The notes under the pieces: model-generated
The model's input: only the letters and a program-made list of their open reading frames with translations
Database searches by the model: none
Told to the model about the DNA's origin: nothing
Shown here: in pieces, positions 1 to 64,000 of the stretch
Layout of the letters: every line of letters starts with the position of its first letter
Position numbering within the stretch: position 1 is the stretch's first letter
From: Eukaryota sp. TZLM1-RC
Lineage: Eukaryota; Protista; Metamonada: BaSk clade
Direction: 5' to 3'
DNA: 64,000 nucleotides
NCBI GenBank assembly: GCA_040285825.1
Contig: JAUPSS010000013.1
Location: 248,001-312,000, forward strand
Made by a program: the position numbers and the translations under genes

Positions 1-317
1 TTTCTTCGCCAATTTCTCCAAATAAGAGGTATTCAATAATCATAATCCTTAATCTTCTTCATAATCCGTTTTCTTGACGATTGTTGAATTGGTGGATCAA
101 TTTTGTCATTCGTTGTATAGGATTTGTCTTTATTTTAATTTAGGATTTGCTCTTCAATATTATGAAAAACTATTTAAGAAAATAGAAGTAACTGCGATGT
201 ACACAATGCTTTCAATAATGAGGTCAATTTCATTTGAGATCATTCTAACAGACATTTCAAAAGAATAGCTAATTTAAAAACTTTACAAATCAATAAACCG
301 AAAATTACTAAGAAAGA

Positions 318-1815
318 CTATTCAAAGAAAGAGCCAGTCAAAACTCTAACCAAATTAACACCGAAAACCACACTAAAAAAACCTAAAACTAAGAATACCC
401 AAAATTTGGATTCAAAACTAGATCCCAGAGTATTGAATCTAAAGCTACTAGGAAATTCCAATCTAGCCCGCCTTCGTGCATATAAAACAAACAGGCAAGG
501 AAAGCCTAGCATAATCCACGAACCAGCAAAAGTACCGACTAAGCTAATAACGGTTTTCAAAGAGGTGGTCATTAAACCAATGGAGAGAGGAACCACTAGA
601 GAAAATGCATTGCAGAACGGTCTCGACAGTTTGGAATCAGGTTTGAATGGTAAAAACTGTTCCAAATTATTACGCAGAGTCATGACAATCAGGGGATAAA
701 GCGTAATGAAAATAAACAGTGGGAACAACAACAACATCCATGAGACAAAAGGATGATCATAACTGGCAAAATTTTGTAAGTACAATGTCTGAATTCTGCA
801 AGGAACACCAGGGGTATTATCACAATGGTCGGGCAAATGGGGTGAGCTGAATGCAAATACAGCAGATGAGCAAAGCAAAACATACGATGTAGCCATCAAA
901 GCAAAAGCTCTCCGTAAGACAGTGGAAGCATCCTTATGATCTTTCAATGGAGTAATAGTAGATGCTAACGAGTGGTGACCTGTGGTAAGTGGAAGAAACA
1001 AACAGACAAACACATCATAGAGTAAGTGGTGCCTCCAAACAAAAGAGGCAGCTTTTTCCATTTAAACACTGGAATATGTTCTCTGGGTGTACCTTCGCCT
1101 CTGAAAATAAACACAAAACCTAAATAAATCATAGTGTAAAAAGCACAAATTCGCAAAACTAGAGTGATACGTTGCAGTACCTTTGTTTTCTGATAGTCAG
1201 CTAACGACAGAGGGGTGATGATTAGTCCAAACACCACGATGATGAGCCGGTGGAGATTCATTCCAGTAAATGTGAACCCGAAGACAGACACAGAATCTCC
1301 AAAGATTTGCACAACTGCGACTGGTACACCTGTGGCATAGACTACTAGATCAAGAAGGAAGTAGAGTAAAAAAATTGTGGAGAACAACAATCTTAAAAAT
1401 GGGGGAAAGAGAACATCAGAAAGTTTGGAGTACTCAATGCGCCTGTTTAAGTGAAAGGGTTGTTGGTTTTTGACCATCAATTTAGTTATGATATCAACCT
1501 CATCAGCATCACTGTTGAGAGACTGGTGTTTATCGAACAAAGCATTGACAATAGAATTAGATTCTACCACAAAAGTAGAGGTGATGTAAGCGAAGATTGA
1601 CAAAATCATGATAAATAATGAGCCCAGGAGAAAACCAACCTCCTCAAAAACCTTGGGAAGACTCATGGATCCACTAATATCAAACAAAGAATGAAGTCAC
1701 GTACATTCCTACAGCATAAAGTTAGAGAATGGTGAGATTGACACACCATGTTAAAAGTGAATGCCAGAGCACTCAAAGGAGAGATCCGTTGTCCAACAGA
1801 AGTGCCACCCGCCAT
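318..1815 (-). CDS. TMEM104-like amino-acid transporter (Aa_trans family), 4 exons: 1815-1747, 1715-1705, 1673-1012, 979-318
   Basis: Splicing three 31-32 nt introns joins the two listed ORFs and gives FNMAVGIGSMSLPKVF and FGGTTYSMMCHHSLASTITP, matching TMEM104-family motifs. Multiple TM helices. Intron 1 ends in AT rather than AG. Confidence 0.8.
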
Positions 1816-2749
1816 AAGTAAGGTAAATCAAAAAAGATAGAGAATCAAATTGATGAATTTGCTTTATTGGACCCTGAACAAATATTAAGGGTGTAATTTA
1901 GATTTAGTTTCATTCTTGATGACGTGACACACACTTAAATGAGATGTATTAGTATAATAAATGTCTTTTCCCACATATCAAGGGTGATATCTGATTAATG
2001 ATATATTATAATGCAACTAACAAGGATAACAGGGATATCATGCTTAGCCAAACAATTCTATATGAAATCATGACGGGAACACTTAGGAGTCATATGAAAA
2101 TAGTAAATGTACATTCTGTTACAAATCACATTATATCGTTCCTTTATCAACAATCAAGAAACACATTAAACTTATCAACAGTTGATATATTGTTTTGCTA
2201 ATGACTCAAAAGCGAGTTTAACTGTCAATATAACACTTTTTGTTGAAAAAATTTACGATTAAGAAAAAGGGCAGAGCAAGGATAAAAGTCTTATCAAAGT
2301 GACTTAATGAAAATAAAGTATAAAGAATTAGAGTTTAAATGCAAAAACATCCTAGCCAATGGCACATTCTTGCTGTTTCATTTTCAGATTGGGTGGAAAC
2401 TTAAAAATGGCTGCTTAAATGATACATCAGATTGTTTCAGCAAAGAGAGGGAAGTGGTCTAGCAAACCTACCTTGTGTGCACATTGAACAATTTGTACTC
2501 TGTCAAACAAACTGATATGTTTAATAGGTAAAATACTGATTTGTTAACTCGTATTTGAAGGTCTTTAATCTTAACTCGATTCAAACATACTACCATGTAC
2601 ATATCAAGATAGAATACGATATCTTGAAGTCTATAATGAGTGTAGACTAAGTGTAATGAGAGAATGGCAATGATATAATGGAGAACATAGTGAATTGAAG
2701 TCCATCGCAAATCTTTCCTTTTTCTCGATCAGCTTTTCTTTGCCAAAAT

Positions 2750-3488
2750 ATGAGCCAACCCATCAACAAGAAGAGAAAGGTTCGCTACATCGTTCTACTG
2801 ATCTTAGTTTGTCGCTGACGGTTTATTTTATGCCGAACTCAATGAGTTCCTTGAACGTGAACTTGGTTCCGCTGGTTTTGCTGGCCTTGATGTCAGACAA
2901 ACTCCTGTCAGAACTGAGGTTGTCATCCATGCCACTAAGACCTCGGAAGTACTTGGAGAAGGTGCCCGTCGTATCCGTGAACTCACCTCCATTATCTCCA
3001 AACGCTGGAATTTTCCTGAATCCCGTTTAGCTCTTTTTGCTAAGAGAGTTGAAGAACGTGGTCTCTGTGCTGCTGCTCAAGCTGAATCCATCAAGTTCAA
3101 AATTTTGGGTGGAACTGCCGTCCGCAAAGCATGCTACGGTGTTATCAGACAAATTACTGAAGCTGGTGGTAAGGGTTGTGAAATCATTATCTCTGGTAAG
3201 GTACGTGGAGCTCGTGCCAAGAGTCTCAAGTTTGCATCAGGTTATATGGTGAAAACTGGTCAACCAAAACTCGATCACATTGACACTGCCACTCGTCATG
3301 TTCTCCTCAAGCAGGGTGTTCTTGGTATCAAGGTAGCTATCATGCTTCCCAAACCAAGAAATCCCCAGGTTTCTGCAGTACTTCCCGATAAAATTACTTT
3401 TTATGAACCTAAGGAAACTGAAGAAATTACTGAACCAATTGGTAAGCTCTATGCAGCTCCCCCAACTGAACCCGTTGCAGCTCAGTAG
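2750..3488 (+). CDS. RPS3: 40S ribosomal protein S3 (uS3); intron 2780-2807
   Basis: Spliced product [10 protein letters not shown]|[15 protein letters not shown]...GARRIRELT...[17 protein letters not shown]...[14 protein letters not shown]; 28-nt GT-AG intron. Confidence 0.97.
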
Positions 3489-3902
3489 TTTTTGTTAAAA
3501 TGTGTTTGTAAGTGTTACGAGGGGACGTTAGTTTTATTGCCGGTTATTAATATACTTTCAAAAATAGTTTGATAAACACAATGAGAATATGCAATATTTT
3601 TCTGTTGAGTGGTACTTTTCAAGGTCACATCACATTTGTCTTTTCATTGTACGTTTGGGTTTAGATTGAGCTAAACTTTTCAACTGTATATCTCTAATTC
3701 TTCGCGAAAAAAAAATACCACAAAACAGGATCTGTGAAAGGCAACTCCAGTGTGTCAATATATAGCTCAAAAAAACATTTTGATCTACCAGAATCTCGAC
3801 AACACGTCTGCTCTCATTGACTGATCTGTCTTGTCGATTGTCACTGTTATTTAAACCGAAGACTTTTGTAGATTGTTTTATTTTCTGAACATTTCATATC
3901 CA

Positions 3903-4935
3903 ATGGTATCTTCTTTTACTATCATTGTTGCTGACAAGGTTTGAACAAACACATTTTTCTCATCCCAGTACGCGCCCTCTGTTGCTGAAAATTTGAAGCA
4001 AGCTGGTCATAATGTCATTGTTGATCCAAGTCTCAAGGAAACCTCTTTGACTGAAGCCTTATCCCAGCATCAAGCTGACATCCTTATGGTTCGCTCCACC
4101 AAGGTCCAGCAAGAACAACTGGATGCTTCCCAAAATCTCAAGCTCGTTTTGAGAGGTGGTGCGGGCTATGATACCATCAACTGCCAATACGCTAAGGAGA
4201 AGGGAGTTCGTGTTTGCAATACTCCTGGTACCAACTCTGTAGCTGTTGCTGAAGTTGCCATGGGACTCGTCCTTTCTCTCGATCGATTCATCCCCGACAA
4301 CGTTATACAAGCACGTCAAGGAAAGTGGAACAAGGCTCAGTTCTCCAAGGCTAAAGGTTTAAAGGGACAAACCATTGGTCTTGTTGGTTTTGGTAACATT
4401 GGTAAAGAAGTTGCCACTCGTGCCGCTGCTTTTGGAATGAATGTTCTTGTCTGGTCAAGAAGTCTCACTCCTGAACTAGCACAGAAACATGGTGTTGATT
4501 TTGCTGCTTCTCCCATGGAAGTTGCTGAACGAAGTGATATCGTCTCCATCCATTGCGCTAACGCTCCTGAAACGAAGGGTCTTTGTAATGCCGAGTTCTT
4601 CTCCAAGATGAAGGAAGGTGCTTACTTCATCAACACTGCGAGAGCTGCCGTAGTAGTTGAACAAGACTTGATTGATGCCATGAATAACCGAGGAATCCGT
4701 GCTGGAATCGATGTTCCCGCAAACGAACCTTCCACTGGTTCTTGTGACTTTGAATCCGAACTCACTAAGCACCAAAATGCTTATGTTACACGTATGTCTT
4801 ACCTTATCCTTATTTATTTCAGATCACATTGGTGCTTCTACCTCCCAAGCTAGTAATGCAGTTGGTGAATTGGCTTGTAAAGTAGTTGATACCTTTGCCA
4901 GGGAAGGAGAATATATTCACTGTGTCAATGCCTAA
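3903..4935 (+). CDS. D-3-phosphoglycerate dehydrogenase-like D-2-hydroxyacid dehydrogenase without ACT domain; introns 3939-3968 and 4792-4822
   Basis: VRSTKV, NTPGTNSVAVAE, GLVGFGNIG NAD motif, FINTAR. THHIGAST is restored by splicing intron 2. Confidence 0.9.
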
Positions 4936-5089
4936 TTTGAACGGTTTTATTATTCATTCTATATCTTGTTTTGTAAATTGTTTACCGAAGTCTTTATTTA
5001 ATTTCACCATATAGCAAAAAAAATGTAGCAGTACATTTGCAACTTTGGTATGGAAACTGTACACTGGATATTTTCGGAGTAGTATCTGT

Positions 5090-6527
5090 AGAATGAATTA
5101 CAAGTTATTTTGGAAAAAATGAAAATTGAACTTGATTCAATTTCTTCTTTAGATTTAGAAAAACATATTAAATTTTTCATGCTTAAAATTTGCTTTACAA
5201 GGAGAATAACCCACATTTTGAGATCTTGTGCTCCTTCCATAGCAAAAGATTTTTGTCGTTCCTTTAATTCATTGAGAACAGAATTTTTGCTGATTTATTG
5301 GATGTAGAACCTGGAATGTTGAAAAATCACTTATTTTCTTCAGCAATTTTGGGTGGTATTGGATTTACTAAATCTTCTATTTTGTGTCAATCAGCATTTC
5401 TGGGTGGAGGAAAGAATTTTATTTATAAATTTTCTCGTAAATTTCCTGATGATTCCCATCTGTCAGTTCCCAGTTGCAGTCCTCATTTGAATAAGTTATC
5501 TTGTGAACTTGACAGATTGCCACCACAAATTTGGACCAAATGTTTTCCCCAATCAATTCAAGAAATTCCCAACCGTTCTCTTTCTAATTTGCAGTTTTGC
5601 TGTGAAAAGCTTCAACAAAAATTGTCAAAGATTTTTGAAAGCTTGGATTTTGATGTTAGACTTGGCTTGGCCAAGAAAAAGAATCCCGCTTTTGTAAATC
5701 TTTTACAAGCTATGTATGATAGTACTTCGTCTGTCATAGTAACAACAATTCCTCAAGTATATGGCACTCTCTTAACCGATTCTACTTGGACTTTGAATAT
5801 GAGATGTCGTTCCTTTATCTGGTTTGATAATTTACCTCAAAATTTAATTTGTGAATGTTCTCGAAATCTTACAATTACTCATTTGTTAAATTGTAAACAT
5901 TTTATTACTTTTAGAAGCAAGGTTCACGATGTTGTATGAGACCAGTTATATTGTATGTGTAAGTCTCATAGAATTGAATCCTTTTTGGAACCTCTGTTGT
6001 CATATCTGTTTGATACTGAAGATGATTTTCATAAGAATAATAGAGGTGATGTAATATTACCTGGATTAGATGGAATCTTCATTTTATTGGATGTAATGTC
6101 TGTTGATCCTTGTAATGCCTCAAATGAAAGGCTTGTTAATTCTGAAATTCATAATCGTCTTTCGAATGCTGAAAATTTCAAATTCAAAAAATACAATGAA
6201 CCATTGTCCAAATCGGCCAGTCAACAGCATGCAAAATACAATTTGTATCCATTTGTATTTTCTCTGATTGGTCCACTTGCTCCAACGGCAATACGTTTTT
6301 TGGCAGAATTTGAATTGATTGTAAAGAGAAGAACTAAGAGAAATTTCAACAGATTGTTTTGGTAACATAGAATTGTGTTTTCTAATTTTAAGGGATGTTG
6401 AAGATGGTTTCTGATGCTTTGCTTTCTCTTGGATCTCATTATGAGAGAGTTGCATCTAGTTGTTTTGTTTTTTGAGAGATGGATTGGTTAGGTGTTGATT
6501 TATAAGTTCTTTAATATATAAAAAAAT
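5090..6527 (+). mobile_element. 5'-truncated CRE-like non-LTR retrotransposon, family A, decayed
   Basis: Post-RT region, CxC...THLLNC zinc finger and RLE motifs (RGD, LLDV, KKY); one frameshift and stops; closely similar to 29249-31012; short A-tail. Confidence 0.88.
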
Positions 6528-6545
6528 TAAGAAACATATCTGCAA

Positions 6546-9543
6546 TTGTATTTATTTTTATTCAACAACAAATATGAAATACACAATTAAAACTCCACAT
6601 CCTCAAAACCTGCCTCCCCTACATCAAAACAATTAATCGCTAAAGATTCAGAAAATTTCCCAACAGAAGATAGTGAATCAGAAATTAGTGTTACCATTCC
6701 TTTAAAAATAGAAAATACAATCCTGTTTTGCCAGTAAACACGATTGAAAATTCTTCCAGTTCTTTCCTTTACAACTACAACAAAATCCTCAAGGAAAGCC
6801 ATAGCAGCCTTACCTAGAGATCCAAGCAAAGAAAAAACAAATGGACATAAATTATATTGGGCATGAGAATTTTCATTAACCGAGGAAATGGGTTTCGCAT
6901 ATTTAGCAATTTTATATTTTTCGCCTGCAAGAAGAGGATTATTTACATCCGAGTTAATGAAATGTTCGTTAGAGGAATTACAAGGGTCAATAGACATGGC
7001 GTCCAAAATAGTAAAACTACCATTTAAACCAGGAACAACTAGATCACCTCTAGTCAGACCCATAGAAGCTCTGTTGTAACGCGTACTATCAATATTGGGA
7101 TCATCAAGAATTAATTTTGATAACAGCGGTTCTAAAAAGGAATCTACACGATATGATTTGCACATTACATAAATTTGGTCCCTGACGTTATTATGCACTT
7201 TGCTTCTAAACGTAATGAAATGTTTACAGTTCAAAAGATGAGTAAACAAAAGAGGTTTACCACATTTACAAGTTAAATGATTGGGCAAATTGTTTGGCCA
7301 CAGAAAACAACGAAAACGCATGTTTAGAAGCCATTCATTGTCTTTTAACAAAAGTCCATAAACAGAGGGAACTTGAGTTACTAAAGCAGCAGCAGAACTA
7401 TCACGAATATCCTTTAAAAATTACCGAAAGCGGGATTTTTAGTTTTGGCCAAGCCAAGTCTTACTTCATAATCCAAGCCTTCATATAATTTAACCAGATG
7501 GTGCTGAAGCTTTTTCAAGCAAAAACGTAAATTTGGAAGTGATCGAGTGGGAATTTCTTGAACATTTTGAGGAAAACACTGAATCCAGATATCACTAGGC
7601 AAATTTTCTAATTCAAATTGCAGTTGATTCAAGTAAAATTTGATTCACCATTGATCAGATGAACATCAAAAGGGAACCTTTGGAAAAATTCAAAAACAAA
7701 ATTTTTACCACCTCCCAAAAATGCTGCTTTACACAGAATCGAAGATTTGGTGAATCCAATTCCACCCAAATCTGCTGAACAAAATACATGACTTCGAATT
7801 AAAGATTCATTTACTTCTAATAAAGAAGAAAAAAATTTGACTCGAAGTTTGTTAAAAGATCTGCAAAAATTGAGAGATACCGAAGGGGAGTTGACCTTAA
7901 AATATGAGTGAATTTTCCAGAATAACAAATTTTTAAAATAAAAAAATTTGATGTGTTTCTCAATGTCACATTCAGCAATAAAACTAAGATCCTTGTCAAA
8001 CTTCTCCAATAAATTGTTTAACTGGGAATAAATTTCATCCAAATTGCCAAGCCAACATCCAAGAAACTTAAAAGCTTGTTGGTCATAATTGATAAAAGGA
8101 ATCTGAGCTCCACCAATCATCAAATATTGTTTTTCTCTACCAATCAAGAGACATTTAGATGGGTTCAAAGCTAAACCAATTTCTTTGTATTTCGCCGCAA
8201 TGTCTTCAGAAACCCTAGAAATGCTTTCAAAAGAACCAATAATAGAAATGTCATCCATATAGGCAACAATACGCAAATCAGGGAAATCTTGTTGTGTCAT
8301 TTTAATAATATTATGAATAGCCAAACAAAACAGTAAAGGGCCAAGAGGATCACCTTGTTTCACACCAGAAGAAGATTCAAGGGTAAAGGAGTCAAAAACT
8401 AAGTCTGATTTTTTTCCATAAAATAAATAAAAATATGCAGAAAGTTCAGGAAAATCATGAAGAAGCACATCAAAAATACAATCACGTTTCACAGAATTGA
8501 AAGCATTTTTGAAATCCAAATTGAAAATATATTGATGATGTTGACTATTGAAAAAAACATCTGAAGTCATTGAAGCAACAGAAGCACCTTCAACAGTTTT
8601 TATATTAAATTGGAAAGGCTTCAAATAGTCCCTTGCTTTAGTAGAAATTCTGATAAAAATAAGCGAAGAAAGCAATCTGGTTAATGACTCTCCAATGGCA
8701 ATTGGTCTAACTCCATCAGGTTTGTCACCTTTACCAGGTTTAACTAAAGCAACTAAACGGGCAGCAGTCAATTCAGGCGGAGGAACATAATTTAAACACA
8801 TTAAATTTTGAAAATAGGAAGCAAGATCCTCAACAATTTCAGGAGCATTTTTACAGGCAGTTTTTAACAAATCAAAGGAAATGCCTGAAGGACCAGCAGC
8901 TTTTCCTTTTGGTAATTTAGCAACGGCATTCAATACTTCTTGAGCCTGAAATGGATTTTCGAGCCAATATTGACAAATAGAAGGCTTACTGGGGCAAAAA
9001 TGTTCAGTTGGATGGAGGTATTTCAATTTTTCAACAGTTTCGAGATTGGTATCAGCCAGTTTTCCCGAAAAAATATTTTTTAATCCGCTTCCATATCTAC
9101 CTCTCAAAAACAATTTTCTTGCCTGAAAAGATGAATTAGCTTTTCCCTGTTTTGGTTTGTAATTAATTTTCTTCTTATTTTTTTTGGCAAAGAATTTCCA
9201 AAATCTTGTTATGTTCCATTTGTTTAATTTCAATTGCGAAGAAAAAGAACGCATTTCCATTGACAAAGGAACAGAACTGGCAGGACTCACCTCTACAGGA
9301 ATTTTAACAGGTGTACGAAGAGAATCACTTGTTTGACAGTCATAACAAAACAATAGAGGGCGACCATTAGAAGAATTAGAGAGGAACTTTTTGCAAAAAG
9401 GACAACTATGTTTCAAGACATTATCCGTAGGATCAGGAGCAACAGTTTTTGGTAAATGAGTTTGATCAATATTTAAATCATAATTAACATCATCAGCAGA
9501 AACATTGGGAACAGGAGGAAGATTTAGTTCGGATGGCGTTTGC
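6546..9543 (-). mobile_element. CRE-like non-LTR retrotransposon, family B (ZnF-RT-CCHC-RLE), probably 5'-truncated, 14-bp target site duplication (TSD)
   Basis: RPIAIGE, DFKNAFNSV, GVKQGDPLGPLLF, AYMDD, CKC...HLLNC, RGD...LDAMS...EKYKIAKY. TSD aaacatatctgcaa at 6532-6545 and 9544-9557. Four frameshifts. Confidence 0.93.
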
Positions 9544-9749
9544 AAACATATCTGCAAAGTGAGACTAGACTTTGAAAAAAATACTTCAGTAAATCAATTA
9601 TAACTGAATCGGTTATTGTATATTGGTTAGAATTGGTTCAAAAAATAGTGGGAATTTTTAAACAGTGTTTACACGTGTGCACTTTTTGGCAACACGTGTG
9701 CAAATTTTAAAGACAAACATTTATAAGCAAAAGTTAAACCAAACTACAA

Positions 9750-10600
9750 TCATTCATACTCTGACTCAATATCAGACAAATCTGATCTGATTTCTATGAT
9801 ATCACCTGCTTCATATTCTAGACGAGTGGAGATGTTTTTAACGACCTTTTCCCATCCTGACGCGATCCATTGAGACGCATTTGTTTCAACGAAACGAAAA
9901 GCAGTCATGATCCATCTTCCCAAATGGTGATTCAAAGCTCCTTTGGTCAACTTCATCTTGATGCATTCTGCAGGTACTCCCTTTGACAATGCATCTTGAA
10001 CGTGTTCAGCACAATAGTCTGCGAAACTGTCCTTTAAATTGGCCTTAAATACTTTGTTTATAGAAATGTCAAGGACACAAAAGAGATCGGTTGATCTTTC
10101 AGGAATCATAACAGGATCATTAGCTCCTGGCAAACTTGGACAGCGTTTTCACATTTATGAGAATGGTGGTGATCCCAAATCATCAAAGCACGTTCGCCCA
10201 TTGGTACTCCTGCAAGTTCAAACCCTTCCTTAAGTTCAGCTTTGACTCGTTTCAAATAATTCCCTACTACATATCTCAAATACTTGACAGTACTATGTCC
10301 ATTTTACCACTTTGTAACAGCAGCTTTGGATACACCCTCATTTTTTGGTGATAAAGAGTGAATTACTTCACTGGGCCATTCATAATTTGGAACACTGACT
10401 TGTGTTTTACCTTCCCAAATCAATTGTCATGGCAGCAAATCTCCAGCTTTCGAAATTGTAAGTGTTGCTGTGTTGCCTCTTTTATCACCTAATCCTTGAA
10501 TACTGATATTTTTCTGACCTTTTGGAGCATAAGTTTTTCCCTTTACTGGAACCCAGGGTACCATGGTTTCGTCCATCATCAGCGCGGGTGATAGTCTTTT
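9750..10600 (-). mobile_element. pogo/Tigger-type DDE_1 transposase relic
   Basis: Minus-strand translation ...KTYAPKGQKNISIQGLGDKRGNTATLTISKAGDLLP*QLIWEGKT...LMIWDHHHSHK...IPERSTDLFCVLDISINKVFKA, with internal stops. Termini not defined. Confidence 0.8.
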
Positions 10601-10800
10601 CCTGCATCCATAATTGCACTCATTTCTACGGCTGCATGTTTGGCTTCAACAGGAGTCAATTTTCTGGCAGTGGTAGGCTTTCTATTACTCCATTGCATAT
10701 GATTTTTCAAAAATGAATACGCCCAGTAGCCTTAACCGTATATGTGAAGTTTCAAATCGTTGTTGTATACTCAATATCCGCAATCTCTCTCAAAACAGAG

Positions 10801-10872
10801 TCGGTTATAGTATAGTGGTGAGTATCCCCGCCTGTCACGCGGGAGGCCGGGGTTCGATTCCCCGTAACCGAG
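10801..10872 (+). tRNA. tRNA-Asp(GTC)
   Basis: 72 nt; acceptor stem tcggtta/taaccga, discriminator G, anticodon loop ctGTCac, T-loop ttcgatt; T-run downstream. Confidence 0.96.
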
Positions 10873-12537
10873 ATATTTTTTCGTGTAATTTGATAAGAAA
10901 CCATTTCAATAGAAATTAGAACCAAGTCCTTGTTAAATTGAATTGCTAAATCATTGAAATGCGATTGTTCTTATAGTTGGTTGATTAATGCTGATGTGAA
11001 AGCTTGTTTCGCTGTCATGAAGGAGCAGCCACAGAAGTCTTCCATGTTCGAAAACGCTGTTTTCCAGTGTTGTGAAGTTCTTCTTCGATCCAATTCGTTG
11101 ATGTTGTTCACAAATCAATTTGGATCAAGTGTCAAACTATAAAACAAATTTACCTTATGGTTCAGTGGTGAATATTACTTTAGGAACCACATGCAAAAAC
11201 CACTGAATTGGAATTTAACGCTCTAGTGGATGTATGCATTGGATGTTTCGTTTTTGAAAACACTAAATTTCTAGGTATGACTGTAATCGAAGCTGTGAGG
11301 CTTCAGATAAAAGAAAGTGGCGGAAAGAATTATAGGTCAACGACCTGTATGTAATAGAGTTGTTTGTTGTGAGCAGAAAGCAATATGGAATACTTTAAGA
11401 AAATCGGGCACTCATAAAATTGAATAATGTGGCTTGTCTAATGCGATGACTCAGTTCTGGATTTTGTATTTTAAGTGCTTAGTTTCAACCTAATGAGAAT
11501 TATGTTCTGAAGATTTTCCTTAAGAATCGAACCGTTGGCAGTTCGAAAAGTTTTCCTGCTGAGACATCATGAAGCTACTTAAATTTCTTCGATAATTCAT
11601 TGAGCTATTCAATCCCACTTTGATTAGAATAGTGTAAATAATGTTGGCTAAGGCTAAAAATGCCCTTCTTGATTTGGAAAGTATCACGTTTCCTATCACG
11701 TGATCATTAGTTTTAATTCATCCTGTTTTTACTTCCCTATTTTGATATTTATTTTATAGCAATTTGTTCTTTGTTTTATACGACAACTGCAAACCTAATG
11801 AAATGATGAAGACCCTTCACAAAAATGTCAACATATGTATTTTCATTAATGAAAGGTAAGTTATCAAACCAATATCATATCATTTCATGCATTTCAATAC
11901 GCTGAGCAGAAAGCGAAAGCCAATAGTCAATTTGAACCATTGTTGTTCACTATTGCAGCAGAATTTCTAAATAAAATATGGGAACAAACGAGTAAGTACA
12001 ACAGCGTAAATGAAGTTCAGTGGAGAAAGGACACTTAATCACAGTTGTTTAGACGTAAAATGCTAAATATTTACTAATTACTATACTAAAAATAATAATA
12101 ATATGTTATACTGACCAGTAGTAGTCCTTGAAGTGGAAAAGTAGAGGTGTTGAAATTGTGGTAGTACAGTCTAAGAATCCGATCGAAATTCCAAAAAAAA
12201 CTGCAGATTCATTGTAAAATAGAAAATTGAGTACAACATTGTCATTAAACAAGTTTAGTTTATTTATTAGTATATTGAATTAATTGTTGCAGTAACAATA
12301 ATTTAATTTGTATAAAATAGTCACATCCTAAACTATTACTTTTTGTAATATCATCGTTAATTTTGTCCTAGTTAATCAGTTGAACTGAACTAGTTAAACT
12401 AAAGCAGACGCGACCATCCTCTTGCTACCAACAAAGGGTTCTGAATTCGATTAAAAATTTCCCAACATTGACATGTATGAAACTTCCATTAACACAAGTA
12501 GCTGTAGATCACAATTTAAATCATCACTGTTGTGCTT

Positions 12538-15057
12538 ATGTTCAACAAAGACAATAAGTGGTCACCTGTTCTTCTTCTGTATATTCTGACGATTGCAGTT
12601 CATACAGGATTGTCTTATGTCATTTCCCGATGGGTACTATTTGCTGTATTCAGTCAGGTCGCACCTTTTGCACGTGAGTTGTTCTGGGATTCATCATTGC
12701 AACTGATTGTCCTTCTTAGTTATGGAATTTATGCTATACCTCACATTCTTTCGGCCATGATTGTACTAAGATTGACTGTGTTCTATGCAGGTCACACAGC
12801 TTTAATTCTACTGCTTCTAGCGCTCACCCAAACAGTTGTTTTTACAACTCTAGCTTTGTTGTACAGAAGGTGGTTTAGACTTGATTTACGAATTCCAACT
12901 GTTAGAGACGTACTCATTTACCTCTTCGCCATCTTGATTACACCATCATTAATGTTATGTTCATCGATCTACTCTTACTTCAGGTACAGTGCTAACGTTC
13001 TTGTTTTGATAATAGTGGGAGCTGAATTGGGCTTGTTCCTTCCAACATTGCTTGACTGGATGACCCTTGCAATTATCGCGTACGTGCTCCTTGGTCCTGT
13101 TTTTGCGAGCGTTCTGGTGATAATTTTTGATCATCTGTTGGTGAAAACAGCTCTTTGTTTCATGATACCCCAGCACTACCGTCATTGTCATGGTACAATA
13201 AGCTGCTTCATCTGCAATCGTCCTCAACTACCGTTACTCGTTTGGCCTTTACTCTTGGTCAACATGGCATATGTAGGATTGTTGGTTTGGATCTCCGTAA
13301 TTGGACCGGAGTTGAGTTATTTCGTGCTCTTGTTTGTACCTTTCTCATTTTACTTCATCTATCATGGATACTATGCTGCAGTGTTCTGGGGATTGAGTGT
13401 CTTTGTAGGTGTCTTGATATTTGTTGCACTTTTTGTGATTATTCCAACACCGGGTGTATCATTAGTCTTTACCGGTGTCTCTGCAGCTACCATTATACTT
13501 CTATCCGCAATTTTGTCTGATGACATAAAGCGTGAACGTCTGCGTTCAGCAGCATTACTTGAAGCAGCTGTTCAGAAACGAACAGAAGAGCTAGTCTGTG
13601 CGAGAGACGAGCTACAGGAGAGTATATCTGTAAGGAACCAGTTCTTGATTGATATTTACCAGTCCACGAAGGACATTTATGAGGAGACAAAGTCCTCAAT
13701 GGTTGAACTATCCCAGGTACCGTGTTCTCCCCAGGAACAGACCTACGTACGAGATGCAATGACAGCCGCTGGTCAGTTGGAATGGTTCTTGGAGGATCTC
13801 AAACTTGTGACTGAGTTGGAGGACGCTAGTTTGGTTGAAAAGCAGGAACCCGTATGCTTTTACACAGTGTTTGATGTTGTTGCAAGTAGAATATCACATT
13901 GTAACATACATTGTATTCACCTTTATGACCTTTTACCCAATGTACATGTGCCTTTAATAGGCACGAATAAGTATCTATTTGAGAAGATGCTCTTTATACT
14001 TTTGAGGATGTATTTCTCATTCACCTCTGAGAGGGATCTTTCTGTGATGTTGATCAGTTACAGGGAACATTATCTTCATACAACATCACCCTTCGAACGT
14101 CGTGAAACATTGACTCAAGGTAGAATTGTTGTTCCTCATGATGCATCCATTTGTATCCTAATGGAATTGAAAGATTCGCAATTGTTTCATGAAAAGATTG
14201 AAGAGATGCTGGCACTCCATACTGAACAGCAATACTTCTTTGTTTCTTATCTACTCTTACTCAAAGTATGTGAGCTCCTGAACACAGAACTATTCATAAC
14301 AACCACAGGTAACATTGTTTTAAGAGGATTTTATCCAGTTCAAGATATTGGCGACTACTCGTCTCTAGCCAAAACAGTTTCTTCAAAGTTTCCAACAGCC
14401 AAAGTTATCACAAACAATTTTTTGTTGAGAAAACATTTATTGTCAATTCTGGAAACCAGTGGAATAACGGTTGATCATTCCCCTCATTGTCCACCGGTGT
14501 CTCTTGTCATTATTGATGAAGCAAGTGTTGATCCACTCGAGTATGAAGATTTTCCAGATACAGTGCTGGAGACAAACAAGGTTTTGTTTTGTGGATCTGA
14601 CGTACGTTTGAACAAAATTAAGCATCCAATCTATTTGGCAAAACTATTGCATTTTATATCTCAAGATTCACGACCCCTTCTAAATCCTGATATTTATGTT
14701 TTGTATGGGTCGATTGTTCAACGTACTTTGTTATCATTCCTGCTGAGAAAGTACAAAGTAAATGTTTTGTTGAGAAACAATACTGAGGAAATTTGCCAAG
14801 AAATTGTAAACAAGTTTGAAAAGGGTGACAATTTACCTCTTTTCTTTATCTTCGACGACCCTTGTTGCCCATCAGGAACTTCAGCAGAGTCTGTGCGATA
14901 TTTCGCAACATCATTTGATGTAAATCATGCTCCTGTCATTGTTGCAATCGATCCTCTCGCACCCAGCAATAATTTCAATCACTCCATGAAGCAAGTGATG
15001 AATGGTCGAGTGATGGATTCATTACTGATACAGTCACATACCTTTTTTGATAGATAA
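12538..15057 (+). CDS. Multi-TM (MASE1-like) degenerate hybrid histidine-kinase-like protein
   Basis: Many N-terminal TM helices with MASE1-like RLDLRIPTVRDVLIYL; signalling helix AAVQKRTEEL; HisKA-like helices lacking the phosphoacceptor His (NQFLIDIYQSTK); two receiver-like segments. Confidence 0.7.
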   Translation: MFNKDNKWSPVLLLYILTIAVHTGLSYVISRWVLFAVFSQVAPFARELFWDSSLQLIVLLSYGIYAIPHILSAMIVLRLTVFYAGHTALILLLLALTQTVVFTTLALLYRRWFRLDLRIPTVRDVLIYLFAILITPSLMLCSSIYSYFRYSANVLVLIIVGAELGLFLPTLLDWMTLAIIAYVLLGPVFASVLVIIFDHLLVKTALCFMIPQHYRHCHGTISCFICNRPQLPLLVWPLLLVNMAYVGLLVWISVIGPELSYFVLLFVPFSFYFIYHGYYAAVFWGLSVFVGVLIFVALFVIIPTPGVSLVFTGVSAATIILLSAILSDDIKRERLRSAALLEAAVQKRTEELVCARDELQESISVRNQFLIDIYQSTKDIYEETKSSMVELSQVPCSPQEQTYVRDAMTAAGQLEWFLEDLKLVTELEDASLVEKQEPVCFYTVFDVVASRISHCNIHCIHLYDLLPNVHVPLIGTNKYLFEKMLFILLRMYFSFTSERDLSVMLISYREHYLHTTSPFERRETLTQGRIVVPHDASICILMELKDSQLFHEKIEEMLALHTEQQYFFVSYLLLLKVCELLNTELFITTTGNIVLRGFYPVQDIGDYSSLAKTVSSKFPTAKVITNNFLLRKHLLSILETSGITVDHSPHCPPVSLVIIDEASVDPLEYEDFPDTVLETNKVLFCGSDVRLNKIKHPIYLAKLLHFISQDSRPLLNPDIYVLYGSIVQRTLLSFLLRKYKVNVLLRNNTEEICQEIVNKFEKGDNLPLFFIFDDPCCPSGTSAESVRYFATSFDVNHAPVIVAIDPLAPSNNFNHSMKQVMNGRVMDSLLIQSHTFFDR

Positions 15058-15301
15058 TATTAGTAAATATTAGTTGAATAGAAGATTGGAAAATTAAAGA
15101 GGTGTGTTGTGATTTTTTGTCAGTTTCTCATGTAGTTTGTGATTGTTGGCTTCAGTCCAGTGTTCGCAATGGACACGTGCTGACACGTGTTAAGGGTGAA
15201 TCCGAACACTGCTTCAGTCAGCTCTTGATTCTTGGTCCTGAAATTTAAATCAATTTTGAATGCTAAGCTGTTTCTTCAAACACTTCTTTTTGAACAGATG
15301 A

Positions 15302-15402
15302 TTGATCTTGATATATAATGCAAACCATAATAATCAATCAATTGCCGATTTCGGAAACCCAGTCAACAACTCCCCAACTTGATCTTGATATATAATGCAA
15401 AC
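15302..15402. repeat. 24-bp direct repeat pair around a 53-bp spacer
   Basis: ttgatcttgatatataatgcaaac at 15302-15325 and 15379-15402. Confidence 0.85.
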
Positions 15403-15789
15403 TGACCTAAATAAACTTTCGATTAAATCTGGCACAACTTGTCTCCTTTACACTATGTGTATTGAGTAGAAGTCAGTACTCAAGAAATGCTTGTTAGTTG
15501 AGAGAGCATATTGTTGGAGGAAGGGAAGATGATTTCAGAGTGTTGTAGTGAGGACAATTAGTCTAGTATAGACTTCACTAGTGATGGCCTTTATAAAGGC
15601 CTGTGAATTTTAAAAAATATTCTTATTCTTCTACTGTTTATCATGTCAACAGCATCATCAATTAATGGGTAATCCTTGGACCTTGGATAAATCAATGTTT
15701 TTTTGCTTTATGTGCACTTTTCGTCATAAACAGAAATAAAAACGGGTGTTTATGATAGAATATAAGAAATCAATGAATAAAATTAACTA

Positions 15790-16110
15790 ATACAATAATA
15801 CGGATGTGAGATCCAATGATGTGTGTAATGATTCTTCTATACCAATGGCTCAATCAAAATATAGGGACCCCTGAACTGTTCCCGAAACAGCCAAAATTGA
15901 CAAATATAAAGCAAAATTGCTATCCTTGAATGCAGAATCGCATACTCATTATGTCCTCTGTCCATTTACAGTTTCCCTTCAAGGCTCGCTTGGACCTCTT
16001 GCTTTATTTTTTCTGGATGATTTTGTTGAAATTGTGAAACAACGTACTGGAAGAGTTTTTGACAAGAGTTTTTGGCAAAACAGAATTGTATTTTTAATTT
16101 TCAAAGGGTT
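15790..16110 (+). mobile_element. CRE-like RLE fragment, family E
   Basis: DVRSNDVCNDS...KIDKY...LCPFTVSLQGSLG...FWQNRIVF; related to 59370-59580. Confidence 0.8.
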
Positions 16111-16177
16111 TAGCCACAGCTAACAGTCAATCCCTATTCATAACTTCCTTATTACTGTTCGTGTATGATTTCCAAAC

Positions 16178-16343
16178 AAGGGCGTCTGGTCGTATCAAAC
16201 GTATCATTATGGGACTCAACAAGAAATCACTCAAACCATGCGGTTTTTGCTTCGTTGAATACTATACCCGTGCATCGACTGAGATTGCCATGAGGTATAT
16301 CAACAGAACAATACTAGATGAAAGGGAAATCCTGATTGTTTGA
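16178..16343 (+). pseudogene. NCBP2: Fragment of nuclear cap-binding protein subunit 2 (CBP20)
   Basis: GRIKRIIMGLNKKSLKPCGFCFVEYY is the CBP20 RRM signature. RNP2 region and C-terminus are missing; frame breaks at about 16340. Confidence 0.75.
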
Positions 16344-16837
16344 TTGAAAATCATCAAAGCATGTTTGATGATTCTGACACAATGCAGCTTTAAGACTTTC
16401 ACCTGTGTGGTAACCAGTCAAATTTCAATTGTCTCACTTCTACTTCAATCAGTCACAATGATGTCATAACATCATCTCCATTGATACTGTAATATGTCAC
16501 AGACCACATGTTTAAGGTGTGTATATTGTTTCTAATTTTTTTACTAAAACCTATAAATCAACATCTGAAAAATCCATCTCTTCCAAAACAAAAACACTAG
16601 CTCCAACTTTCTCATAGTCAGATCCAAAAGAATGCAAAGCATCAGAATTGATGCGGCGAGCAGAAAGAGACATAACAAAAGGTTGGGCAATGGGATTATA
16701 TACACAATAGCATATTGTTTGGGGCATAATGTTTGGGGAGTTTTGGGGGAATTGTATTCAACATAAAAATCATCCACAGTTCAAGTTTTCAACAACAAAG
16801 CTTTTTTAATTTCATCTTCACAACTATTTTTTAACTC

Positions 16838-17179
16838 ATGTCTTCCTCCTCCACAAACAGAATACTCTTTGTCCGTAACCTACCCCATTCTGCATCACAT
16901 GAAGAACTCTTTGAACTTTTCGGTACTTATGGACCTATTCGACAACTAAGACTTGGTACTGTATCCAAAACCAGGGGTACGTGCTATGTGGTTTATGAAG
17001 AACTTGATGATGCCAAGGCTGCTGCTGGAGAACTTTCAGGATTTCTGTTCAAAAGCTTCTACCTCAAAGTAGGATACTTCAACCCGCAGAGAGTTCTACG
17101 CGAACTACGAGACGAACAGAAGGCATTGCACAGAGATGAATTGACACAACGGATTCAGAAGGAAATTGGGACGGCTTAG
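16838..17179 (+). CDS. SF3B6: Splicing factor 3B subunit 6 (SF3b p14)
   Basis: NRILFVRNLP...ELFGTYGPIRQLRLG...TRGTCYVVYE...AKAA...LSGF...YLKVGYF. Confidence 0.92.
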   Translation: MSSSSTNRILFVRNLPHSASHEELFELFGTYGPIRQLRLGTVSKTRGTCYVVYEELDDAKAAAGELSGFLFKSFYLKVGYFNPQRVLRELRDEQKALHRDELTQRIQKEIGTA

Positions 17180-17959
17180 GATCTATCCTTTGGGTGGAAT
17201 AGCAGTTTGTTGCTACATTTACTACTGCCACTATAGAATTTTTATTATTTTTTTATTATTTGGTCTTTATAATTTTTCTCTTTTTTTGGGACTTTATCAC
17301 TCAATTGTTTGTTTTTTGTGTTTTTTTGCTATATTTCCACTATATTTTTGATATATGAAATAGAATTTTAATGAAATATATTAGAATTAAATCAATTTGA
17401 ATTAATTAAATTCTTGTTTAACTTAAAAACTTCTGCGTGCTAAAACCGAGCTCGTCATACTTCATAAAATTCTTTTATTTGGTCAATAATTATACACACA
17501 CAATTGTTGTTTGGGAGTTCTAGAGGAGTTCTAGGTTTGTTAATAATTCTTTGTTTAATGACTGCGGTTATTTATAACAATAGTTTTGAACAATTTAAAT
17601 ATCTGAAAGTAAACATAGTTCAATTTTGATTAAATTTCATTCTTGATATTCGCAATGAAATGAAACAAATATTCAAAAATTCAAAACAATTGCGGCGATT
17701 AACAAGATGGATGCTACAGTTGGCGACATTAAAGTTGATAAAGATTATTAATATCATTTCCAACATTAAATTGAAATAGGTAAAAATTCAATTAAATTTC
17801 TGAAAATCATTGACCATTGAGGGATTATGTCAGTTAACGAAACTATTTGGACTCATTGGTGTTTATAACCATGCAATAAACAAAAGAATTTAAATTTAAA
17901 TATATAAAAAAACTAAAAAATAAATTGATATAAAAAACAACGATAAACAACACCAAACC

Positions 17960-19519
17960 CTAACTCCGATCAATAACCTCCTCCAAATTCTTTGTAAGTT
18001 CTTTGACATGCTTTTCATAAGTCGCAATCACCTCTGCCAGCATTGCCATTCTCTCTACATCAGTCTCTTTATCCACAGCATTGATGTTAGTGCCAGCACA
18101 AGACTTAATGCCCACTGCACGGGAATCATAATCAGGATGGTTAGGATCATCTTTGGAGAGTAGAATCCGTTTGGCAGCAATGAAAGCACCCTCCATGATT
18201 TGAATAAAGATGTTCAACATGCAATAAATGAAAAAACAAATGTAGGAATAAATATAAATTCTAGAAATAACTGGCGCAGAAATGTAAATATCATCAAAAA
18301 CTTCAAGAATCTCATCACCATTAATCAAAGCAAATAACGTCACACAGGATTGTCCAATGGTGTTGAACTTCTCAGAGACAGTAGCAAACAGTGCAGTTCC
18401 AAACAATGCATAACCAAAGTAGATTGGCATTCCTCCAACAACATAGGAAATGCCAATCTTCATGCCTCTATTGAGTGTAAGAACTAGAACGCCACAGTCC
18501 TTAATGAATTTGAGGTAGTACAAAAGACATAACCAAGAAAGGAAACAGGCAAAACCATTGACGAAAAGGAATGATTTTGACGTTGCCGAGAAGGAAAAGG
18601 CTATTTGGAGAAGGGAGAAAGACGAAGAGATGATGCTAAACGAAGCAGTTAGAATGAACAGGAAATTCCAATTATTTGGTGAATTAGACGAATCAAAATC
18701 AGAAACAGAGTCAAATACACCACTTACATTAATTAACTTCAAATTTTTTTTGGTCTTTGATTTCGTAAACAACGATTTAATTAGGTCCTTGAGAACTAAA
18801 ACAAAAGAACAAAAAGAAACTAATAAAAGAATTATCGAGACGTAAAATGTAATTGTAAGGGAGTTTAGGGATAGTAAAGAAAAAGAATCGGTTTGTCGGA
18901 AGAAATCAATCCAAAGTGATATGCCTACCCGACCCCCACGTGCGGAGAAATCATACTTGACGGTTAAAAACCACATCACGTGATATTGTTCAGAATTGTG
19001 GCGACTTTTGTTGAAATCATCAGAGCGGTAGTAAGTCATGTTAAGCTTCATTTCGAGTCGAATGTCCTTTGAAGTTCTAATGACATCACTTACATCCTCT
19101 CCACCCAATGGTCCTAACGGATCTTCTTCCGAAAGCTCGTGTTCTTTTGTCTTGGTAGTGAGCTTTGGGTTGGCCTTGGGGTCATAGATGGACATGCCCT
19201 CGGTGTAGGATGTGACAAAAAGTGAGGGCGGGAACGTACGAACAGAGTCAGTGCCTACTATTCGGTCTGTGAGAGTATTGGGGAGGTCATAATAGTTGAG
19301 AACAATGGTTTCTGTGGTTTCCACCAGATCATCAATTGTGTAGATCCAGTATTGACGTTCTCTGTTCGGAACTGGTTCCTGAAAGTCATCATCATCAGGA
19401 AATATTTTGCCATGAAGCATGTGTTGACTCAAAGGGAGATGTTGAACAGTAGAATCTAAAGGAACAACAACTAAAAACGTAGTTAAAACAACGAGGGCCA
19501 CATGGAGAGGAAAATGCAT
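17960..19519 (-). CDS. Mucolipin/TRPML (polycystin-2 family) cation channel
   Basis: TM1, long luminal loop, five further TMs; pore FNTIGQSCVTLFALINGDEILEVF; SRIYIYSYICFFIYCMLNIFI. Start codon uncertain. Confidence 0.88.
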   Translation of the reverse strand: MHFPLHVALVVLTTFLVVVPLDSTVQHLPLSQHMLHGKIFPDDDDFQEPVPNRERQYWIYTIDDLVETTETIVLNYYDLPNTLTDRIVGTDSVRTFPPSLFVTSYTEGMSIYDPKANPKLTTKTKEHELSEEDPLGPLGGEDVSDVIRTSKDIRLEMKLNMTYYRSDDFNKSRHNSEQYHVMWFLTVKYDFSARGGRVGISLWIDFFRQTDSFSLLSLNSLTITFYVSIILLLVSFCSFVLVLKDLIKSLFTKSKTKKNLKLINVSGVFDSVSDFDSSNSPNNWNFLFILTASFSIISSSFSLLQIAFSFSATSKSFLFVNGFACFLSWLCLLYYLKFIKDCGVLVLTLNRGMKIGISYVVGGMPIYFGYALFGTALFATVSEKFNTIGQSCVTLFALINGDEILEVFDDIYISAPVISRIYIYSYICFFIYCMLNIFIQIMEGAFIAAKRILLSKDDPNHPDYDSRAVGIKSCAGTNINAVDKETDVERMAMLAEVIATYEKHVKELTKNLEEVIDRS

Positions 19520-19583
19520 TGGAATTAGGTCGTTAAAAGAAGTGTGACGAAAGGTCGTCCTTCTCGGATCTTCAGCTGTTTTG

Positions 19584-20828
19584 ATGGCTCCATCTCATGA
19601 TATGCTCTCTAATCCTCCTACAAAAGACTTTGCTCACAAACGCTGTCCTTTAGTGTTGAAATATGGGCCGACAGAAGATCCTACCATGATATCTGCTCAA
19701 ACTCTTCCTCTCGACCAGATTTCACAATTACGTGATGAACTTCAACTGATAATACATGAAATATCTGCCTTCAGAAAAACCACCTTTGACCCTCTGTCTG
19801 AGAAACTTCGTCCTCTCTCCTTACGACAAGAGTCAGCACTAGAATCTTTTTCAGGAGCCCTTTCAGACGAAGAGGTTGTCCCCCCATCTAAGCGCAAAAG
19901 GAAAGAAAAGCCAGCCCCAAGACGACGAGGAGGTACTACTGAGCGTCATCGTGCTAAACCTAAACCGGAGACCACAGCCCGTAAGGAGAAGAAGGATAAG
20001 GAACTTGAAAACCCTGCTGTGCGTCTTCTCAATGACCACATCAACCAGTGGCTTGGCCTGCCTCCTCGTAATTTGGAAGAAATCAAAGCTGAAATCCAAA
20101 AGTACACCGAACCCAGTCGATTCACTGATGATATCCCACCGTGGCCTCCTGTAGGTAATCATTACTCAGAACGATGGATCCGAGAAGATGAACAGAATCG
20201 GCAGGAGTTAATGAGGCTTGTTTCTTCAATGTCCATAGAAAGGAGGGAACAATTGTTCAAGGATGACCCTGAACTCAGCCTTTTAGTCAACCAAGCACCC
20301 AAGTTTAACCTTGTTTTTAAACCAGAAACGCTTTCTCTACAAGATGATGTGTGTTCAGTGGTCAAATCAATGTTAACCCCCGCCAATGGAGTTTCCTTTA
20401 TCAAGCAGTCACTTTCCGATGATGAAGAGGACAAGTCCTTGGAAGATGCTTATATGGAACTCAAAGCAAGACACCAGGACGTATTTGATAAAGTTGTCCA
20501 AGCCAAGAACCATTTGAAGCAAATTTCTGACATGTCTCTTATACGAAAACGACGTAACATTGATAAACGATGGAACTTTATCTCTACAGCTATCAACCAA
20601 ATAGCTGGTGTTGATTCTAAAAAGAAGTCTAATAAAAGTACAGAGGAAGTTGCGGTTGATTACGTGTCTAAAATGATTAATATGAGGTTGATTGATGATT
20701 CTCTATTGAAATCATGGAAACAATATAGACCATTGCTTTACCAAATTCACCAAAATGTCCTGGTCAGTAAGAATTACTCGGAGGGTTTTATGGAGATCAT
20801 AGATGATGAAGATGCAGTTTTGATGTAG
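19584..20828 (+). CDS. TADA3: ADA3/NGG1-like SAGA histone acetyltransferase module subunit
   Basis: PPVGNHYSERWIRED resembles the TADA3 IPPLGKHYSQRWAQED motif; the N-terminal helix LDQISQLRDELQLI and basic linker also fit. Confidence 0.65.
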   Translation: MAPSHDMLSNPPTKDFAHKRCPLVLKYGPTEDPTMISAQTLPLDQISQLRDELQLIIHEISAFRKTTFDPLSEKLRPLSLRQESALESFSGALSDEEVVPPSKRKRKEKPAPRRRGGTTERHRAKPKPETTARKEKKDKELENPAVRLLNDHINQWLGLPPRNLEEIKAEIQKYTEPSRFTDDIPPWPPVGNHYSERWIREDEQNRQELMRLVSSMSIERREQLFKDDPELSLLVNQAPKFNLVFKPETLSLQDDVCSVVKSMLTPANGVSFIKQSLSDDEEDKSLEDAYMELKARHQDVFDKVVQAKNHLKQISDMSLIRKRRNIDKRWNFISTAINQIAGVDSKKKSNKSTEEVAVDYVSKMINMRLIDDSLLKSWKQYRPLLYQIHQNVLVSKNYSEGFMEIIDDEDAVLM

Positions 20829-21439
20829 TTTATTTTTGTGGTTGTTTTTGGTCATTATTTTGGCCTTTTTGTATATTTATTGTGTGGTTTTGTACTTTGA
20901 TTTGTTGTATTTAGCTACATTTTGTGTTTTTTTGCTTATTTAGATTGTTTATTTCGGATTTACTTTCTGTTCACTAAGACCTATAAAAGGAATGTTATTG
21001 TTTGATGTTACACTTTAATGTTACACTGAATCAATTACAAATCAAATGCAACATTTCTGCTTTGCATAAATCTTTCTCATTTTTCAATTGTGATTATTAA
21101 TATAGATGATGATATTACTCACCATTAACGGAATTTATTGAAGCACTAAAATTGACAAACAAACTCATAAATTCAGCCAGTCCCATTAACAATAAATGAT
21201 GCTTACCAGATTAAAAACAAGAGACAATTACTACATTGAAAAATAAACCACAAGTTAATCTTGAACATGAACCAACATTTTGTATCGATCTATAGTCATA
21301 ATGGATTAATTTTAGTGAAAATTTATAAAAAAAACTCTGACAAATAAAACAATATTTACAGAAAAACTATTGAAAAGAATACAATTGAAGAAAGAAACAC
21401 GTCATCCTGACGTCATGGTCCAAATGATCACCTGAATAT

Positions 21440-21772
21440 CTAATGTCCAAGAGCAGCAAACTTCTCAGTCAGCCACTGAACTTGCTGCTTTAAGTCGTCA
21501 ATCTCCTTGTATAATATAGAACAGTTTTGACATCCTCCATGATCATCATTGGAATGAGTGGCTGATTCAAGGGGAAAAGAGTATTCTGGAGGACTGTTTT
21601 CTCGAGTAAAGAAAGATCCCACAGCACGTCCAATGGCAAGACGTATTTCCCATGCATCTCTGTGTAACTGCTGTTTGTCATGTACTTTCTCGGGGATAAA
21701 AAGTTCCGGGATTGTTTCATCAAGATATGTGAGAACGTCTGCTGTATTGACTGTGCAAAAAGGCAGAGACAT
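21440..21772 (-). CDS. Hypothetical 110-aa protein with CxxC and a short coiled coil
   Basis: ATG-initiated ORF with coding-like composition, divergent from the neighbouring gene. Confidence 0.5.
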   Translation of the reverse strand: MSLPFCTVNTADVLTYLDETIPELFIPEKVHDKQQLHRDAWEIRLAIGRAVGSFFTRENSPPEYSFPLESATHSNDDHGGCQNCSILYKEIDDLKQQVQWLTEKFAALGH

Positions 21773-21861
21773 TTAAGTGAAAGAGTGGAACAAATTCAAA
21801 TAATATAACAAATGCTACTGAATAAATAAGTGTCCTTCTACGTACTTATACTGTGTAGTCC

Positions 21862-23004
21862 ATGGAGCACTCGGTAGTAGGTGGTAGAGTCATTGACCTC
21901 ATTCCTCACGAATCTTCAGGTGATGTTTGTTTTCTATCCATTGTCTTATCATCTGCTTCCTTGGACCTGACATTTGTCGCAGATTCTCTTCCTCAAAACA
22001 CCACTTTTGCGTTTAAATACCAAATCTTTAATTTTGTAATTCGTAGCCAACCATTTTCTCAGCTTCACATTCCCAAACTTCCTACAGACAAGGTTACATT
22101 TGCCCTACGTGCTCCACGTCATCTCTTCAGTTGTAACCTTCCTTCCTTGACAGTAGAACTGGTCACTAACACCAACATCGTTCTCGCAACAACGTCCTTC
22201 AACCTAAGCTCTCTCTCCACAACATCATCGCTTACCTCAACTTGTCCTTTTTCTTTTCATGAAGAACATCGATTTCTAGATCCCAATACTTCTCAGTCAG
22301 CCACTCTTACTGTTTCTTTATGGTTCCAGTGGCAGGAGAAAGTGGAGCCAAATACTGAAGTGGACAGTGGTTCGCTGGCTTTGCCACCCGGGAATACTTC
22401 ATTTCCGAGATCTTACGATGAAGTCAACCAGTGGAAGGAAAAGGAATTGAAAAAAATCAAAAGTTATTTCATGGAAATTGAGAAAAATAGATTAAATGCA
22501 ATTCAGCGGGAATGGCACCTGCGTTGTCAAGATAAAACATTAGAGTTTGAGTCGAGATTGCGTAGAATAAGCAAGAGAGATTTGGAAGTTGAGCAATCCA
22601 CTATGGAAGTTTTGGGAAAAAAAGAAAATATAGAGTTGAATATTTCAAAAATTCAGCAGTCGGTTGAAAGGTTTGAATTTTATAAGCAACGATATCAAGA
22701 AGTTGAGAAAAAAAGAAGAGAATTAGATGAAATTTTGACGAAAATTAAGTCAAAAGTACAGAATTCCGAGGAAACTGAATTATTGTCTCAATTGGATAAA
22801 CTAAGGAGACGAAAGACACAAGTTAGCCAAAGCATTGCTAAATTAGAAAGTGAGTTAGATTTCAACAGGACAAAATTAAATAATTTGGCGAGACAATTAG
22901 TTTTTCTTAAAAAAAGACTTGAAAGTCGTCGCTCTTTGGAAAGTAACTTGGATATTATTGATGAATTTAAGTCAATAAAACAAGCAATTTTGAGTTTAAA
23001 ATAG
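21862..23004 (+). CDS. Compact CEP120-like centriolar protein (C2-like domain plus coiled coil)
   Basis: FKYQIFNFVIRSQPFSQLHIPKLPTDKVTFALR resembles the second C2 domain of CEP120; EVNQWKEKE...LNAIQREW resembles the start of its coiled coil. Confidence 0.55.
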   Translation: MEHSVVGGRVIDLIPHESSGDVCFLSIVLSSASLDLTFVADSLPQNTTFAFKYQIFNFVIRSQPFSQLHIPKLPTDKVTFALRAPRHLFSCNLPSLTVELVTNTNIVLATTSFNLSSLSTTSSLTSTCPFSFHEEHRFLDPNTSQSATLTVSLWFQWQEKVEPNTEVDSGSLALPPGNTSFPRSYDEVNQWKEKELKKIKSYFMEIEKNRLNAIQREWHLRCQDKTLEFESRLRRISKRDLEVEQSTMEVLGKKENIELNISKIQQSVERFEFYKQRYQEVEKKRRELDEILTKIKSKVQNSEETELLSQLDKLRRRKTQVSQSIAKLESELDFNRTKLNNLARQLVFLKKRLESRRSLESNLDIIDEFKSIKQAILSLK

Positions 23005-23418
23005 GGCTTAATTATTTTTACTTATTTTTTTGCCTTTTGTTATTTTTTTCAGTTTGATTCTGTATATTATTTATTTTTTTCTTGTAAGTTTGTTTGATTC
23101 TGTGACATTTTTTATTTATTTGTTAGTTATTTTTATTTATTTTTTTATTATTTGTTATTTTTCCCTCTATTCATTTATTTGAAACTTGTGCATTGTATTA
23201 TATTATTTGTGTTTCCTTTGTTGTAAAAGAATTTTCCAATTTTTTTGTACTTGTAGCACATTCGCACTGGTTTGTTTTATGTCAAAATTAACGAAATTAC
23301 AGGGATGACTACCGGTTAACCGAGAATAAAACAAAACTTGTATTATAGTATCAATTGAAGAAATTATTGAAGCGCAAGCTTCTCTAACAAGGATACCATC
23401 ATATTCAAAGCTTGTCCT

Positions 23419-23593
23419 TCAATTCAATTTGCCATTATTAATAAATTGCCTCGGTTTTTCAATCGAATTAGAGAAGCTTTAGCTAGACAGCAAGCAGATC
23501 AAGATTTTGTAGAGGAAATCTTAGTTCAATGAATTTCGTCCCATTAGTTGAGATTTTATTTTGTCAAGTGTGTAAGTTTAATAAAAGTCAAAG
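23419..23593 (+). mobile_element. Short 3' fragment of CRE-like family C, flanked by a TSD-like repeat
   Basis: IQFAIINKLPRFFNRIREALARQQADQDFVEEILVQ* plus 3' UTR; aagcttgtcct at 23408-23418 and 23594-23604. Confidence 0.8.
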
Positions 23594-23651
23594 AAGCTTG
23601 TCCTATGATTATAGACAAAAACCAAAGCAAAGAGACAAAAAGCAGCCAGCT

Positions 23652-26299
23652 ATCGTATTTATTGAATTTGCACATTTGATTAAATTAAATCATAACTAAT
23701 GGGACGACTATCATTAAACCAAGATTTCCTCTACAAAATCTTGATTTGCTTGCTGTCTAGCTAAAGCTTCTCTAATTCGATTGAAAAACCGCGGTAATCT
23801 ATTAATAATGGCAAATTGAATCCGTGAACGCCATAAAAAAATATCAAATCTTTTCATTGTTTTTTCTTGCACCAATTTTTGGAAGTCATCCAAAAAAGTT
23901 TCTGCTTCAACTGATAATCTTCCATTTATCGAAAATGGGAAAGCAATAAAAACCAGCTGTGTATTTCTATCGACATTTGCATCTTCAATTTCTTTATCAT
24001 ATTTTCTATGTTTTTCTTTTGCTTTAAAATCCAGAGCAGCCACAGGATTAAGTTTTCTTCTGTGAACCAAAGTATCGTTTGCAACATTACATGAGACAAA
24101 GTCAACAATAGCTTCAGAATTATCAATCCAATCACAGTATACATCACCTCTATCATCAGAACCAAAATTATTCAGAGAAAGTGTTTCCTTCAGCAGGGGC
24201 TCTTTGATACACGATATCCTTGTAGTTTGTGCCATATTGAAAACAGTGTCTCTAACAGCATCATGTAATGAAGAAAGATAAGTTATCAATTTAGAGCATG
24301 GCGCAAAGTGAGTTGAGGTGAATTCCAACAAATACATTTTTCTTTTGATAATAATTGGTTAATGGGGATGTTCAAATATAATCTCATTTTTGTTACAAAT
24401 GCTTCATTAGTGGCACACAATCCAAATCTTTGTGGTACAATGGTTACAAAAAGTGAAGAATCTGACGCCTTGTTTTCACAAACACCCTTTTCCAATAACA
24501 ATGAGTGAAGATCTTGATTTAAAACAGCCGAGCTGCAAATATTATTATAAAGATCTTCTTCATACATTCCAGTCAATCTTTTCTGTAATGTTCGAAGAGT
24601 GTACTTCAAATTTAAAACATTTTTTTCTGGAATATTGCCATTGAATGATTGGGGAAAACATCGACCCCATTTTTCTACATCAATTCTTGAAATTTCTTCA
24701 TTTAATGCAAAAACAGTGGAACTTTGGGTTGTCATCAATAAATCTTCCCAATCTGCAAATCTTTCGGAAAACTCAAAGATTGCATTTCTACATCCACCAA
24801 CAAAAGCACACGAGGTAAGAATAGAAGCCTTCGTCCACCCTAAACCACCATAATGTGGACTAAGGTAAGCATGATCTGGAATTTGAAACATTTTACATCC
24901 CAGTAATTGAGACAGAACTTTTGCACGTAACTCATTAAACTTTTGAGCCAAAGGTCTAGTGACGAGAGGATTTGTAGATCGAAATATATAATTAAAATTG
25001 GAACTAAAACACAGTCTTATAATGGTAAATTTGATGTGTTTTTTTATATCTAAATTCATCATTCGGTCAATTTTGTCAGAAATTGAGTTCAACTTTTCAA
25101 ACAATTTTTTGGTAATTTCATCATTATTTCCTAAAAACGAACCCAAATGACGAATAGCATCAATTGAATATAATTTGGCTTGAATTTCAATATCATCAAT
25201 TATTGTGGAAACTGGAGAATTCGATAACAAAACACATTTAAGTAAATTAAGTCGGAGACCAATTTTGGTAAATAATTCTTTAAAACATACAGTTGCTTTT
25301 TTCACAATATTTAAATCACCAATAAGCACAACATCATCCATATATGCAATCATTTTTAGTAAAGGAAACATCTCTTGAATTTGCAGTAGAATAGGATGAA
25401 TGGCCAAACAAAACAAAAGAGGTCCTAACGGATCTCCTTGCTTTACGCCACTTGATGAACTCAAAATGTTGTTACCAAAATGTAAATTAGAATATGTGCA
25501 ATATGTTGATTGAAAATATGGTATCAATTCCGGCATAAATTGCAATAGAGCACCATGGATACTGCGACGACTTAGTGAATTGAAAGCATTACTAAAATCC
25601 AATGACATGCAAACATTGGATTCATTTTGACGAAATAAGACATCAGTAGCAAAAATCGCTGAAGAGACTCCATCTGTAGTATTTATACCATATTGAAAGG
25701 GTAATAAAATCTTCTTAGCTTTTTCATTGAACCTGCTCAAGCAACACGCAGAAAAAATATTGTGTAAGCTCTCAGAGATTGCAATAGGACGAACATCCAT
25801 TTTTGAATTTTTGACAAGTGCAGTCAAACGAGAACTTCTTAATTCTTCTGGGTATTTGCGTTGACCAGATAATATTTGGTTGAAAAATTTAGTCAATAAA
25901 CCAAGGCAATCTTCTGAAGAAATAATCGCGACTTTTACATGATCAATAGTAATACCAGAAAGTCCGGCAGACTTACCACGAGGTCTCTTTTTGATAACCG
26001 AAAAAACTTCTGATGGCATCAATGGATAATTTTCCCAGTATGTGCCGTAAAAATTTTGATCCATTATAGGGTCCTCATAAGGATGAAGTATTTTCAGTTT
26101 ATCTATTGTATTTTCATTGTTCGGTGCTTTAACTCCGGGACTTAAAGCTGACAAAGCCTTGGACCATTTGTTGTCAAAGCATTTGTCTTCAAAAATTTTA
26201 CTTAATTTCTCGGATGACTGATTTCTCGGTGCTATATTAGTTAAATCTTCGGAAATATTAACGAAATTTTGTTCAAAAGGAGGACAAAAAGAACCAACT
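23652..26299 (-). mobile_element. 5'-truncated CRE-like retrotransposon, family C (RT-CCHC-RLE), one frameshift near 24290
   Basis: RPIAISE, DFSNAFNSL, GVKQGDPLGPLLF, AYMDD, RGDVYCD...KAKEKHRKY. Ends defined by the empty site in the duplicated arm (about 28815-28835). Confidence 0.93.
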
Positions 26300-26326
26300 T
26301 GAACTAAACTCAAATCTTACTCATCA

Positions 26327-26956
26327 ATGGATACTTCTATACTCAATTGTGGTATTTGTATTGATATTCCATACGACGCAGTGGAGACTACTTGTTGTTA
26401 CTCTCTTTTTTGTTCTCAATGCCTGGAAAGGTGTACAAATTGTCCTCACTGTCGCCATCCAAATCCTAATGCTTCTCCGTCACATGCTATACGAAGAATT
26501 ATCTCAAATTTCCCAGTAGATTGTGATTGTGGACATCACACAACACGAGGAGAGCTACAACACCATTTTAACTACTGTCCAAATCGTAGAAGCACTTGTC
26601 TGTTCTGTAACTTGGAAATCTCGAATGCTGAGTTTCTCACCCATGTTATGGACGATCATCCACATGACCTCAAAGTCACCTTAATCAACAAGAAACGGGA
26701 GAAAGACAAGTTGAAGGTGATCATGCATAACGATGATGTTACAAGCGTTGACTTTGTTATTACTGTTTGTCAATTGATATTTGGATTTGATCGAACAAAA
26801 GCTCGTAACATAACTATGAAGGTACACAACGATGGAAATGCAGACGTTGGAATTTTTCCCGCAGAGGTTGCCCGAGATAGAGTCGAGATTGCACATAGAA
26901 TGGCAAGAAGTAATGGTTTCCCCTTTAGGTTGACTTTTCAATCAGCTTCTGATTGA
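26327..26956 (+). CDS. RING + TRAF/SIAH-type zinc finger + ClpS fusion protein, copy 1
   Basis: C8/C11/C23-C24/C29/C32/C39/C42 RING-like pattern; CxC..H..C and CxxC..H..H fingers; C-terminal KVIMHNDDVTSVDFV...MKVHNDG...PAEVA...FPF ClpS core. Confidence 0.9.
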   Translation: MDTSILNCGICIDIPYDAVETTCCYSLFCSQCLERCTNCPHCRHPNPNASPSHAIRRIISNFPVDCDCGHHTTRGELQHHFNYCPNRRSTCLFCNLEISNAEFLTHVMDDHPHDLKVTLINKKREKDKLKVIMHNDDVTSVDFVITVCQLIFGFDRTKARNITMKVHNDGNADVGIFPAEVARDRVEIAHRMARSNGFPFRLTFQSASD

Positions 26957-27599
26957 TTATGTCACTTTTGACATTCTTCCAGTCATTAGGGCATGTTTTG
27001 GCACACATCTCTCTCACGATCTTTTTTTATTAAAAACTATATGACAGGAAATACTATGCCAAGTACAATTTGAGTCTGCTCTATTAAGAATCTCTACTGA
27101 TTAGATTTCAATAAATAAACAAAAATTAATGAAATTTTATTCCATATGGAAAATAGAAAAATAAGAAAACTTATAAACAAAAATAATAGCTCTACAACAA
27201 CAAGCAGCGCTTCATAGTATCCTGAAAATATATATTTATCCGATTGATGTGCAGTGGCATTTTCAGTTCACTGATGAGAAACTTTGCTCAAGCAGAGCAA
27301 GAATCAAGAATATGACTTGATTGTGACATAAAATGGTTAGTTTAAGAGAACTTTTATGAACTAAAAAAGCCGAAAACGCTGTCTTAAATTTTTCTTTCAT
27401 CACCATGATTTATAAAATTAAATTCTTTTAAATGGTTCTATATGACGGCTTTTTATCACTGTTTAGGTGATTAAAACGAAAAGACTCTTCATTCACATGT
27501 CCCTTGGAAAATATTGCCAAATACCTGGATCAAATAAGAGATTGCCATAAACTTGAGGAATTGTTGTTACTAAGGCAGAAGAAGTACTGTCACACATAT

Positions 27600-27795
27600 C
27601 TTGTTAAAGATTTGCAAAAGCGGGATTCTTTTTCACGGCCAAGCCAAGTCTAACATTAAAATCCAAGCTTTTAAAAATCTTTGACAATTTTTGCTGAAGC
27701 TTTTTACCAGAACAACTGCAAATTAAAAGGAGATCGGTTTGAAATTTCTTGAATTGGTTAGGAAAAATATTTGGTCTAAATTTGTTGTTGCAATC
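27600..27795 (-). mobile_element. CRE-like family A internal fragment in the inverted-repeat spacer
   Basis: Reverse complement matches family A around KKLQQKLSKIF...VRLGLA...NPAFANL. Confidence 0.75.
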
Positions 27796-28168
27796 TATCT
27801 TTTATTTTTATTGATCTTGCGCACTTAACAAAATAACTGAAAATAAAATAAAATAACTGAAAATGCAACTGCACATCAATCGGATAAATATATATTTTCA
27901 GGATACTATGAAGCGCTGCTTGTTGTTGTAGAGCTATTAATTTTGTTTATAAGTTTTCTTGTTTTTCTATTTTCCATATGGAATAAAATTTCATAAATTT
28001 TTTTATTTATTTATTGAAATCTAATCAGTAGAGATTCTTAATAGAGCAGACTCAAATTGTACTTGGCATAGTATTTCCTGTCATATAGTTTTTAATAAAA
28101 AAAGATCGTGAGAGAGATGTGTGCCAAAACATGCCCTAATGACTGGAAGAATGTCAAAAGTGACATAA

Positions 28169-28798
28169 TCAATCAGAAGCTGATTGAAAAGTCAACCTAA
28201 AGGGGAAACCATTACTTCTTGCCATTCTATGTGCAATCTCGACTCTATCTCGGGCAACCTCTGCGGGAAAAATTCCAACGTCTGCATTTCCATCGTTGTG
28301 TGCCTTCATAGTTATGTTACGAGCTTTTGTTCGATCAAATCCAAATATCAATTGACAAACAGTAATAACAAAGTCAAAGCTTGTAACATCATCGTTATGC
28401 ATGATCACCTTCAACTTGTCTTTCTCCCGTTTCTTGTTGATTAAGGTGACTTTGAGGTCATGTGGATGATCGTCCATAACATGGGTGAGAAACTCAGCAT
28501 TCGAGATTTCCAAGTTACAGAACAGACAAGTGCTTCTACGATTTGGACAGTAGTTAAAATGGTGTTGTAGCTCTCCTCGTGTTGTGTGATGTCCACAATC
28601 ACAATCTACTGGGAAATTTGAGATAATTCTTCGTATAGCATGTGACGGAGAAGCATTAGGATTTGGATGGCGACAGTGAGGACAATTTGTACACCTTTCC
28701 AGGCATTGAGAACAAAAAAGAGAGTAACAACAATTAGTCTCCACTGCGTCGTATGGAATATCAATACAAATACCACAATTGAGTATAGAAGTATCCAT
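28169..28798 (-). CDS. RING + TRAF/SIAH-type zinc finger + ClpS fusion protein, copy 2 (T22N, V141F, V166A vs copy 1)
   Basis: Intact 209-aa inverted paralog of 26327-26956. Confidence 0.9.
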   Translation of the reverse strand: MDTSILNCGICIDIPYDAVETNCCYSLFCSQCLERCTNCPHCRHPNPNASPSHAIRRIISNFPVDCDCGHHTTRGELQHHFNYCPNRRSTCLFCNLEISNAEFLTHVMDDHPHDLKVTLINKKREKDKLKVIMHNDDVTSFDFVITVCQLIFGFDRTKARNITMKAHNDGNADVGIFPAEVARDRVEIAHRMARSNGFPFRLTFQSASD

Positions 28799-28889
28799 TG
28801 ATGAAGAAGATTTGAGTTTAGTTCAAGCTGGCTGCTTTTTGTCTCTTTGCTTTGGTTTTTGTCTATAATCATAGGACAAGCTTCTTTGA

Positions 28890-31530
28890 CTTTTATTAAA
28901 TTTACACACTTGACAAAATAAAATCTCAACTAATGGGACGAAATTCATTGAACCAAGATTTCCTCAACAAAATCTTCATCTGCTTGATGTCTAGCTAAGG
29001 CCGCTGTAATTCGATTGAAAATCCGAGGCAATTTATCAATTATCGCAATTTGAATTCGAGAGCGCAATAAAAAAATATCAAATCTCTTCGTTGTTTAATC
29101 TTCAACCATTTTTTGAAAATCATTCAAAAAAGTTTCTGCTTCTACTGACAGTGTTTCATTCATGGAAAGTGGAGAAGCAAAGAAAACTAGTGGTCTGTTG
29201 CTATCAGCATCTGGCTTTTTCGATATCTTTGTCCTATTTTCTATTTTTGGCCCATTATAGTTTTGTTTAGCTATTCACAAAACTTTAAATATCATTAAGC
29301 AAAAATACCCTTCTATAAAAATAGTTGCTTATATGGATGATATATCCTTGATTGGTTCATTTGATTTACTAGAATTGGTTGCTCAAGAAATTGCCGATTC
29401 ATATGAAAATATTGGGCTTCATCTTAATGCCAGCAAATGCCTTATGATTGGCTCTTCTGCTCAAGACCTCGTGATAAACGATTCTATTGTCCCTTTTACT
29501 AATTATAGTAGTGATGCTTTTAAGTTCCTTGGTTGTTGGTTAGGAAATGTGCCTCAAATTCAGAATGAATTGCAAGTTATTTTGGAAAAAATGAAAATTG
29601 AACTTGATTCAATTTCTTCTTTAGATATAGAAAAGCATATTAAATTTTTCATGCTTAAAATTTGCTACACTGGGAGAATAACCCACATTTTGAGATCTTG
29701 TGCTCCTTCCATAGCATTAGATTTTTGTCGTTCATTCAATTCATTGAGAACAGAATTTTTTGCTGATTTATTGGATGTAGAACCAGGAATGTTGAAAAGT
29801 CACTTATTTCCTTCAGCAAATTTGGGGGGTATTGGATTTACTAAATCTTCAATTTTGTGTCAATCAGCATTCTTGGGTGGTGGCAAAAATTTTATTTATG
29901 AATTTTCTCGTAGATTTCCTGATGATTCTCATCTGTTAGTCCCCAATTGTAGTCCCTATTTGTATGAGTTATCTTGTGAACTTGAAAAATTACCGCCACA
30001 AATTTGGACCAAATGTTTTCCTCAATCAATTCAAGAAATTCCAAACCGACCTCTATTTAATTTACAGTTTTGCTGTAAAAAGCTTCAACAAAAATTGTCA
30101 AAGATTTTTGAAAGCTTGGATTTTGATGTTAGACTTGGCTTGGCCAAGAAAAAGAATCCCGCTTCTGCAAATCTTTTACAAGATATGTGTGACAGTACTT
30201 CTTCTGCCTTAGTAACAACAATTCCACAAGTTTATGGTACTCTCTTATCCGATTCTGCTTGGACTCTGAATATGAGATTTCGTTCCTTTATCTGGCCTGA
30301 TAATTTACCTCATAATTTAATTTAATTTGTAAATGTTGTCGAAAAATTACTATTACTCATTTGTTAAATTGTCAACATTTTATTACTGTTAGAAGCAAGG
30401 TTCATGATGTTGTAAAATACCAGTTATATTGTATGTGTAAGTCTCATAGAAATGAATCCTTTTTGGAACCACTGTTGTCAAATCTGTTTGATGCTGAAAA
30501 TGATTTTCATAAGAATAATAGAGGTGATGTCATATTACCTGGATTAGATGGAAGCTTCATTTTATTGGATGTAATGTCTGTTGATCCTTGTAATGCCTCA
30601 AATGAAAGGCTTGTTAATTCTGAAATTCATAATCCCCTTTCAAATGCTGAAAATTTTAAATTCAAAAAATACAATGAACCTTTGTCCAAATTGGCCAGTC
30701 TACAGCATGCAAAATACAATTTGTATCCATTTGTATTTTCCCTTTTTGGTTCACTTGCACCAACTGCTGTACGTTTTTTGGATGATTTTGAAATGATTGT
30801 AAAGAGAAGAACTGGCAGAAATTTCAACAGATTGTTTTGGCAAAATAGAATTGTGTTTTCTATTTTTAAGGGGATGTTGAAGATGGTTTCTGATGGTTTA
30901 CTTTCTCTTGGATCTCACTATGAGAGAGTTGCATCTAGTGTTTTTGTTTTGGGAGAGATGGATTTTTTAGATGTTGATTTATAGGTTGTGAATACAATTA
31001 AAATTAAAAAAAATTTTCTATTTTTTCCTTTGCTTTAAATTCAAGAGCACTTACGGGATAAACACTCCTGTTTTGAACCAAAGTGTCATTTGCAACATCA
31101 CATGAGACAAAATCAAAATTAACTTCAGTGTTATTAATATTAATCACAGTATATATCACCTCTGTCATCAGAACCAAACTTGTCTAAGCAAAGACTCTTT
31201 GACACATGGAATTCTTGCATTTTTTGCCAATGTGAAAACAGTGTCTCCGACACCATCATGTAATGGAGGGAGATAAGCTATCAAATCAGAAAATTTAAGA
31301 GCATGACGTGAAGTGAGCTGTGATGAATTACAGCAAATACATGTTTCTATTAATAGAGATATGCAGACATAATCTCATTTTTGTTACAAATACTTCATTA
31401 TGGGCACATAGCCCAAACCTTTGTGGCACAAGGGTAGCAAATAGTGTTGTATCTGATGACTTGTTCTCGCACACATCTTTTTCTCATCATAATGAATGAA
31501 GATTTTGGTCTAAAACAGCCGAGCTGTATA
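28890..31530 (-). mobile_element. Decayed CRE-like family C copy (28890-29248 plus 31013-31530) split by a family A insertion
   Basis: RLE coding is continuous across the insertion (...ALEFKAKE..RK | DKDIEK...RPLVF); homologous to 23714-24540. Confidence 0.85.
29249..31012 (+). mobile_element. 5'-truncated CRE-like retrotransposon, family A, 13-bp TSD
   Basis: AYMDD, zinc finger, RLE motifs, short A-tail; TSD attttctattttt at 29236-29248 and 31013-31025; frameshift near 30320. Confidence 0.92.
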
Positions 31531-31773
31531 TAGATTGATGTATAAATTAGATTGGCTTACCGTAAAACAAATAGAAATAACTTGATAGTTCAGGGAAAGG
31601 TTTTTGGATTACTGCTTAATTTTCTTTTATTTTGACACTATTTAAAGCGTTACTAAAAATTAAATTGAAAACTGATATACAAATTTTTTTCAGACTGTTT
31701 CAACAAATCTATTAAATATATTTAATAAGTCTTTCAATTGGCAAATTATTGATTGACACATAAGCAAAAATTT

Positions 31774-31845
31774 CTCGGTTACGGGGAATCGAACCCCGGC
31801 CTCCCGCGTGACAGGCGGGGATACTCACCACTATACTATAACCGA
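31774..31845 (-). tRNA. tRNA-Asp(GTC), identical to 10801-10872
   Basis: Exact reverse complement of the first copy; T-run downstream. Confidence 0.96.
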
Positions 31846-32652
31846 CTCCTTTTTCAGAGATTGCGGATATTAAGTATACAACACCGATTTGAAACTTCAC
31901 ATATATGGTTAATGAATAGTTAAATGTTCCACTCATCTGGTTGACTAGATGGTCCAAGATTTTTCTTTTGATTCTAAATCCAATTGTACATTCCTCCCAA
32001 AAAAATATAGCCAGGGCTAGAAAAAAATTAAATTGGCAATTAATTGGCTGTTCAAAATTCATATTAATCAATTATTGGCAATTTTGTTCAGCTTAGAATT
32101 ACATAGATTATGTTGGTGTTGTTTTAAACTATGCAATCAAAGACAGAATGTCAGAATTATACTGGATAATAATGGATAGTGTACATTTTGTTTAATGGTT
32201 GAAATTGGTGAGGGTGTTTCATCATCTGCAAAGTCTATGATCATTTACATTTCGTGTAAGTTGGTTATATTTCTCTTTAAATAGATGATATTCTTGCCAA
32301 AGCTGATTGACAACTTATACTGAAGATTGCCAATTAATTTCAACTTGGAAAATGGTACCAATCAATATTTGCAATTAATTGATAAGCAATTATTGTATTA
32401 ACCCGTTCAGGTTTTCCCACAAAGAAGGTGAATTCTGCTCAACTACAGCCCCCTTTTTGTTTTAGATAAAGTGTTACACGGCAAAAAGGTTGTAGAATAC
32501 GAGAAAATTTACAAAAAACACTAAATGTACAAACAAAAATATTAAAAAATACTAAAACGAAAAAAAAGAAATAGAAAAGACAATCAATGATATAATTGAC
32601 CCAAACAATCAAATAAAGAAAATAAATTAAATAATAAATTAAATGAATCAAA

Positions 32653-35481
32653 TTAAATAATCTTTGTAATACAAATACACCCTTCTGCACCAGTGGAAAC
32701 CAAATGAGATTCTTCATCATTCTTCATGAGCAACAGAGAGGTTACTCTTGAATGGCACTTTATCCCATCTCTTTTGCCATCATCATGTGAGGAATTGATA
32801 ATGGAAATGTAACCGCTTTCATCTCCAAATACCAATATCTCATTAAGAGCACAACAATGAGATACATTGCATTCAGAAGAGAGAGTGACAGCAGTGGGTG
32901 AAGCAGAAGGTAGGGTTTGGGTAAACCAATCAATATTGATTGAAACTTCCGACGAAATTGATTGGTGACACGTCATTGATGATGTGTTGATGATTGAGTA
33001 GTTTCCGGTCGGATTACAGTATTCAGCGACTCTAATGTATTGGGAATCTGAAGACCAATCCAACGACTTGAATAACCCTTCAACATTTAGTTTTAAAGAT
33101 TTTTCAAAAACAATTTGCTCATTTTCAAATAAAAATATAACTAAATGAAAATTTGAAGTTAAAGCAGCAATAAAACTTCCTGTAGGGTCAAATTTAGTCA
33201 TCAATATTGACCCTGTCACGTCAGCAAAAGAAAACCAACGACAAACAGAGATTTCAGTATCAGAATGTTTTAATAGCACGAGTTGAGTGTTAGAAGAAGC
33301 AATTATAAAAGAATTAAAAGCAGAAATCGATTCCAAATAACAATTTAAATTTAATTCCATTTGTAATTGTCCTTTACAATTCCAACACTTCACTGTCCCA
33401 TCAGTTGCTGACGTAATGAAAAGGTCAGAAATACAAGACTTTTCAAGACCAGTGATACTGGGATGATCCTCACTTTCGTCAAGCGGGAGACCATGGGAAC
33501 TGTTTAAAATTTTGAATTGTGGAATCGTTGGATCAGAAATTAGTAAATGATTGGGTAATCTGATTGATTTAATCGAACCATCTGAAAGACAAGCAAGGAA
33601 AGTATCGACATCATGAGAGTCAATCAAGCACGTGATATATGATTGATTCGGTAGAATGACGCATCCAACATAATTAAGATCAAAAGTCCAAAATTTGATT
33701 GAACAATCATTTGATGACGTCACCAATAGTTCATTTTGACCCTTTCTGATTACAATCATCGACATAATATTCCCTTTATGACCTGAAACACTTTTAAACT
33801 TGCACTTTAATTTGCTTTTTCCTTTATCTCCAGGTTTTAATTCAAATAGATTACCCTCTGAACTACTGGCAATTACTGTTCCATTGGAAAAAGAAACAAT
33901 ATTTGTAACACAAGTAAAGGTATCCTTGTATTTGGCAGGATATTGAATGAGGGAGTTGCCGATTTCAGTAGACCAAAATGACACGTGTTTGAGTCCAAAA
34001 GTAAGGATCAAATTGAGCTCAGATGACGTGATGAAAAGAGCTTTTGTGGGAGTCGGTAGGGTTATTTTCGACAAGAGTTGATGTGACTCATAATCAATCA
34101 AAAATAATTGACCGTCATCTTGACCTAACGTGACCATTTTTGACCTACTCTTCGTGAATACACAGGACCTGATACCTCCTGAATGAGGAACCTTCATTGT
34201 AGTCAGTGTGTTTAGGTTTTCTGAATTCCAAATACTCAACACAGATTCTCTTGACTTCTCTTGACATTTTTGAACTGATGAAGTGTTTGATGACGTGTTT
34301 GATTGGGATAATTGACCGGAAGCAATGGTGATACCATCCTGATGTAGTGCAATGCACGATACAATAGAGCCGTGGGCGTGGTAAAATTTCGGCAACTTAC
34401 ATGTGTCAAAGGGATCAAAAACTTTGATTAAAGAGTCAGAACACGTGACAAGATGTCGATTCTTAGTAAATACCACTTTCCCATTTAAAAAAGCATGTCC
34501 GATCAAAAATGATGGATTGACTTCCTTTTTGACCTCTATTGCTTTTCTATTTATAGTAACATTCTGAGTTACACTCATTCTCAATAAACATCTGATACTC
34601 CAATGCAAAAACGACAAACTATCAAAAGAAAATGATTGATTTTTTGATTGATTTTTTGATTGAAGTGGTGACGTGGACAATAGCTCAATAATATTACGGT
34701 CTCGAGACTTTTGTTGAACTTTTTCCAACTTGCTTTGTCTAGATTTCAGTACTAATTCAGCTTCCAGTTGTTGATTACGTTGTGCCAGCTCATCACACGT
34801 CATCTTCACGTTTCTCAGCTCAGTCTTGTACCTCTTTGCCCTGCTAGCTTCATGTTGAAGGCGTACTTCAAGTGAAGAGGAAGAGGGAAGTAGGGGTGAA
34901 GGTGAAAGGTGATCAGCACGTGATTGATTAGGGGTCTGATTGGGAGTTTTAAACTGGCTGACGTGATCAACACGTGATTGATTAGGAGTTTTTGACTGTG
35001 TGTGATGACGCAATGCTGCGTTGGCAGTTTCCAGTTGTGACTTTAATTGATCTAATTGCTGTTGGTACTTGGCAAGTTGATCTTTGAACACTTTTCGTTC
35101 TTTTAACCACTTTGCTTCCGCTGATCCTTGGTTCTGTTGATGGTCTACTAGCACCTTTTCATGACGTCTTTGTATACGTTTAAGTGTCTGAACTTCGGAA
35201 AGGAGTGATTGACGTTCGATTTCTAGGGATGCCACTTTATCTTCAAGTTCAGCGATGAGGTTAACAGTGTGGGAAGAGTGTTTTAGTTGTGATTCTAACT
35301 GTTTATTCTGCTTGCGCGTATAACGCAAGGCTTTTTCGAGGGAAGCGATACGTTTGAGAGCAGCATCCTCAGAAGATTCTTGAAGAGATAAGCGGGATGG
35401 TGTTGGAGAAAAAGAGAGATCAGTGGCGAGAGGAACATGTTGAGTATGACTAGATGAAGGTGTAGTTGATAGATCTACCAT
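32653..35481 (-). CDS. Lebercilin-like coiled coil fused to EML-type WD40 repeats
   Basis: EVQTLKRIQRRHEKVL is lebercilin-like; FYHAHGSIVSCIALHQDGITIASGQ is EML-like; WD motifs GH...TSSNDCSIKFW and TSATDGTVKCW. Confidence 0.7.
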   Translation of the reverse strand: MVDLSTTPSSSHTQHVPLATDLSFSPTPSRLSLQESSEDAALKRIASLEKALRYTRKQNKQLESQLKHSSHTVNLIAELEDKVASLEIERQSLLSEVQTLKRIQRRHEKVLVDHQQNQGSAEAKWLKERKVFKDQLAKYQQQLDQLKSQLETANAALRHHTQSKTPNQSRVDHVSQFKTPNQTPNQSRADHLSPSPLLPSSSSLEVRLQHEASRAKRYKTELRNVKMTCDELAQRNQQLEAELVLKSRQSKLEKVQQKSRDRNIIELLSTSPLQSKNQSKNQSFSFDSLSFLHWSIRCLLRMSVTQNVTINRKAIEVKKEVNPSFLIGHAFLNGKVVFTKNRHLVTCSDSLIKVFDPFDTCKLPKFYHAHGSIVSCIALHQDGITIASGQLSQSNTSSNTSSVQKCQEKSRESVLSIWNSENLNTLTTMKVPHSGGIRSCVFTKSRSKMVTLGQDDGQLFLIDYESHQLLSKITLPTPTKALFITSSELNLILTFGLKHVSFWSTEIGNSLIQYPAKYKDTFTCVTNIVSFSNGTVIASSSEGNLFELKPGDKGKSKLKCKFKSVSGHKGNIMSMIVIRKGQNELLVTSSNDCSIKFWTFDLNYVGCVILPNQSYITCLIDSHDVDTFLACLSDGSIKSIRLPNHLLISDPTIPQFKILNSSHGLPLDESEDHPSITGLEKSCISDLFITSATDGTVKCWNCKGQLQMELNLNCYLESISAFNSFIIASSNTQLVLLKHSDTEISVCRWFSFADVTGSILMTKFDPTGSFIAALTSNFHLVIFLFENEQIVFEKSLKLNVEGLFKSLDWSSDSQYIRVAEYCNPTGNYSIINTSSMTCHQSISSEVSINIDWFTQTLPSASPTAVTLSSECNVSHCCALNEILVFGDESGYISIINSSHDDGKRDGIKCHSRVTSLLLMKNDEESHLVSTGAEGCICITKII

Positions 35482-35660
35482 TGCTTGTCTTTTAAGATGA
35501 AGAGCGCCGAATTTGATTGAATTCTATCGTACTGTCGATTTCCCTTATCAAGCATTCCCCTATGAAATTCACTCCTGTTTTCAACTTTCTTAGTGTCTAC
35601 TCACAGGCTGCAAGAGACATGTAGCATCATTTGACAAAGACAATCATAATCTTCATCAAT

Positions 35661-35770
35661 GGGCTACCTCACTTAAATACAGCTAATGCTTTCACAGAAC
35701 AAAGCCTCGCGACTTGATGTATCTAAGTGGATCTATCAAATGCTACTAAGACATTTGTAGATCGGTCTCA
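35661..35770 (-). ncRNA. Candidate Fanzor omegaRNA scaffold
   Basis: Two abutting stems about 100 nt 3' of the Fanzor-like stop codon: hairpin 35730-35763 and an 11-bp stem 35719-35729/35670-35680 enclosing a gcttt/aaagc hairpin. Boundaries approximate. Confidence 0.5.
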
Positions 35771-35859
35771 AAAATTTTTCAAATAAACTAAAATCAAAAA
35801 CTCAAACTAAAATATCAGTGGTTCCAAAGTTTTTGTTTCTGTATATTCAGATTCCCTTT

Positions 35860-36503
35860 TCATCTCCTCAACAAAGCATCTGGGCAAATGTATCTTTCCG
35901 GCCACAATTCCGCTTTCTTCTTAATTTGAATACTTTTTGCAGCGGCAGTATCTCTGCCATATACTATTTGACACTCAGAACAAATACGCATCTTCCATGA
36001 GCCTGCTTGAATATTCTTGGCCATGCAACAACTTGACAGTTTGCTTGTATTAAATTCACTGGTTGACAAGTGCTTCACGTCTTTTGATAACACAACCATT
36101 TTCTGAAAGCCCTTGCTGATCCATATCAATTGATTTTTCGGCAATGAGAAGGGAAATTAGCAGAACCCACATCAAGATAGAGTTTATCAGGATGTCCAGC
36201 CAGCCTTTGAAATTTGTTGAGAGTCTCTCTGAACCGTCTCTCATTTCGTCTTCGGTTATCAAATTTAATTATTTTGATGCCGTAGGTTGGAAAAGTGGGT
36301 TAAGATAAAGCGAATGAGGAAAAGTTGATTTATTTTCTATTCATAACATATAAGCCCTACGGCGCCAACAATTTTCCATTTCTGGCGATTACTTTCCAAA
36401 TACACTTTCGTCCTGACCAAATTGCAATGGCTCAAATATTGGTTGAAATTTTGAACGGAATATTGGTTGGGAGAGTGTTTACTGGGTGAAGGTTTTGTCA
36501 TGT
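35860..36503 (-). pseudogene. Fanzor1-like (eukaryotic TnpB homolog) C-terminal portion, interrupted by a solo LTR
   Basis: After LTR removal: ...NFNQYL...KWKIIKFDNRRRNERRFRETLNKFQRLAGHPDKLYLDVGSANF...TSEFNTSKLSSCC...RICSECQIVYGRDTAAAKSI...CPDALLRR*. RuvC-II Glu, zinc finger and RuvC-III Asp are present; one TGA (36126-36128) and one frameshift (about 36083). Confidence 0.78.
36275..36370 (-). mobile_element. Solo LTR, 96 bp, 4-bp TSD attt
   Basis: TG...CA ends; the right-hand 60 bp are nearly identical to the LTRs at 59940-60031 and 61283-61374; attt at 36271-36274 and 36371-36374. Confidence 0.85.
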
Positions 36504-37020
36504 TGTTGCCGTTAGGTATTATGCTAGCTGTGTATATATGGGTTAGTTAAGGCGGGTTAAGATAAAGTTAATTTTATTTAATGTTATTCTATATACTTAG
36601 GTACTCACTAGTGAGGTACCTACACTACCTTCTCCCGTTTTCTTACTTAAAATTATGTATAATTGTTCTTCCGCTTCCTCTGCGGATAACGCTTTTGCTG
36701 AGGCACGGGGAGAGCCCGAGCTGCGTTGTTGGATTTAATAGATTTACGTTTTCTTTTATTTGGTTTCTTGTTAAATCGTTGATACGCTTCTGAATATCTG
36801 ATAGAATGGAGTGGTTCCTCGGTAGTATCTCCACCAAACCATCTTACAGTACAGAAGGGTCCTTGAGCAGTATTATACTCGTCAAGGATTTCCTCGGTGA
36901 CATGTTTACCTGAATCTGTGGCTGCGATGGCCCTAAGTAGATCGACGTCGTTAGGGTCGTCAGCGTTGTAAACTTTACAGTCCCTCTTAGATATTTTAGT
37001 TTGTTCACCAAAGTGAAAGT
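36504..37020 (-). mobile_element. 3' relic of a chromodomain-bearing Ty3/gypsy LTR retrotransposon (integrase tail, polypurine tract, 3' LTR 36504-36624)
   Basis: Unlisted frame HVTEEILDEYNTAQGPFCTVRWFGGDTTEEPLHSI is chromodomain-like; purine tract gggagaaggtag abuts tgtagg...ggcaaca, whose end matches the other LTRs. Confidence 0.72.
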
Positions 37021-37447
37021 GATTTTGGCTCTTCTGACGAGCATTTTACAACGTTTGTGAGTGTATCCCATTTTCACAAGGGCTCTGTCAATGCAGAATT
37101 TTGAGAATTCTATCATAAATTTCTCCAAAAGAAGAAATTTCCAACTAGCCCAACTCATAATGATAAGAGATGGTAGCCTCAATCAGCAATTGCTTGTGAT
37201 AAAATGTTACTCATTATACTGCAGTTAATTTATTGTTTGACTTCACAATCAGAAGCAATGCAGACTTTTGAAAAGTTGAAGCATTAAAAGAAAAGATAGG
37301 AAAAGTAAATAAATTTATTAAAATATGACGAAATTGGAAACCATTGGTTTCATTCATAATTGTTGACTTTGCAAATATGAGATAATCGAAAAATGCAAAA
37401 AAATTAAATTTATAGTTCAATTCAAACCACCATTACAAAAAAATACT

Positions 37448-38437
37448 TTAAAATTGAGATTCCTGCTCCTTAATTGGGGGATTGACTACATCTGCATCAG
37501 GACAATACCTTCCAATAAAAGGCGTTTTGAAGCTGGAAATATCCAAATTTTCAGGTCCCACTGGGTAAAATTTGTGAAACTTGGCACCCTTGAGTGCCTC
37601 CTTCTCTGCTTCAGATTTGGCATCCCATATGTCGTTCTTCTTTTTCTTTGCACTTTCTTGCTTTTCCTTGGCTTCAGCAACAGTGGTTTGGATAGCCGAG
37701 CGTATTTTGTCCTTTAATTCACCAATAACAGCCTGGTCTGTCTCGTCACTAAAATTATCTTCAATTGTTTCTTCAATAATTTCATTAATATCATCATGCT
37801 TCCAATCAAAAGCGACATCAAACCCTTGATCATCATGGCTCACCTCGACAAAAACAGACGTCACCTCCTCTTCAGCCTTGGTTCGACCTGGTATTTGTAT
37901 GAAGGGCAGAGCGTATGTGTACTTTGTCTTCTTATCAACGGGGACACGGGAGAGAGCGGCTCTACGCTGAGTACACTTCAGTATCTGAATGCGGTTCTTG
38001 CGCATTGCTTTGTTGTGGGTTTCATAGTCTGTTTCCATGTAGGGAACCCAGTCTACCTTGAGCTTCCTCATGTGAGCTAGCTCTTCGTCAACGCTTTGTA
38101 TGGAGGAAAAGACAACGTACTGGGTGGGTGGATAAGCACATTCAACAGCGATTAGGGTCGGAATCATGACCATATCATCATCTACCATTTGGGGTTCGGT
38201 CTGGCCAAAAATGTAGACGCGAGGGACGTCTTTAAGACTTCCTTCGGTGAGAGCTTGTTCAAGGTTGGAAAAGTCCCAATCGATTTCAAAAATGCGATCG
38301 TAATTCTCCCATTCCTAAAGTAAGATGGGTTAAAGTAAAAGACAAACAGTTCCCACATAGTAAATGTCACGCCATCCTTCCCATTTGTTAAGTTCTTCTT
38401 CCCAAGTGCGACGAGGACGTTTCACCTTGGGTGTCAT
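37448..38437 (-). CDS. HEAT INTOLERANT 4 (HIT4)-like protein; intron 38347-38315
   Basis: Spliced product YVGT|EWENYDRIFEIDWDFSNLEQAL...VYIFGQTEPQ...LKCTQRRAAL...FHKFYPV...KTPFIGRY; 33-nt GT-AG intron. Confidence 0.85.
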
Positions 38438-38970
38438 GGATTGAGAAAGTTTAGATTTAATAGCAGGTGTACTGAGTTTAGAGACTTTCTTTGTTTGTGG
38501 CATAGAAGTATGTGTGGTAGTAGCGGAAGCAGTGATTATCTACAATTTTCATTTCTCTTCACAAACATCATAACCGTTTCATTTTGAGTAATATTTGAAG
38601 CATACTGGTGTCATGAATAAATTCCTTGCAAGTCATCACTTCCGATTTTTAGACCATTTGCATCTTGTTATGTATTTCGAACTTAGGCAGGTATTTAATG
38701 ATGTTGTATCGTGGCTTTTGTTTTCTTCAATGCAGAAGCAGTGCTTTAAGTTGTTCTTGAGTGGATTAAAAATCACATAATAAGGGTGATTGTAACATGC
38801 ACCAACAATCATTGTGCCGGATGTATTTTTCTCCACAGGAAACATTATTTCATTACAGCTTGAGCTGTAAAGCATTAGATAAAAACTACACTGATTTTAA
38901 GAAGCCTATAAAATTGAGAAATTGATAATTGAGAAATCCAACTACCCTTTGTTCAAATCTTATCAGCATC

Positions 38971-39435
38971 ATGTCTTCTCCTTTCAATCTTTTTGCGGAA
39001 GATATGCGGTCTACTGTTATGGAAGAGATGGGTAATCCTAATGAATCGATTCTCGAACGTGAAGTTGAACGACGATGGAATTCCTTGTCTCAGGCAGAAA
39101 AAAACGATTATGAGGAACAATACAATAACAGCGTTTCTAAATCTACGTCATCTCAAAGCATACCACCCAAGGCCAAACGAGCCTCTAAAAAATCCAAAAC
39201 CAAGACAGAAATCACTCCAAAAAAGCCCTTAACTCCTTGGATTTACTTCACAATGGAGACGCGGCCTATCATTCACAACGAGATGCCAGAGCTCAACAAC
39301 AACGACATTCTTCCTGAAATTTCTCTCCGTTGGAAGGCCATGACGGAAGAAGAAAAGCTTCCCTATGTGGAAAAAGCCTTAAAAGACAAGGAAAGATTTG
39401 CCGAGGAAACCAAATACTATGAAATGGGACCCTAG
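38971..39435 (+). CDS. HMG-box protein (two boxes)
   Basis: SPFNLFAEDMR...WNSLSQAEKNDY and PKKPLTPWIYF...RWKAMTEEEKLPY...DKERF. Confidence 0.9.
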   Translation: MSSPFNLFAEDMRSTVMEEMGNPNESILEREVERRWNSLSQAEKNDYEEQYNNSVSKSTSSQSIPPKAKRASKKSKTKTEITPKKPLTPWIYFTMETRPIIHNEMPELNNNDILPEISLRWKAMTEEEKLPYVEKALKDKERFAEETKYYEMGP

Positions 39436-40745
39436 TTTTGTGTATATTTATTTTTAATTAGCTTATTTTGGTATTGTATTTGTAGAACTTAATAGAATAT
39501 ATGATATTTATTGAGGTTTCTTTTTATTGCTCCCAAAAAATTTGATCATTTCAGTTTTCCATCTTTAAATGGTTGCCAAGCATATTTATCTCCTCTAAGT
39601 GTAACCAAGAACATACATCAAACAAATTTCACTGTTTGTTCTCAAGAATATTTCATACTTGTTAAAGGAAATCCAGATTAATAAATTGATCTTGATTAAT
39701 ATAGTATAATTTGTTATCAAATGATTTATTCAAAAGTCCCAAATAGCTATCTCTAGAAATATCAGAAATAATAAAAATACATGAACTTTTTTCGATTCAT
39801 ATTATGTCTTTTTCATTTTCCAATTTTCACAAATACAACACAAACATGTCAGTGTTTGTTGTGGTGAAAGTAAATGTTCGTATACCAGCGTGTAATAACA
39901 ATTCTGTTTTTTGTATCACTAGCAACAAGGTTTGAAGCTAATGGTTCCTTCAGAACTTTGCTTTTAACAAACATGATATGGTTGATAAAGCGATGTTTGA
40001 TTTAGATTTATTTATTCAAATGCAAGTCAATAAATTTGCAACGAAATTTTACATTATACTCGAACTATTACTGATTCAAATATAGAAATTTGAACAAATT
40101 GAGTTGATGGAAATATGTTTATCGTGTCCATCAAGAGATGCAGACACTCAAAAGCATCTACAATGATGTAAAATTTTCAATCATAACACTTTATTCTAAG
40201 ACAACACAAACAGCTTCTGTTGAATTCAGCCTAGAATGATATTTAGGAAACAATATTTAAAACGCTGCAATTACAATTGCTTCATCAAAATCGGTTTTTT
40301 CCTTTCAGTTACCATGAAAAGGTCCTTGATATGAGCCCAAGAACCAAACCAATTGTTGATATATATTAATAGTTCTTAGCCATTGTATTGATTTTATTTA
40401 TTTTAGCGCTCAAGTCATGCTTTAACACCATAAAATCAACACTCCCTAATTCATCAAAGACATTCAGTGAGATCCTATATTGTTTTTGCTGCTCTTTTTG
40501 TTACTTTTTTGTTATTCCATCGCAACATGCTTTAATAACAAAGAGAAAAACTGAAAGCTGAGTCGTCTCTGTTTCTGCATTTTTTTTACAAATTTCAATG
40601 TATTTGTGCATATTATTTATTTATTCTTTATAAACTTCCAAAATATTCTTTACAATTTTTGGATTTTGTTCAACTTCCACCAAAACTACCCATCCAAAAA
40701 TACTTTATAAATCACAAAAAAACTGTACAAAAACGGTAGAACCTA

Positions 40746-42554
40746 CTAATAATCATAATCATCATCATTGCTATCACTTTCCGAAGTTTCACCACTGTAA
40801 CCTGTATTAATTTCGTTCATTCTTGCTGAATTCAAACACCTTATATTCGAATCAACTTTAAAAATAGCTTCACTTCCATTTGCCTCTATCAGAGCTGAAA
40901 CTTCAATGAGACCATCTGCGGTTACCCTGATTGTTTCATTGATTTTAGCTTGGCCTGCTGGCAATGGTGGGATATTGGAAACAGTGTACTGGCCGACTGA
41001 GTTACAAAATTGACATTCTTTTTGGGAATGATAATCAGCATTGGTTTCACACTCAACGAGGTTCAAAACCACTTGAAACTGGTTGTCTTCTTTGGTTTTG
41101 AATTTTTGGCCAGCTTTGCATGGTAACTCAGTACCTCTGTTTAGTAGAAATTTGACACCGTCTTTATGCCGAATGGCCAAAGAGCGATTTAAAACATCTT
41201 TCAACACCAACTCTTTTACTTCACCTCCCTGGGATGTCAAATGCGCAAAGTAAGCAGCACCCTGTGCAACGGCCTGATCCTTGTTGATAGATTCACATGG
41301 AGCTTTATGGAAAATTTCCTGAATGATTTCATGAATTTTTGGAATTCTGGTCGAGCCTCCAACTAGTAGAATTATGTCAATTTCTTCAGGAGTCAAATTG
41401 ACCAACCCTAATGTAGAATGAATGGTTCTCCTACACCTATCAAATATCTCAGCCGAGCATTCTTCCAACATTTCCCGAGTGATGGTCACACGCACGGGGT
41501 TATCTTCAGACAAGAACACCCTTTGAGAAACAAAGTCTACATGGTTTAATTCGGATAACTGATGCTTCACCTCTACCAATTCCCTTTTCAGCTTTAGCCT
41601 ATTCTGTTTTTTCTTTTTTGTTACTTTTTCCTGATTTAGGCTTAAATTATTTAAAATTGGTGCTTCGACTCTATCAAAACACTCAATTACATTATAAACA
41701 TCATCCCCATGCTCCTCGATACATTCTCCAATGACCATATCTACCAATGCGTTATCAATATCCATTCCTCCAGTTCTAGCATCACCACCAACTGCCAGCA
41801 CTTTAACAACAGGGCATGACGTGTCATCATCATGGTACAGATGTGCAATTGTACAATCAAGCGTCCCTCCGCCAAGGTCAAATACCAATATTTTCTTATT
41901 ATTCACGCTTGGATGAATAAATTTATAAGAAAGTATAGCAGCTGTTGGCTCATTAACTAGTCTCACAGACTGGATTCCTGCCAGACTTGCTGCATTTCTT
42001 GTATTACGACGCTGAGTTTCGTTGAAGTTGTAGGGCACTGTAATGACGGCGCCGCTTACCTTGGCATTGAACCTTACTTCAGCAGTGTGTTTCAGCTTCT
42101 TTAAAACTTCGGCACTAATCTGCTCAGGACAAAAGGTAGTGGGAGTGGGGTTAGTGTTGGGGTTGGGAAGATTGACTTGGACAAGGGGAGAGTCCTGGTA
42201 TGGGTCCTTGACAATCATGAATGGCCATCGTTTGAGGTCTTCTTGCACAGAACTATCACTATATTTCTTTCCAATGATGCGTTTAATCTCATACACAGTG
42301 TTTGCCGGGTCTTGAGCAAGCTGGTTTTCAGCAGATTCACCAACCAAGGTGGAAAAAGTAGGAGACTTCTTACTGGCCTTCCAAGATACAATAGAGGGTG
42401 TAAGATGCTTGCCTGTACTAGGGTCTTGGGCCACTTGTAGTTCATCAGGGAGTTGAGCAGTGTGGGTGGCTGATTGATTAAAACTATGGTATCGGGAAGC
42501 ACATGAGTAAGTGGTGCCAAGATCAATACCAATGGTTATATCTTCATTGTCCAT
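40746..42554 (-). CDS. Divergent Hsp70-family protein lacking the helical lid and EEVD
   Basis: GIDLGTTYS, LVNEPTAA, VFDLGGGTLD, LLVGGSTRIPKI, linker LVLKDV and SBD-beta, then an early acidic C-terminus. Confidence 0.88.
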   Translation of the reverse strand: MDNEDITIGIDLGTTYSCASRYHSFNQSATHTAQLPDELQVAQDPSTGKHLTPSIVSWKASKKSPTFSTLVGESAENQLAQDPANTVYEIKRIIGKKYSDSSVQEDLKRWPFMIVKDPYQDSPLVQVNLPNPNTNPTPTTFCPEQISAEVLKKLKHTAEVRFNAKVSGAVITVPYNFNETQRRNTRNAASLAGIQSVRLVNEPTAAILSYKFIHPSVNNKKILVFDLGGGTLDCTIAHLYHDDDTSCPVVKVLAVGGDARTGGMDIDNALVDMVIGECIEEHGDDVYNVIECFDRVEAPILNNLSLNQEKVTKKKKQNRLKLKRELVEVKHQLSELNHVDFVSQRVFLSEDNPVRVTITREMLEECSAEIFDRCRRTIHSTLGLVNLTPEEIDIILLVGGSTRIPKIHEIIQEIFHKAPCESINKDQAVAQGAAYFAHLTSQGGEVKELVLKDVLNRSLAIRHKDGVKFLLNRGTELPCKAGQKFKTKEDNQFQVVLNLVECETNADYHSQKECQFCNSVGQYTVSNIPPLPAGQAKINETIRVTADGLIEVSALIEANGSEAIFKVDSNIRCLNSARMNEINTGYSGETSESDSNDDDYDY

Positions 42555-42559
42555 TCTTG

Positions 42560-43070
42560 CTTCACTAAGGTAGTTTAAAATTTTACTATTGAATGGACAT
42601 GATTCAATTTTCAATAATTTTGTTAACCACTTACTTCCTTTCCTAGATCATTATGATGTTTACTGCGATTTACCATATCACACAAGTCATTATGTAAAGT
42701 TTCCTTTGGTTGTGACTGAGTTAAGACCTGTTATAGTTCTTATCTCCAACAATACAAAACCAAGAAGGAAGTCAGTCTTGATTTATGAATAAACATCACC
42801 GATAGAGCAATATTCAGGTAGTTGATTTGCATTAAAAAGTAAGAGTCTTGATCGATGTTGTCAAATTTAGCTTTTTTGGTTGAATCATTTCCTTTTGAAG
42901 TTTCAACAAGAAAAATAGTTGCCAATAGCTGCATTTCATTGATTAAAAGATTACTCATTCCAAAGTCTAAAATGAGAACCTTCTGTGAAGAATTAGCATT
43001 TCAAGCTCTCGATTGCTGGCACCGCAGCTTTTCTGCTAGGAATCTCGTATATTGTTATCTGATGGAGTAG
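42560..43070 (+). mobile_element. RLE relic of a different non-LTR clade (HERO/NeSL-like)
   Basis: HDSI...VYCDLP...TELRPVIVLI...VLIYE*TSP...FPFEVSTRKIVANS, with stops and frameshifts. Confidence 0.6.
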
Positions 43071-43236
43071 AATCATAGAAACACACCATGGGTGGTGTTA
43101 ATAGTGTTGCATGCTCAGTATTTTACATTGATTGTTAATAGGAAAAAATTGTTTTCTTTTAATAATAAATGTCCTGTATATATGGACTTGACACGTGTTC
43201 CTTGATTGGAACATGTATATCGTGTAAAACAACACG

Positions 43237-43538
43237 ATATTATATTATATTATATTATATTATATTATATTATATTATATTATATTATATTATATTATAT
43301 TATATTATATTATATTATATTATATTATATTATATTATATTATATTATATTATATTATATTATATTATATTATATTATATTATATTATATTATATTATAT
43401 TATATTATATTATATTATATTATATTATATTATATTATATTATATTATATTATATTATATTATATTATATTATATTATATTATATTATATTATATTATAT
43501 TATATTATATTATATTATATTATATTATATTATATTAT
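43237..43538. repeat. Perfect (ATATT)60 microsatellite
   Basis: 300 nt of uninterrupted pentamer, 43237-43536. Confidence 0.98.
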
Positions 43539-44159
43539 TTAATTTTACCTCCATAGAAAATCCAATTACCGCTCATTGCAAACACACTCATACTGATCAT
43601 CACTTTTTCAGACAGAAATTGTGTCAGATATTGAGTAGAGACACCACATAAACTCAAAATTCTTGATAACAAATTGAATAACTTTTGTGTCATAAATGTT
43701 TGGAAAAAATACCATTTTGTTTCTTTTTCTGCATAACTTGTTTTTTTTGCAGATTTAAAACAGCCTTGGTCATCACAAAATGAGTTTTGATTGTTACCTT
43801 TGATGGTTTTTGATGAAAAAAGTCTCATAAATCTGGACGAATATTTTCTAAACCTGGTATGATTGTTTGGTTTTTATTCAATCTTTTGGAAAAAGTCCTC
43901 ATAACTAGACTGAGAAAATGATCATCAAAATTAGATACAGCTCTTATTGATGAAAGCATGTGGTCGTTCAGTTCACAATTTATGTGAAAAACAGAGCTTC
44001 TTGTAATTTTGAAGAGAACTTACATAAGTATTCATTCTCAAATATGATGGAGTTAATAATGGTTTAGAATGGCAGTTCTAATGGTGAATTTGAAATCGCT
44101 TATTGCAAGTCTCTTCGTTTCGAAATAAACTAGTGGCAACTGATGAAAATAAAAGAGGT

Positions 44160-44330
44160 GCATGAAAGTAACGGATGCAATTCGTCATCTAGGTTCTTTT
44201 TTAGCCAATATTCATGAAATCTCCAAACAATTATTTGAAAAAATGAATATCAACTCCGAAACAAATTGACCAAATGATGAAAATGGATGTACAGAAACCA
44301 TATTAAATTTACTATAATTAGGGATATGAA
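44160..44330 (+). mobile_element. CRE-like family C RT fragment
   Basis: DAIRHLGSFLAN..EISKQLFEK...HIKFTII matches the 24286-26313 ORF. Confidence 0.7.
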
Positions 44331-44919
44331 TTCGCTATCGGGACATGAATCCGACACCTTAACCAACTCAGTCACGCTTGCCGCGAAAAAAAATGCAGAA
44401 TGTCTGATGTAGCTGTTTCCAAACTGCTGGTTGCAAAACAAAACTCTTCCAATTCATTGATTAAGTAGTGCTGAGTAGCGCGAATCTCATTGCTTGCATT
44501 GTTATCCTTTTCTGATGAACAATCGCGCTTGTTTGAACCACACATTATTACTGTGGGTTATTGTTGTCTTAAATTCAGCAATAAGAAGATGAATAGTGTT
44601 ATCCAATTCCTCCTATGTTAAATGTTACATTTTCAATGATTTCTCCTCACTGGTGGAGATGTCTCAATTACTTATTTTTGACTGTCATGTAGTTTTCCAA
44701 TATAGATCCAGAAGTGCAAACAACTGATTGTATATTGTAAAAATAGACTTTGCGCCATGATCGACGTACTCAACTAATTCCTCCCCACTAAAATAGGACC
44801 ATAAACAAAATTTAATAAAACTTTAATAAATTTTAAAGCAACAATTGCCACTCACAAGTTCTTGAATTTCAACAAAAATTGATCTAAAACTAAAAAATTT
44901 ATAATCAACTAACACTAAA

Positions 44920-47900
44920 CTAAATTAATTGAGCAAAAATTTTTCGTAATACACTTCTAGCATCCGCTTCACTCAATTGACTTATAGAGTTCAAGGCAAC
45001 TTCACAATCTCCAAAACCACAAATTTGGAAATCATCATCCCCTCTAGAAACAAAGTCTTTGGTGAAATCAATGGCTACCAAAGCTTTAAAAGCATTACCA
45101 GAATAGACACCAAATAAACAATTCAAAAAAGCAATTGATTTGGTAATCAAACTTGTTTGAGAAATTTGACCGGTCAAATTCTCAGGTAAGGAGCTCGTAA
45201 GGTCATAACACGTGTCACTGGTGAATGGTCTTGCGGATTCAAGGAGAAAGCTTGTAACAAAGCTGATACTCGATCCACTTACCGTAAACAAAAGCCGCTC
45301 CACCGTGCGAGTCATTTGCTTTTGAATGGGCAATAAGCTCAAAATCACTCTTCTTTGACCCACAATGACGTTAACAAGGTCAAAAGATGACGTAACCACT
45401 GGTAACCCCACTCCAAATGCATCTGAAACATAAAACAAATGATTTGAGCAGTTCTTTTTAACAAAATTCAAATCATTCCTATTGAATGAATCAAAAAGAC
45501 AAGAATTGGAAGAGATTTTTCTAATAACATTATACGTTGTTTGTGGATTAATAACAAAAGGCAAATGTTCAATATTTAAATCCTCGGAAACTGCAAAGGG
45601 TGTAAAATCAGAATGTGAGAAAATAAAGGAATTTTCGACATTTTGTCCGACAGTAACGTCATCTGATTGCCTAAAAAGGTCAATAATGTAATCATTAGTC
45701 GTCATTATTCTGATTGGTTGATCCTTACTGACAAGAGGTGACAAGGTGAAACTTTTGGTAGAAATTTCACGAGTATAGTTGATTTCCAATACAGAATCCA
45801 CAGAATTTAGATCAAAAAGAGACCTTGGAAGTTTTGTTGAAAAAATTGACCCTTCCGGCATGTCAGTTATAGAAAATAAACTTGAACAATTACCAAAAGG
45901 ACAAATAAAAGAATTAGGATTGTGGATATCATTAAATAATGATCCTCCGATTGATAATAGATGCCATTGTGTACTGGAAAATTTGGTAATAGGGATCAAT
46001 GACGAGAAGAGCTCAGCACTTACACTCAGAGAACTGGGAAAGATAGATAGGTTGAAATTTTCACCAAATTTTTCTGAAATATTATTTAAATATTCAATTC
46101 CAATACCATTTATCCACTTAATTCCACATTTGCCTAATTTTTGATAAACTGAATAACATTTTCCTGTTGAATTAACCAAATGAGATGGTAAATCCACTCT
46201 AATTAATTCTGGTAAAAGTTTTCTTAATTGAATTAAATCATCTAAAGCAAGAAAACTTAGGGGGTTAATGGTAAAGTCTATAAAAGATAGGGTTTTAAAA
46301 TTTGAATTTTTAAAAGCAGATACATTAATTCTAACGATTCCTCGATCTGACAGGTCCAAATTTTCGATTGGTGACGTCTCTGATGACGAGTCGGGATCAC
46401 CAGAATGAGCGACTAAAATAGCAAAAGTGGAGTAATTATGAGTGAATTTAGAGTTCAAAATTTCCAAGGTGGGACACGTTTCCAAAATTTTATCTGCAAC
46501 GTCGTGCCACGTGGCACTTTTTTCAATAGGGGTATCATTTAACCAAAGAGCTTTGAGGTTTGATAATCCATTTAAACCCTCAATCACATCATCAATCGAA
46601 TCTAATGGACATCCCCAGCAGGAAAGACTTTCCAAATCAGGAAACATGATTGATAGGTTCAAAACAGCTAGTGATGACGTGTCAGAGTCATCCAAATTCA
46701 AGGAAACGTCAGTTTTTGACTGGGAAGGTGAATAATCAGGAGTATCAATCACATAATCAGAATCAGTCAATTTCCAAAAATGATTGGCTGGAGGCTCAGA
46801 AATAATTGATTGAAGGTCAAAATCATGGTTGATGACGTGTGCGATTGTACTAAATTGATCTGGAAAAGAGCAATTAAAAACATGGAAAGAAAGGAAATCT
46901 AATCCAAGTCCTGGATTCTCAGTCGAAAACACGTGATCAATCAAATGAGGGTCAGAATAACGTTCAAATTGACCCTTTTTGACTGGGGTGACGCGAGCGA
47001 TCAAATCATCTGAAGACTCTTCAAGAGTGATTAAATCAGCAATGTTGACTTCTTGCTTAATTAATTTGGTGTAGATTGATTTCCACAAAGACAAAGGAAT
47101 TCGATTTTTGACAAAATAGGATCCATTTTGCAGCAGAAATGAGCAGAAACTAAGTAAATCATCAGAAAAGAAAATTTGGTTTAATTGTTCTGAATTGTAA
47201 ATTGAAAGAGAGTCTGTCACATCATCGTGGGTCAAAAAAGAACGTTGACGGTCAAGATTGATTGATTGATTGAAATACTTGGAAACTGATATATGAACAA
47301 CACCAAAATTTGGATAATTTTCTAAAATATTTCGAGTATTATTTAAAATTTTGTCATGAATTTCTTGCACGTCAACGCTGTCAACCCTACAATATACTGA
47401 TCTCTTCTCCAAATTTTCAAATATTTTCTGATTCTGACTGGCATCGACAACAATCATGGCTGAATTGATTGCAAAAAACAACGGAAAGTTGTAATCCAAC
47501 ACAACGACATTGGTAATTTTTAAAAATTCTTCATTGCTACAACAGGGATAGCCGACAAACTTGATCACGTCAGCAAGATCAAAATTCATCAAGAAACTCA
47601 ACGACTTTTGATCTAAACATTTAATTACCAATTGACAACCATAATTAACAACTTGGTCAAACAACAGGATAATAAGACTTGGATCTAATTGCGACTCATC
47701 CAGCACAAGCAAGACAAATGAAGGAGGTAGAGCAGCATTGAGAGGGGGGATGTAGGTGGTGGGGGGTGCTCCGTTGGGGTAGGTGGAGAGAAGAGGTGTT
47801 GATGTAGGAGAGGGTAGGTTGAGTTCGTGGAGGTTGAGAACGGGAATGTTGGCCATTTGAGACAGAACAGAAAATAGCTGAGTGAAGGGATCGGTATGAT

Positions 47901-48141
47901 CAAGGTGAAGAGAGTGGATGACGAAGGAGAATGAGGAAAGATCGGCAAGATCAGGAACAGTTGCAGGAATAAAAGTCGTGAGAGGAAAGCATGATGATAG
48001 CAAGGAAAGTGTGTGGAAAACTTGGTTGGGAGAAGAAGCTATCGTGGGAGAGACATACACAGTGCAGTTGGGAAGAAAAAAGTGACTAGCCTTGCATAGA
48101 GGCGTGGAGTGTGAAAGGGCAAGTGCAAACTTATTGCTCAT
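44920..48141 (-). CDS. Divergent TTLL12-like protein (LRR-containing form) with an N-terminal extension
   Basis: IPLSLWKSIYTKL, LIDHVFS, LKALWLNDTPI, CPTLEILNSKFT, LDLSDRGI and WHLLSIGGS...NPNSFICPF resemble TTLL12 motifs; the TTL domain is degenerate. Start could be 48201. Confidence 0.65.
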   Translation of the reverse strand: MSNKFALALSHSTPLCKASHFFLPNCTVYVSPTIASSPNQVFHTLSLLSSCFPLTTFIPATVPDLADLSSFSFVIHSLHLDHTDPFTQLFSVLSQMANIPVLNLHELNLPSPTSTPLLSTYPNGAPPTTYIPPLNAALPPSFVLLVLDESQLDPSLIILLFDQVVNYGCQLVIKCLDQKSLSFLMNFDLADVIKFVGYPCCSNEEFLKITNVVVLDYNFPLFFAINSAMIVVDASQNQKIFENLEKRSVYCRVDSVDVQEIHDKILNNTRNILENYPNFGVVHISVSKYFNQSINLDRQRSFLTHDDVTDSLSIYNSEQLNQIFFSDDLLSFCSFLLQNGSYFVKNRIPLSLWKSIYTKLIKQEVNIADLITLEESSDDLIARVTPVKKGQFERYSDPHLIDHVFSTENPGLGLDFLSFHVFNCSFPDQFSTIAHVINHDFDLQSIISEPPANHFWKLTDSDYVIDTPDYSPSQSKTDVSLNLDDSDTSSLAVLNLSIMFPDLESLSCWGCPLDSIDDVIEGLNGLSNLKALWLNDTPIEKSATWHDVADKILETCPTLEILNSKFTHNYSTFAILVAHSGDPDSSSETSPIENLDLSDRGIVRINVSAFKNSNFKTLSFIDFTINPLSFLALDDLIQLRKLLPELIRVDLPSHLVNSTGKCYSVYQKLGKCGIKWINGIGIEYLNNISEKFGENFNLSIFPSSLSVSAELFSSLIPITKFSSTQWHLLSIGGSLFNDIHNPNSFICPFGNCSSLFSITDMPEGSIFSTKLPRSLFDLNSVDSVLEINYTREISTKSFTLSPLVSKDQPIRIMTTNDYIIDLFRQSDDVTVGQNVENSFIFSHSDFTPFAVSEDLNIEHLPFVINPQTTYNVIRKISSNSCLFDSFNRNDLNFVKKNCSNHLFYVSDAFGVGLPVVTSSFDLVNVIVGQRRVILSLLPIQKQMTRTVERLLFTVSGSSISFVTSFLLESARPFTSDTCYDLTSSLPENLTGQISQTSLITKSIAFLNCLFGVYSGNAFKALVAIDFTKDFVSRGDDDFQICGFGDCEVALNSISQLSEADARSVLRKIFAQLI

Positions 48142-48249
48142 TAGCTTAAAACAAATTGGCTGGGATCGGATTTTGTTTTTGAATTTTCTAGAAGATATCA
48201 TTTTGCCGAAAGTCTTCTTGAAACAACAAACAGTCTATTTCTGCATAAT

Positions 48250-49250
48250 TTAAGGGAAAAAACATCTAGCTTGTCTCCTGGATTATGGCAATTATGTTTC
48301 CCTATAGCTATTCATGAAATTCCAGAAAGAAGTTTGTTTTTATGAAATTTGCGTTGAAAAAACTCCAAAGACATCTTTTGAAAAAATCTGGCAGTAAGGA
48401 TTTCATTGTTGACGTAGCACGGCTAAGCAAGAAAATCCTGCTTTAGCAAATTTTTTGATTGATTTGAAGGAGAGTTCATCTGCAGTTTTTTTGAACCGAA
48501 TTCCCCATGTTTGTGGGATATTTTTAATAACGAGCAATGGAATACTGCAATGAGAATGCGTTGTTATTTATGGCCTTGTAATTTGCCCAATGATTTGTTT
48601 TCCAAATGTGGAGCTGGTTTGCCTTGATCACATTTATTCAATTGCAACAGATATATTTCTTATCATTGTACTTTTTACGATGCTGTCAGAGATCAATGCA
48701 TGCAAGGTGTAATTCCCATCATATTGAATCATTTGTAGAACCGTTGTTGAGGTCTCTTGATATAAATGAAAACATAAGAGACTAAAAATATGGAAAACGA
48801 CGTGCTGATGTTGCTGTGCCCTCATCTGATGATGTCTTCAATGGTTTTTATGTTTTTACAGTGGATGTTTGCAAGAAAAATGCCTTGAAAATGCACAATC
48901 CCAAGTGTCCCCCCTTGATGACTCAGAATTGTACAAACGGAAGAAATATGCAAATCTTTTGAAAGAATTGAAACACGTTGGCCATTAGATTACCAAGCTT
49001 GCCCATTTGCTTTATAGTTGTATGGACGTTTGGGAAAAACTGCCATGAATTTTATTGATGATTTTGAAAATCTTCCAAGAGGAAACGTTTTGATCATCTT
49101 ATTTGGTTAAACTGTATTGTTTTTACTGTTTTCAGAACAATATCCTAAAATGATCTCGAAAGCTTTGCTGTTTGTCAGTGCACATTACGAAGACATTGCG
49201 GTTGTATGTTTTGATAGTGTGGAAGCTTGTTTTGAAGATTTTGATTCCTA
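48250..49250 (+). mobile_element. Decayed CRE-like 3' fragment, family D
   Basis: Remnants MRMRCYLWP, RADVAVP...VDVC, KRKKY and LYGRLGKTA, with many frameshifts. Confidence 0.75.
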
Positions 49251-49979
49251 GATACTATTTTTACAAATAAATTGAATTTAAAAAAAGATTAATGCAAGGC
49301 TCACATAATGATTTGGGTGATAAGATAAATCGCAGTGAACATCATGATGATCCAGGAAAGGAAGTTAGAGGTTAACAAAATTATTTGAAATTGAATCATG
49401 TCCCCATTTAGGTCTTTTGTATATATCGGGAAGATGACAACTTGGACAACTGCATAAAATGTGACACAACGTAGTAAGTTCAGATTGACCTAATGAGCAC
49501 ACTGTGATGATCTGCGTGGGTTATGACTGGACATGTACCTATGAGAAATGTAATGAGATTTTTTACGAAAGGAAAAGGATTTCCCTTGTCTCAAGCGCAT
49601 GGGCTCATCTGTACAATAAACTATATAAATAAGCTATAAATAGAAATGTTATCCAAGGCTAACAACTGGAGGCAATAGTGTAGAGCCATCAGACAATTTC
49701 CGAAACATATACCATCGATATAGATTGTCAGCAGTAGGTAATACATTCAAGGAAGAAAGAATTGCAAACTTAATCATTCTAGGAGGTAGATCAATCTACA
49801 TGGACAACCAATGATGATTAATTTTGCAATGCATGAAAGCTTTTGATACTTTTATAAAACCAATTATTGGTGAAGCTAGAGTAGAAATAAGGTATGATTG
49901 ATTGGTTTGACTAACCTCAGCCACGTTTTCATCAATTGTCATGTTGGGCTAGGTTAGTTACCAATAATTCATTCAACCA

Positions 49980-50100
49980 GAAAGTTGCATTAATTTGCAA
50001 AGACGAGTTTCTCAAGAAATCCTTCGATTTTCTGAGTTGGAAGAACAGAATTGTATTTTCGTTATTAAAAGCTCTTGCTCGTCAGAATAAGCTGAATAAC
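49980..50100 (+). mobile_element. Small CRE-like C-terminal fragment
   Basis: FDFLSWKNRIVFSLLK matches the families' WQNRIVFSIFK motif. Confidence 0.5.
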
Positions 50101-50329
50101 ATTACGGAATTTTATAACAAGTGAGTTGTTATGAAAGTGAATAGAGAAAATCTTTGGATATTCAATTGATGGGGTATTTAGTAGGTAAAAGCATTAGTAA
50201 AGGTTTTTGGTTAAGTTTTAAAATGTGTCTGTCCCAGGAATAAATTCGTTTTTTAAAAGAAATCCTTCTGATCAAACAATTGTAAATTCTGCAGCAAATA
50301 ACTTTTTATCATAATTTTATTTTGAATTA

Positions 50330-50704
50330 TTACAATTCATCATCTATTTTCATAATTAATATATTTAAACAGTGTGCAAGATGAACAAAACCTTTATCTG
50401 CAAAGAAGGAAATCCATGCCTCAGCTTCCTCATTGTCACCCTGGGGTCCTTGTTTCAACATGAGAACATAATCAACAAGGACCTTCTCAATAGTGTCAAG
50501 TGCCTTCTCTGTGAACACTGGTCTGTGAGATGACGTGAGGTCATGTGTCACGTTATGAACCAATCGTTTTATTTCAAATTCAAGAGGTGCAGGTAGCTTA
50601 TCCATATATGAGCTTGACTCTCTCACAGAAGTGATACCAAAGCCCTTTGCTACAAAGAAAGAAATCAAGCCTTTGACAATTGAGAAGTTGATATCCTTTT
50701 CCAA
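50330..50704 (-). pseudogene. Coding-like fragment of an unknown gene; 5' part frameshifted or missing
   Basis: 124-codon open frame without a proper ATG; the upstream frames are broken. Confidence 0.35.
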
Positions 50705-51365
50705 AATGATATTCTGAATTCATGGTCAGAGTGGACTGGAAAACTCAGGTTGCTACTTAACTCAAGTCAAGTTTCAGTGTTTCTTGAGTTGGGTTAAAGA
50801 TTGTTGATTGAAATTGATGCTGATATGTTTTCCCTTCAATGCGTCCACCCTGAAATAGAAGAGGTCCTCATAAACACCAACTGGACACCCTAGCTGAGGG
50901 TTTCTGCTACATCGTTTTTTGATTTTTTTGTAACTCACTTTCAATTGTATAACTTTGTTTGTTGAGAATAGGAGCTGGCATTCAAATCATTGGAATATCC
51001 ATTATTTTATTACTTTCTATACAATAGATAGAGATCAAAGGTATGTCTCAAAATGAGACTACCAAATTATCAAAATCAAGGAGAAACATTTCTGTCCAAT
51101 TTGACTTTTAGCGGTGAATGACACAAAACATTATTTCCCCAAACTCCAAGTCTACTATTGAAGTGCTACCTCAGGCTATTTCTTTAGATTATTTACCTAG
51201 TATGAATGAGTTAGGAACAACAGAAACAAGAGATCCGGCTCTAAAGTATATTAGTGGTCACGTATTTCTTTACAAATCAAAAGCACAGAATCTGAATAAT
51301 GTCTTTACACAGAAAGGGATGAGACCAATTTCAATGGTGGAGAGAATTAGATAAACAAAAGCACA

Positions 51366-51459
51366 GTGCACAAGGGCACGTGTTGATTCACGTGTTGAAC
51401 ACGTGCTTTGCACGCGTGTTTGAACACCGGTGTCCGAACACATGCCGTGTTTTGTGCAC
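51366..51459. repeat. GC-rich nested-palindrome element with clustered CACGTG motifs
   Basis: gtgcacaa.../...ttgtgcac ends; gcacgtgtt/aacacgtgc; acaccggtgt. Confidence 0.75.
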
Positions 51460-51747
51460 AATGAACAAAAGTCTGCTTTCATTTCATAAAATGTGCTGGG
51501 TTTATCCACCCAAATCAATAAACGCTGAAAACCACAAACAGTTCTGAAACTGTAGAAGTAATTGTATACCTAACTCATTGTATACCTAACTCAGCGATAA
51601 TGTTTTCTGTACATTATTATTCATTACTATTTTTGATGACGTTTACAAAACAATCACAATATATGAAACAATCATTTTTACCTCAAAAGCAGCACTTTTC
51701 CCATACCCCATTATTTTCTCTCCACCGGTCACTGAATTTTTGCCATT

Positions 51748-52225
51748 ATGCCCGCTCCATCTGTTCAACTTGAGGTACTGTCACCTTCTAATTACAAGGA
51801 TTCTCTCTTCACAAAAGACGAAATTGCCCAGTTTCTCTTAGTGAGTCTGGAACGTTTTGGAGATCCTTTAGAGGACATCCATAAGTGCCTGGATTATGCT
51901 TTCTCTGACAAGCCAGGCTTTGGCGGTGTATGTCTAGTCGCTTATCGTAAGAAGGAAATCCTTGGTGTTGTCGTTGTGAATGAAACCAACTTCAAGGGTT
52001 ACATTCCTGAAAACATTCTCGTTTACATTGCTGTGAAGGCCTCAACCCGTGGCCAAGGTATGAATTCATCATTTTTTAACCAAAGGTATTGGTAAATATC
52101 TACTTACAGAAACCAAGAAGCAAGTCAAAGGAGCCCTCGCCCTACATGTGGAACCTGACAATCCTGCAAGGTTCCTGTATCAATCAGTAGGATTTAGCAA
52201 CAAATATCTGGAAATGCGTTGGTAG
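51748..52225 (+). CDS. Bacterial-like GNAT N-acetyltransferase; intron 52058-52085
   Basis: Spliced product GYIPENILVYIAVKASTRGQ|GIGKYL...ALHVEPDNPARFLYQSVGFSNKYLEMRW*; the 28-nt intron splits the RGQGIG acetyl-CoA motif. Confidence 0.9.
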
Positions 52226-52919
52226 TTGAGCATGATTGAATCCTGTTTTGAACTGCCTTTTTTCTCAAATAACAACTGTAAATATTTTTTGTTCGATAAA
52301 CACTTTGTGATTCAACGGTTTAATCAAATGTGCAGCTCTTAGATGATCAATTTTCAGATGTCTACACTTGGCTCAATGTTGTCAATTTGTAACTAATTTT
52401 TATTGTATTGTCACAACCCAGTTTTCACAATTTATTCTTTGTACTCAATAAGTCAATAATCTGAATTATCCAGCTGCTGTTCTTTTCTGAGAGTCAAGTA
52501 ATCAGAAACAAAGAGCACATTTATATCAAATATTTGTGCAGTTTTACCTTTTGTGTTTTTCTGAAAGAAACACAACAATTGTTGCAAACCTTGTGCTTGA
52601 TTCGATTGTTGACTGGTTTTGGATCAACTTATGGAGGATCATTTATTGGTTTTTCTTCTGTTCTTCTAGTAAATTGTCTATTGCCTTTGGTTTCAGAATT
52701 TGCAACATCATTTTTCCCACTGAAAAACTATATAGTTGACATCTGTCAAGAAAAAACTACATTGGAATAGAATAATAACAATTTAATATTAGGGTCAAGC
52801 AAGTCATTGAATATAACTAACATGGACAGAATTGCCACAATTTTGCCATAGAACTCAGTCATGAAAGTAAACGAAACACGAAACCTTTCTTAAAAACCTT
52901 GTACTTTCTAATTTGACTG

Positions 52920-53380
52920 TTGACCCTGACTGAACTTCTTTTGGTGATAGTCGTGAAGATGTGTTAGTCCCAGGTGTTGAAGGATCAGCGGTTATTATGG
53001 ATGTGAGACCCACAGTTGCATCAAATGCTTCAAATGAAAAATTTAGATTATCTTAAGTTAAAAATTTAATTTTAAATTATGGACCTTTACATAGAGCTGG
53101 CCAAAATTGTCAAGTATGTAGAAAAATTGATATTTTCTATAGCAACTCAAAACGGATTACCTTCAGTATTCTTTTGCTTTCTCTTTTTTTGGAGCACTGG
53201 GTAAAACCGCTTTGTCATTTCCAGGTGGTTTTTTTCTCAAATTGTTAAAAGTTGAATTATTGGCCGAACCTTCTGGTATGAATTGTTTTCCATTTTTGAG
53301 CGAATGTACAGCCTGGTTTCTGGTTCGTTGTTATCACTTGGAAGATATTATGAAGAAAAGACTGTAGGTAAGTTTTTGAT
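52920..53380 (+). mobile_element. Decayed CRE-like RLE fragment
   Basis: FGDSREDVLVPGVEGSAVIMDV...NASNE...KIVKY...FGALGKTAL. Confidence 0.65.
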
Positions 53381-53555
53381 AACAAATGAGGAGATTTAAA
53401 AGAATTTTAGTGTATCAAAAATTCATTTTTTGATAATAATGAAATGGTTGTTGAGCAAAGGAAAATAAACAAATTGAGATTTGAAATTAACTTTAAAGTT
53501 GAATTAAATTGGAAAGGAATTACTTTATCCAAAAAAACAAAACAAAGCCACAGTT

Positions 53556-54743
53556 CTATTCAAAAAATACAACATCATCAAAGGACACTGAGGGAGATTC
53601 ATAAACAGCATCAGTGATAGTGACATTGTCAGCAATTGTGAGGGCCGTACAAATGATGGAATTCTTAATCTGGACATTCTTACCAATGGATGTATTCCCG
53701 GCAATGAAAGAACTAGTGATGTTAGTCTGGTCACCTACTACAACACCATCCAGCACTGTGGAGTTCTTGACTTGCACATGAGCTCCAAGCTCCACCCCCA
53801 ACCCTATCGAACTATTGATTATGGTGGAATCAACACCTCCAGAAATAGGACCCGAAAAAAGGCTATTCTTGATGGTTCCTGTGACCTCTGGATCCACTGA
53901 TATAGGAGTAACTACCTGTCTCAGTCCCCCTGTCACCACTTTGGAGCTAAGGGATAGAACATCCTTGGGAGATGTAAGATGAACCGTGAGACCTTCCTGT
54001 ACGTGTGCATACACTCCAGGATTCCTACTATCTGTAAGTGAATTTAGTATAAGTTTAGGGAGAATATCATGCCATAAAGAACCATTAGACTCTTGTTGCA
54101 GGATTTGGTTTAAACAAGGAAAGGAAAACAAAAACACTTGGGACGGACACAAATCTGTGCGAATGGAGATACGAGGAAAGCGTTGCAATAACCCAAAAGA
54201 CATTGTAAGCTCACTAGCGTCATCTAAATCAACATCAAGTTCTTCGCCGTCCATAATACCAACAACTTTATTACTACAGACTTGTTCAGTGAACAATGCA
54301 AAACTAGAGGCTATACTGGGTATCTTATCAGGCTTTGAGGCCAGGAAAACACAGCAAGCGTCTCTGATCCTGAAAAGATCGACCATATCATGAAATAATG
54401 AAGACATCACTGAACAGATAGAGGAAACAAAGACATCTCTTGTTATAAAATGTTTATCAATGAGTCGTTTTAGAACAACGACAGTACCCTCGTGTGGATC
54501 AGAGCTTTGCAAAGATATTTTCATAGATTCTCTATCGGATAAATGAACCGCAATGGCTTCAAAGTCGGAAGGTGGACATATAATGATGAGATCGGTAATG
54601 CCAAAACGTTCTAGAAGAGCAAGATGATAGTCGATCAGGGGAACATTACCCAGACGGAGAAGAGCAATAGGAAGATTTTGTGTAAGCTTGTCGACCTCGC
54701 CTTCTGGCCAGCAGAAGAGGACAGCTTGAAATTCAACAGTCAT
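53556..54743 (-). CDS. EIF2B3: Translation initiation factor eIF2B gamma subunit-like
   Basis: EFQAVL...LPIALLRLGNVPLIDYHL nucleotidyltransferase-like domain, LLQRFPRISIRTDL, C-terminal left-handed beta-helix. Confidence 0.8.
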   Translation of the reverse strand: MTVEFQAVLFCWPEGEVDKLTQNLPIALLRLGNVPLIDYHLALLERFGITDLIIICPPSDFEAIAVHLSDRESMKISLQSSDPHEGTVVVLKRLIDKHFITRDVFVSSICSVMSSLFHDMVDLFRIRDACCVFLASKPDKIPSIASSFALFTEQVCSNKVVGIMDGEELDVDLDDASELTMSFGLLQRFPRISIRTDLCPSQVFLFSFPCLNQILQQESNGSLWHDILPKLILNSLTDSRNPGVYAHVQEGLTVHLTSPKDVLSLSSKVVTGGLRQVVTPISVDPEVTGTIKNSLFSGPISGGVDSTIINSSIGLGVELGAHVQVKNSTVLDGVVVGDQTNITSSFIAGNTSIGKNVQIKNSIICTALTIADNVTITDAVYESPSVSFDDVVFFE

Positions 54744-54779
54744 TGTGATTTCTGATGAAATAAACTTGTAATTCCCACA

Positions 54780-56027
54780 ATGTCATCACCACAAAATGAC
54801 CATATATCTGAGCTTCAAGCTCTTGAAAAGAAATACAGACTAGCAGAGGATCGTGACAACACACGTTCCACTGCTCTTGAACTTCTCGATCTTTGCCGTC
54901 AGGTTTCAGTCGATCGTGCACTTACAGAACTCTCCACGCTGGTCAAAAAACGCCTTCAACAACCAGAAACAATCACAGCTATCGTTCGACATGTTCTCTC
55001 TTGGACCGACGACTTCACTGGCCAAGATGAATCATCCATTCAAATAAAACGTCGAATCCTAACCACAGTCAGAGACGCATCAGCTGGTAAACTCACAGTA
55101 GAAAAGGAACACGCCCTTGCCATTCGTCAGTTATCTAACCAGTACGTGTCCCTCAATGACATTGATAGCGCCGCCAAGGAGATCAAAGACCTGAGTCCTG
55201 AACAGATTGGTGCTTTTACACGTTCTGAAAGGATTGAAATGATTCTCTACCAAGTAGATCTCTTTCTCAAAACCAAGGACTTTATCCGGGCTGAGATATC
55301 ATTCCGCAAAATTACAATACGCTCTCTACAACACGAGGACGTCGAACCAAGGTTGAGGGTCATGTATTTTTTCCTAGCAACAAGAATTGCCCTGATAAGA
55401 GATGATTATTACACTACAAGCAGTGCATTTTATGACCTTTTCATCTCTTCAAAGTCACTCTCCTCTGATGATTCGGTGTTTAGTTTGTCTACTGGATCTC
55501 TCGCTTCCTCGGCCAGGTACCTATTACTTACTGAGCTGGGACCTGAAAGAAATACCTTGGCAGGAAGAGTAGTAGAGGAAGTTGTGAAAACTGGCCAAGA
55601 ATTGAAGGAAGTTGCACTTCTCCATAAGACATTGGGAACGTTATTGGTTGACTTGAACGAAGTGGATGCCTTGCCCAACGACGAAGACACGGGGGAACAT
55701 GTTCGTGGATGGAGGGAGCTGGTGAAGAGAGGCCTGGTTGATCACAATATTACAGTCGTTTCCAAGTTCTTTAGTCTAGTATCTTTTTCAAAGTTTGCAG
55801 AATTAGTCCAAGCAACTGAGGAATTTGCTGAAGAAAGACTAACTGTGTTGTTTGCAAATAATGTTGTTTATTGCAAGATCAACAGATTAGAGAGAATAAT
55901 TTCTTTTGAGAAGGAAAAGTCTTCTACTGCTGTGGTAAATGAATGGAGTTTTGCTTTGATGGGGGCTATAGAGAAGGTTGATAGGACTGTACATTTGATA
56001 GAAGTAGAGCAAAGTTTAGCCAAATAA
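54780..56027 (+). CDS. PSMD12: 26S proteasome lid subunit RPN5
   Basis: LQALEKKYRLAED, LVKKRLQ, GKLTVEKEHA, ERIEMILYQ, DHNITVVSKFF and YCKINR PCI motifs. Confidence 0.88.
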   Translation: MSSPQNDHISELQALEKKYRLAEDRDNTRSTALELLDLCRQVSVDRALTELSTLVKKRLQQPETITAIVRHVLSWTDDFTGQDESSIQIKRRILTTVRDASAGKLTVEKEHALAIRQLSNQYVSLNDIDSAAKEIKDLSPEQIGAFTRSERIEMILYQVDLFLKTKDFIRAEISFRKITIRSLQHEDVEPRLRVMYFFLATRIALIRDDYYTTSSAFYDLFISSKSLSSDDSVFSLSTGSLASSARYLLLTELGPERNTLAGRVVEEVVKTGQELKEVALLHKTLGTLLVDLNEVDALPNDEDTGEHVRGWRELVKRGLVDHNITVVSKFFSLVSFSKFAELVQATEEFAEERLTVLFANNVVYCKINRLERIISFEKEKSSTAVVNEWSFALMGAIEKVDRTVHLIEVEQSLAK

Positions 56028-56945
56028 AGATTTTGTTGATCTGTTTAGTTTATTTACCATTTGAAATTTGATATAAGCCAATAAGGCAACCTGAAATAAA
56101 ATAAAATAACCTAGAAGACGGTTATAACAAAAGAAAATTTAATAGACAATGGTACAATGTTAATGTTGTTGATTGGAATTGAAGTCCAAATTGATTGTAC
56201 CTTTTTTATTTTTTTAATTCAATACCTTCAATGATACATATGAATAATCACCTAGACCCAATAGGTCCAAATTCCATGGCGTTGAAAGCTCCATTGATCC
56301 TTCAAATTCAAATTCGAGGTGGGGCTTCAGATGTCAGAATTTTGGTAGTCGTCCCACAAAAATTTGCTTTGGTAGCAACAATTCCCTGAAAATACAATAA
56401 ATAAATAAATTTCCGAAAAGTCATTTTGGACATGTTTTGTCCAAGATTAAATATTTAATATTCAGTTCATCAATTGCCTAAAGTACAACTACCATCAGTG
56501 ATAACTGTTGTTCTTAAATTATTTGAAATATAAGAATCGCTGGAGTTACTAATAATATATACTATGTCACATTATCTTAATTAAGCACATGACGATACTA
56601 GATGCAGGAGGTAAGAGCCAAAATGTCTTTGAAGTCCTGAAATGGTGGACATGCCTTTTCACAGAAGGTTTGAACCAAAGTGGGAGCAACATCATAGTTT
56701 ATTAAAGTAATTGCTACTACCTCCAATTCTTATTTTCCAAATGTTAAGCCCAGAATTAGAATAATTAAGAGCTGGCATTGGATGGATGTACAATATAAAG
56801 ATGTTCATTTAGCCTGTTTCATAACTCAAAAGGTGGAGTCTAAGAGTTCCAGACAGATTTCTGCCTCTAACAACAAATTTCGTGGTTTTCTGTTGGTGGA
56901 TTACTATTCCTTTACGTTTATAGGTAGTGTACATATCTACATTAA

Positions 56946-58718
56946 ATGGATCCGTGTCAGACGTTTACAGACTTATTAGCCAAAGGTCAACACTTGTTTG
57001 CCTCCTTGAGTGAAATGCCTCAATTCAGTGGTGATGCATTCATTAACCGCTGTAGTGCATGTCTTGAGACTTACTACACTTTGTGGAAACTCCAACAATC
57101 CGAACGTCAGGCTCTTGACAACAACAACCTTCTCCCTCGTTCTGTTATTGGAGATATTGCCTCCCGATTGGCACAGCTATTCTATCACAGATACGTCCGT
57201 ACGACGGACCCACGACATCTTCTACACGCATACACCTTTTTTGCAGCCATTCATTCACAAAAATACTACTCAAACATACCCAAAGACCCAACTACCATTA
57301 CCCGAGTTTTTCGCTACTACACACGCTTTATAGCCGTTTGCCTGCTCCGCTGTACAGAGAAACAAATCGTAATGGACCTAACCGCAACCCTCACCTCTCT
57401 CATTTCTACATACTCTAGTGTTCTCTCTCCTTGCACCCTCGTTGAATGGAACTCCTTGCTCCACGAAATCAACCACTTTATTGATTCACTTTTTCCGCCT
57501 AATCTTGACTCATCTGCGCGCCTTTTTGACAATCGTATCACTTCACACTGGGTTACAAATTCTCTCCCATACTCTACAATAGCTTCCCGTCGCCCTTCGC
57601 TCTCATACTGTCTATCACCACTCTCCAACAACTACATCACTGACTCCCCCCAACAACCCACTCCTGTTATGACGCACTCCTTCCCAAAGCTCAGTGAGCA
57701 AAGCAAGAGGCATGGAAGAGGGTTGAAGATGGGGGAGGTGGTAGTGGTAGGGAACAAGAGCCAGGCTAGGTTTAGTGAGCTGACAGTCGATATGCTACGT
57801 GTCATGACGTGTGTCGAGAGGAGTGATTATGGAATGACAATTGATGACCACGTGATTGATTTTGATAGTTTCCGGTCAACAATGTCGACACCCAGGCATT
57901 TATTGTATAAGCCCAGCGTGGGATCTCTGTTGTCTGGAATCTCAAACGTCACTAGTACACTTTCCACATCTAGATATTTGCTTGTGTACCTGTCAGCAGA
58001 TGGGCTTGACGCGGAGAAGGGATCAATCAATCAACCAATGGGGTTAAAAATGACGTGTGAAAATAACCCTAGAGCAGAACGTTTCAATTCGCAGTGTCTG
58101 CCACTTGATGGTCTTTATCCATTTGATTTATTTTCTTTTACAAGAAATCATCTATTCCTCGTCATTGATTCACCAAATGCTTTTCTTTTTCAAACACTTG
58201 AACCTAAATTTGATTCCATGCTGATGTTACTGCTGTCTCCCAAAGTTGTTCATCCATTATTAGAACCTTTAAATGTACAAGATTCGGTTTTTACGTTGTT
58301 CATTACATCCCCTGCATTAGCGTATCTTCGTGTTTTTGATGAAAATGGTGAAGGAATTGATAACAATTGCTTGCATTCCATTGATTGTTGTATTTCTTCA
58401 GCATTGGGGGACGTTTCTAAGAATATGTGTCAGTATTGTGACCCTGATGACGTGTTAGTTTCCTTTTTTGATGATGAAATACTTCGAATTTTGGTATTGA
58501 GGGCGATTTTGTTTAGACAATTAATTGTGAAGCTCAATAAAGGAGTCGTTGCTGATGAATATCTACCAATAATTAAGCCAAGTGTTCCCCAACGAATATT
58601 TGAATTAAATTTGTGGGATGAGCTGTTTGATGAGTTGTCGCTTTTTTTGAATCAAAATCAATTTGATTGTAATCAGTTTGATTGTGAACTTCAATTTGAT
58701 GGAATCGATGATTTGTAG
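56946..58718 (+). CDS. SCAI: Protein SCAI homolog
   Basis: YTLWKLQQSER, IGDIASRLAQLFYHRYVRT, RYYTRFIAVCLL, ARFSELTVDMLR, HLLYKPS, VYLSADG, LYPFDLFSFTR. Confidence 0.9.
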   Translation: MDPCQTFTDLLAKGQHLFASLSEMPQFSGDAFINRCSACLETYYTLWKLQQSERQALDNNNLLPRSVIGDIASRLAQLFYHRYVRTTDPRHLLHAYTFFAAIHSQKYYSNIPKDPTTITRVFRYYTRFIAVCLLRCTEKQIVMDLTATLTSLISTYSSVLSPCTLVEWNSLLHEINHFIDSLFPPNLDSSARLFDNRITSHWVTNSLPYSTIASRRPSLSYCLSPLSNNYITDSPQQPTPVMTHSFPKLSEQSKRHGRGLKMGEVVVVGNKSQARFSELTVDMLRVMTCVERSDYGMTIDDHVIDFDSFRSTMSTPRHLLYKPSVGSLLSGISNVTSTLSTSRYLLVYLSADGLDAEKGSINQPMGLKMTCENNPRAERFNSQCLPLDGLYPFDLFSFTRNHLFLVIDSPNAFLFQTLEPKFDSMLMLLLSPKVVHPLLEPLNVQDSVFTLFITSPALAYLRVFDENGEGIDNNCLHSIDCCISSALGDVSKNMCQYCDPDDVLVSFFDDEILRILVLRAILFRQLIVKLNKGVVADEYLPIIKPSVPQRIFELNLWDELFDELSLFLNQNQFDCNQFDCELQFDGIDDL

Positions 58719-59369
58719 AAGAGTTTTTTTGTAAATATTGAATAAAATTTTGGTCTTTATCTGATTTTTGTGAACAAGTTTTATTAGTTTTTTGAAAAAG
58801 AAGGGTTATTTTTCTTATTAAAAAAGTAAATAATTAAAATATTATTTTCTTTGAACACAAGTCTTGGAGTAATGCTCAAGCAACCGCCGGCTCCAGGATG
58901 GCTTCAATCTAGTTACTCCATCAGACAGAGGTAGATTAGGGTAGATTTCGACTTATCTTGCCCTGAGCTTGTGATGAGAAACTCTGATTCCAAGTCCAAC
59001 TCAAAAAAATTTGGTGACAGACAATACAATCACTAATTCTAATTAATTCAAGAATTAAGACAACAGTACACATCCAATATTCATTCAACATTTCTTAACG
59101 TCTGAAAAATATTCACGGTCTTTTTTGATAGCCTTCTGATAGTCAAGTCATCCAGGAGAAACATGTTCTACCACTTGGACAATTTTTTTCTTTTGTATGA
59201 TAAAGCACCTGTCCATATTGAGACAATTCCTGCTGCTCGACCGAAAGGAGTTCATGGAAACTCCATGTTAACCATAAGCTGAAAAAAAACGAGTTAGACA
59301 TTAATTGGAAAATATCACAGACTTTCGAGAACAGTTGTCGGAAAAGAGGCATAATCAGTATGATCATGC

Positions 59370-59580
59370 TATTCGGCATTCAACGATAGCAATTTTGCTT
59401 TATATTTATCATTTTTAGTGTTTGTGGCAACAACTTAGGGGTCTTTTGATTTTGACTGAGCTAACGGTACAAAAGAATCATTACACACATCAGTTGATTT
59501 CACATCAGTAATGATGGTCGTTCCTTTAAGCCCTTCAAGCATTAAATCACCCCTATCTCGACCAAAAGAATTCAAAGCAT
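59370..59580 (-). mobile_element. CRE-like RLE fragment, family E
   Basis: RDRGDLMLEGLKGTTIITDVKSTDVCNDS...KYKAKLLSLNAE. Confidence 0.75.
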
Positions 59581-59939
59581 AAAAATACCATCAACAATGT
59601 TTTTAAATTTTCTTAACAATATTTCTTTAATAAACACATTGTAAATCAGTATCTAAATAATCCATCTCTTCCAAAACACAACAACTAAATGCAACTCCTT
59701 CATAGTGAGATCCAATGGAAAGCAAAGCATCAAAAACCTTCTTCAACATCCTCGTAATAATGAAAAACACAATTCTATCTTGCCAAAACAATTTGGTGAA
59801 ATTTTTATTGGTCCCTGTTTTCACAATCATTTCAAAATCTGCTACAAAACGTCCAGCGGTATGAGCAAGTGAACCAAACATAAAAAATACAAAAGGATAC
59901 ACATTGAATTTTGCTTGCTGTTGGGTAGACATTTTCAAG

Positions 59940-61374
59940 TGTTGCCTAAAGTCTATTGTAGTAAAGAAAAGTCAATGAGGAAAAGTTGATTTATTTTCTA
60001 ATCAAAACATATAAGCCTGAGGGCGCCAACACTGCTTTTTCCCTTTTTCAAAGTAAATCAGCTTATATGAATATGGAACTAAAACTATAAACAAATAATT
60101 AAATAACTATAATTACTAAGAACTAAATACTGAATTCTACTGTTTTCTATTGTCTACAATTATCTTTGTAGTGATTGGGATTCGCACAAACACTGGTTTT
60201 ACATTTTTAAGATCGACAATTGATGTACCATGACTCTCTTACAAAAATGTTAGTATAGTGTAGTAAGCAATAACTGAAAAGGGCCTCGTTCCGAGAACTG
60301 TGTGTTTGAATACTTTGTTGTGTATGTTTTAATCGCTACATAAAGCGCTCTGCTTCTTCCCTTTTTCGTAAACGAGTAACGTGGTAGTGTCGTTGGGTAA
60401 AGGTATCATGTAATCGAAGAATGGATTCGCTAATGATCATGCAGAGTCTATGTTGGATCAAAACAACAGTAAACGAAGTAACATACTCCAGAAACCTGAA
60501 GGCGGCGTCTTTTGTTGTTAAAGTACTGGCTTTACGACTAAAAATATCAGAGCAGCAATGGCCGTATCTTTGCATTGTAGTACAATAATGGTGGATGTGG
60601 AGTCTCTACTCGTAACCTCGTATGTAGTCGACTTTTTGTGTTTGGATCCATGAAGAAGAGAGCTGCTCGGATGTATACAAGTCCATAGATTTGAGGTGAA
60701 GCTCCGCGTCCTTGTTAGGAGTTTGTAGAATATCACTGGAGTCAGCTTCTCCTTCCATTTCATCTAATTGAGATTGAATTTCTTCATACTCTCCTAGTGG
60801 GGAAGACGTGTCTAAGGTGGGATTTCCATCCGTTCCCTTTGAGACAGGTTCTACATTTGGGAGGGGAGAGGGAGCCGGGTCCGTTCTCGTTGCCTCGTCT
60901 GTTTCTTCTTTCCTTTTGAGGGGAGGGGGAACTAGGTACGTTCTCGTTGCCTCATTTCTTTCTTGTTTCCTTTTGAGGGTAGAGGGAGCCGGATCTTTTC
61001 TTGTTACCTCTTCCATTGCTGAAGATGGAGAGACCTCGCCCACGCTTTCATCTTTCACTTTTAAGGAGGGGGAGGTGGGATCCGGGTCCGTTGCCTCGTT
61101 AGCCTCTTTATTATGTATATGTGTATATGTCGCTGGTTCCTGCTGCATGTTAGGTGAGAAATTAGGGTCAGAGATATCTTGCTGAAAGATGTCTGACATG
61201 CTGTAAAGGTTTCTGGGGATGTTTACTAGTAAAGCGCTGAGGTTATGGTATACCCTTTGACTTTAAAATGGCCAATAATCATTGTTGCCTAAAGTCTATT
61301 GTAGTAAAGAAAAGTCAATGAGGAAAAGTTGATTTATTTTCTATTCATATTATATAAGCCTTAGGGCGCCAACA
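59940..61374 (-). mobile_element. 1435-bp non-autonomous LTR element (TRIM-like) with 92-bp LTRs and 4-bp TSD caag
   Basis: LTRs 59940-60031 and 61283-61374 (tgttg...caaca, 5 mismatches); purine tract gaaaaagggaaaaagcag before the 3' LTR; no pol. Confidence 0.9.
60336..61199 (-). pseudogene. Internal ORF of the short-LTR element, split by one in-frame TAG
   Basis: ORFs 61199-60606 and 60575-60336 share a frame; about four EATRTDPAPSPLK-like repeats. Confidence 0.55.
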
Positions 61375-62581
61375 CAAGGTTCAATGAATTGTCTGATTTT
61401 GAAACTTTCGGCATTTGAAAGGGGATTCAGCATTTCAGAATCAGCTAACCTTTCATTTGAGACATTACAAGGATCAAATGTTGTCATGACTGTCATGCAG
61501 TGTCAGCACAAATGGAGGTAGTTGTCATGCCCAGTTATTCCTTTAACCTTGAACCGTTGTCACTCATAGATGGATATACAACAAGATCACTTTCGAAAAC
61601 CTTCCATGGATAAATTATTACATAATTAATTAATTACATAATTATTACTTATATTATTAGAAATGACACGCTTTCTGCAACCTCTTTTTCTCAAACTCAA
61701 AAGAAATTTGATGAAGTCTGACAACAAATATCGAGTGGAGTATCTTTTTATTTAATTTAATTTGTATTTAATTCTTTTTTTGGGTCTTGTCAAAGAATAA
61801 AGAAATTCACTATTACAAATAAAGATAAATATCATTTGATTTCTATTATTATTTTCTTTTTGCAAACCAAAAAATAATTTTAAGTAACGTCCTGTTATAC
61901 CTTTCCTGAATGGAACAAATTCTGAATTATAACTTCGTTATCAATTTGACAATTCAGTTGTCCGATGTGAATGTTGACAATTTTCATGTACTAAATCTAC
62001 ACATCTCTTAAACGTATAGGGAGGTTCTTTAGGTATAGGGAGGTTTTTCAGATAACTCACTCCATATGTGCATAATTTATTTTGATTTGATTTGTTTTGT
62101 GAAGAGGCCAAGAATGTAAAAAATAATTAAAAATAAAAGGACAAATAGTGTCAATAAAACTAAATACAAATTGTTTTTATTCTTGAAACTTCCTGAAGTA
62201 CAGACAGTTTTTGGTACAGAACACTTACTTAGAAAAGGAAGGGATCATAGATTGTGTTGACTAGTGAGTTGCTAGAAGGTTTGCAGGATGTACTTTGATT
62301 TAATGCTGAAAAAAAGTTTGTTGGTTAAGTGTGAGATTACTCAATAATGGTTACTGTAGTTCTAATTGCAGTATCTTTGAACTCTTGGAAGCAAAGTTTA
62401 TGGATGTGGTGCCGCATCCTGAACAGTTTCGCTAAGGATACTATGATTCCGCAGCACAGTGAATTTGTTGCACACAAGCCAAGTAGCCAAGCAGTTGCTT
62501 GGTTCAACAACCCTCCTTGGTTTATACAAAATACAAAAGGAATGTACTTTATTTACATGAAACTGTACAGAGAAAGGATAA

Positions 62582-62875
62582 TTAAAAGTCAAACTGGTCC
62601 TCCGATTCATTACCCGAGTTCTGGTGTTGATCCTCCACTTCATTTATAGTTGGAACTTCAGATTTTGTTGGAATGTTGAGAATCGGTAACGAATGGGACA
62701 GAGGAGACTCCTTGAATTTCATCATATCATCCTTGGAGTAGGTAATTCGAGTTCCACCAGGGGTCTCCATAATATACGTTGATTGGCCAACAGATAACAT
62801 AGCATCAAGCTCTCTACCGTTATGAGAGACGCGGATGGACTGGGACGCACTAGACTGTTCATTGGGCAACGTCAT
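62582..62875 (-). CDS. eIF4E-binding protein (4E-BP)-like
   Basis: TPGGTRITYSKDDMMKFKESPLS matches 4E-BP TPGGTRIIYDRKFLM..RNSP; terminal EDQFDF resembles a TOS motif. Confidence 0.82.
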   Translation of the reverse strand: MTLPNEQSSASQSIRVSHNGRELDAMLSVGQSTYIMETPGGTRITYSKDDMMKFKESPLSHSLPILNIPTKSEVPTINEVEDQHQNSGNESEDQFDF

Positions 62876-63001
62876 TATTAAAATAAAGGTGATTCAAAAT
62901 ATAGTTTCCCCTTCAAGATTCTATTTTTAATGCAATTCTTCTGAAGTCAAGCGACTGTGAACTGCTATATTGTGCATCTTGCAGTTTAAATGACATTCCT
63001 C

Positions 63002-63254
63002 TCATAGTGTCATAGTGCCATTAGTAATTTCCAAAATACCCTTTATCTTCTTTTTTGGATATACATTTTTGACCTGAAAACTATGTTTGCTTTTATTAGA
63101 GGCTGTTGTGGTTTGTTGTAATCTTATCCTTGAATGTGTATGATGTAAATCATCATTAGATGTGGTGTCTAACGGGATAGTGATGTAAACAGTGCCCTGA
63201 AGATGTGGAGGATTACGCACTTACATATTCATCATAATTGAAGACTAAAGGCAT
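63002..63254 (-). CDS. Possible small spliced gene (intron 63224-63197)
   Basis: A 28-nt gtaagt...ttcag intron joins MPLVFNYDEY to an open frame; branch spacing is off by one; no recognised homology. Confidence 0.3.
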
Positions 63255-63412
63255 TCCAAAGGTCCATAAATGCAGAAAAGAATGTTTAGAATACTACTCT
63301 ATTAATAAGGTTTCTATCCACACTATTATCCATGAATAGAAACAGGAATTTTTGAAGTTAACAATAATAAGTGACAAAAACTTTATACAAGACAATAAAT
63401 GATAGAAAAACA

Positions 63413-64000
63413 CTACTGGGCAGCGAGATCGGCTAAAAGTTCAACATCCCCATCAACAAACTCCTTGGCAACAGAGACACCGAGACGTTGGGTTTCGTGA
63501 TCAGGGTTAATTACACCTGCAGTGAAAGCTTGTTCGAAAGCACCATAGAAAACAATAATCTTGTTGTTGGCAGAGTAAGAGAGGGCAAAGTTGAAGTTGT
63601 CGCTATCTTCAACATCAAGTACGACGGATTCTAGCTTCTTAATGCTCTTGGGGAACATTTCCTCTTTCAATCCTTCAACATGGGCGGCAACAAGGGTAAG
63701 TTCCTCACCAAGAAGATTGTGAAAGTTGAGAGTAACAACAACTCTCCTGCCATTGACTTCCTTTGGGAAAGGAAAATCGAATTGGGGAACAACGGGCACA
63801 ACAGTGCCAGTATACTTGTCAACTCTCATAGCTTCAACATCTTGGATGCCGTAAACCATAGTGGGGTATGTTAATAAAACACCAGCAAAAACAGAGGTGA
63901 AATGATCTACAGACACACCGATGGTTCCATTCAATCTATGGTGCATGTTACCAACCAAATGACCGAAACAAGCTTCTTCACGACAGAGGGGATGATCAGT
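63413..64000 (-). CDS. Hypothetical protein, 5' end outside the window
   Basis: Frame is open from the window edge to TAG at 63413, with codon usage like the expressed genes. Confidence 0.7.
   Translation of the reverse strand, partial: TDHPLCREEACFGHLVGNMHHRLNGTIGVSVDHFTSVFAGVLLTYPTMVYGIQDVEAMRVDKYTGTVVPVVPQFDFPFPKEVNGRRVVVTLNFHNLLGEELTLVAAHVEGLKEEMFPKSIKKLESVVLDVEDSDNFNFALSYSANNKIIVFYGAFEQAFTAGVINPDHETQRLGVSVAKEFVDGDVELLADLAAQ

Follow-up and report, generated by a model that had tools for sequence, protein, structure and literature searches.

The N-domain of UBR1 is accepted as a homologue of ClpS (PMC4447728, PMC1779556), and in the reviews of this field UBR1/2 are the only ClpS-bearing ligases and PRT1 is the plant alternative. 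The fusion in UBR1 is ancient, and its N-domain is too diverged to reveal how a protease adaptor joined a ligase. In E. coli ClpS, the M40 gatekeeper keeps out beta-branched residues (10.1101/2024.06.12.598358) and V65 is a proven specificity site (10.1101/158246). For delivery, ClpA pulls the free N-terminal extension of ClpS, and the junction usually bears a proline (PMC9663308). Here, we describe a gene in which a RING and two zinc fingers precede a ClpS domain, and which looks like a recent independent replay of the UBR1 event, with a ClpS that is still bacterial and a size suited to direct biochemistry. The logic of such a protein is already known from UBR1, and what appears to be new is its architecture and independent origin. 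Neither a description of the fusion nor a paper with both ClpS and a metamonad was found in the literature searched, most subscription papers being outside its scope, and ClpS is unmentioned in the genome paper of the host.

Domain layout and conservation in a second species

The organism deposited as Eukaryota sp. TZLM1-RC is Skoliomonas litria (PMC11603281), a bacterivorous, free-living anaerobic metamonad in which no mitochondrion-related organelle proteins were confidently identified and whose 31.9 Mb genome, 55% of it repetitive, was assembled from short and long reads (PMC11316075). The window analysed here is a stretch of 64,000 nucleotides, with genes typical of eukaryotes across it. 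The interval 26327–28798 contains two copies of the fusion gene, copy 1 (P0002; T22, V141 and V166) at 26327–26956 on the forward strand and copy 2 (P0001; N22, F141 and A166) at 28169–28798 on the reverse strand. Each copy is a single exon with one uninterrupted frame of 209 codons, and the fusion is therefore not a gene-model join. Both copies are called genes in the deposited assembly (GCA_040285825.1), where the exact protein was found on a 545-kb contig.

All 209 residues of the protein could be assigned, and Pfam detected only ClpS at residues 125–203 (E 7e-23, well over the cut-off) and a weak zf-C3HC4_3 match at residues 7–45, which was under the cut-off. A UBR box (zf-UBR), tandem RINGs and a ZZ domain were absent by Pfam, and a DWNN domain and zinc knuckle were absent by Pfam and in the full-length model. 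The predicted full-length structure had two confident halves, a TRAF6-like N-terminus and a ClpS fold, with a disordered linker at residues 116–124 (pTM 0.48). Its residues 90–125 are less reliable, as alignment A3 misplaces one helix of the homologues there. The flexible linker (26663–26707 on the forward strand in copy 1, about residues 113–127) takes the place of the N-terminal extension of ClpS. Because the RING begins at residue 8, there is no space for a targeting peptide.

A homologue search covering 1.84 billion cluster representatives, of which the best 150 matches were inspected, returned a single other full-length match (P0003, 217 aa, 39% identity, E 1.5e-38); the rest matched one half only. 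A copy in GEM-RC could have escaped this search by falling inside the 50% cluster or by being absent from the collection. P0003 is KAL0212250.1 of Skoliomonas sp. RCL (hereafter RCL), the deepest-branching skoliomonad, and lies on an 869-kb contig. The gene is single-copy at this locus and is flanked by SCAI and tRNA-Asp, with housekeeping genes around. The SCAI gene, the upstream neighbour of the RCL fusion, is found in the window at 56946–58718 (forward strand), 28 kb from the fusion, and a tRNA-Asp(GTC) gene, which in RCL lies 155 nt past the fusion gene, is found at 31774–31845 (reverse strand), 3 kb from it. Since both markers are near the fusion in both species, the RCL and S. litria genes are likely to be orthologues, although the synteny is only partial. 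The 39% identity of the fusions is not unusually low, because identity between the same species is only 32% for SCAI. Thus, the fusion frame is continuous in two independently assembled genomes, amid eukaryotic genes.

All 16 zinc ligands and all five residues that hold the free amino group were identical between RCL and S. litria. Identity elsewhere was 32% and fell to 0% in the linker, and such agreement at 21 of 21 functional positions on a 32% background is not chance. Because these ligands and amino-group residues are identical against that background, we conclude that both halves are under purifying selection. No further protein with both domains was found in a local check of relatives, in viral contigs or by word-indexed homologue searches, the last being of low sensitivity and limited to 0.55–1.75x the query length. 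Metagenome contigs gave RING-only matches and phage records ClpS-only matches, and the ESM Atlas, which was covered for clusters of at least 50 only, gave no further fusion. One Atlas cluster of 162-aa proteins (53 members) aligned over 145 residues spanning 1–200 of the model with a TM of 0.55. It has no ClpS Pfam match, few of its members have taxa (eukaryote or giant virus), and it probably represents a RING-ZnF with a short unrelated tail.

The RING-zinc finger module and the ClpS pocket

The RING lies at 26348–26452 on the forward strand in copy 1 and at 28673–28777 on the reverse strand in copy 2, and its ligands C8, C11, C23, C24, C29, C32, C39 and C42 have RBBP6-like spacing. It is followed by a C2HC zinc finger of TRAF type (C66, C68, H80, C84; 26522–26578, forward, and 28547–28603, reverse) and by a C2H2 finger (C91, C94, H106, H111; 26597–26659, forward, and 28466–28528, reverse). 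The 16 ligands were conserved in this order in an alignment of 59 relatives. The RING is thus of the vicinal-Cys C4C4 type and not C3HC4; the second of the adjacent cysteines C23-C24 is present in 58 of the 59 family members and position 25 is variable. Tyr25, a His-to-Tyr change, was considered as a RING-breaking lesion and rejected, as the family relies on the vicinal cysteines and position 25 varies freely.

The AlphaFold model of residues 1–120 (pLDDT 94.6) had its best structural match in TRAF6-Ubc13~Ub (Foldseek E 9e-7; Z 10.5) and also matched TRAF5, RNF125, LNX1/2, RAG1 and SIAH1 structures; TRAF6, RNF125 and LNX1/2, among its best matches, are active E3s. The RING, helix and zinc-finger module of TRAF/SIAH/RNF125-type ligases is present, and a C-terminal MATH domain, SIAH substrate-binding domain or UIM is absent, the C-terminus being ClpS. 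At the usual E2-contact positions I10, P40 and R43 are present, with R43 directly after the last cysteine; R43 is shared by 49 of the 59 family members, and RCL has Ala in place of P40. It could be argued that the RING-ZnF half is an inactive scaffold or dimerisation unit and that the protein is an N-terminus-binding adaptor for another ligase. In favour of this are the atypical H41, where RINGs usually carry a hydrophobic residue, the missing aromatic residue of the central helix, the Pfam RING score under the cut-off and the RAG1 dimerisation domain among the structural matches. However, I10, P40 and R43 agree with those of active RINGs and are kept throughout the family, and we regard an inactive RING as very unlikely.

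The RING-ZnF-ZnF family is wide among protists (P0004–P0152, including ciliate, metagenome and S. litria members) and matches the first 115 residues of the fusion at 31–43% identity, every zinc ligand being retained. The partner of the module in this family is a Cys-rich domain, SPRY or a Ras-like domain, or there is none, and ClpS was found in none of the 91 other members. The S. litria paralogues P0007 (L003, 5001–5820) and P0152 join the same module to a repeated Cys-rich C-terminal domain, which is unnamed, has no Pfam match and is common in the protist family. In the RING tree, the fusions and these paralogues fell in one unstarred group of 18. This protist family is likely to be the source of the module in the fusion, with which the tree is compatible without proving it.

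The ClpS core spans residues 128–206 (26708–26944, forward, in copy 1; 28181–28417, reverse, in copy 2). E. coli ClpS aligns with it without gaps (query 127–207 against 26–106, offset 101), and N34, D35, D36, T38 and H66 are intact as N135, D136, D137, T139 and H167. The modelled half superposes on solved, peptide-bound ClpS at 0.7–1.4 Å. Its bacterial relatives show 38–46% identity, come from many phyla and are sited before clpA-like genes. A ClpS profile matched E. coli ClpS at 1e-16, apicoplast ClpS at 7e-5 and plastid ClpS at 3e-3, with no Ubr1 chain among its matches up to E 10. These results showed that the ClpS half is of bacterial type. Together with the N-terminal position and C4C4 type of the RING and the lack of a UBR box, the profile scores make it very unlikely, on this indirect evidence, that the protein is a shrunken descendant of UBR1. 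Bacterial fusions of a Clp N-domain to ClpS (P0063, P0075, P0088) and other ClpS fusions (P0129, P0133, P0137) were also seen; ClpS is often fused in bacteria as well.

The M40 gatekeeper position corresponds to codon 141 (26747–26749, forward, in copy 1; 28376–28378 in copy 2), which is Val in copy 1 and Phe in copy 2 and RCL, and the V65 pocket wall corresponds to codon 166 (26822–26824, forward, in copy 1; 28301–28303 in copy 2), which is Val in copy 1, Ala in copy 2 and Ile in RCL. With the gatekeeper altered in all three fusions, their specificity cannot be read from that of E. coli ClpS. All bacterial relatives that have Phe or Tyr at M40 carry a small side chain at M62 (12 of 12, counted after dereplication and not corrected for kinship), and the fusions carry Thr or Ala at M62. 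Because Phe at M40 accompanies Thr or Ala at M62, the pocket appears to be compensated rather than decayed; this is inferred in the absence of binding data.

On the docking face, the equivalent of E82 is Arg (R183) in both S. litria copies and Leu in RCL, E79 is kept in all three fusions, and K84 corresponds to Arg, Arg and Tyr (RCL). Of 149 bacterial relatives, 139 have the junction proline, which is missing from all three fusions, and no clpA, ClpC or ClpP gene lies beside the fusion gene at either species' locus. The ClpS tail and junction proline used for ClpA delivery are lost, and the replacement of the free extension by folded RING-ZnF domains, along with the missing proline, is evidence against such delivery. 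An alternative is that N-termini are not what ClpS reads here, the domain having been repurposed to hold one fixed partner or an internal peptide, or docking on a host AAA+ chaperone (Hsp104/ClpB-like) by way of its N-domain. This is favoured by the non-Met gatekeeper and the retained E79 in all three proteins and by the ClpS domains of the two species being only about 38–41% identical. However, the five amino-group-binding residues show no variation, which is unexpected for an unused site, K84 is lost in RCL and the proline in all, and this explanation is unlikely.

The preliminary description of this stretch had proposed a 209-aa protein with a RING-like domain, TRAF/SIAH-type zinc fingers and a full ClpS, and this held in Pfam, alignment and structure matches, with the RING now refined to RBBP6-like C4C4. 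Its ungapped ClpS alignment, offset, five binding residues and Arg at E82 held, as did the bacterial type of the ClpS, which rests on profile scores, the lack of a targeting peptide and the substitution of ClpS for the usual substrate domain. The architecture, which it did not know from described proteins, proved to be rare. The RCL orthologue strengthens the architecture, the bacterial type, the domain substitution and the rarity alike. Its use of E82-to-Arg as a supporting argument failed, since this position is variable, with Glu in just 39 and Arg in 10 of 152 bacterial relatives, and the change carries little weight.

Origin of the fusion and the inverted duplication

The ClpS trees (92 columns) left the donor unresolved. 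The three skoliomonad ClpS domains were apart in a 155-row tree and together, with support 50, in a 69-row tree, and their single origin is neither shown nor rejected. P0031, the row closest to them, is an ordinary gene with a clpA-like ORF after it. We infer that a bacterial clpS was acquired laterally and then fused to a host RING gene, an inference with good support in general terms whose details are unresolved, and that the fusion would have arisen in or before the skoliomonad common ancestor. Elsewhere in the window, a bacterial-looking D-2-hydroxyacid/phosphoglycerate dehydrogenase-like gene (3993–4853, forward) may represent a further lateral transfer.

The two copies lie in an inverted duplication, of which the left arm consists of an upstream part (23421–23651) and a gene-bearing part (26300–27268, forward) and the right arm spans 27855–29056 (reverse), with a 586-nt spacer (27269–27854) containing a retrotransposon fragment. 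The left arm is split by a 5'-truncated non-LTR retrotransposon (RVT_1; 23652–26299, reverse) from a family of more than 100 copies, which entered 27 nt ahead of the copy 1 ATG and later than the duplication. Silencing of copy 1 by this insertion is possible; the DNA upstream of copy 2 is uninterrupted. No perfect target-site duplication was found for the element. Its 5' junction (26277–26299) resembles the target DNA (23634–23651) over about 18 nt with 3–4 differences, and the same element end adjoins different DNA in another sample, which makes microhomology the likelier cause of this likeness than a target-site duplication.

The copies differ at three coding bases, all non-synonymous (T22N, V141F, V166A), and two of these fall in the specificity pocket. 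Three non-synonymous changes by themselves are unremarkable (P 0.49), and the probability of two of three falling in the pocket is 0.002–0.009 in a post hoc test. Because RCL carries N, F and I at positions 22, 141 and 166, each S. litria copy seems to have altered one pocket residue. The coding stretch with the next 162 nt differed at 3 of 792 positions, and the distal 3' arm showed five differences and one gap in 150, as expected from selection or gene conversion. It is possible that the recent duplication is dividing pocket specificity between the copies, a hypothesis for which there are no binding data.

The gene could also lack function and stem from transposon capture, from contamination or from misassembly. 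Retrotransposon pieces abound at the S. litria locus, which is an inverted repeat, and the fusion gene is lacking in DNA sequencing runs X1–X3, in which only retrotransposons are represented. However, these runs have fixed differences from the window and are likely to come from another isolate and to be uninformative on the fusion gene. The RCL gene is single-copy amid housekeeping genes with neighbours in common, the arms are told apart by substitutions and by an insertion of 2.65 kb, which argues against a fold-back artefact, and the GC and GC3 of both halves fit host genes. An artefact is very unlikely.

At least three non-LTR families occur in the window. Short ORFs following reverse transcriptase ORFs (23714–24337, reverse; 30361–30984, forward; 6587–7351, reverse) have motifs that look restriction-like endonuclease-like by eye and have no Pfam hit. 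Two tRNA-Asp(GTC) genes (10801–10872, forward, and 31774–31845, reverse) with flanks about 95% alike suggest a further small inverted duplication. The window also holds an 841-aa membrane protein (12532–15057, reverse), by eye a bacterial-type sensor, after which come degenerate regions resembling a histidine kinase and a receiver, a divergent Hsp70-like gene with insertions (40746–42614, reverse) and a long AT-only tandem array of a 5-nt unit (43216–43545), which is a source of spurious ORFs.

Proposed function and comparison with known systems

The architecture, zinc ligands, amino-group site, linker, tail loss and conservation in two species are shown by sequence and predicted structure. 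By a modest margin, we favour the reading that the protein is a minimal single-chain type-2 N-recognin E3, cytosolic or nuclear and convergent with UBR1; its binding and ligase activity are inferred, and its expression is assumed. In this reading, the ClpS pocket would bind an unblocked N-terminal Phe, Leu, Tyr or Trp, and perhaps also Met, Ile or Val, that cleavage has laid bare, and the flexible linker would carry the bound substrate to RING-bound E2~ubiquitin. The RING, probably dimeric, would pass ubiquitin from the E2 to a lysine near the substrate N-terminus, and the resulting chain would direct the substrate to the proteasome. Such logic is workable in eukaryotes, because UBR1 and PRT1 do likewise, and ClpA delivery is unlikely to apply in the absence of an identifiable organelle and of a free extension. 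Counting against an N-recognin E3 are H41, Ala at P40 in RCL and the altered gatekeeper in all three proteins. The direct coupling of N-degron recognition to ubiquitination, as the preliminary description had inferred, remains a candidate.

It is also possible, though much less likely, that the RING E3 is active and the ClpS pocket works but that the bound protein is not sent to the proteasome. The pocket may sense cleaved N-termini, or free peptides or dipeptides from digested bacterial prey, and switch on signalling of K63 type, trafficking or the ubiquitination of some other protein, by analogy with the regulation of yeast Ubr1/Ubr11 by dipeptides. TRAF6, the closest fold, makes non-degradative K63 chains, and the best structural match was TRAF6 bound to Ubc13. 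Peptide sensing is further favoured by the fission-yeast ClpS/N-domain chiefly governing peptide uptake and by the bacterivory of S. litria. Against this, 209 residues include no second substrate-binding domain for allosteric control, and TRAF trimerisation or a MATH domain is missing.

If the N-recognin reading is true, the protein would add a third way of making a type-2 N-recognin to those of UBR1 and PRT1, and would show lateral transfer contributing to the ubiquitin system of a lineage whose mitochondrion is vanishing. It would also be a naturally compact scaffold on which tools for N-terminus-directed degradation could be built. The pair of copies in S. litria offers a ready test of the influence of M40 and V65 on specificity. 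A bolder version would be that skoliomonads rebuilt a type-2 N-degron pathway by a second independent ClpS-RING fusion replacing a lost UBR1 N-domain, that this is the smallest known N-recognin E3, and that the S. litria copies already differ in the first residue recognised. Taken jointly, we lean against these claims; if they were true, the adaptor-to-ligase step and its diversification could both be studied in a 209-aa protein.

Among ligases with the same zinc module, TRAF6, RNF125-RNF114, SIAH and LNX arrange RING, linker helix and zinc fingers identically, and the fusion has ClpS where they carry MATH, a SIAH substrate domain, UIM or PDZ. The RBBP6/Mpe1 RING has the same C-x2-C-x11-C-C-x4-C-x2-C spacing and, among PDB sequences, is the one that the N-terminal half matches best, whereas the fusion has no DWNN domain or zinc knuckle and a shorter second loop. 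The protist RING-ZnF-ZnF family has the module in common with the fusion and differs from it in what follows, which is ClpS in none of the 91 others. Bacterial ClpS (E. coli, Caulobacter, Bacteroidota, Bacillota) shares the fold, the ungapped alignment, N34/D35/D36/T38/H66 and about 40–46% identity, but in the fusion it lies behind a RING, has Phe or Val at M40, and is without a free extension, junction proline or adjacent clpA. Plant PRT1 is likewise a small stand-alone type-2 N-recognin with an N-terminal RING and a C-terminal recognition domain (PMC12370974), but has tandem RINGs and a ZZ domain and no ClpS. UBR1/UBR2 (yeast Ubr1, fission yeast Ubr11) similarly combine a ClpS-like type-2 site with Asn-Asp-Asp and a RING in one chain (PMC11668491, PMC4447728). 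However, they are of about 200 kDa compared with 209 aa, have the UBR box that the fusion lacks, and carry the RING C-terminal to the N-domain, whereas that of the fusion is at residues 8–42, is C4C4 and has zinc fingers next. With a ClpS near bacterial ClpS that matches no Ubr1 chain, the fusion is thus an analogue of UBR1/2 and not an orthologue.
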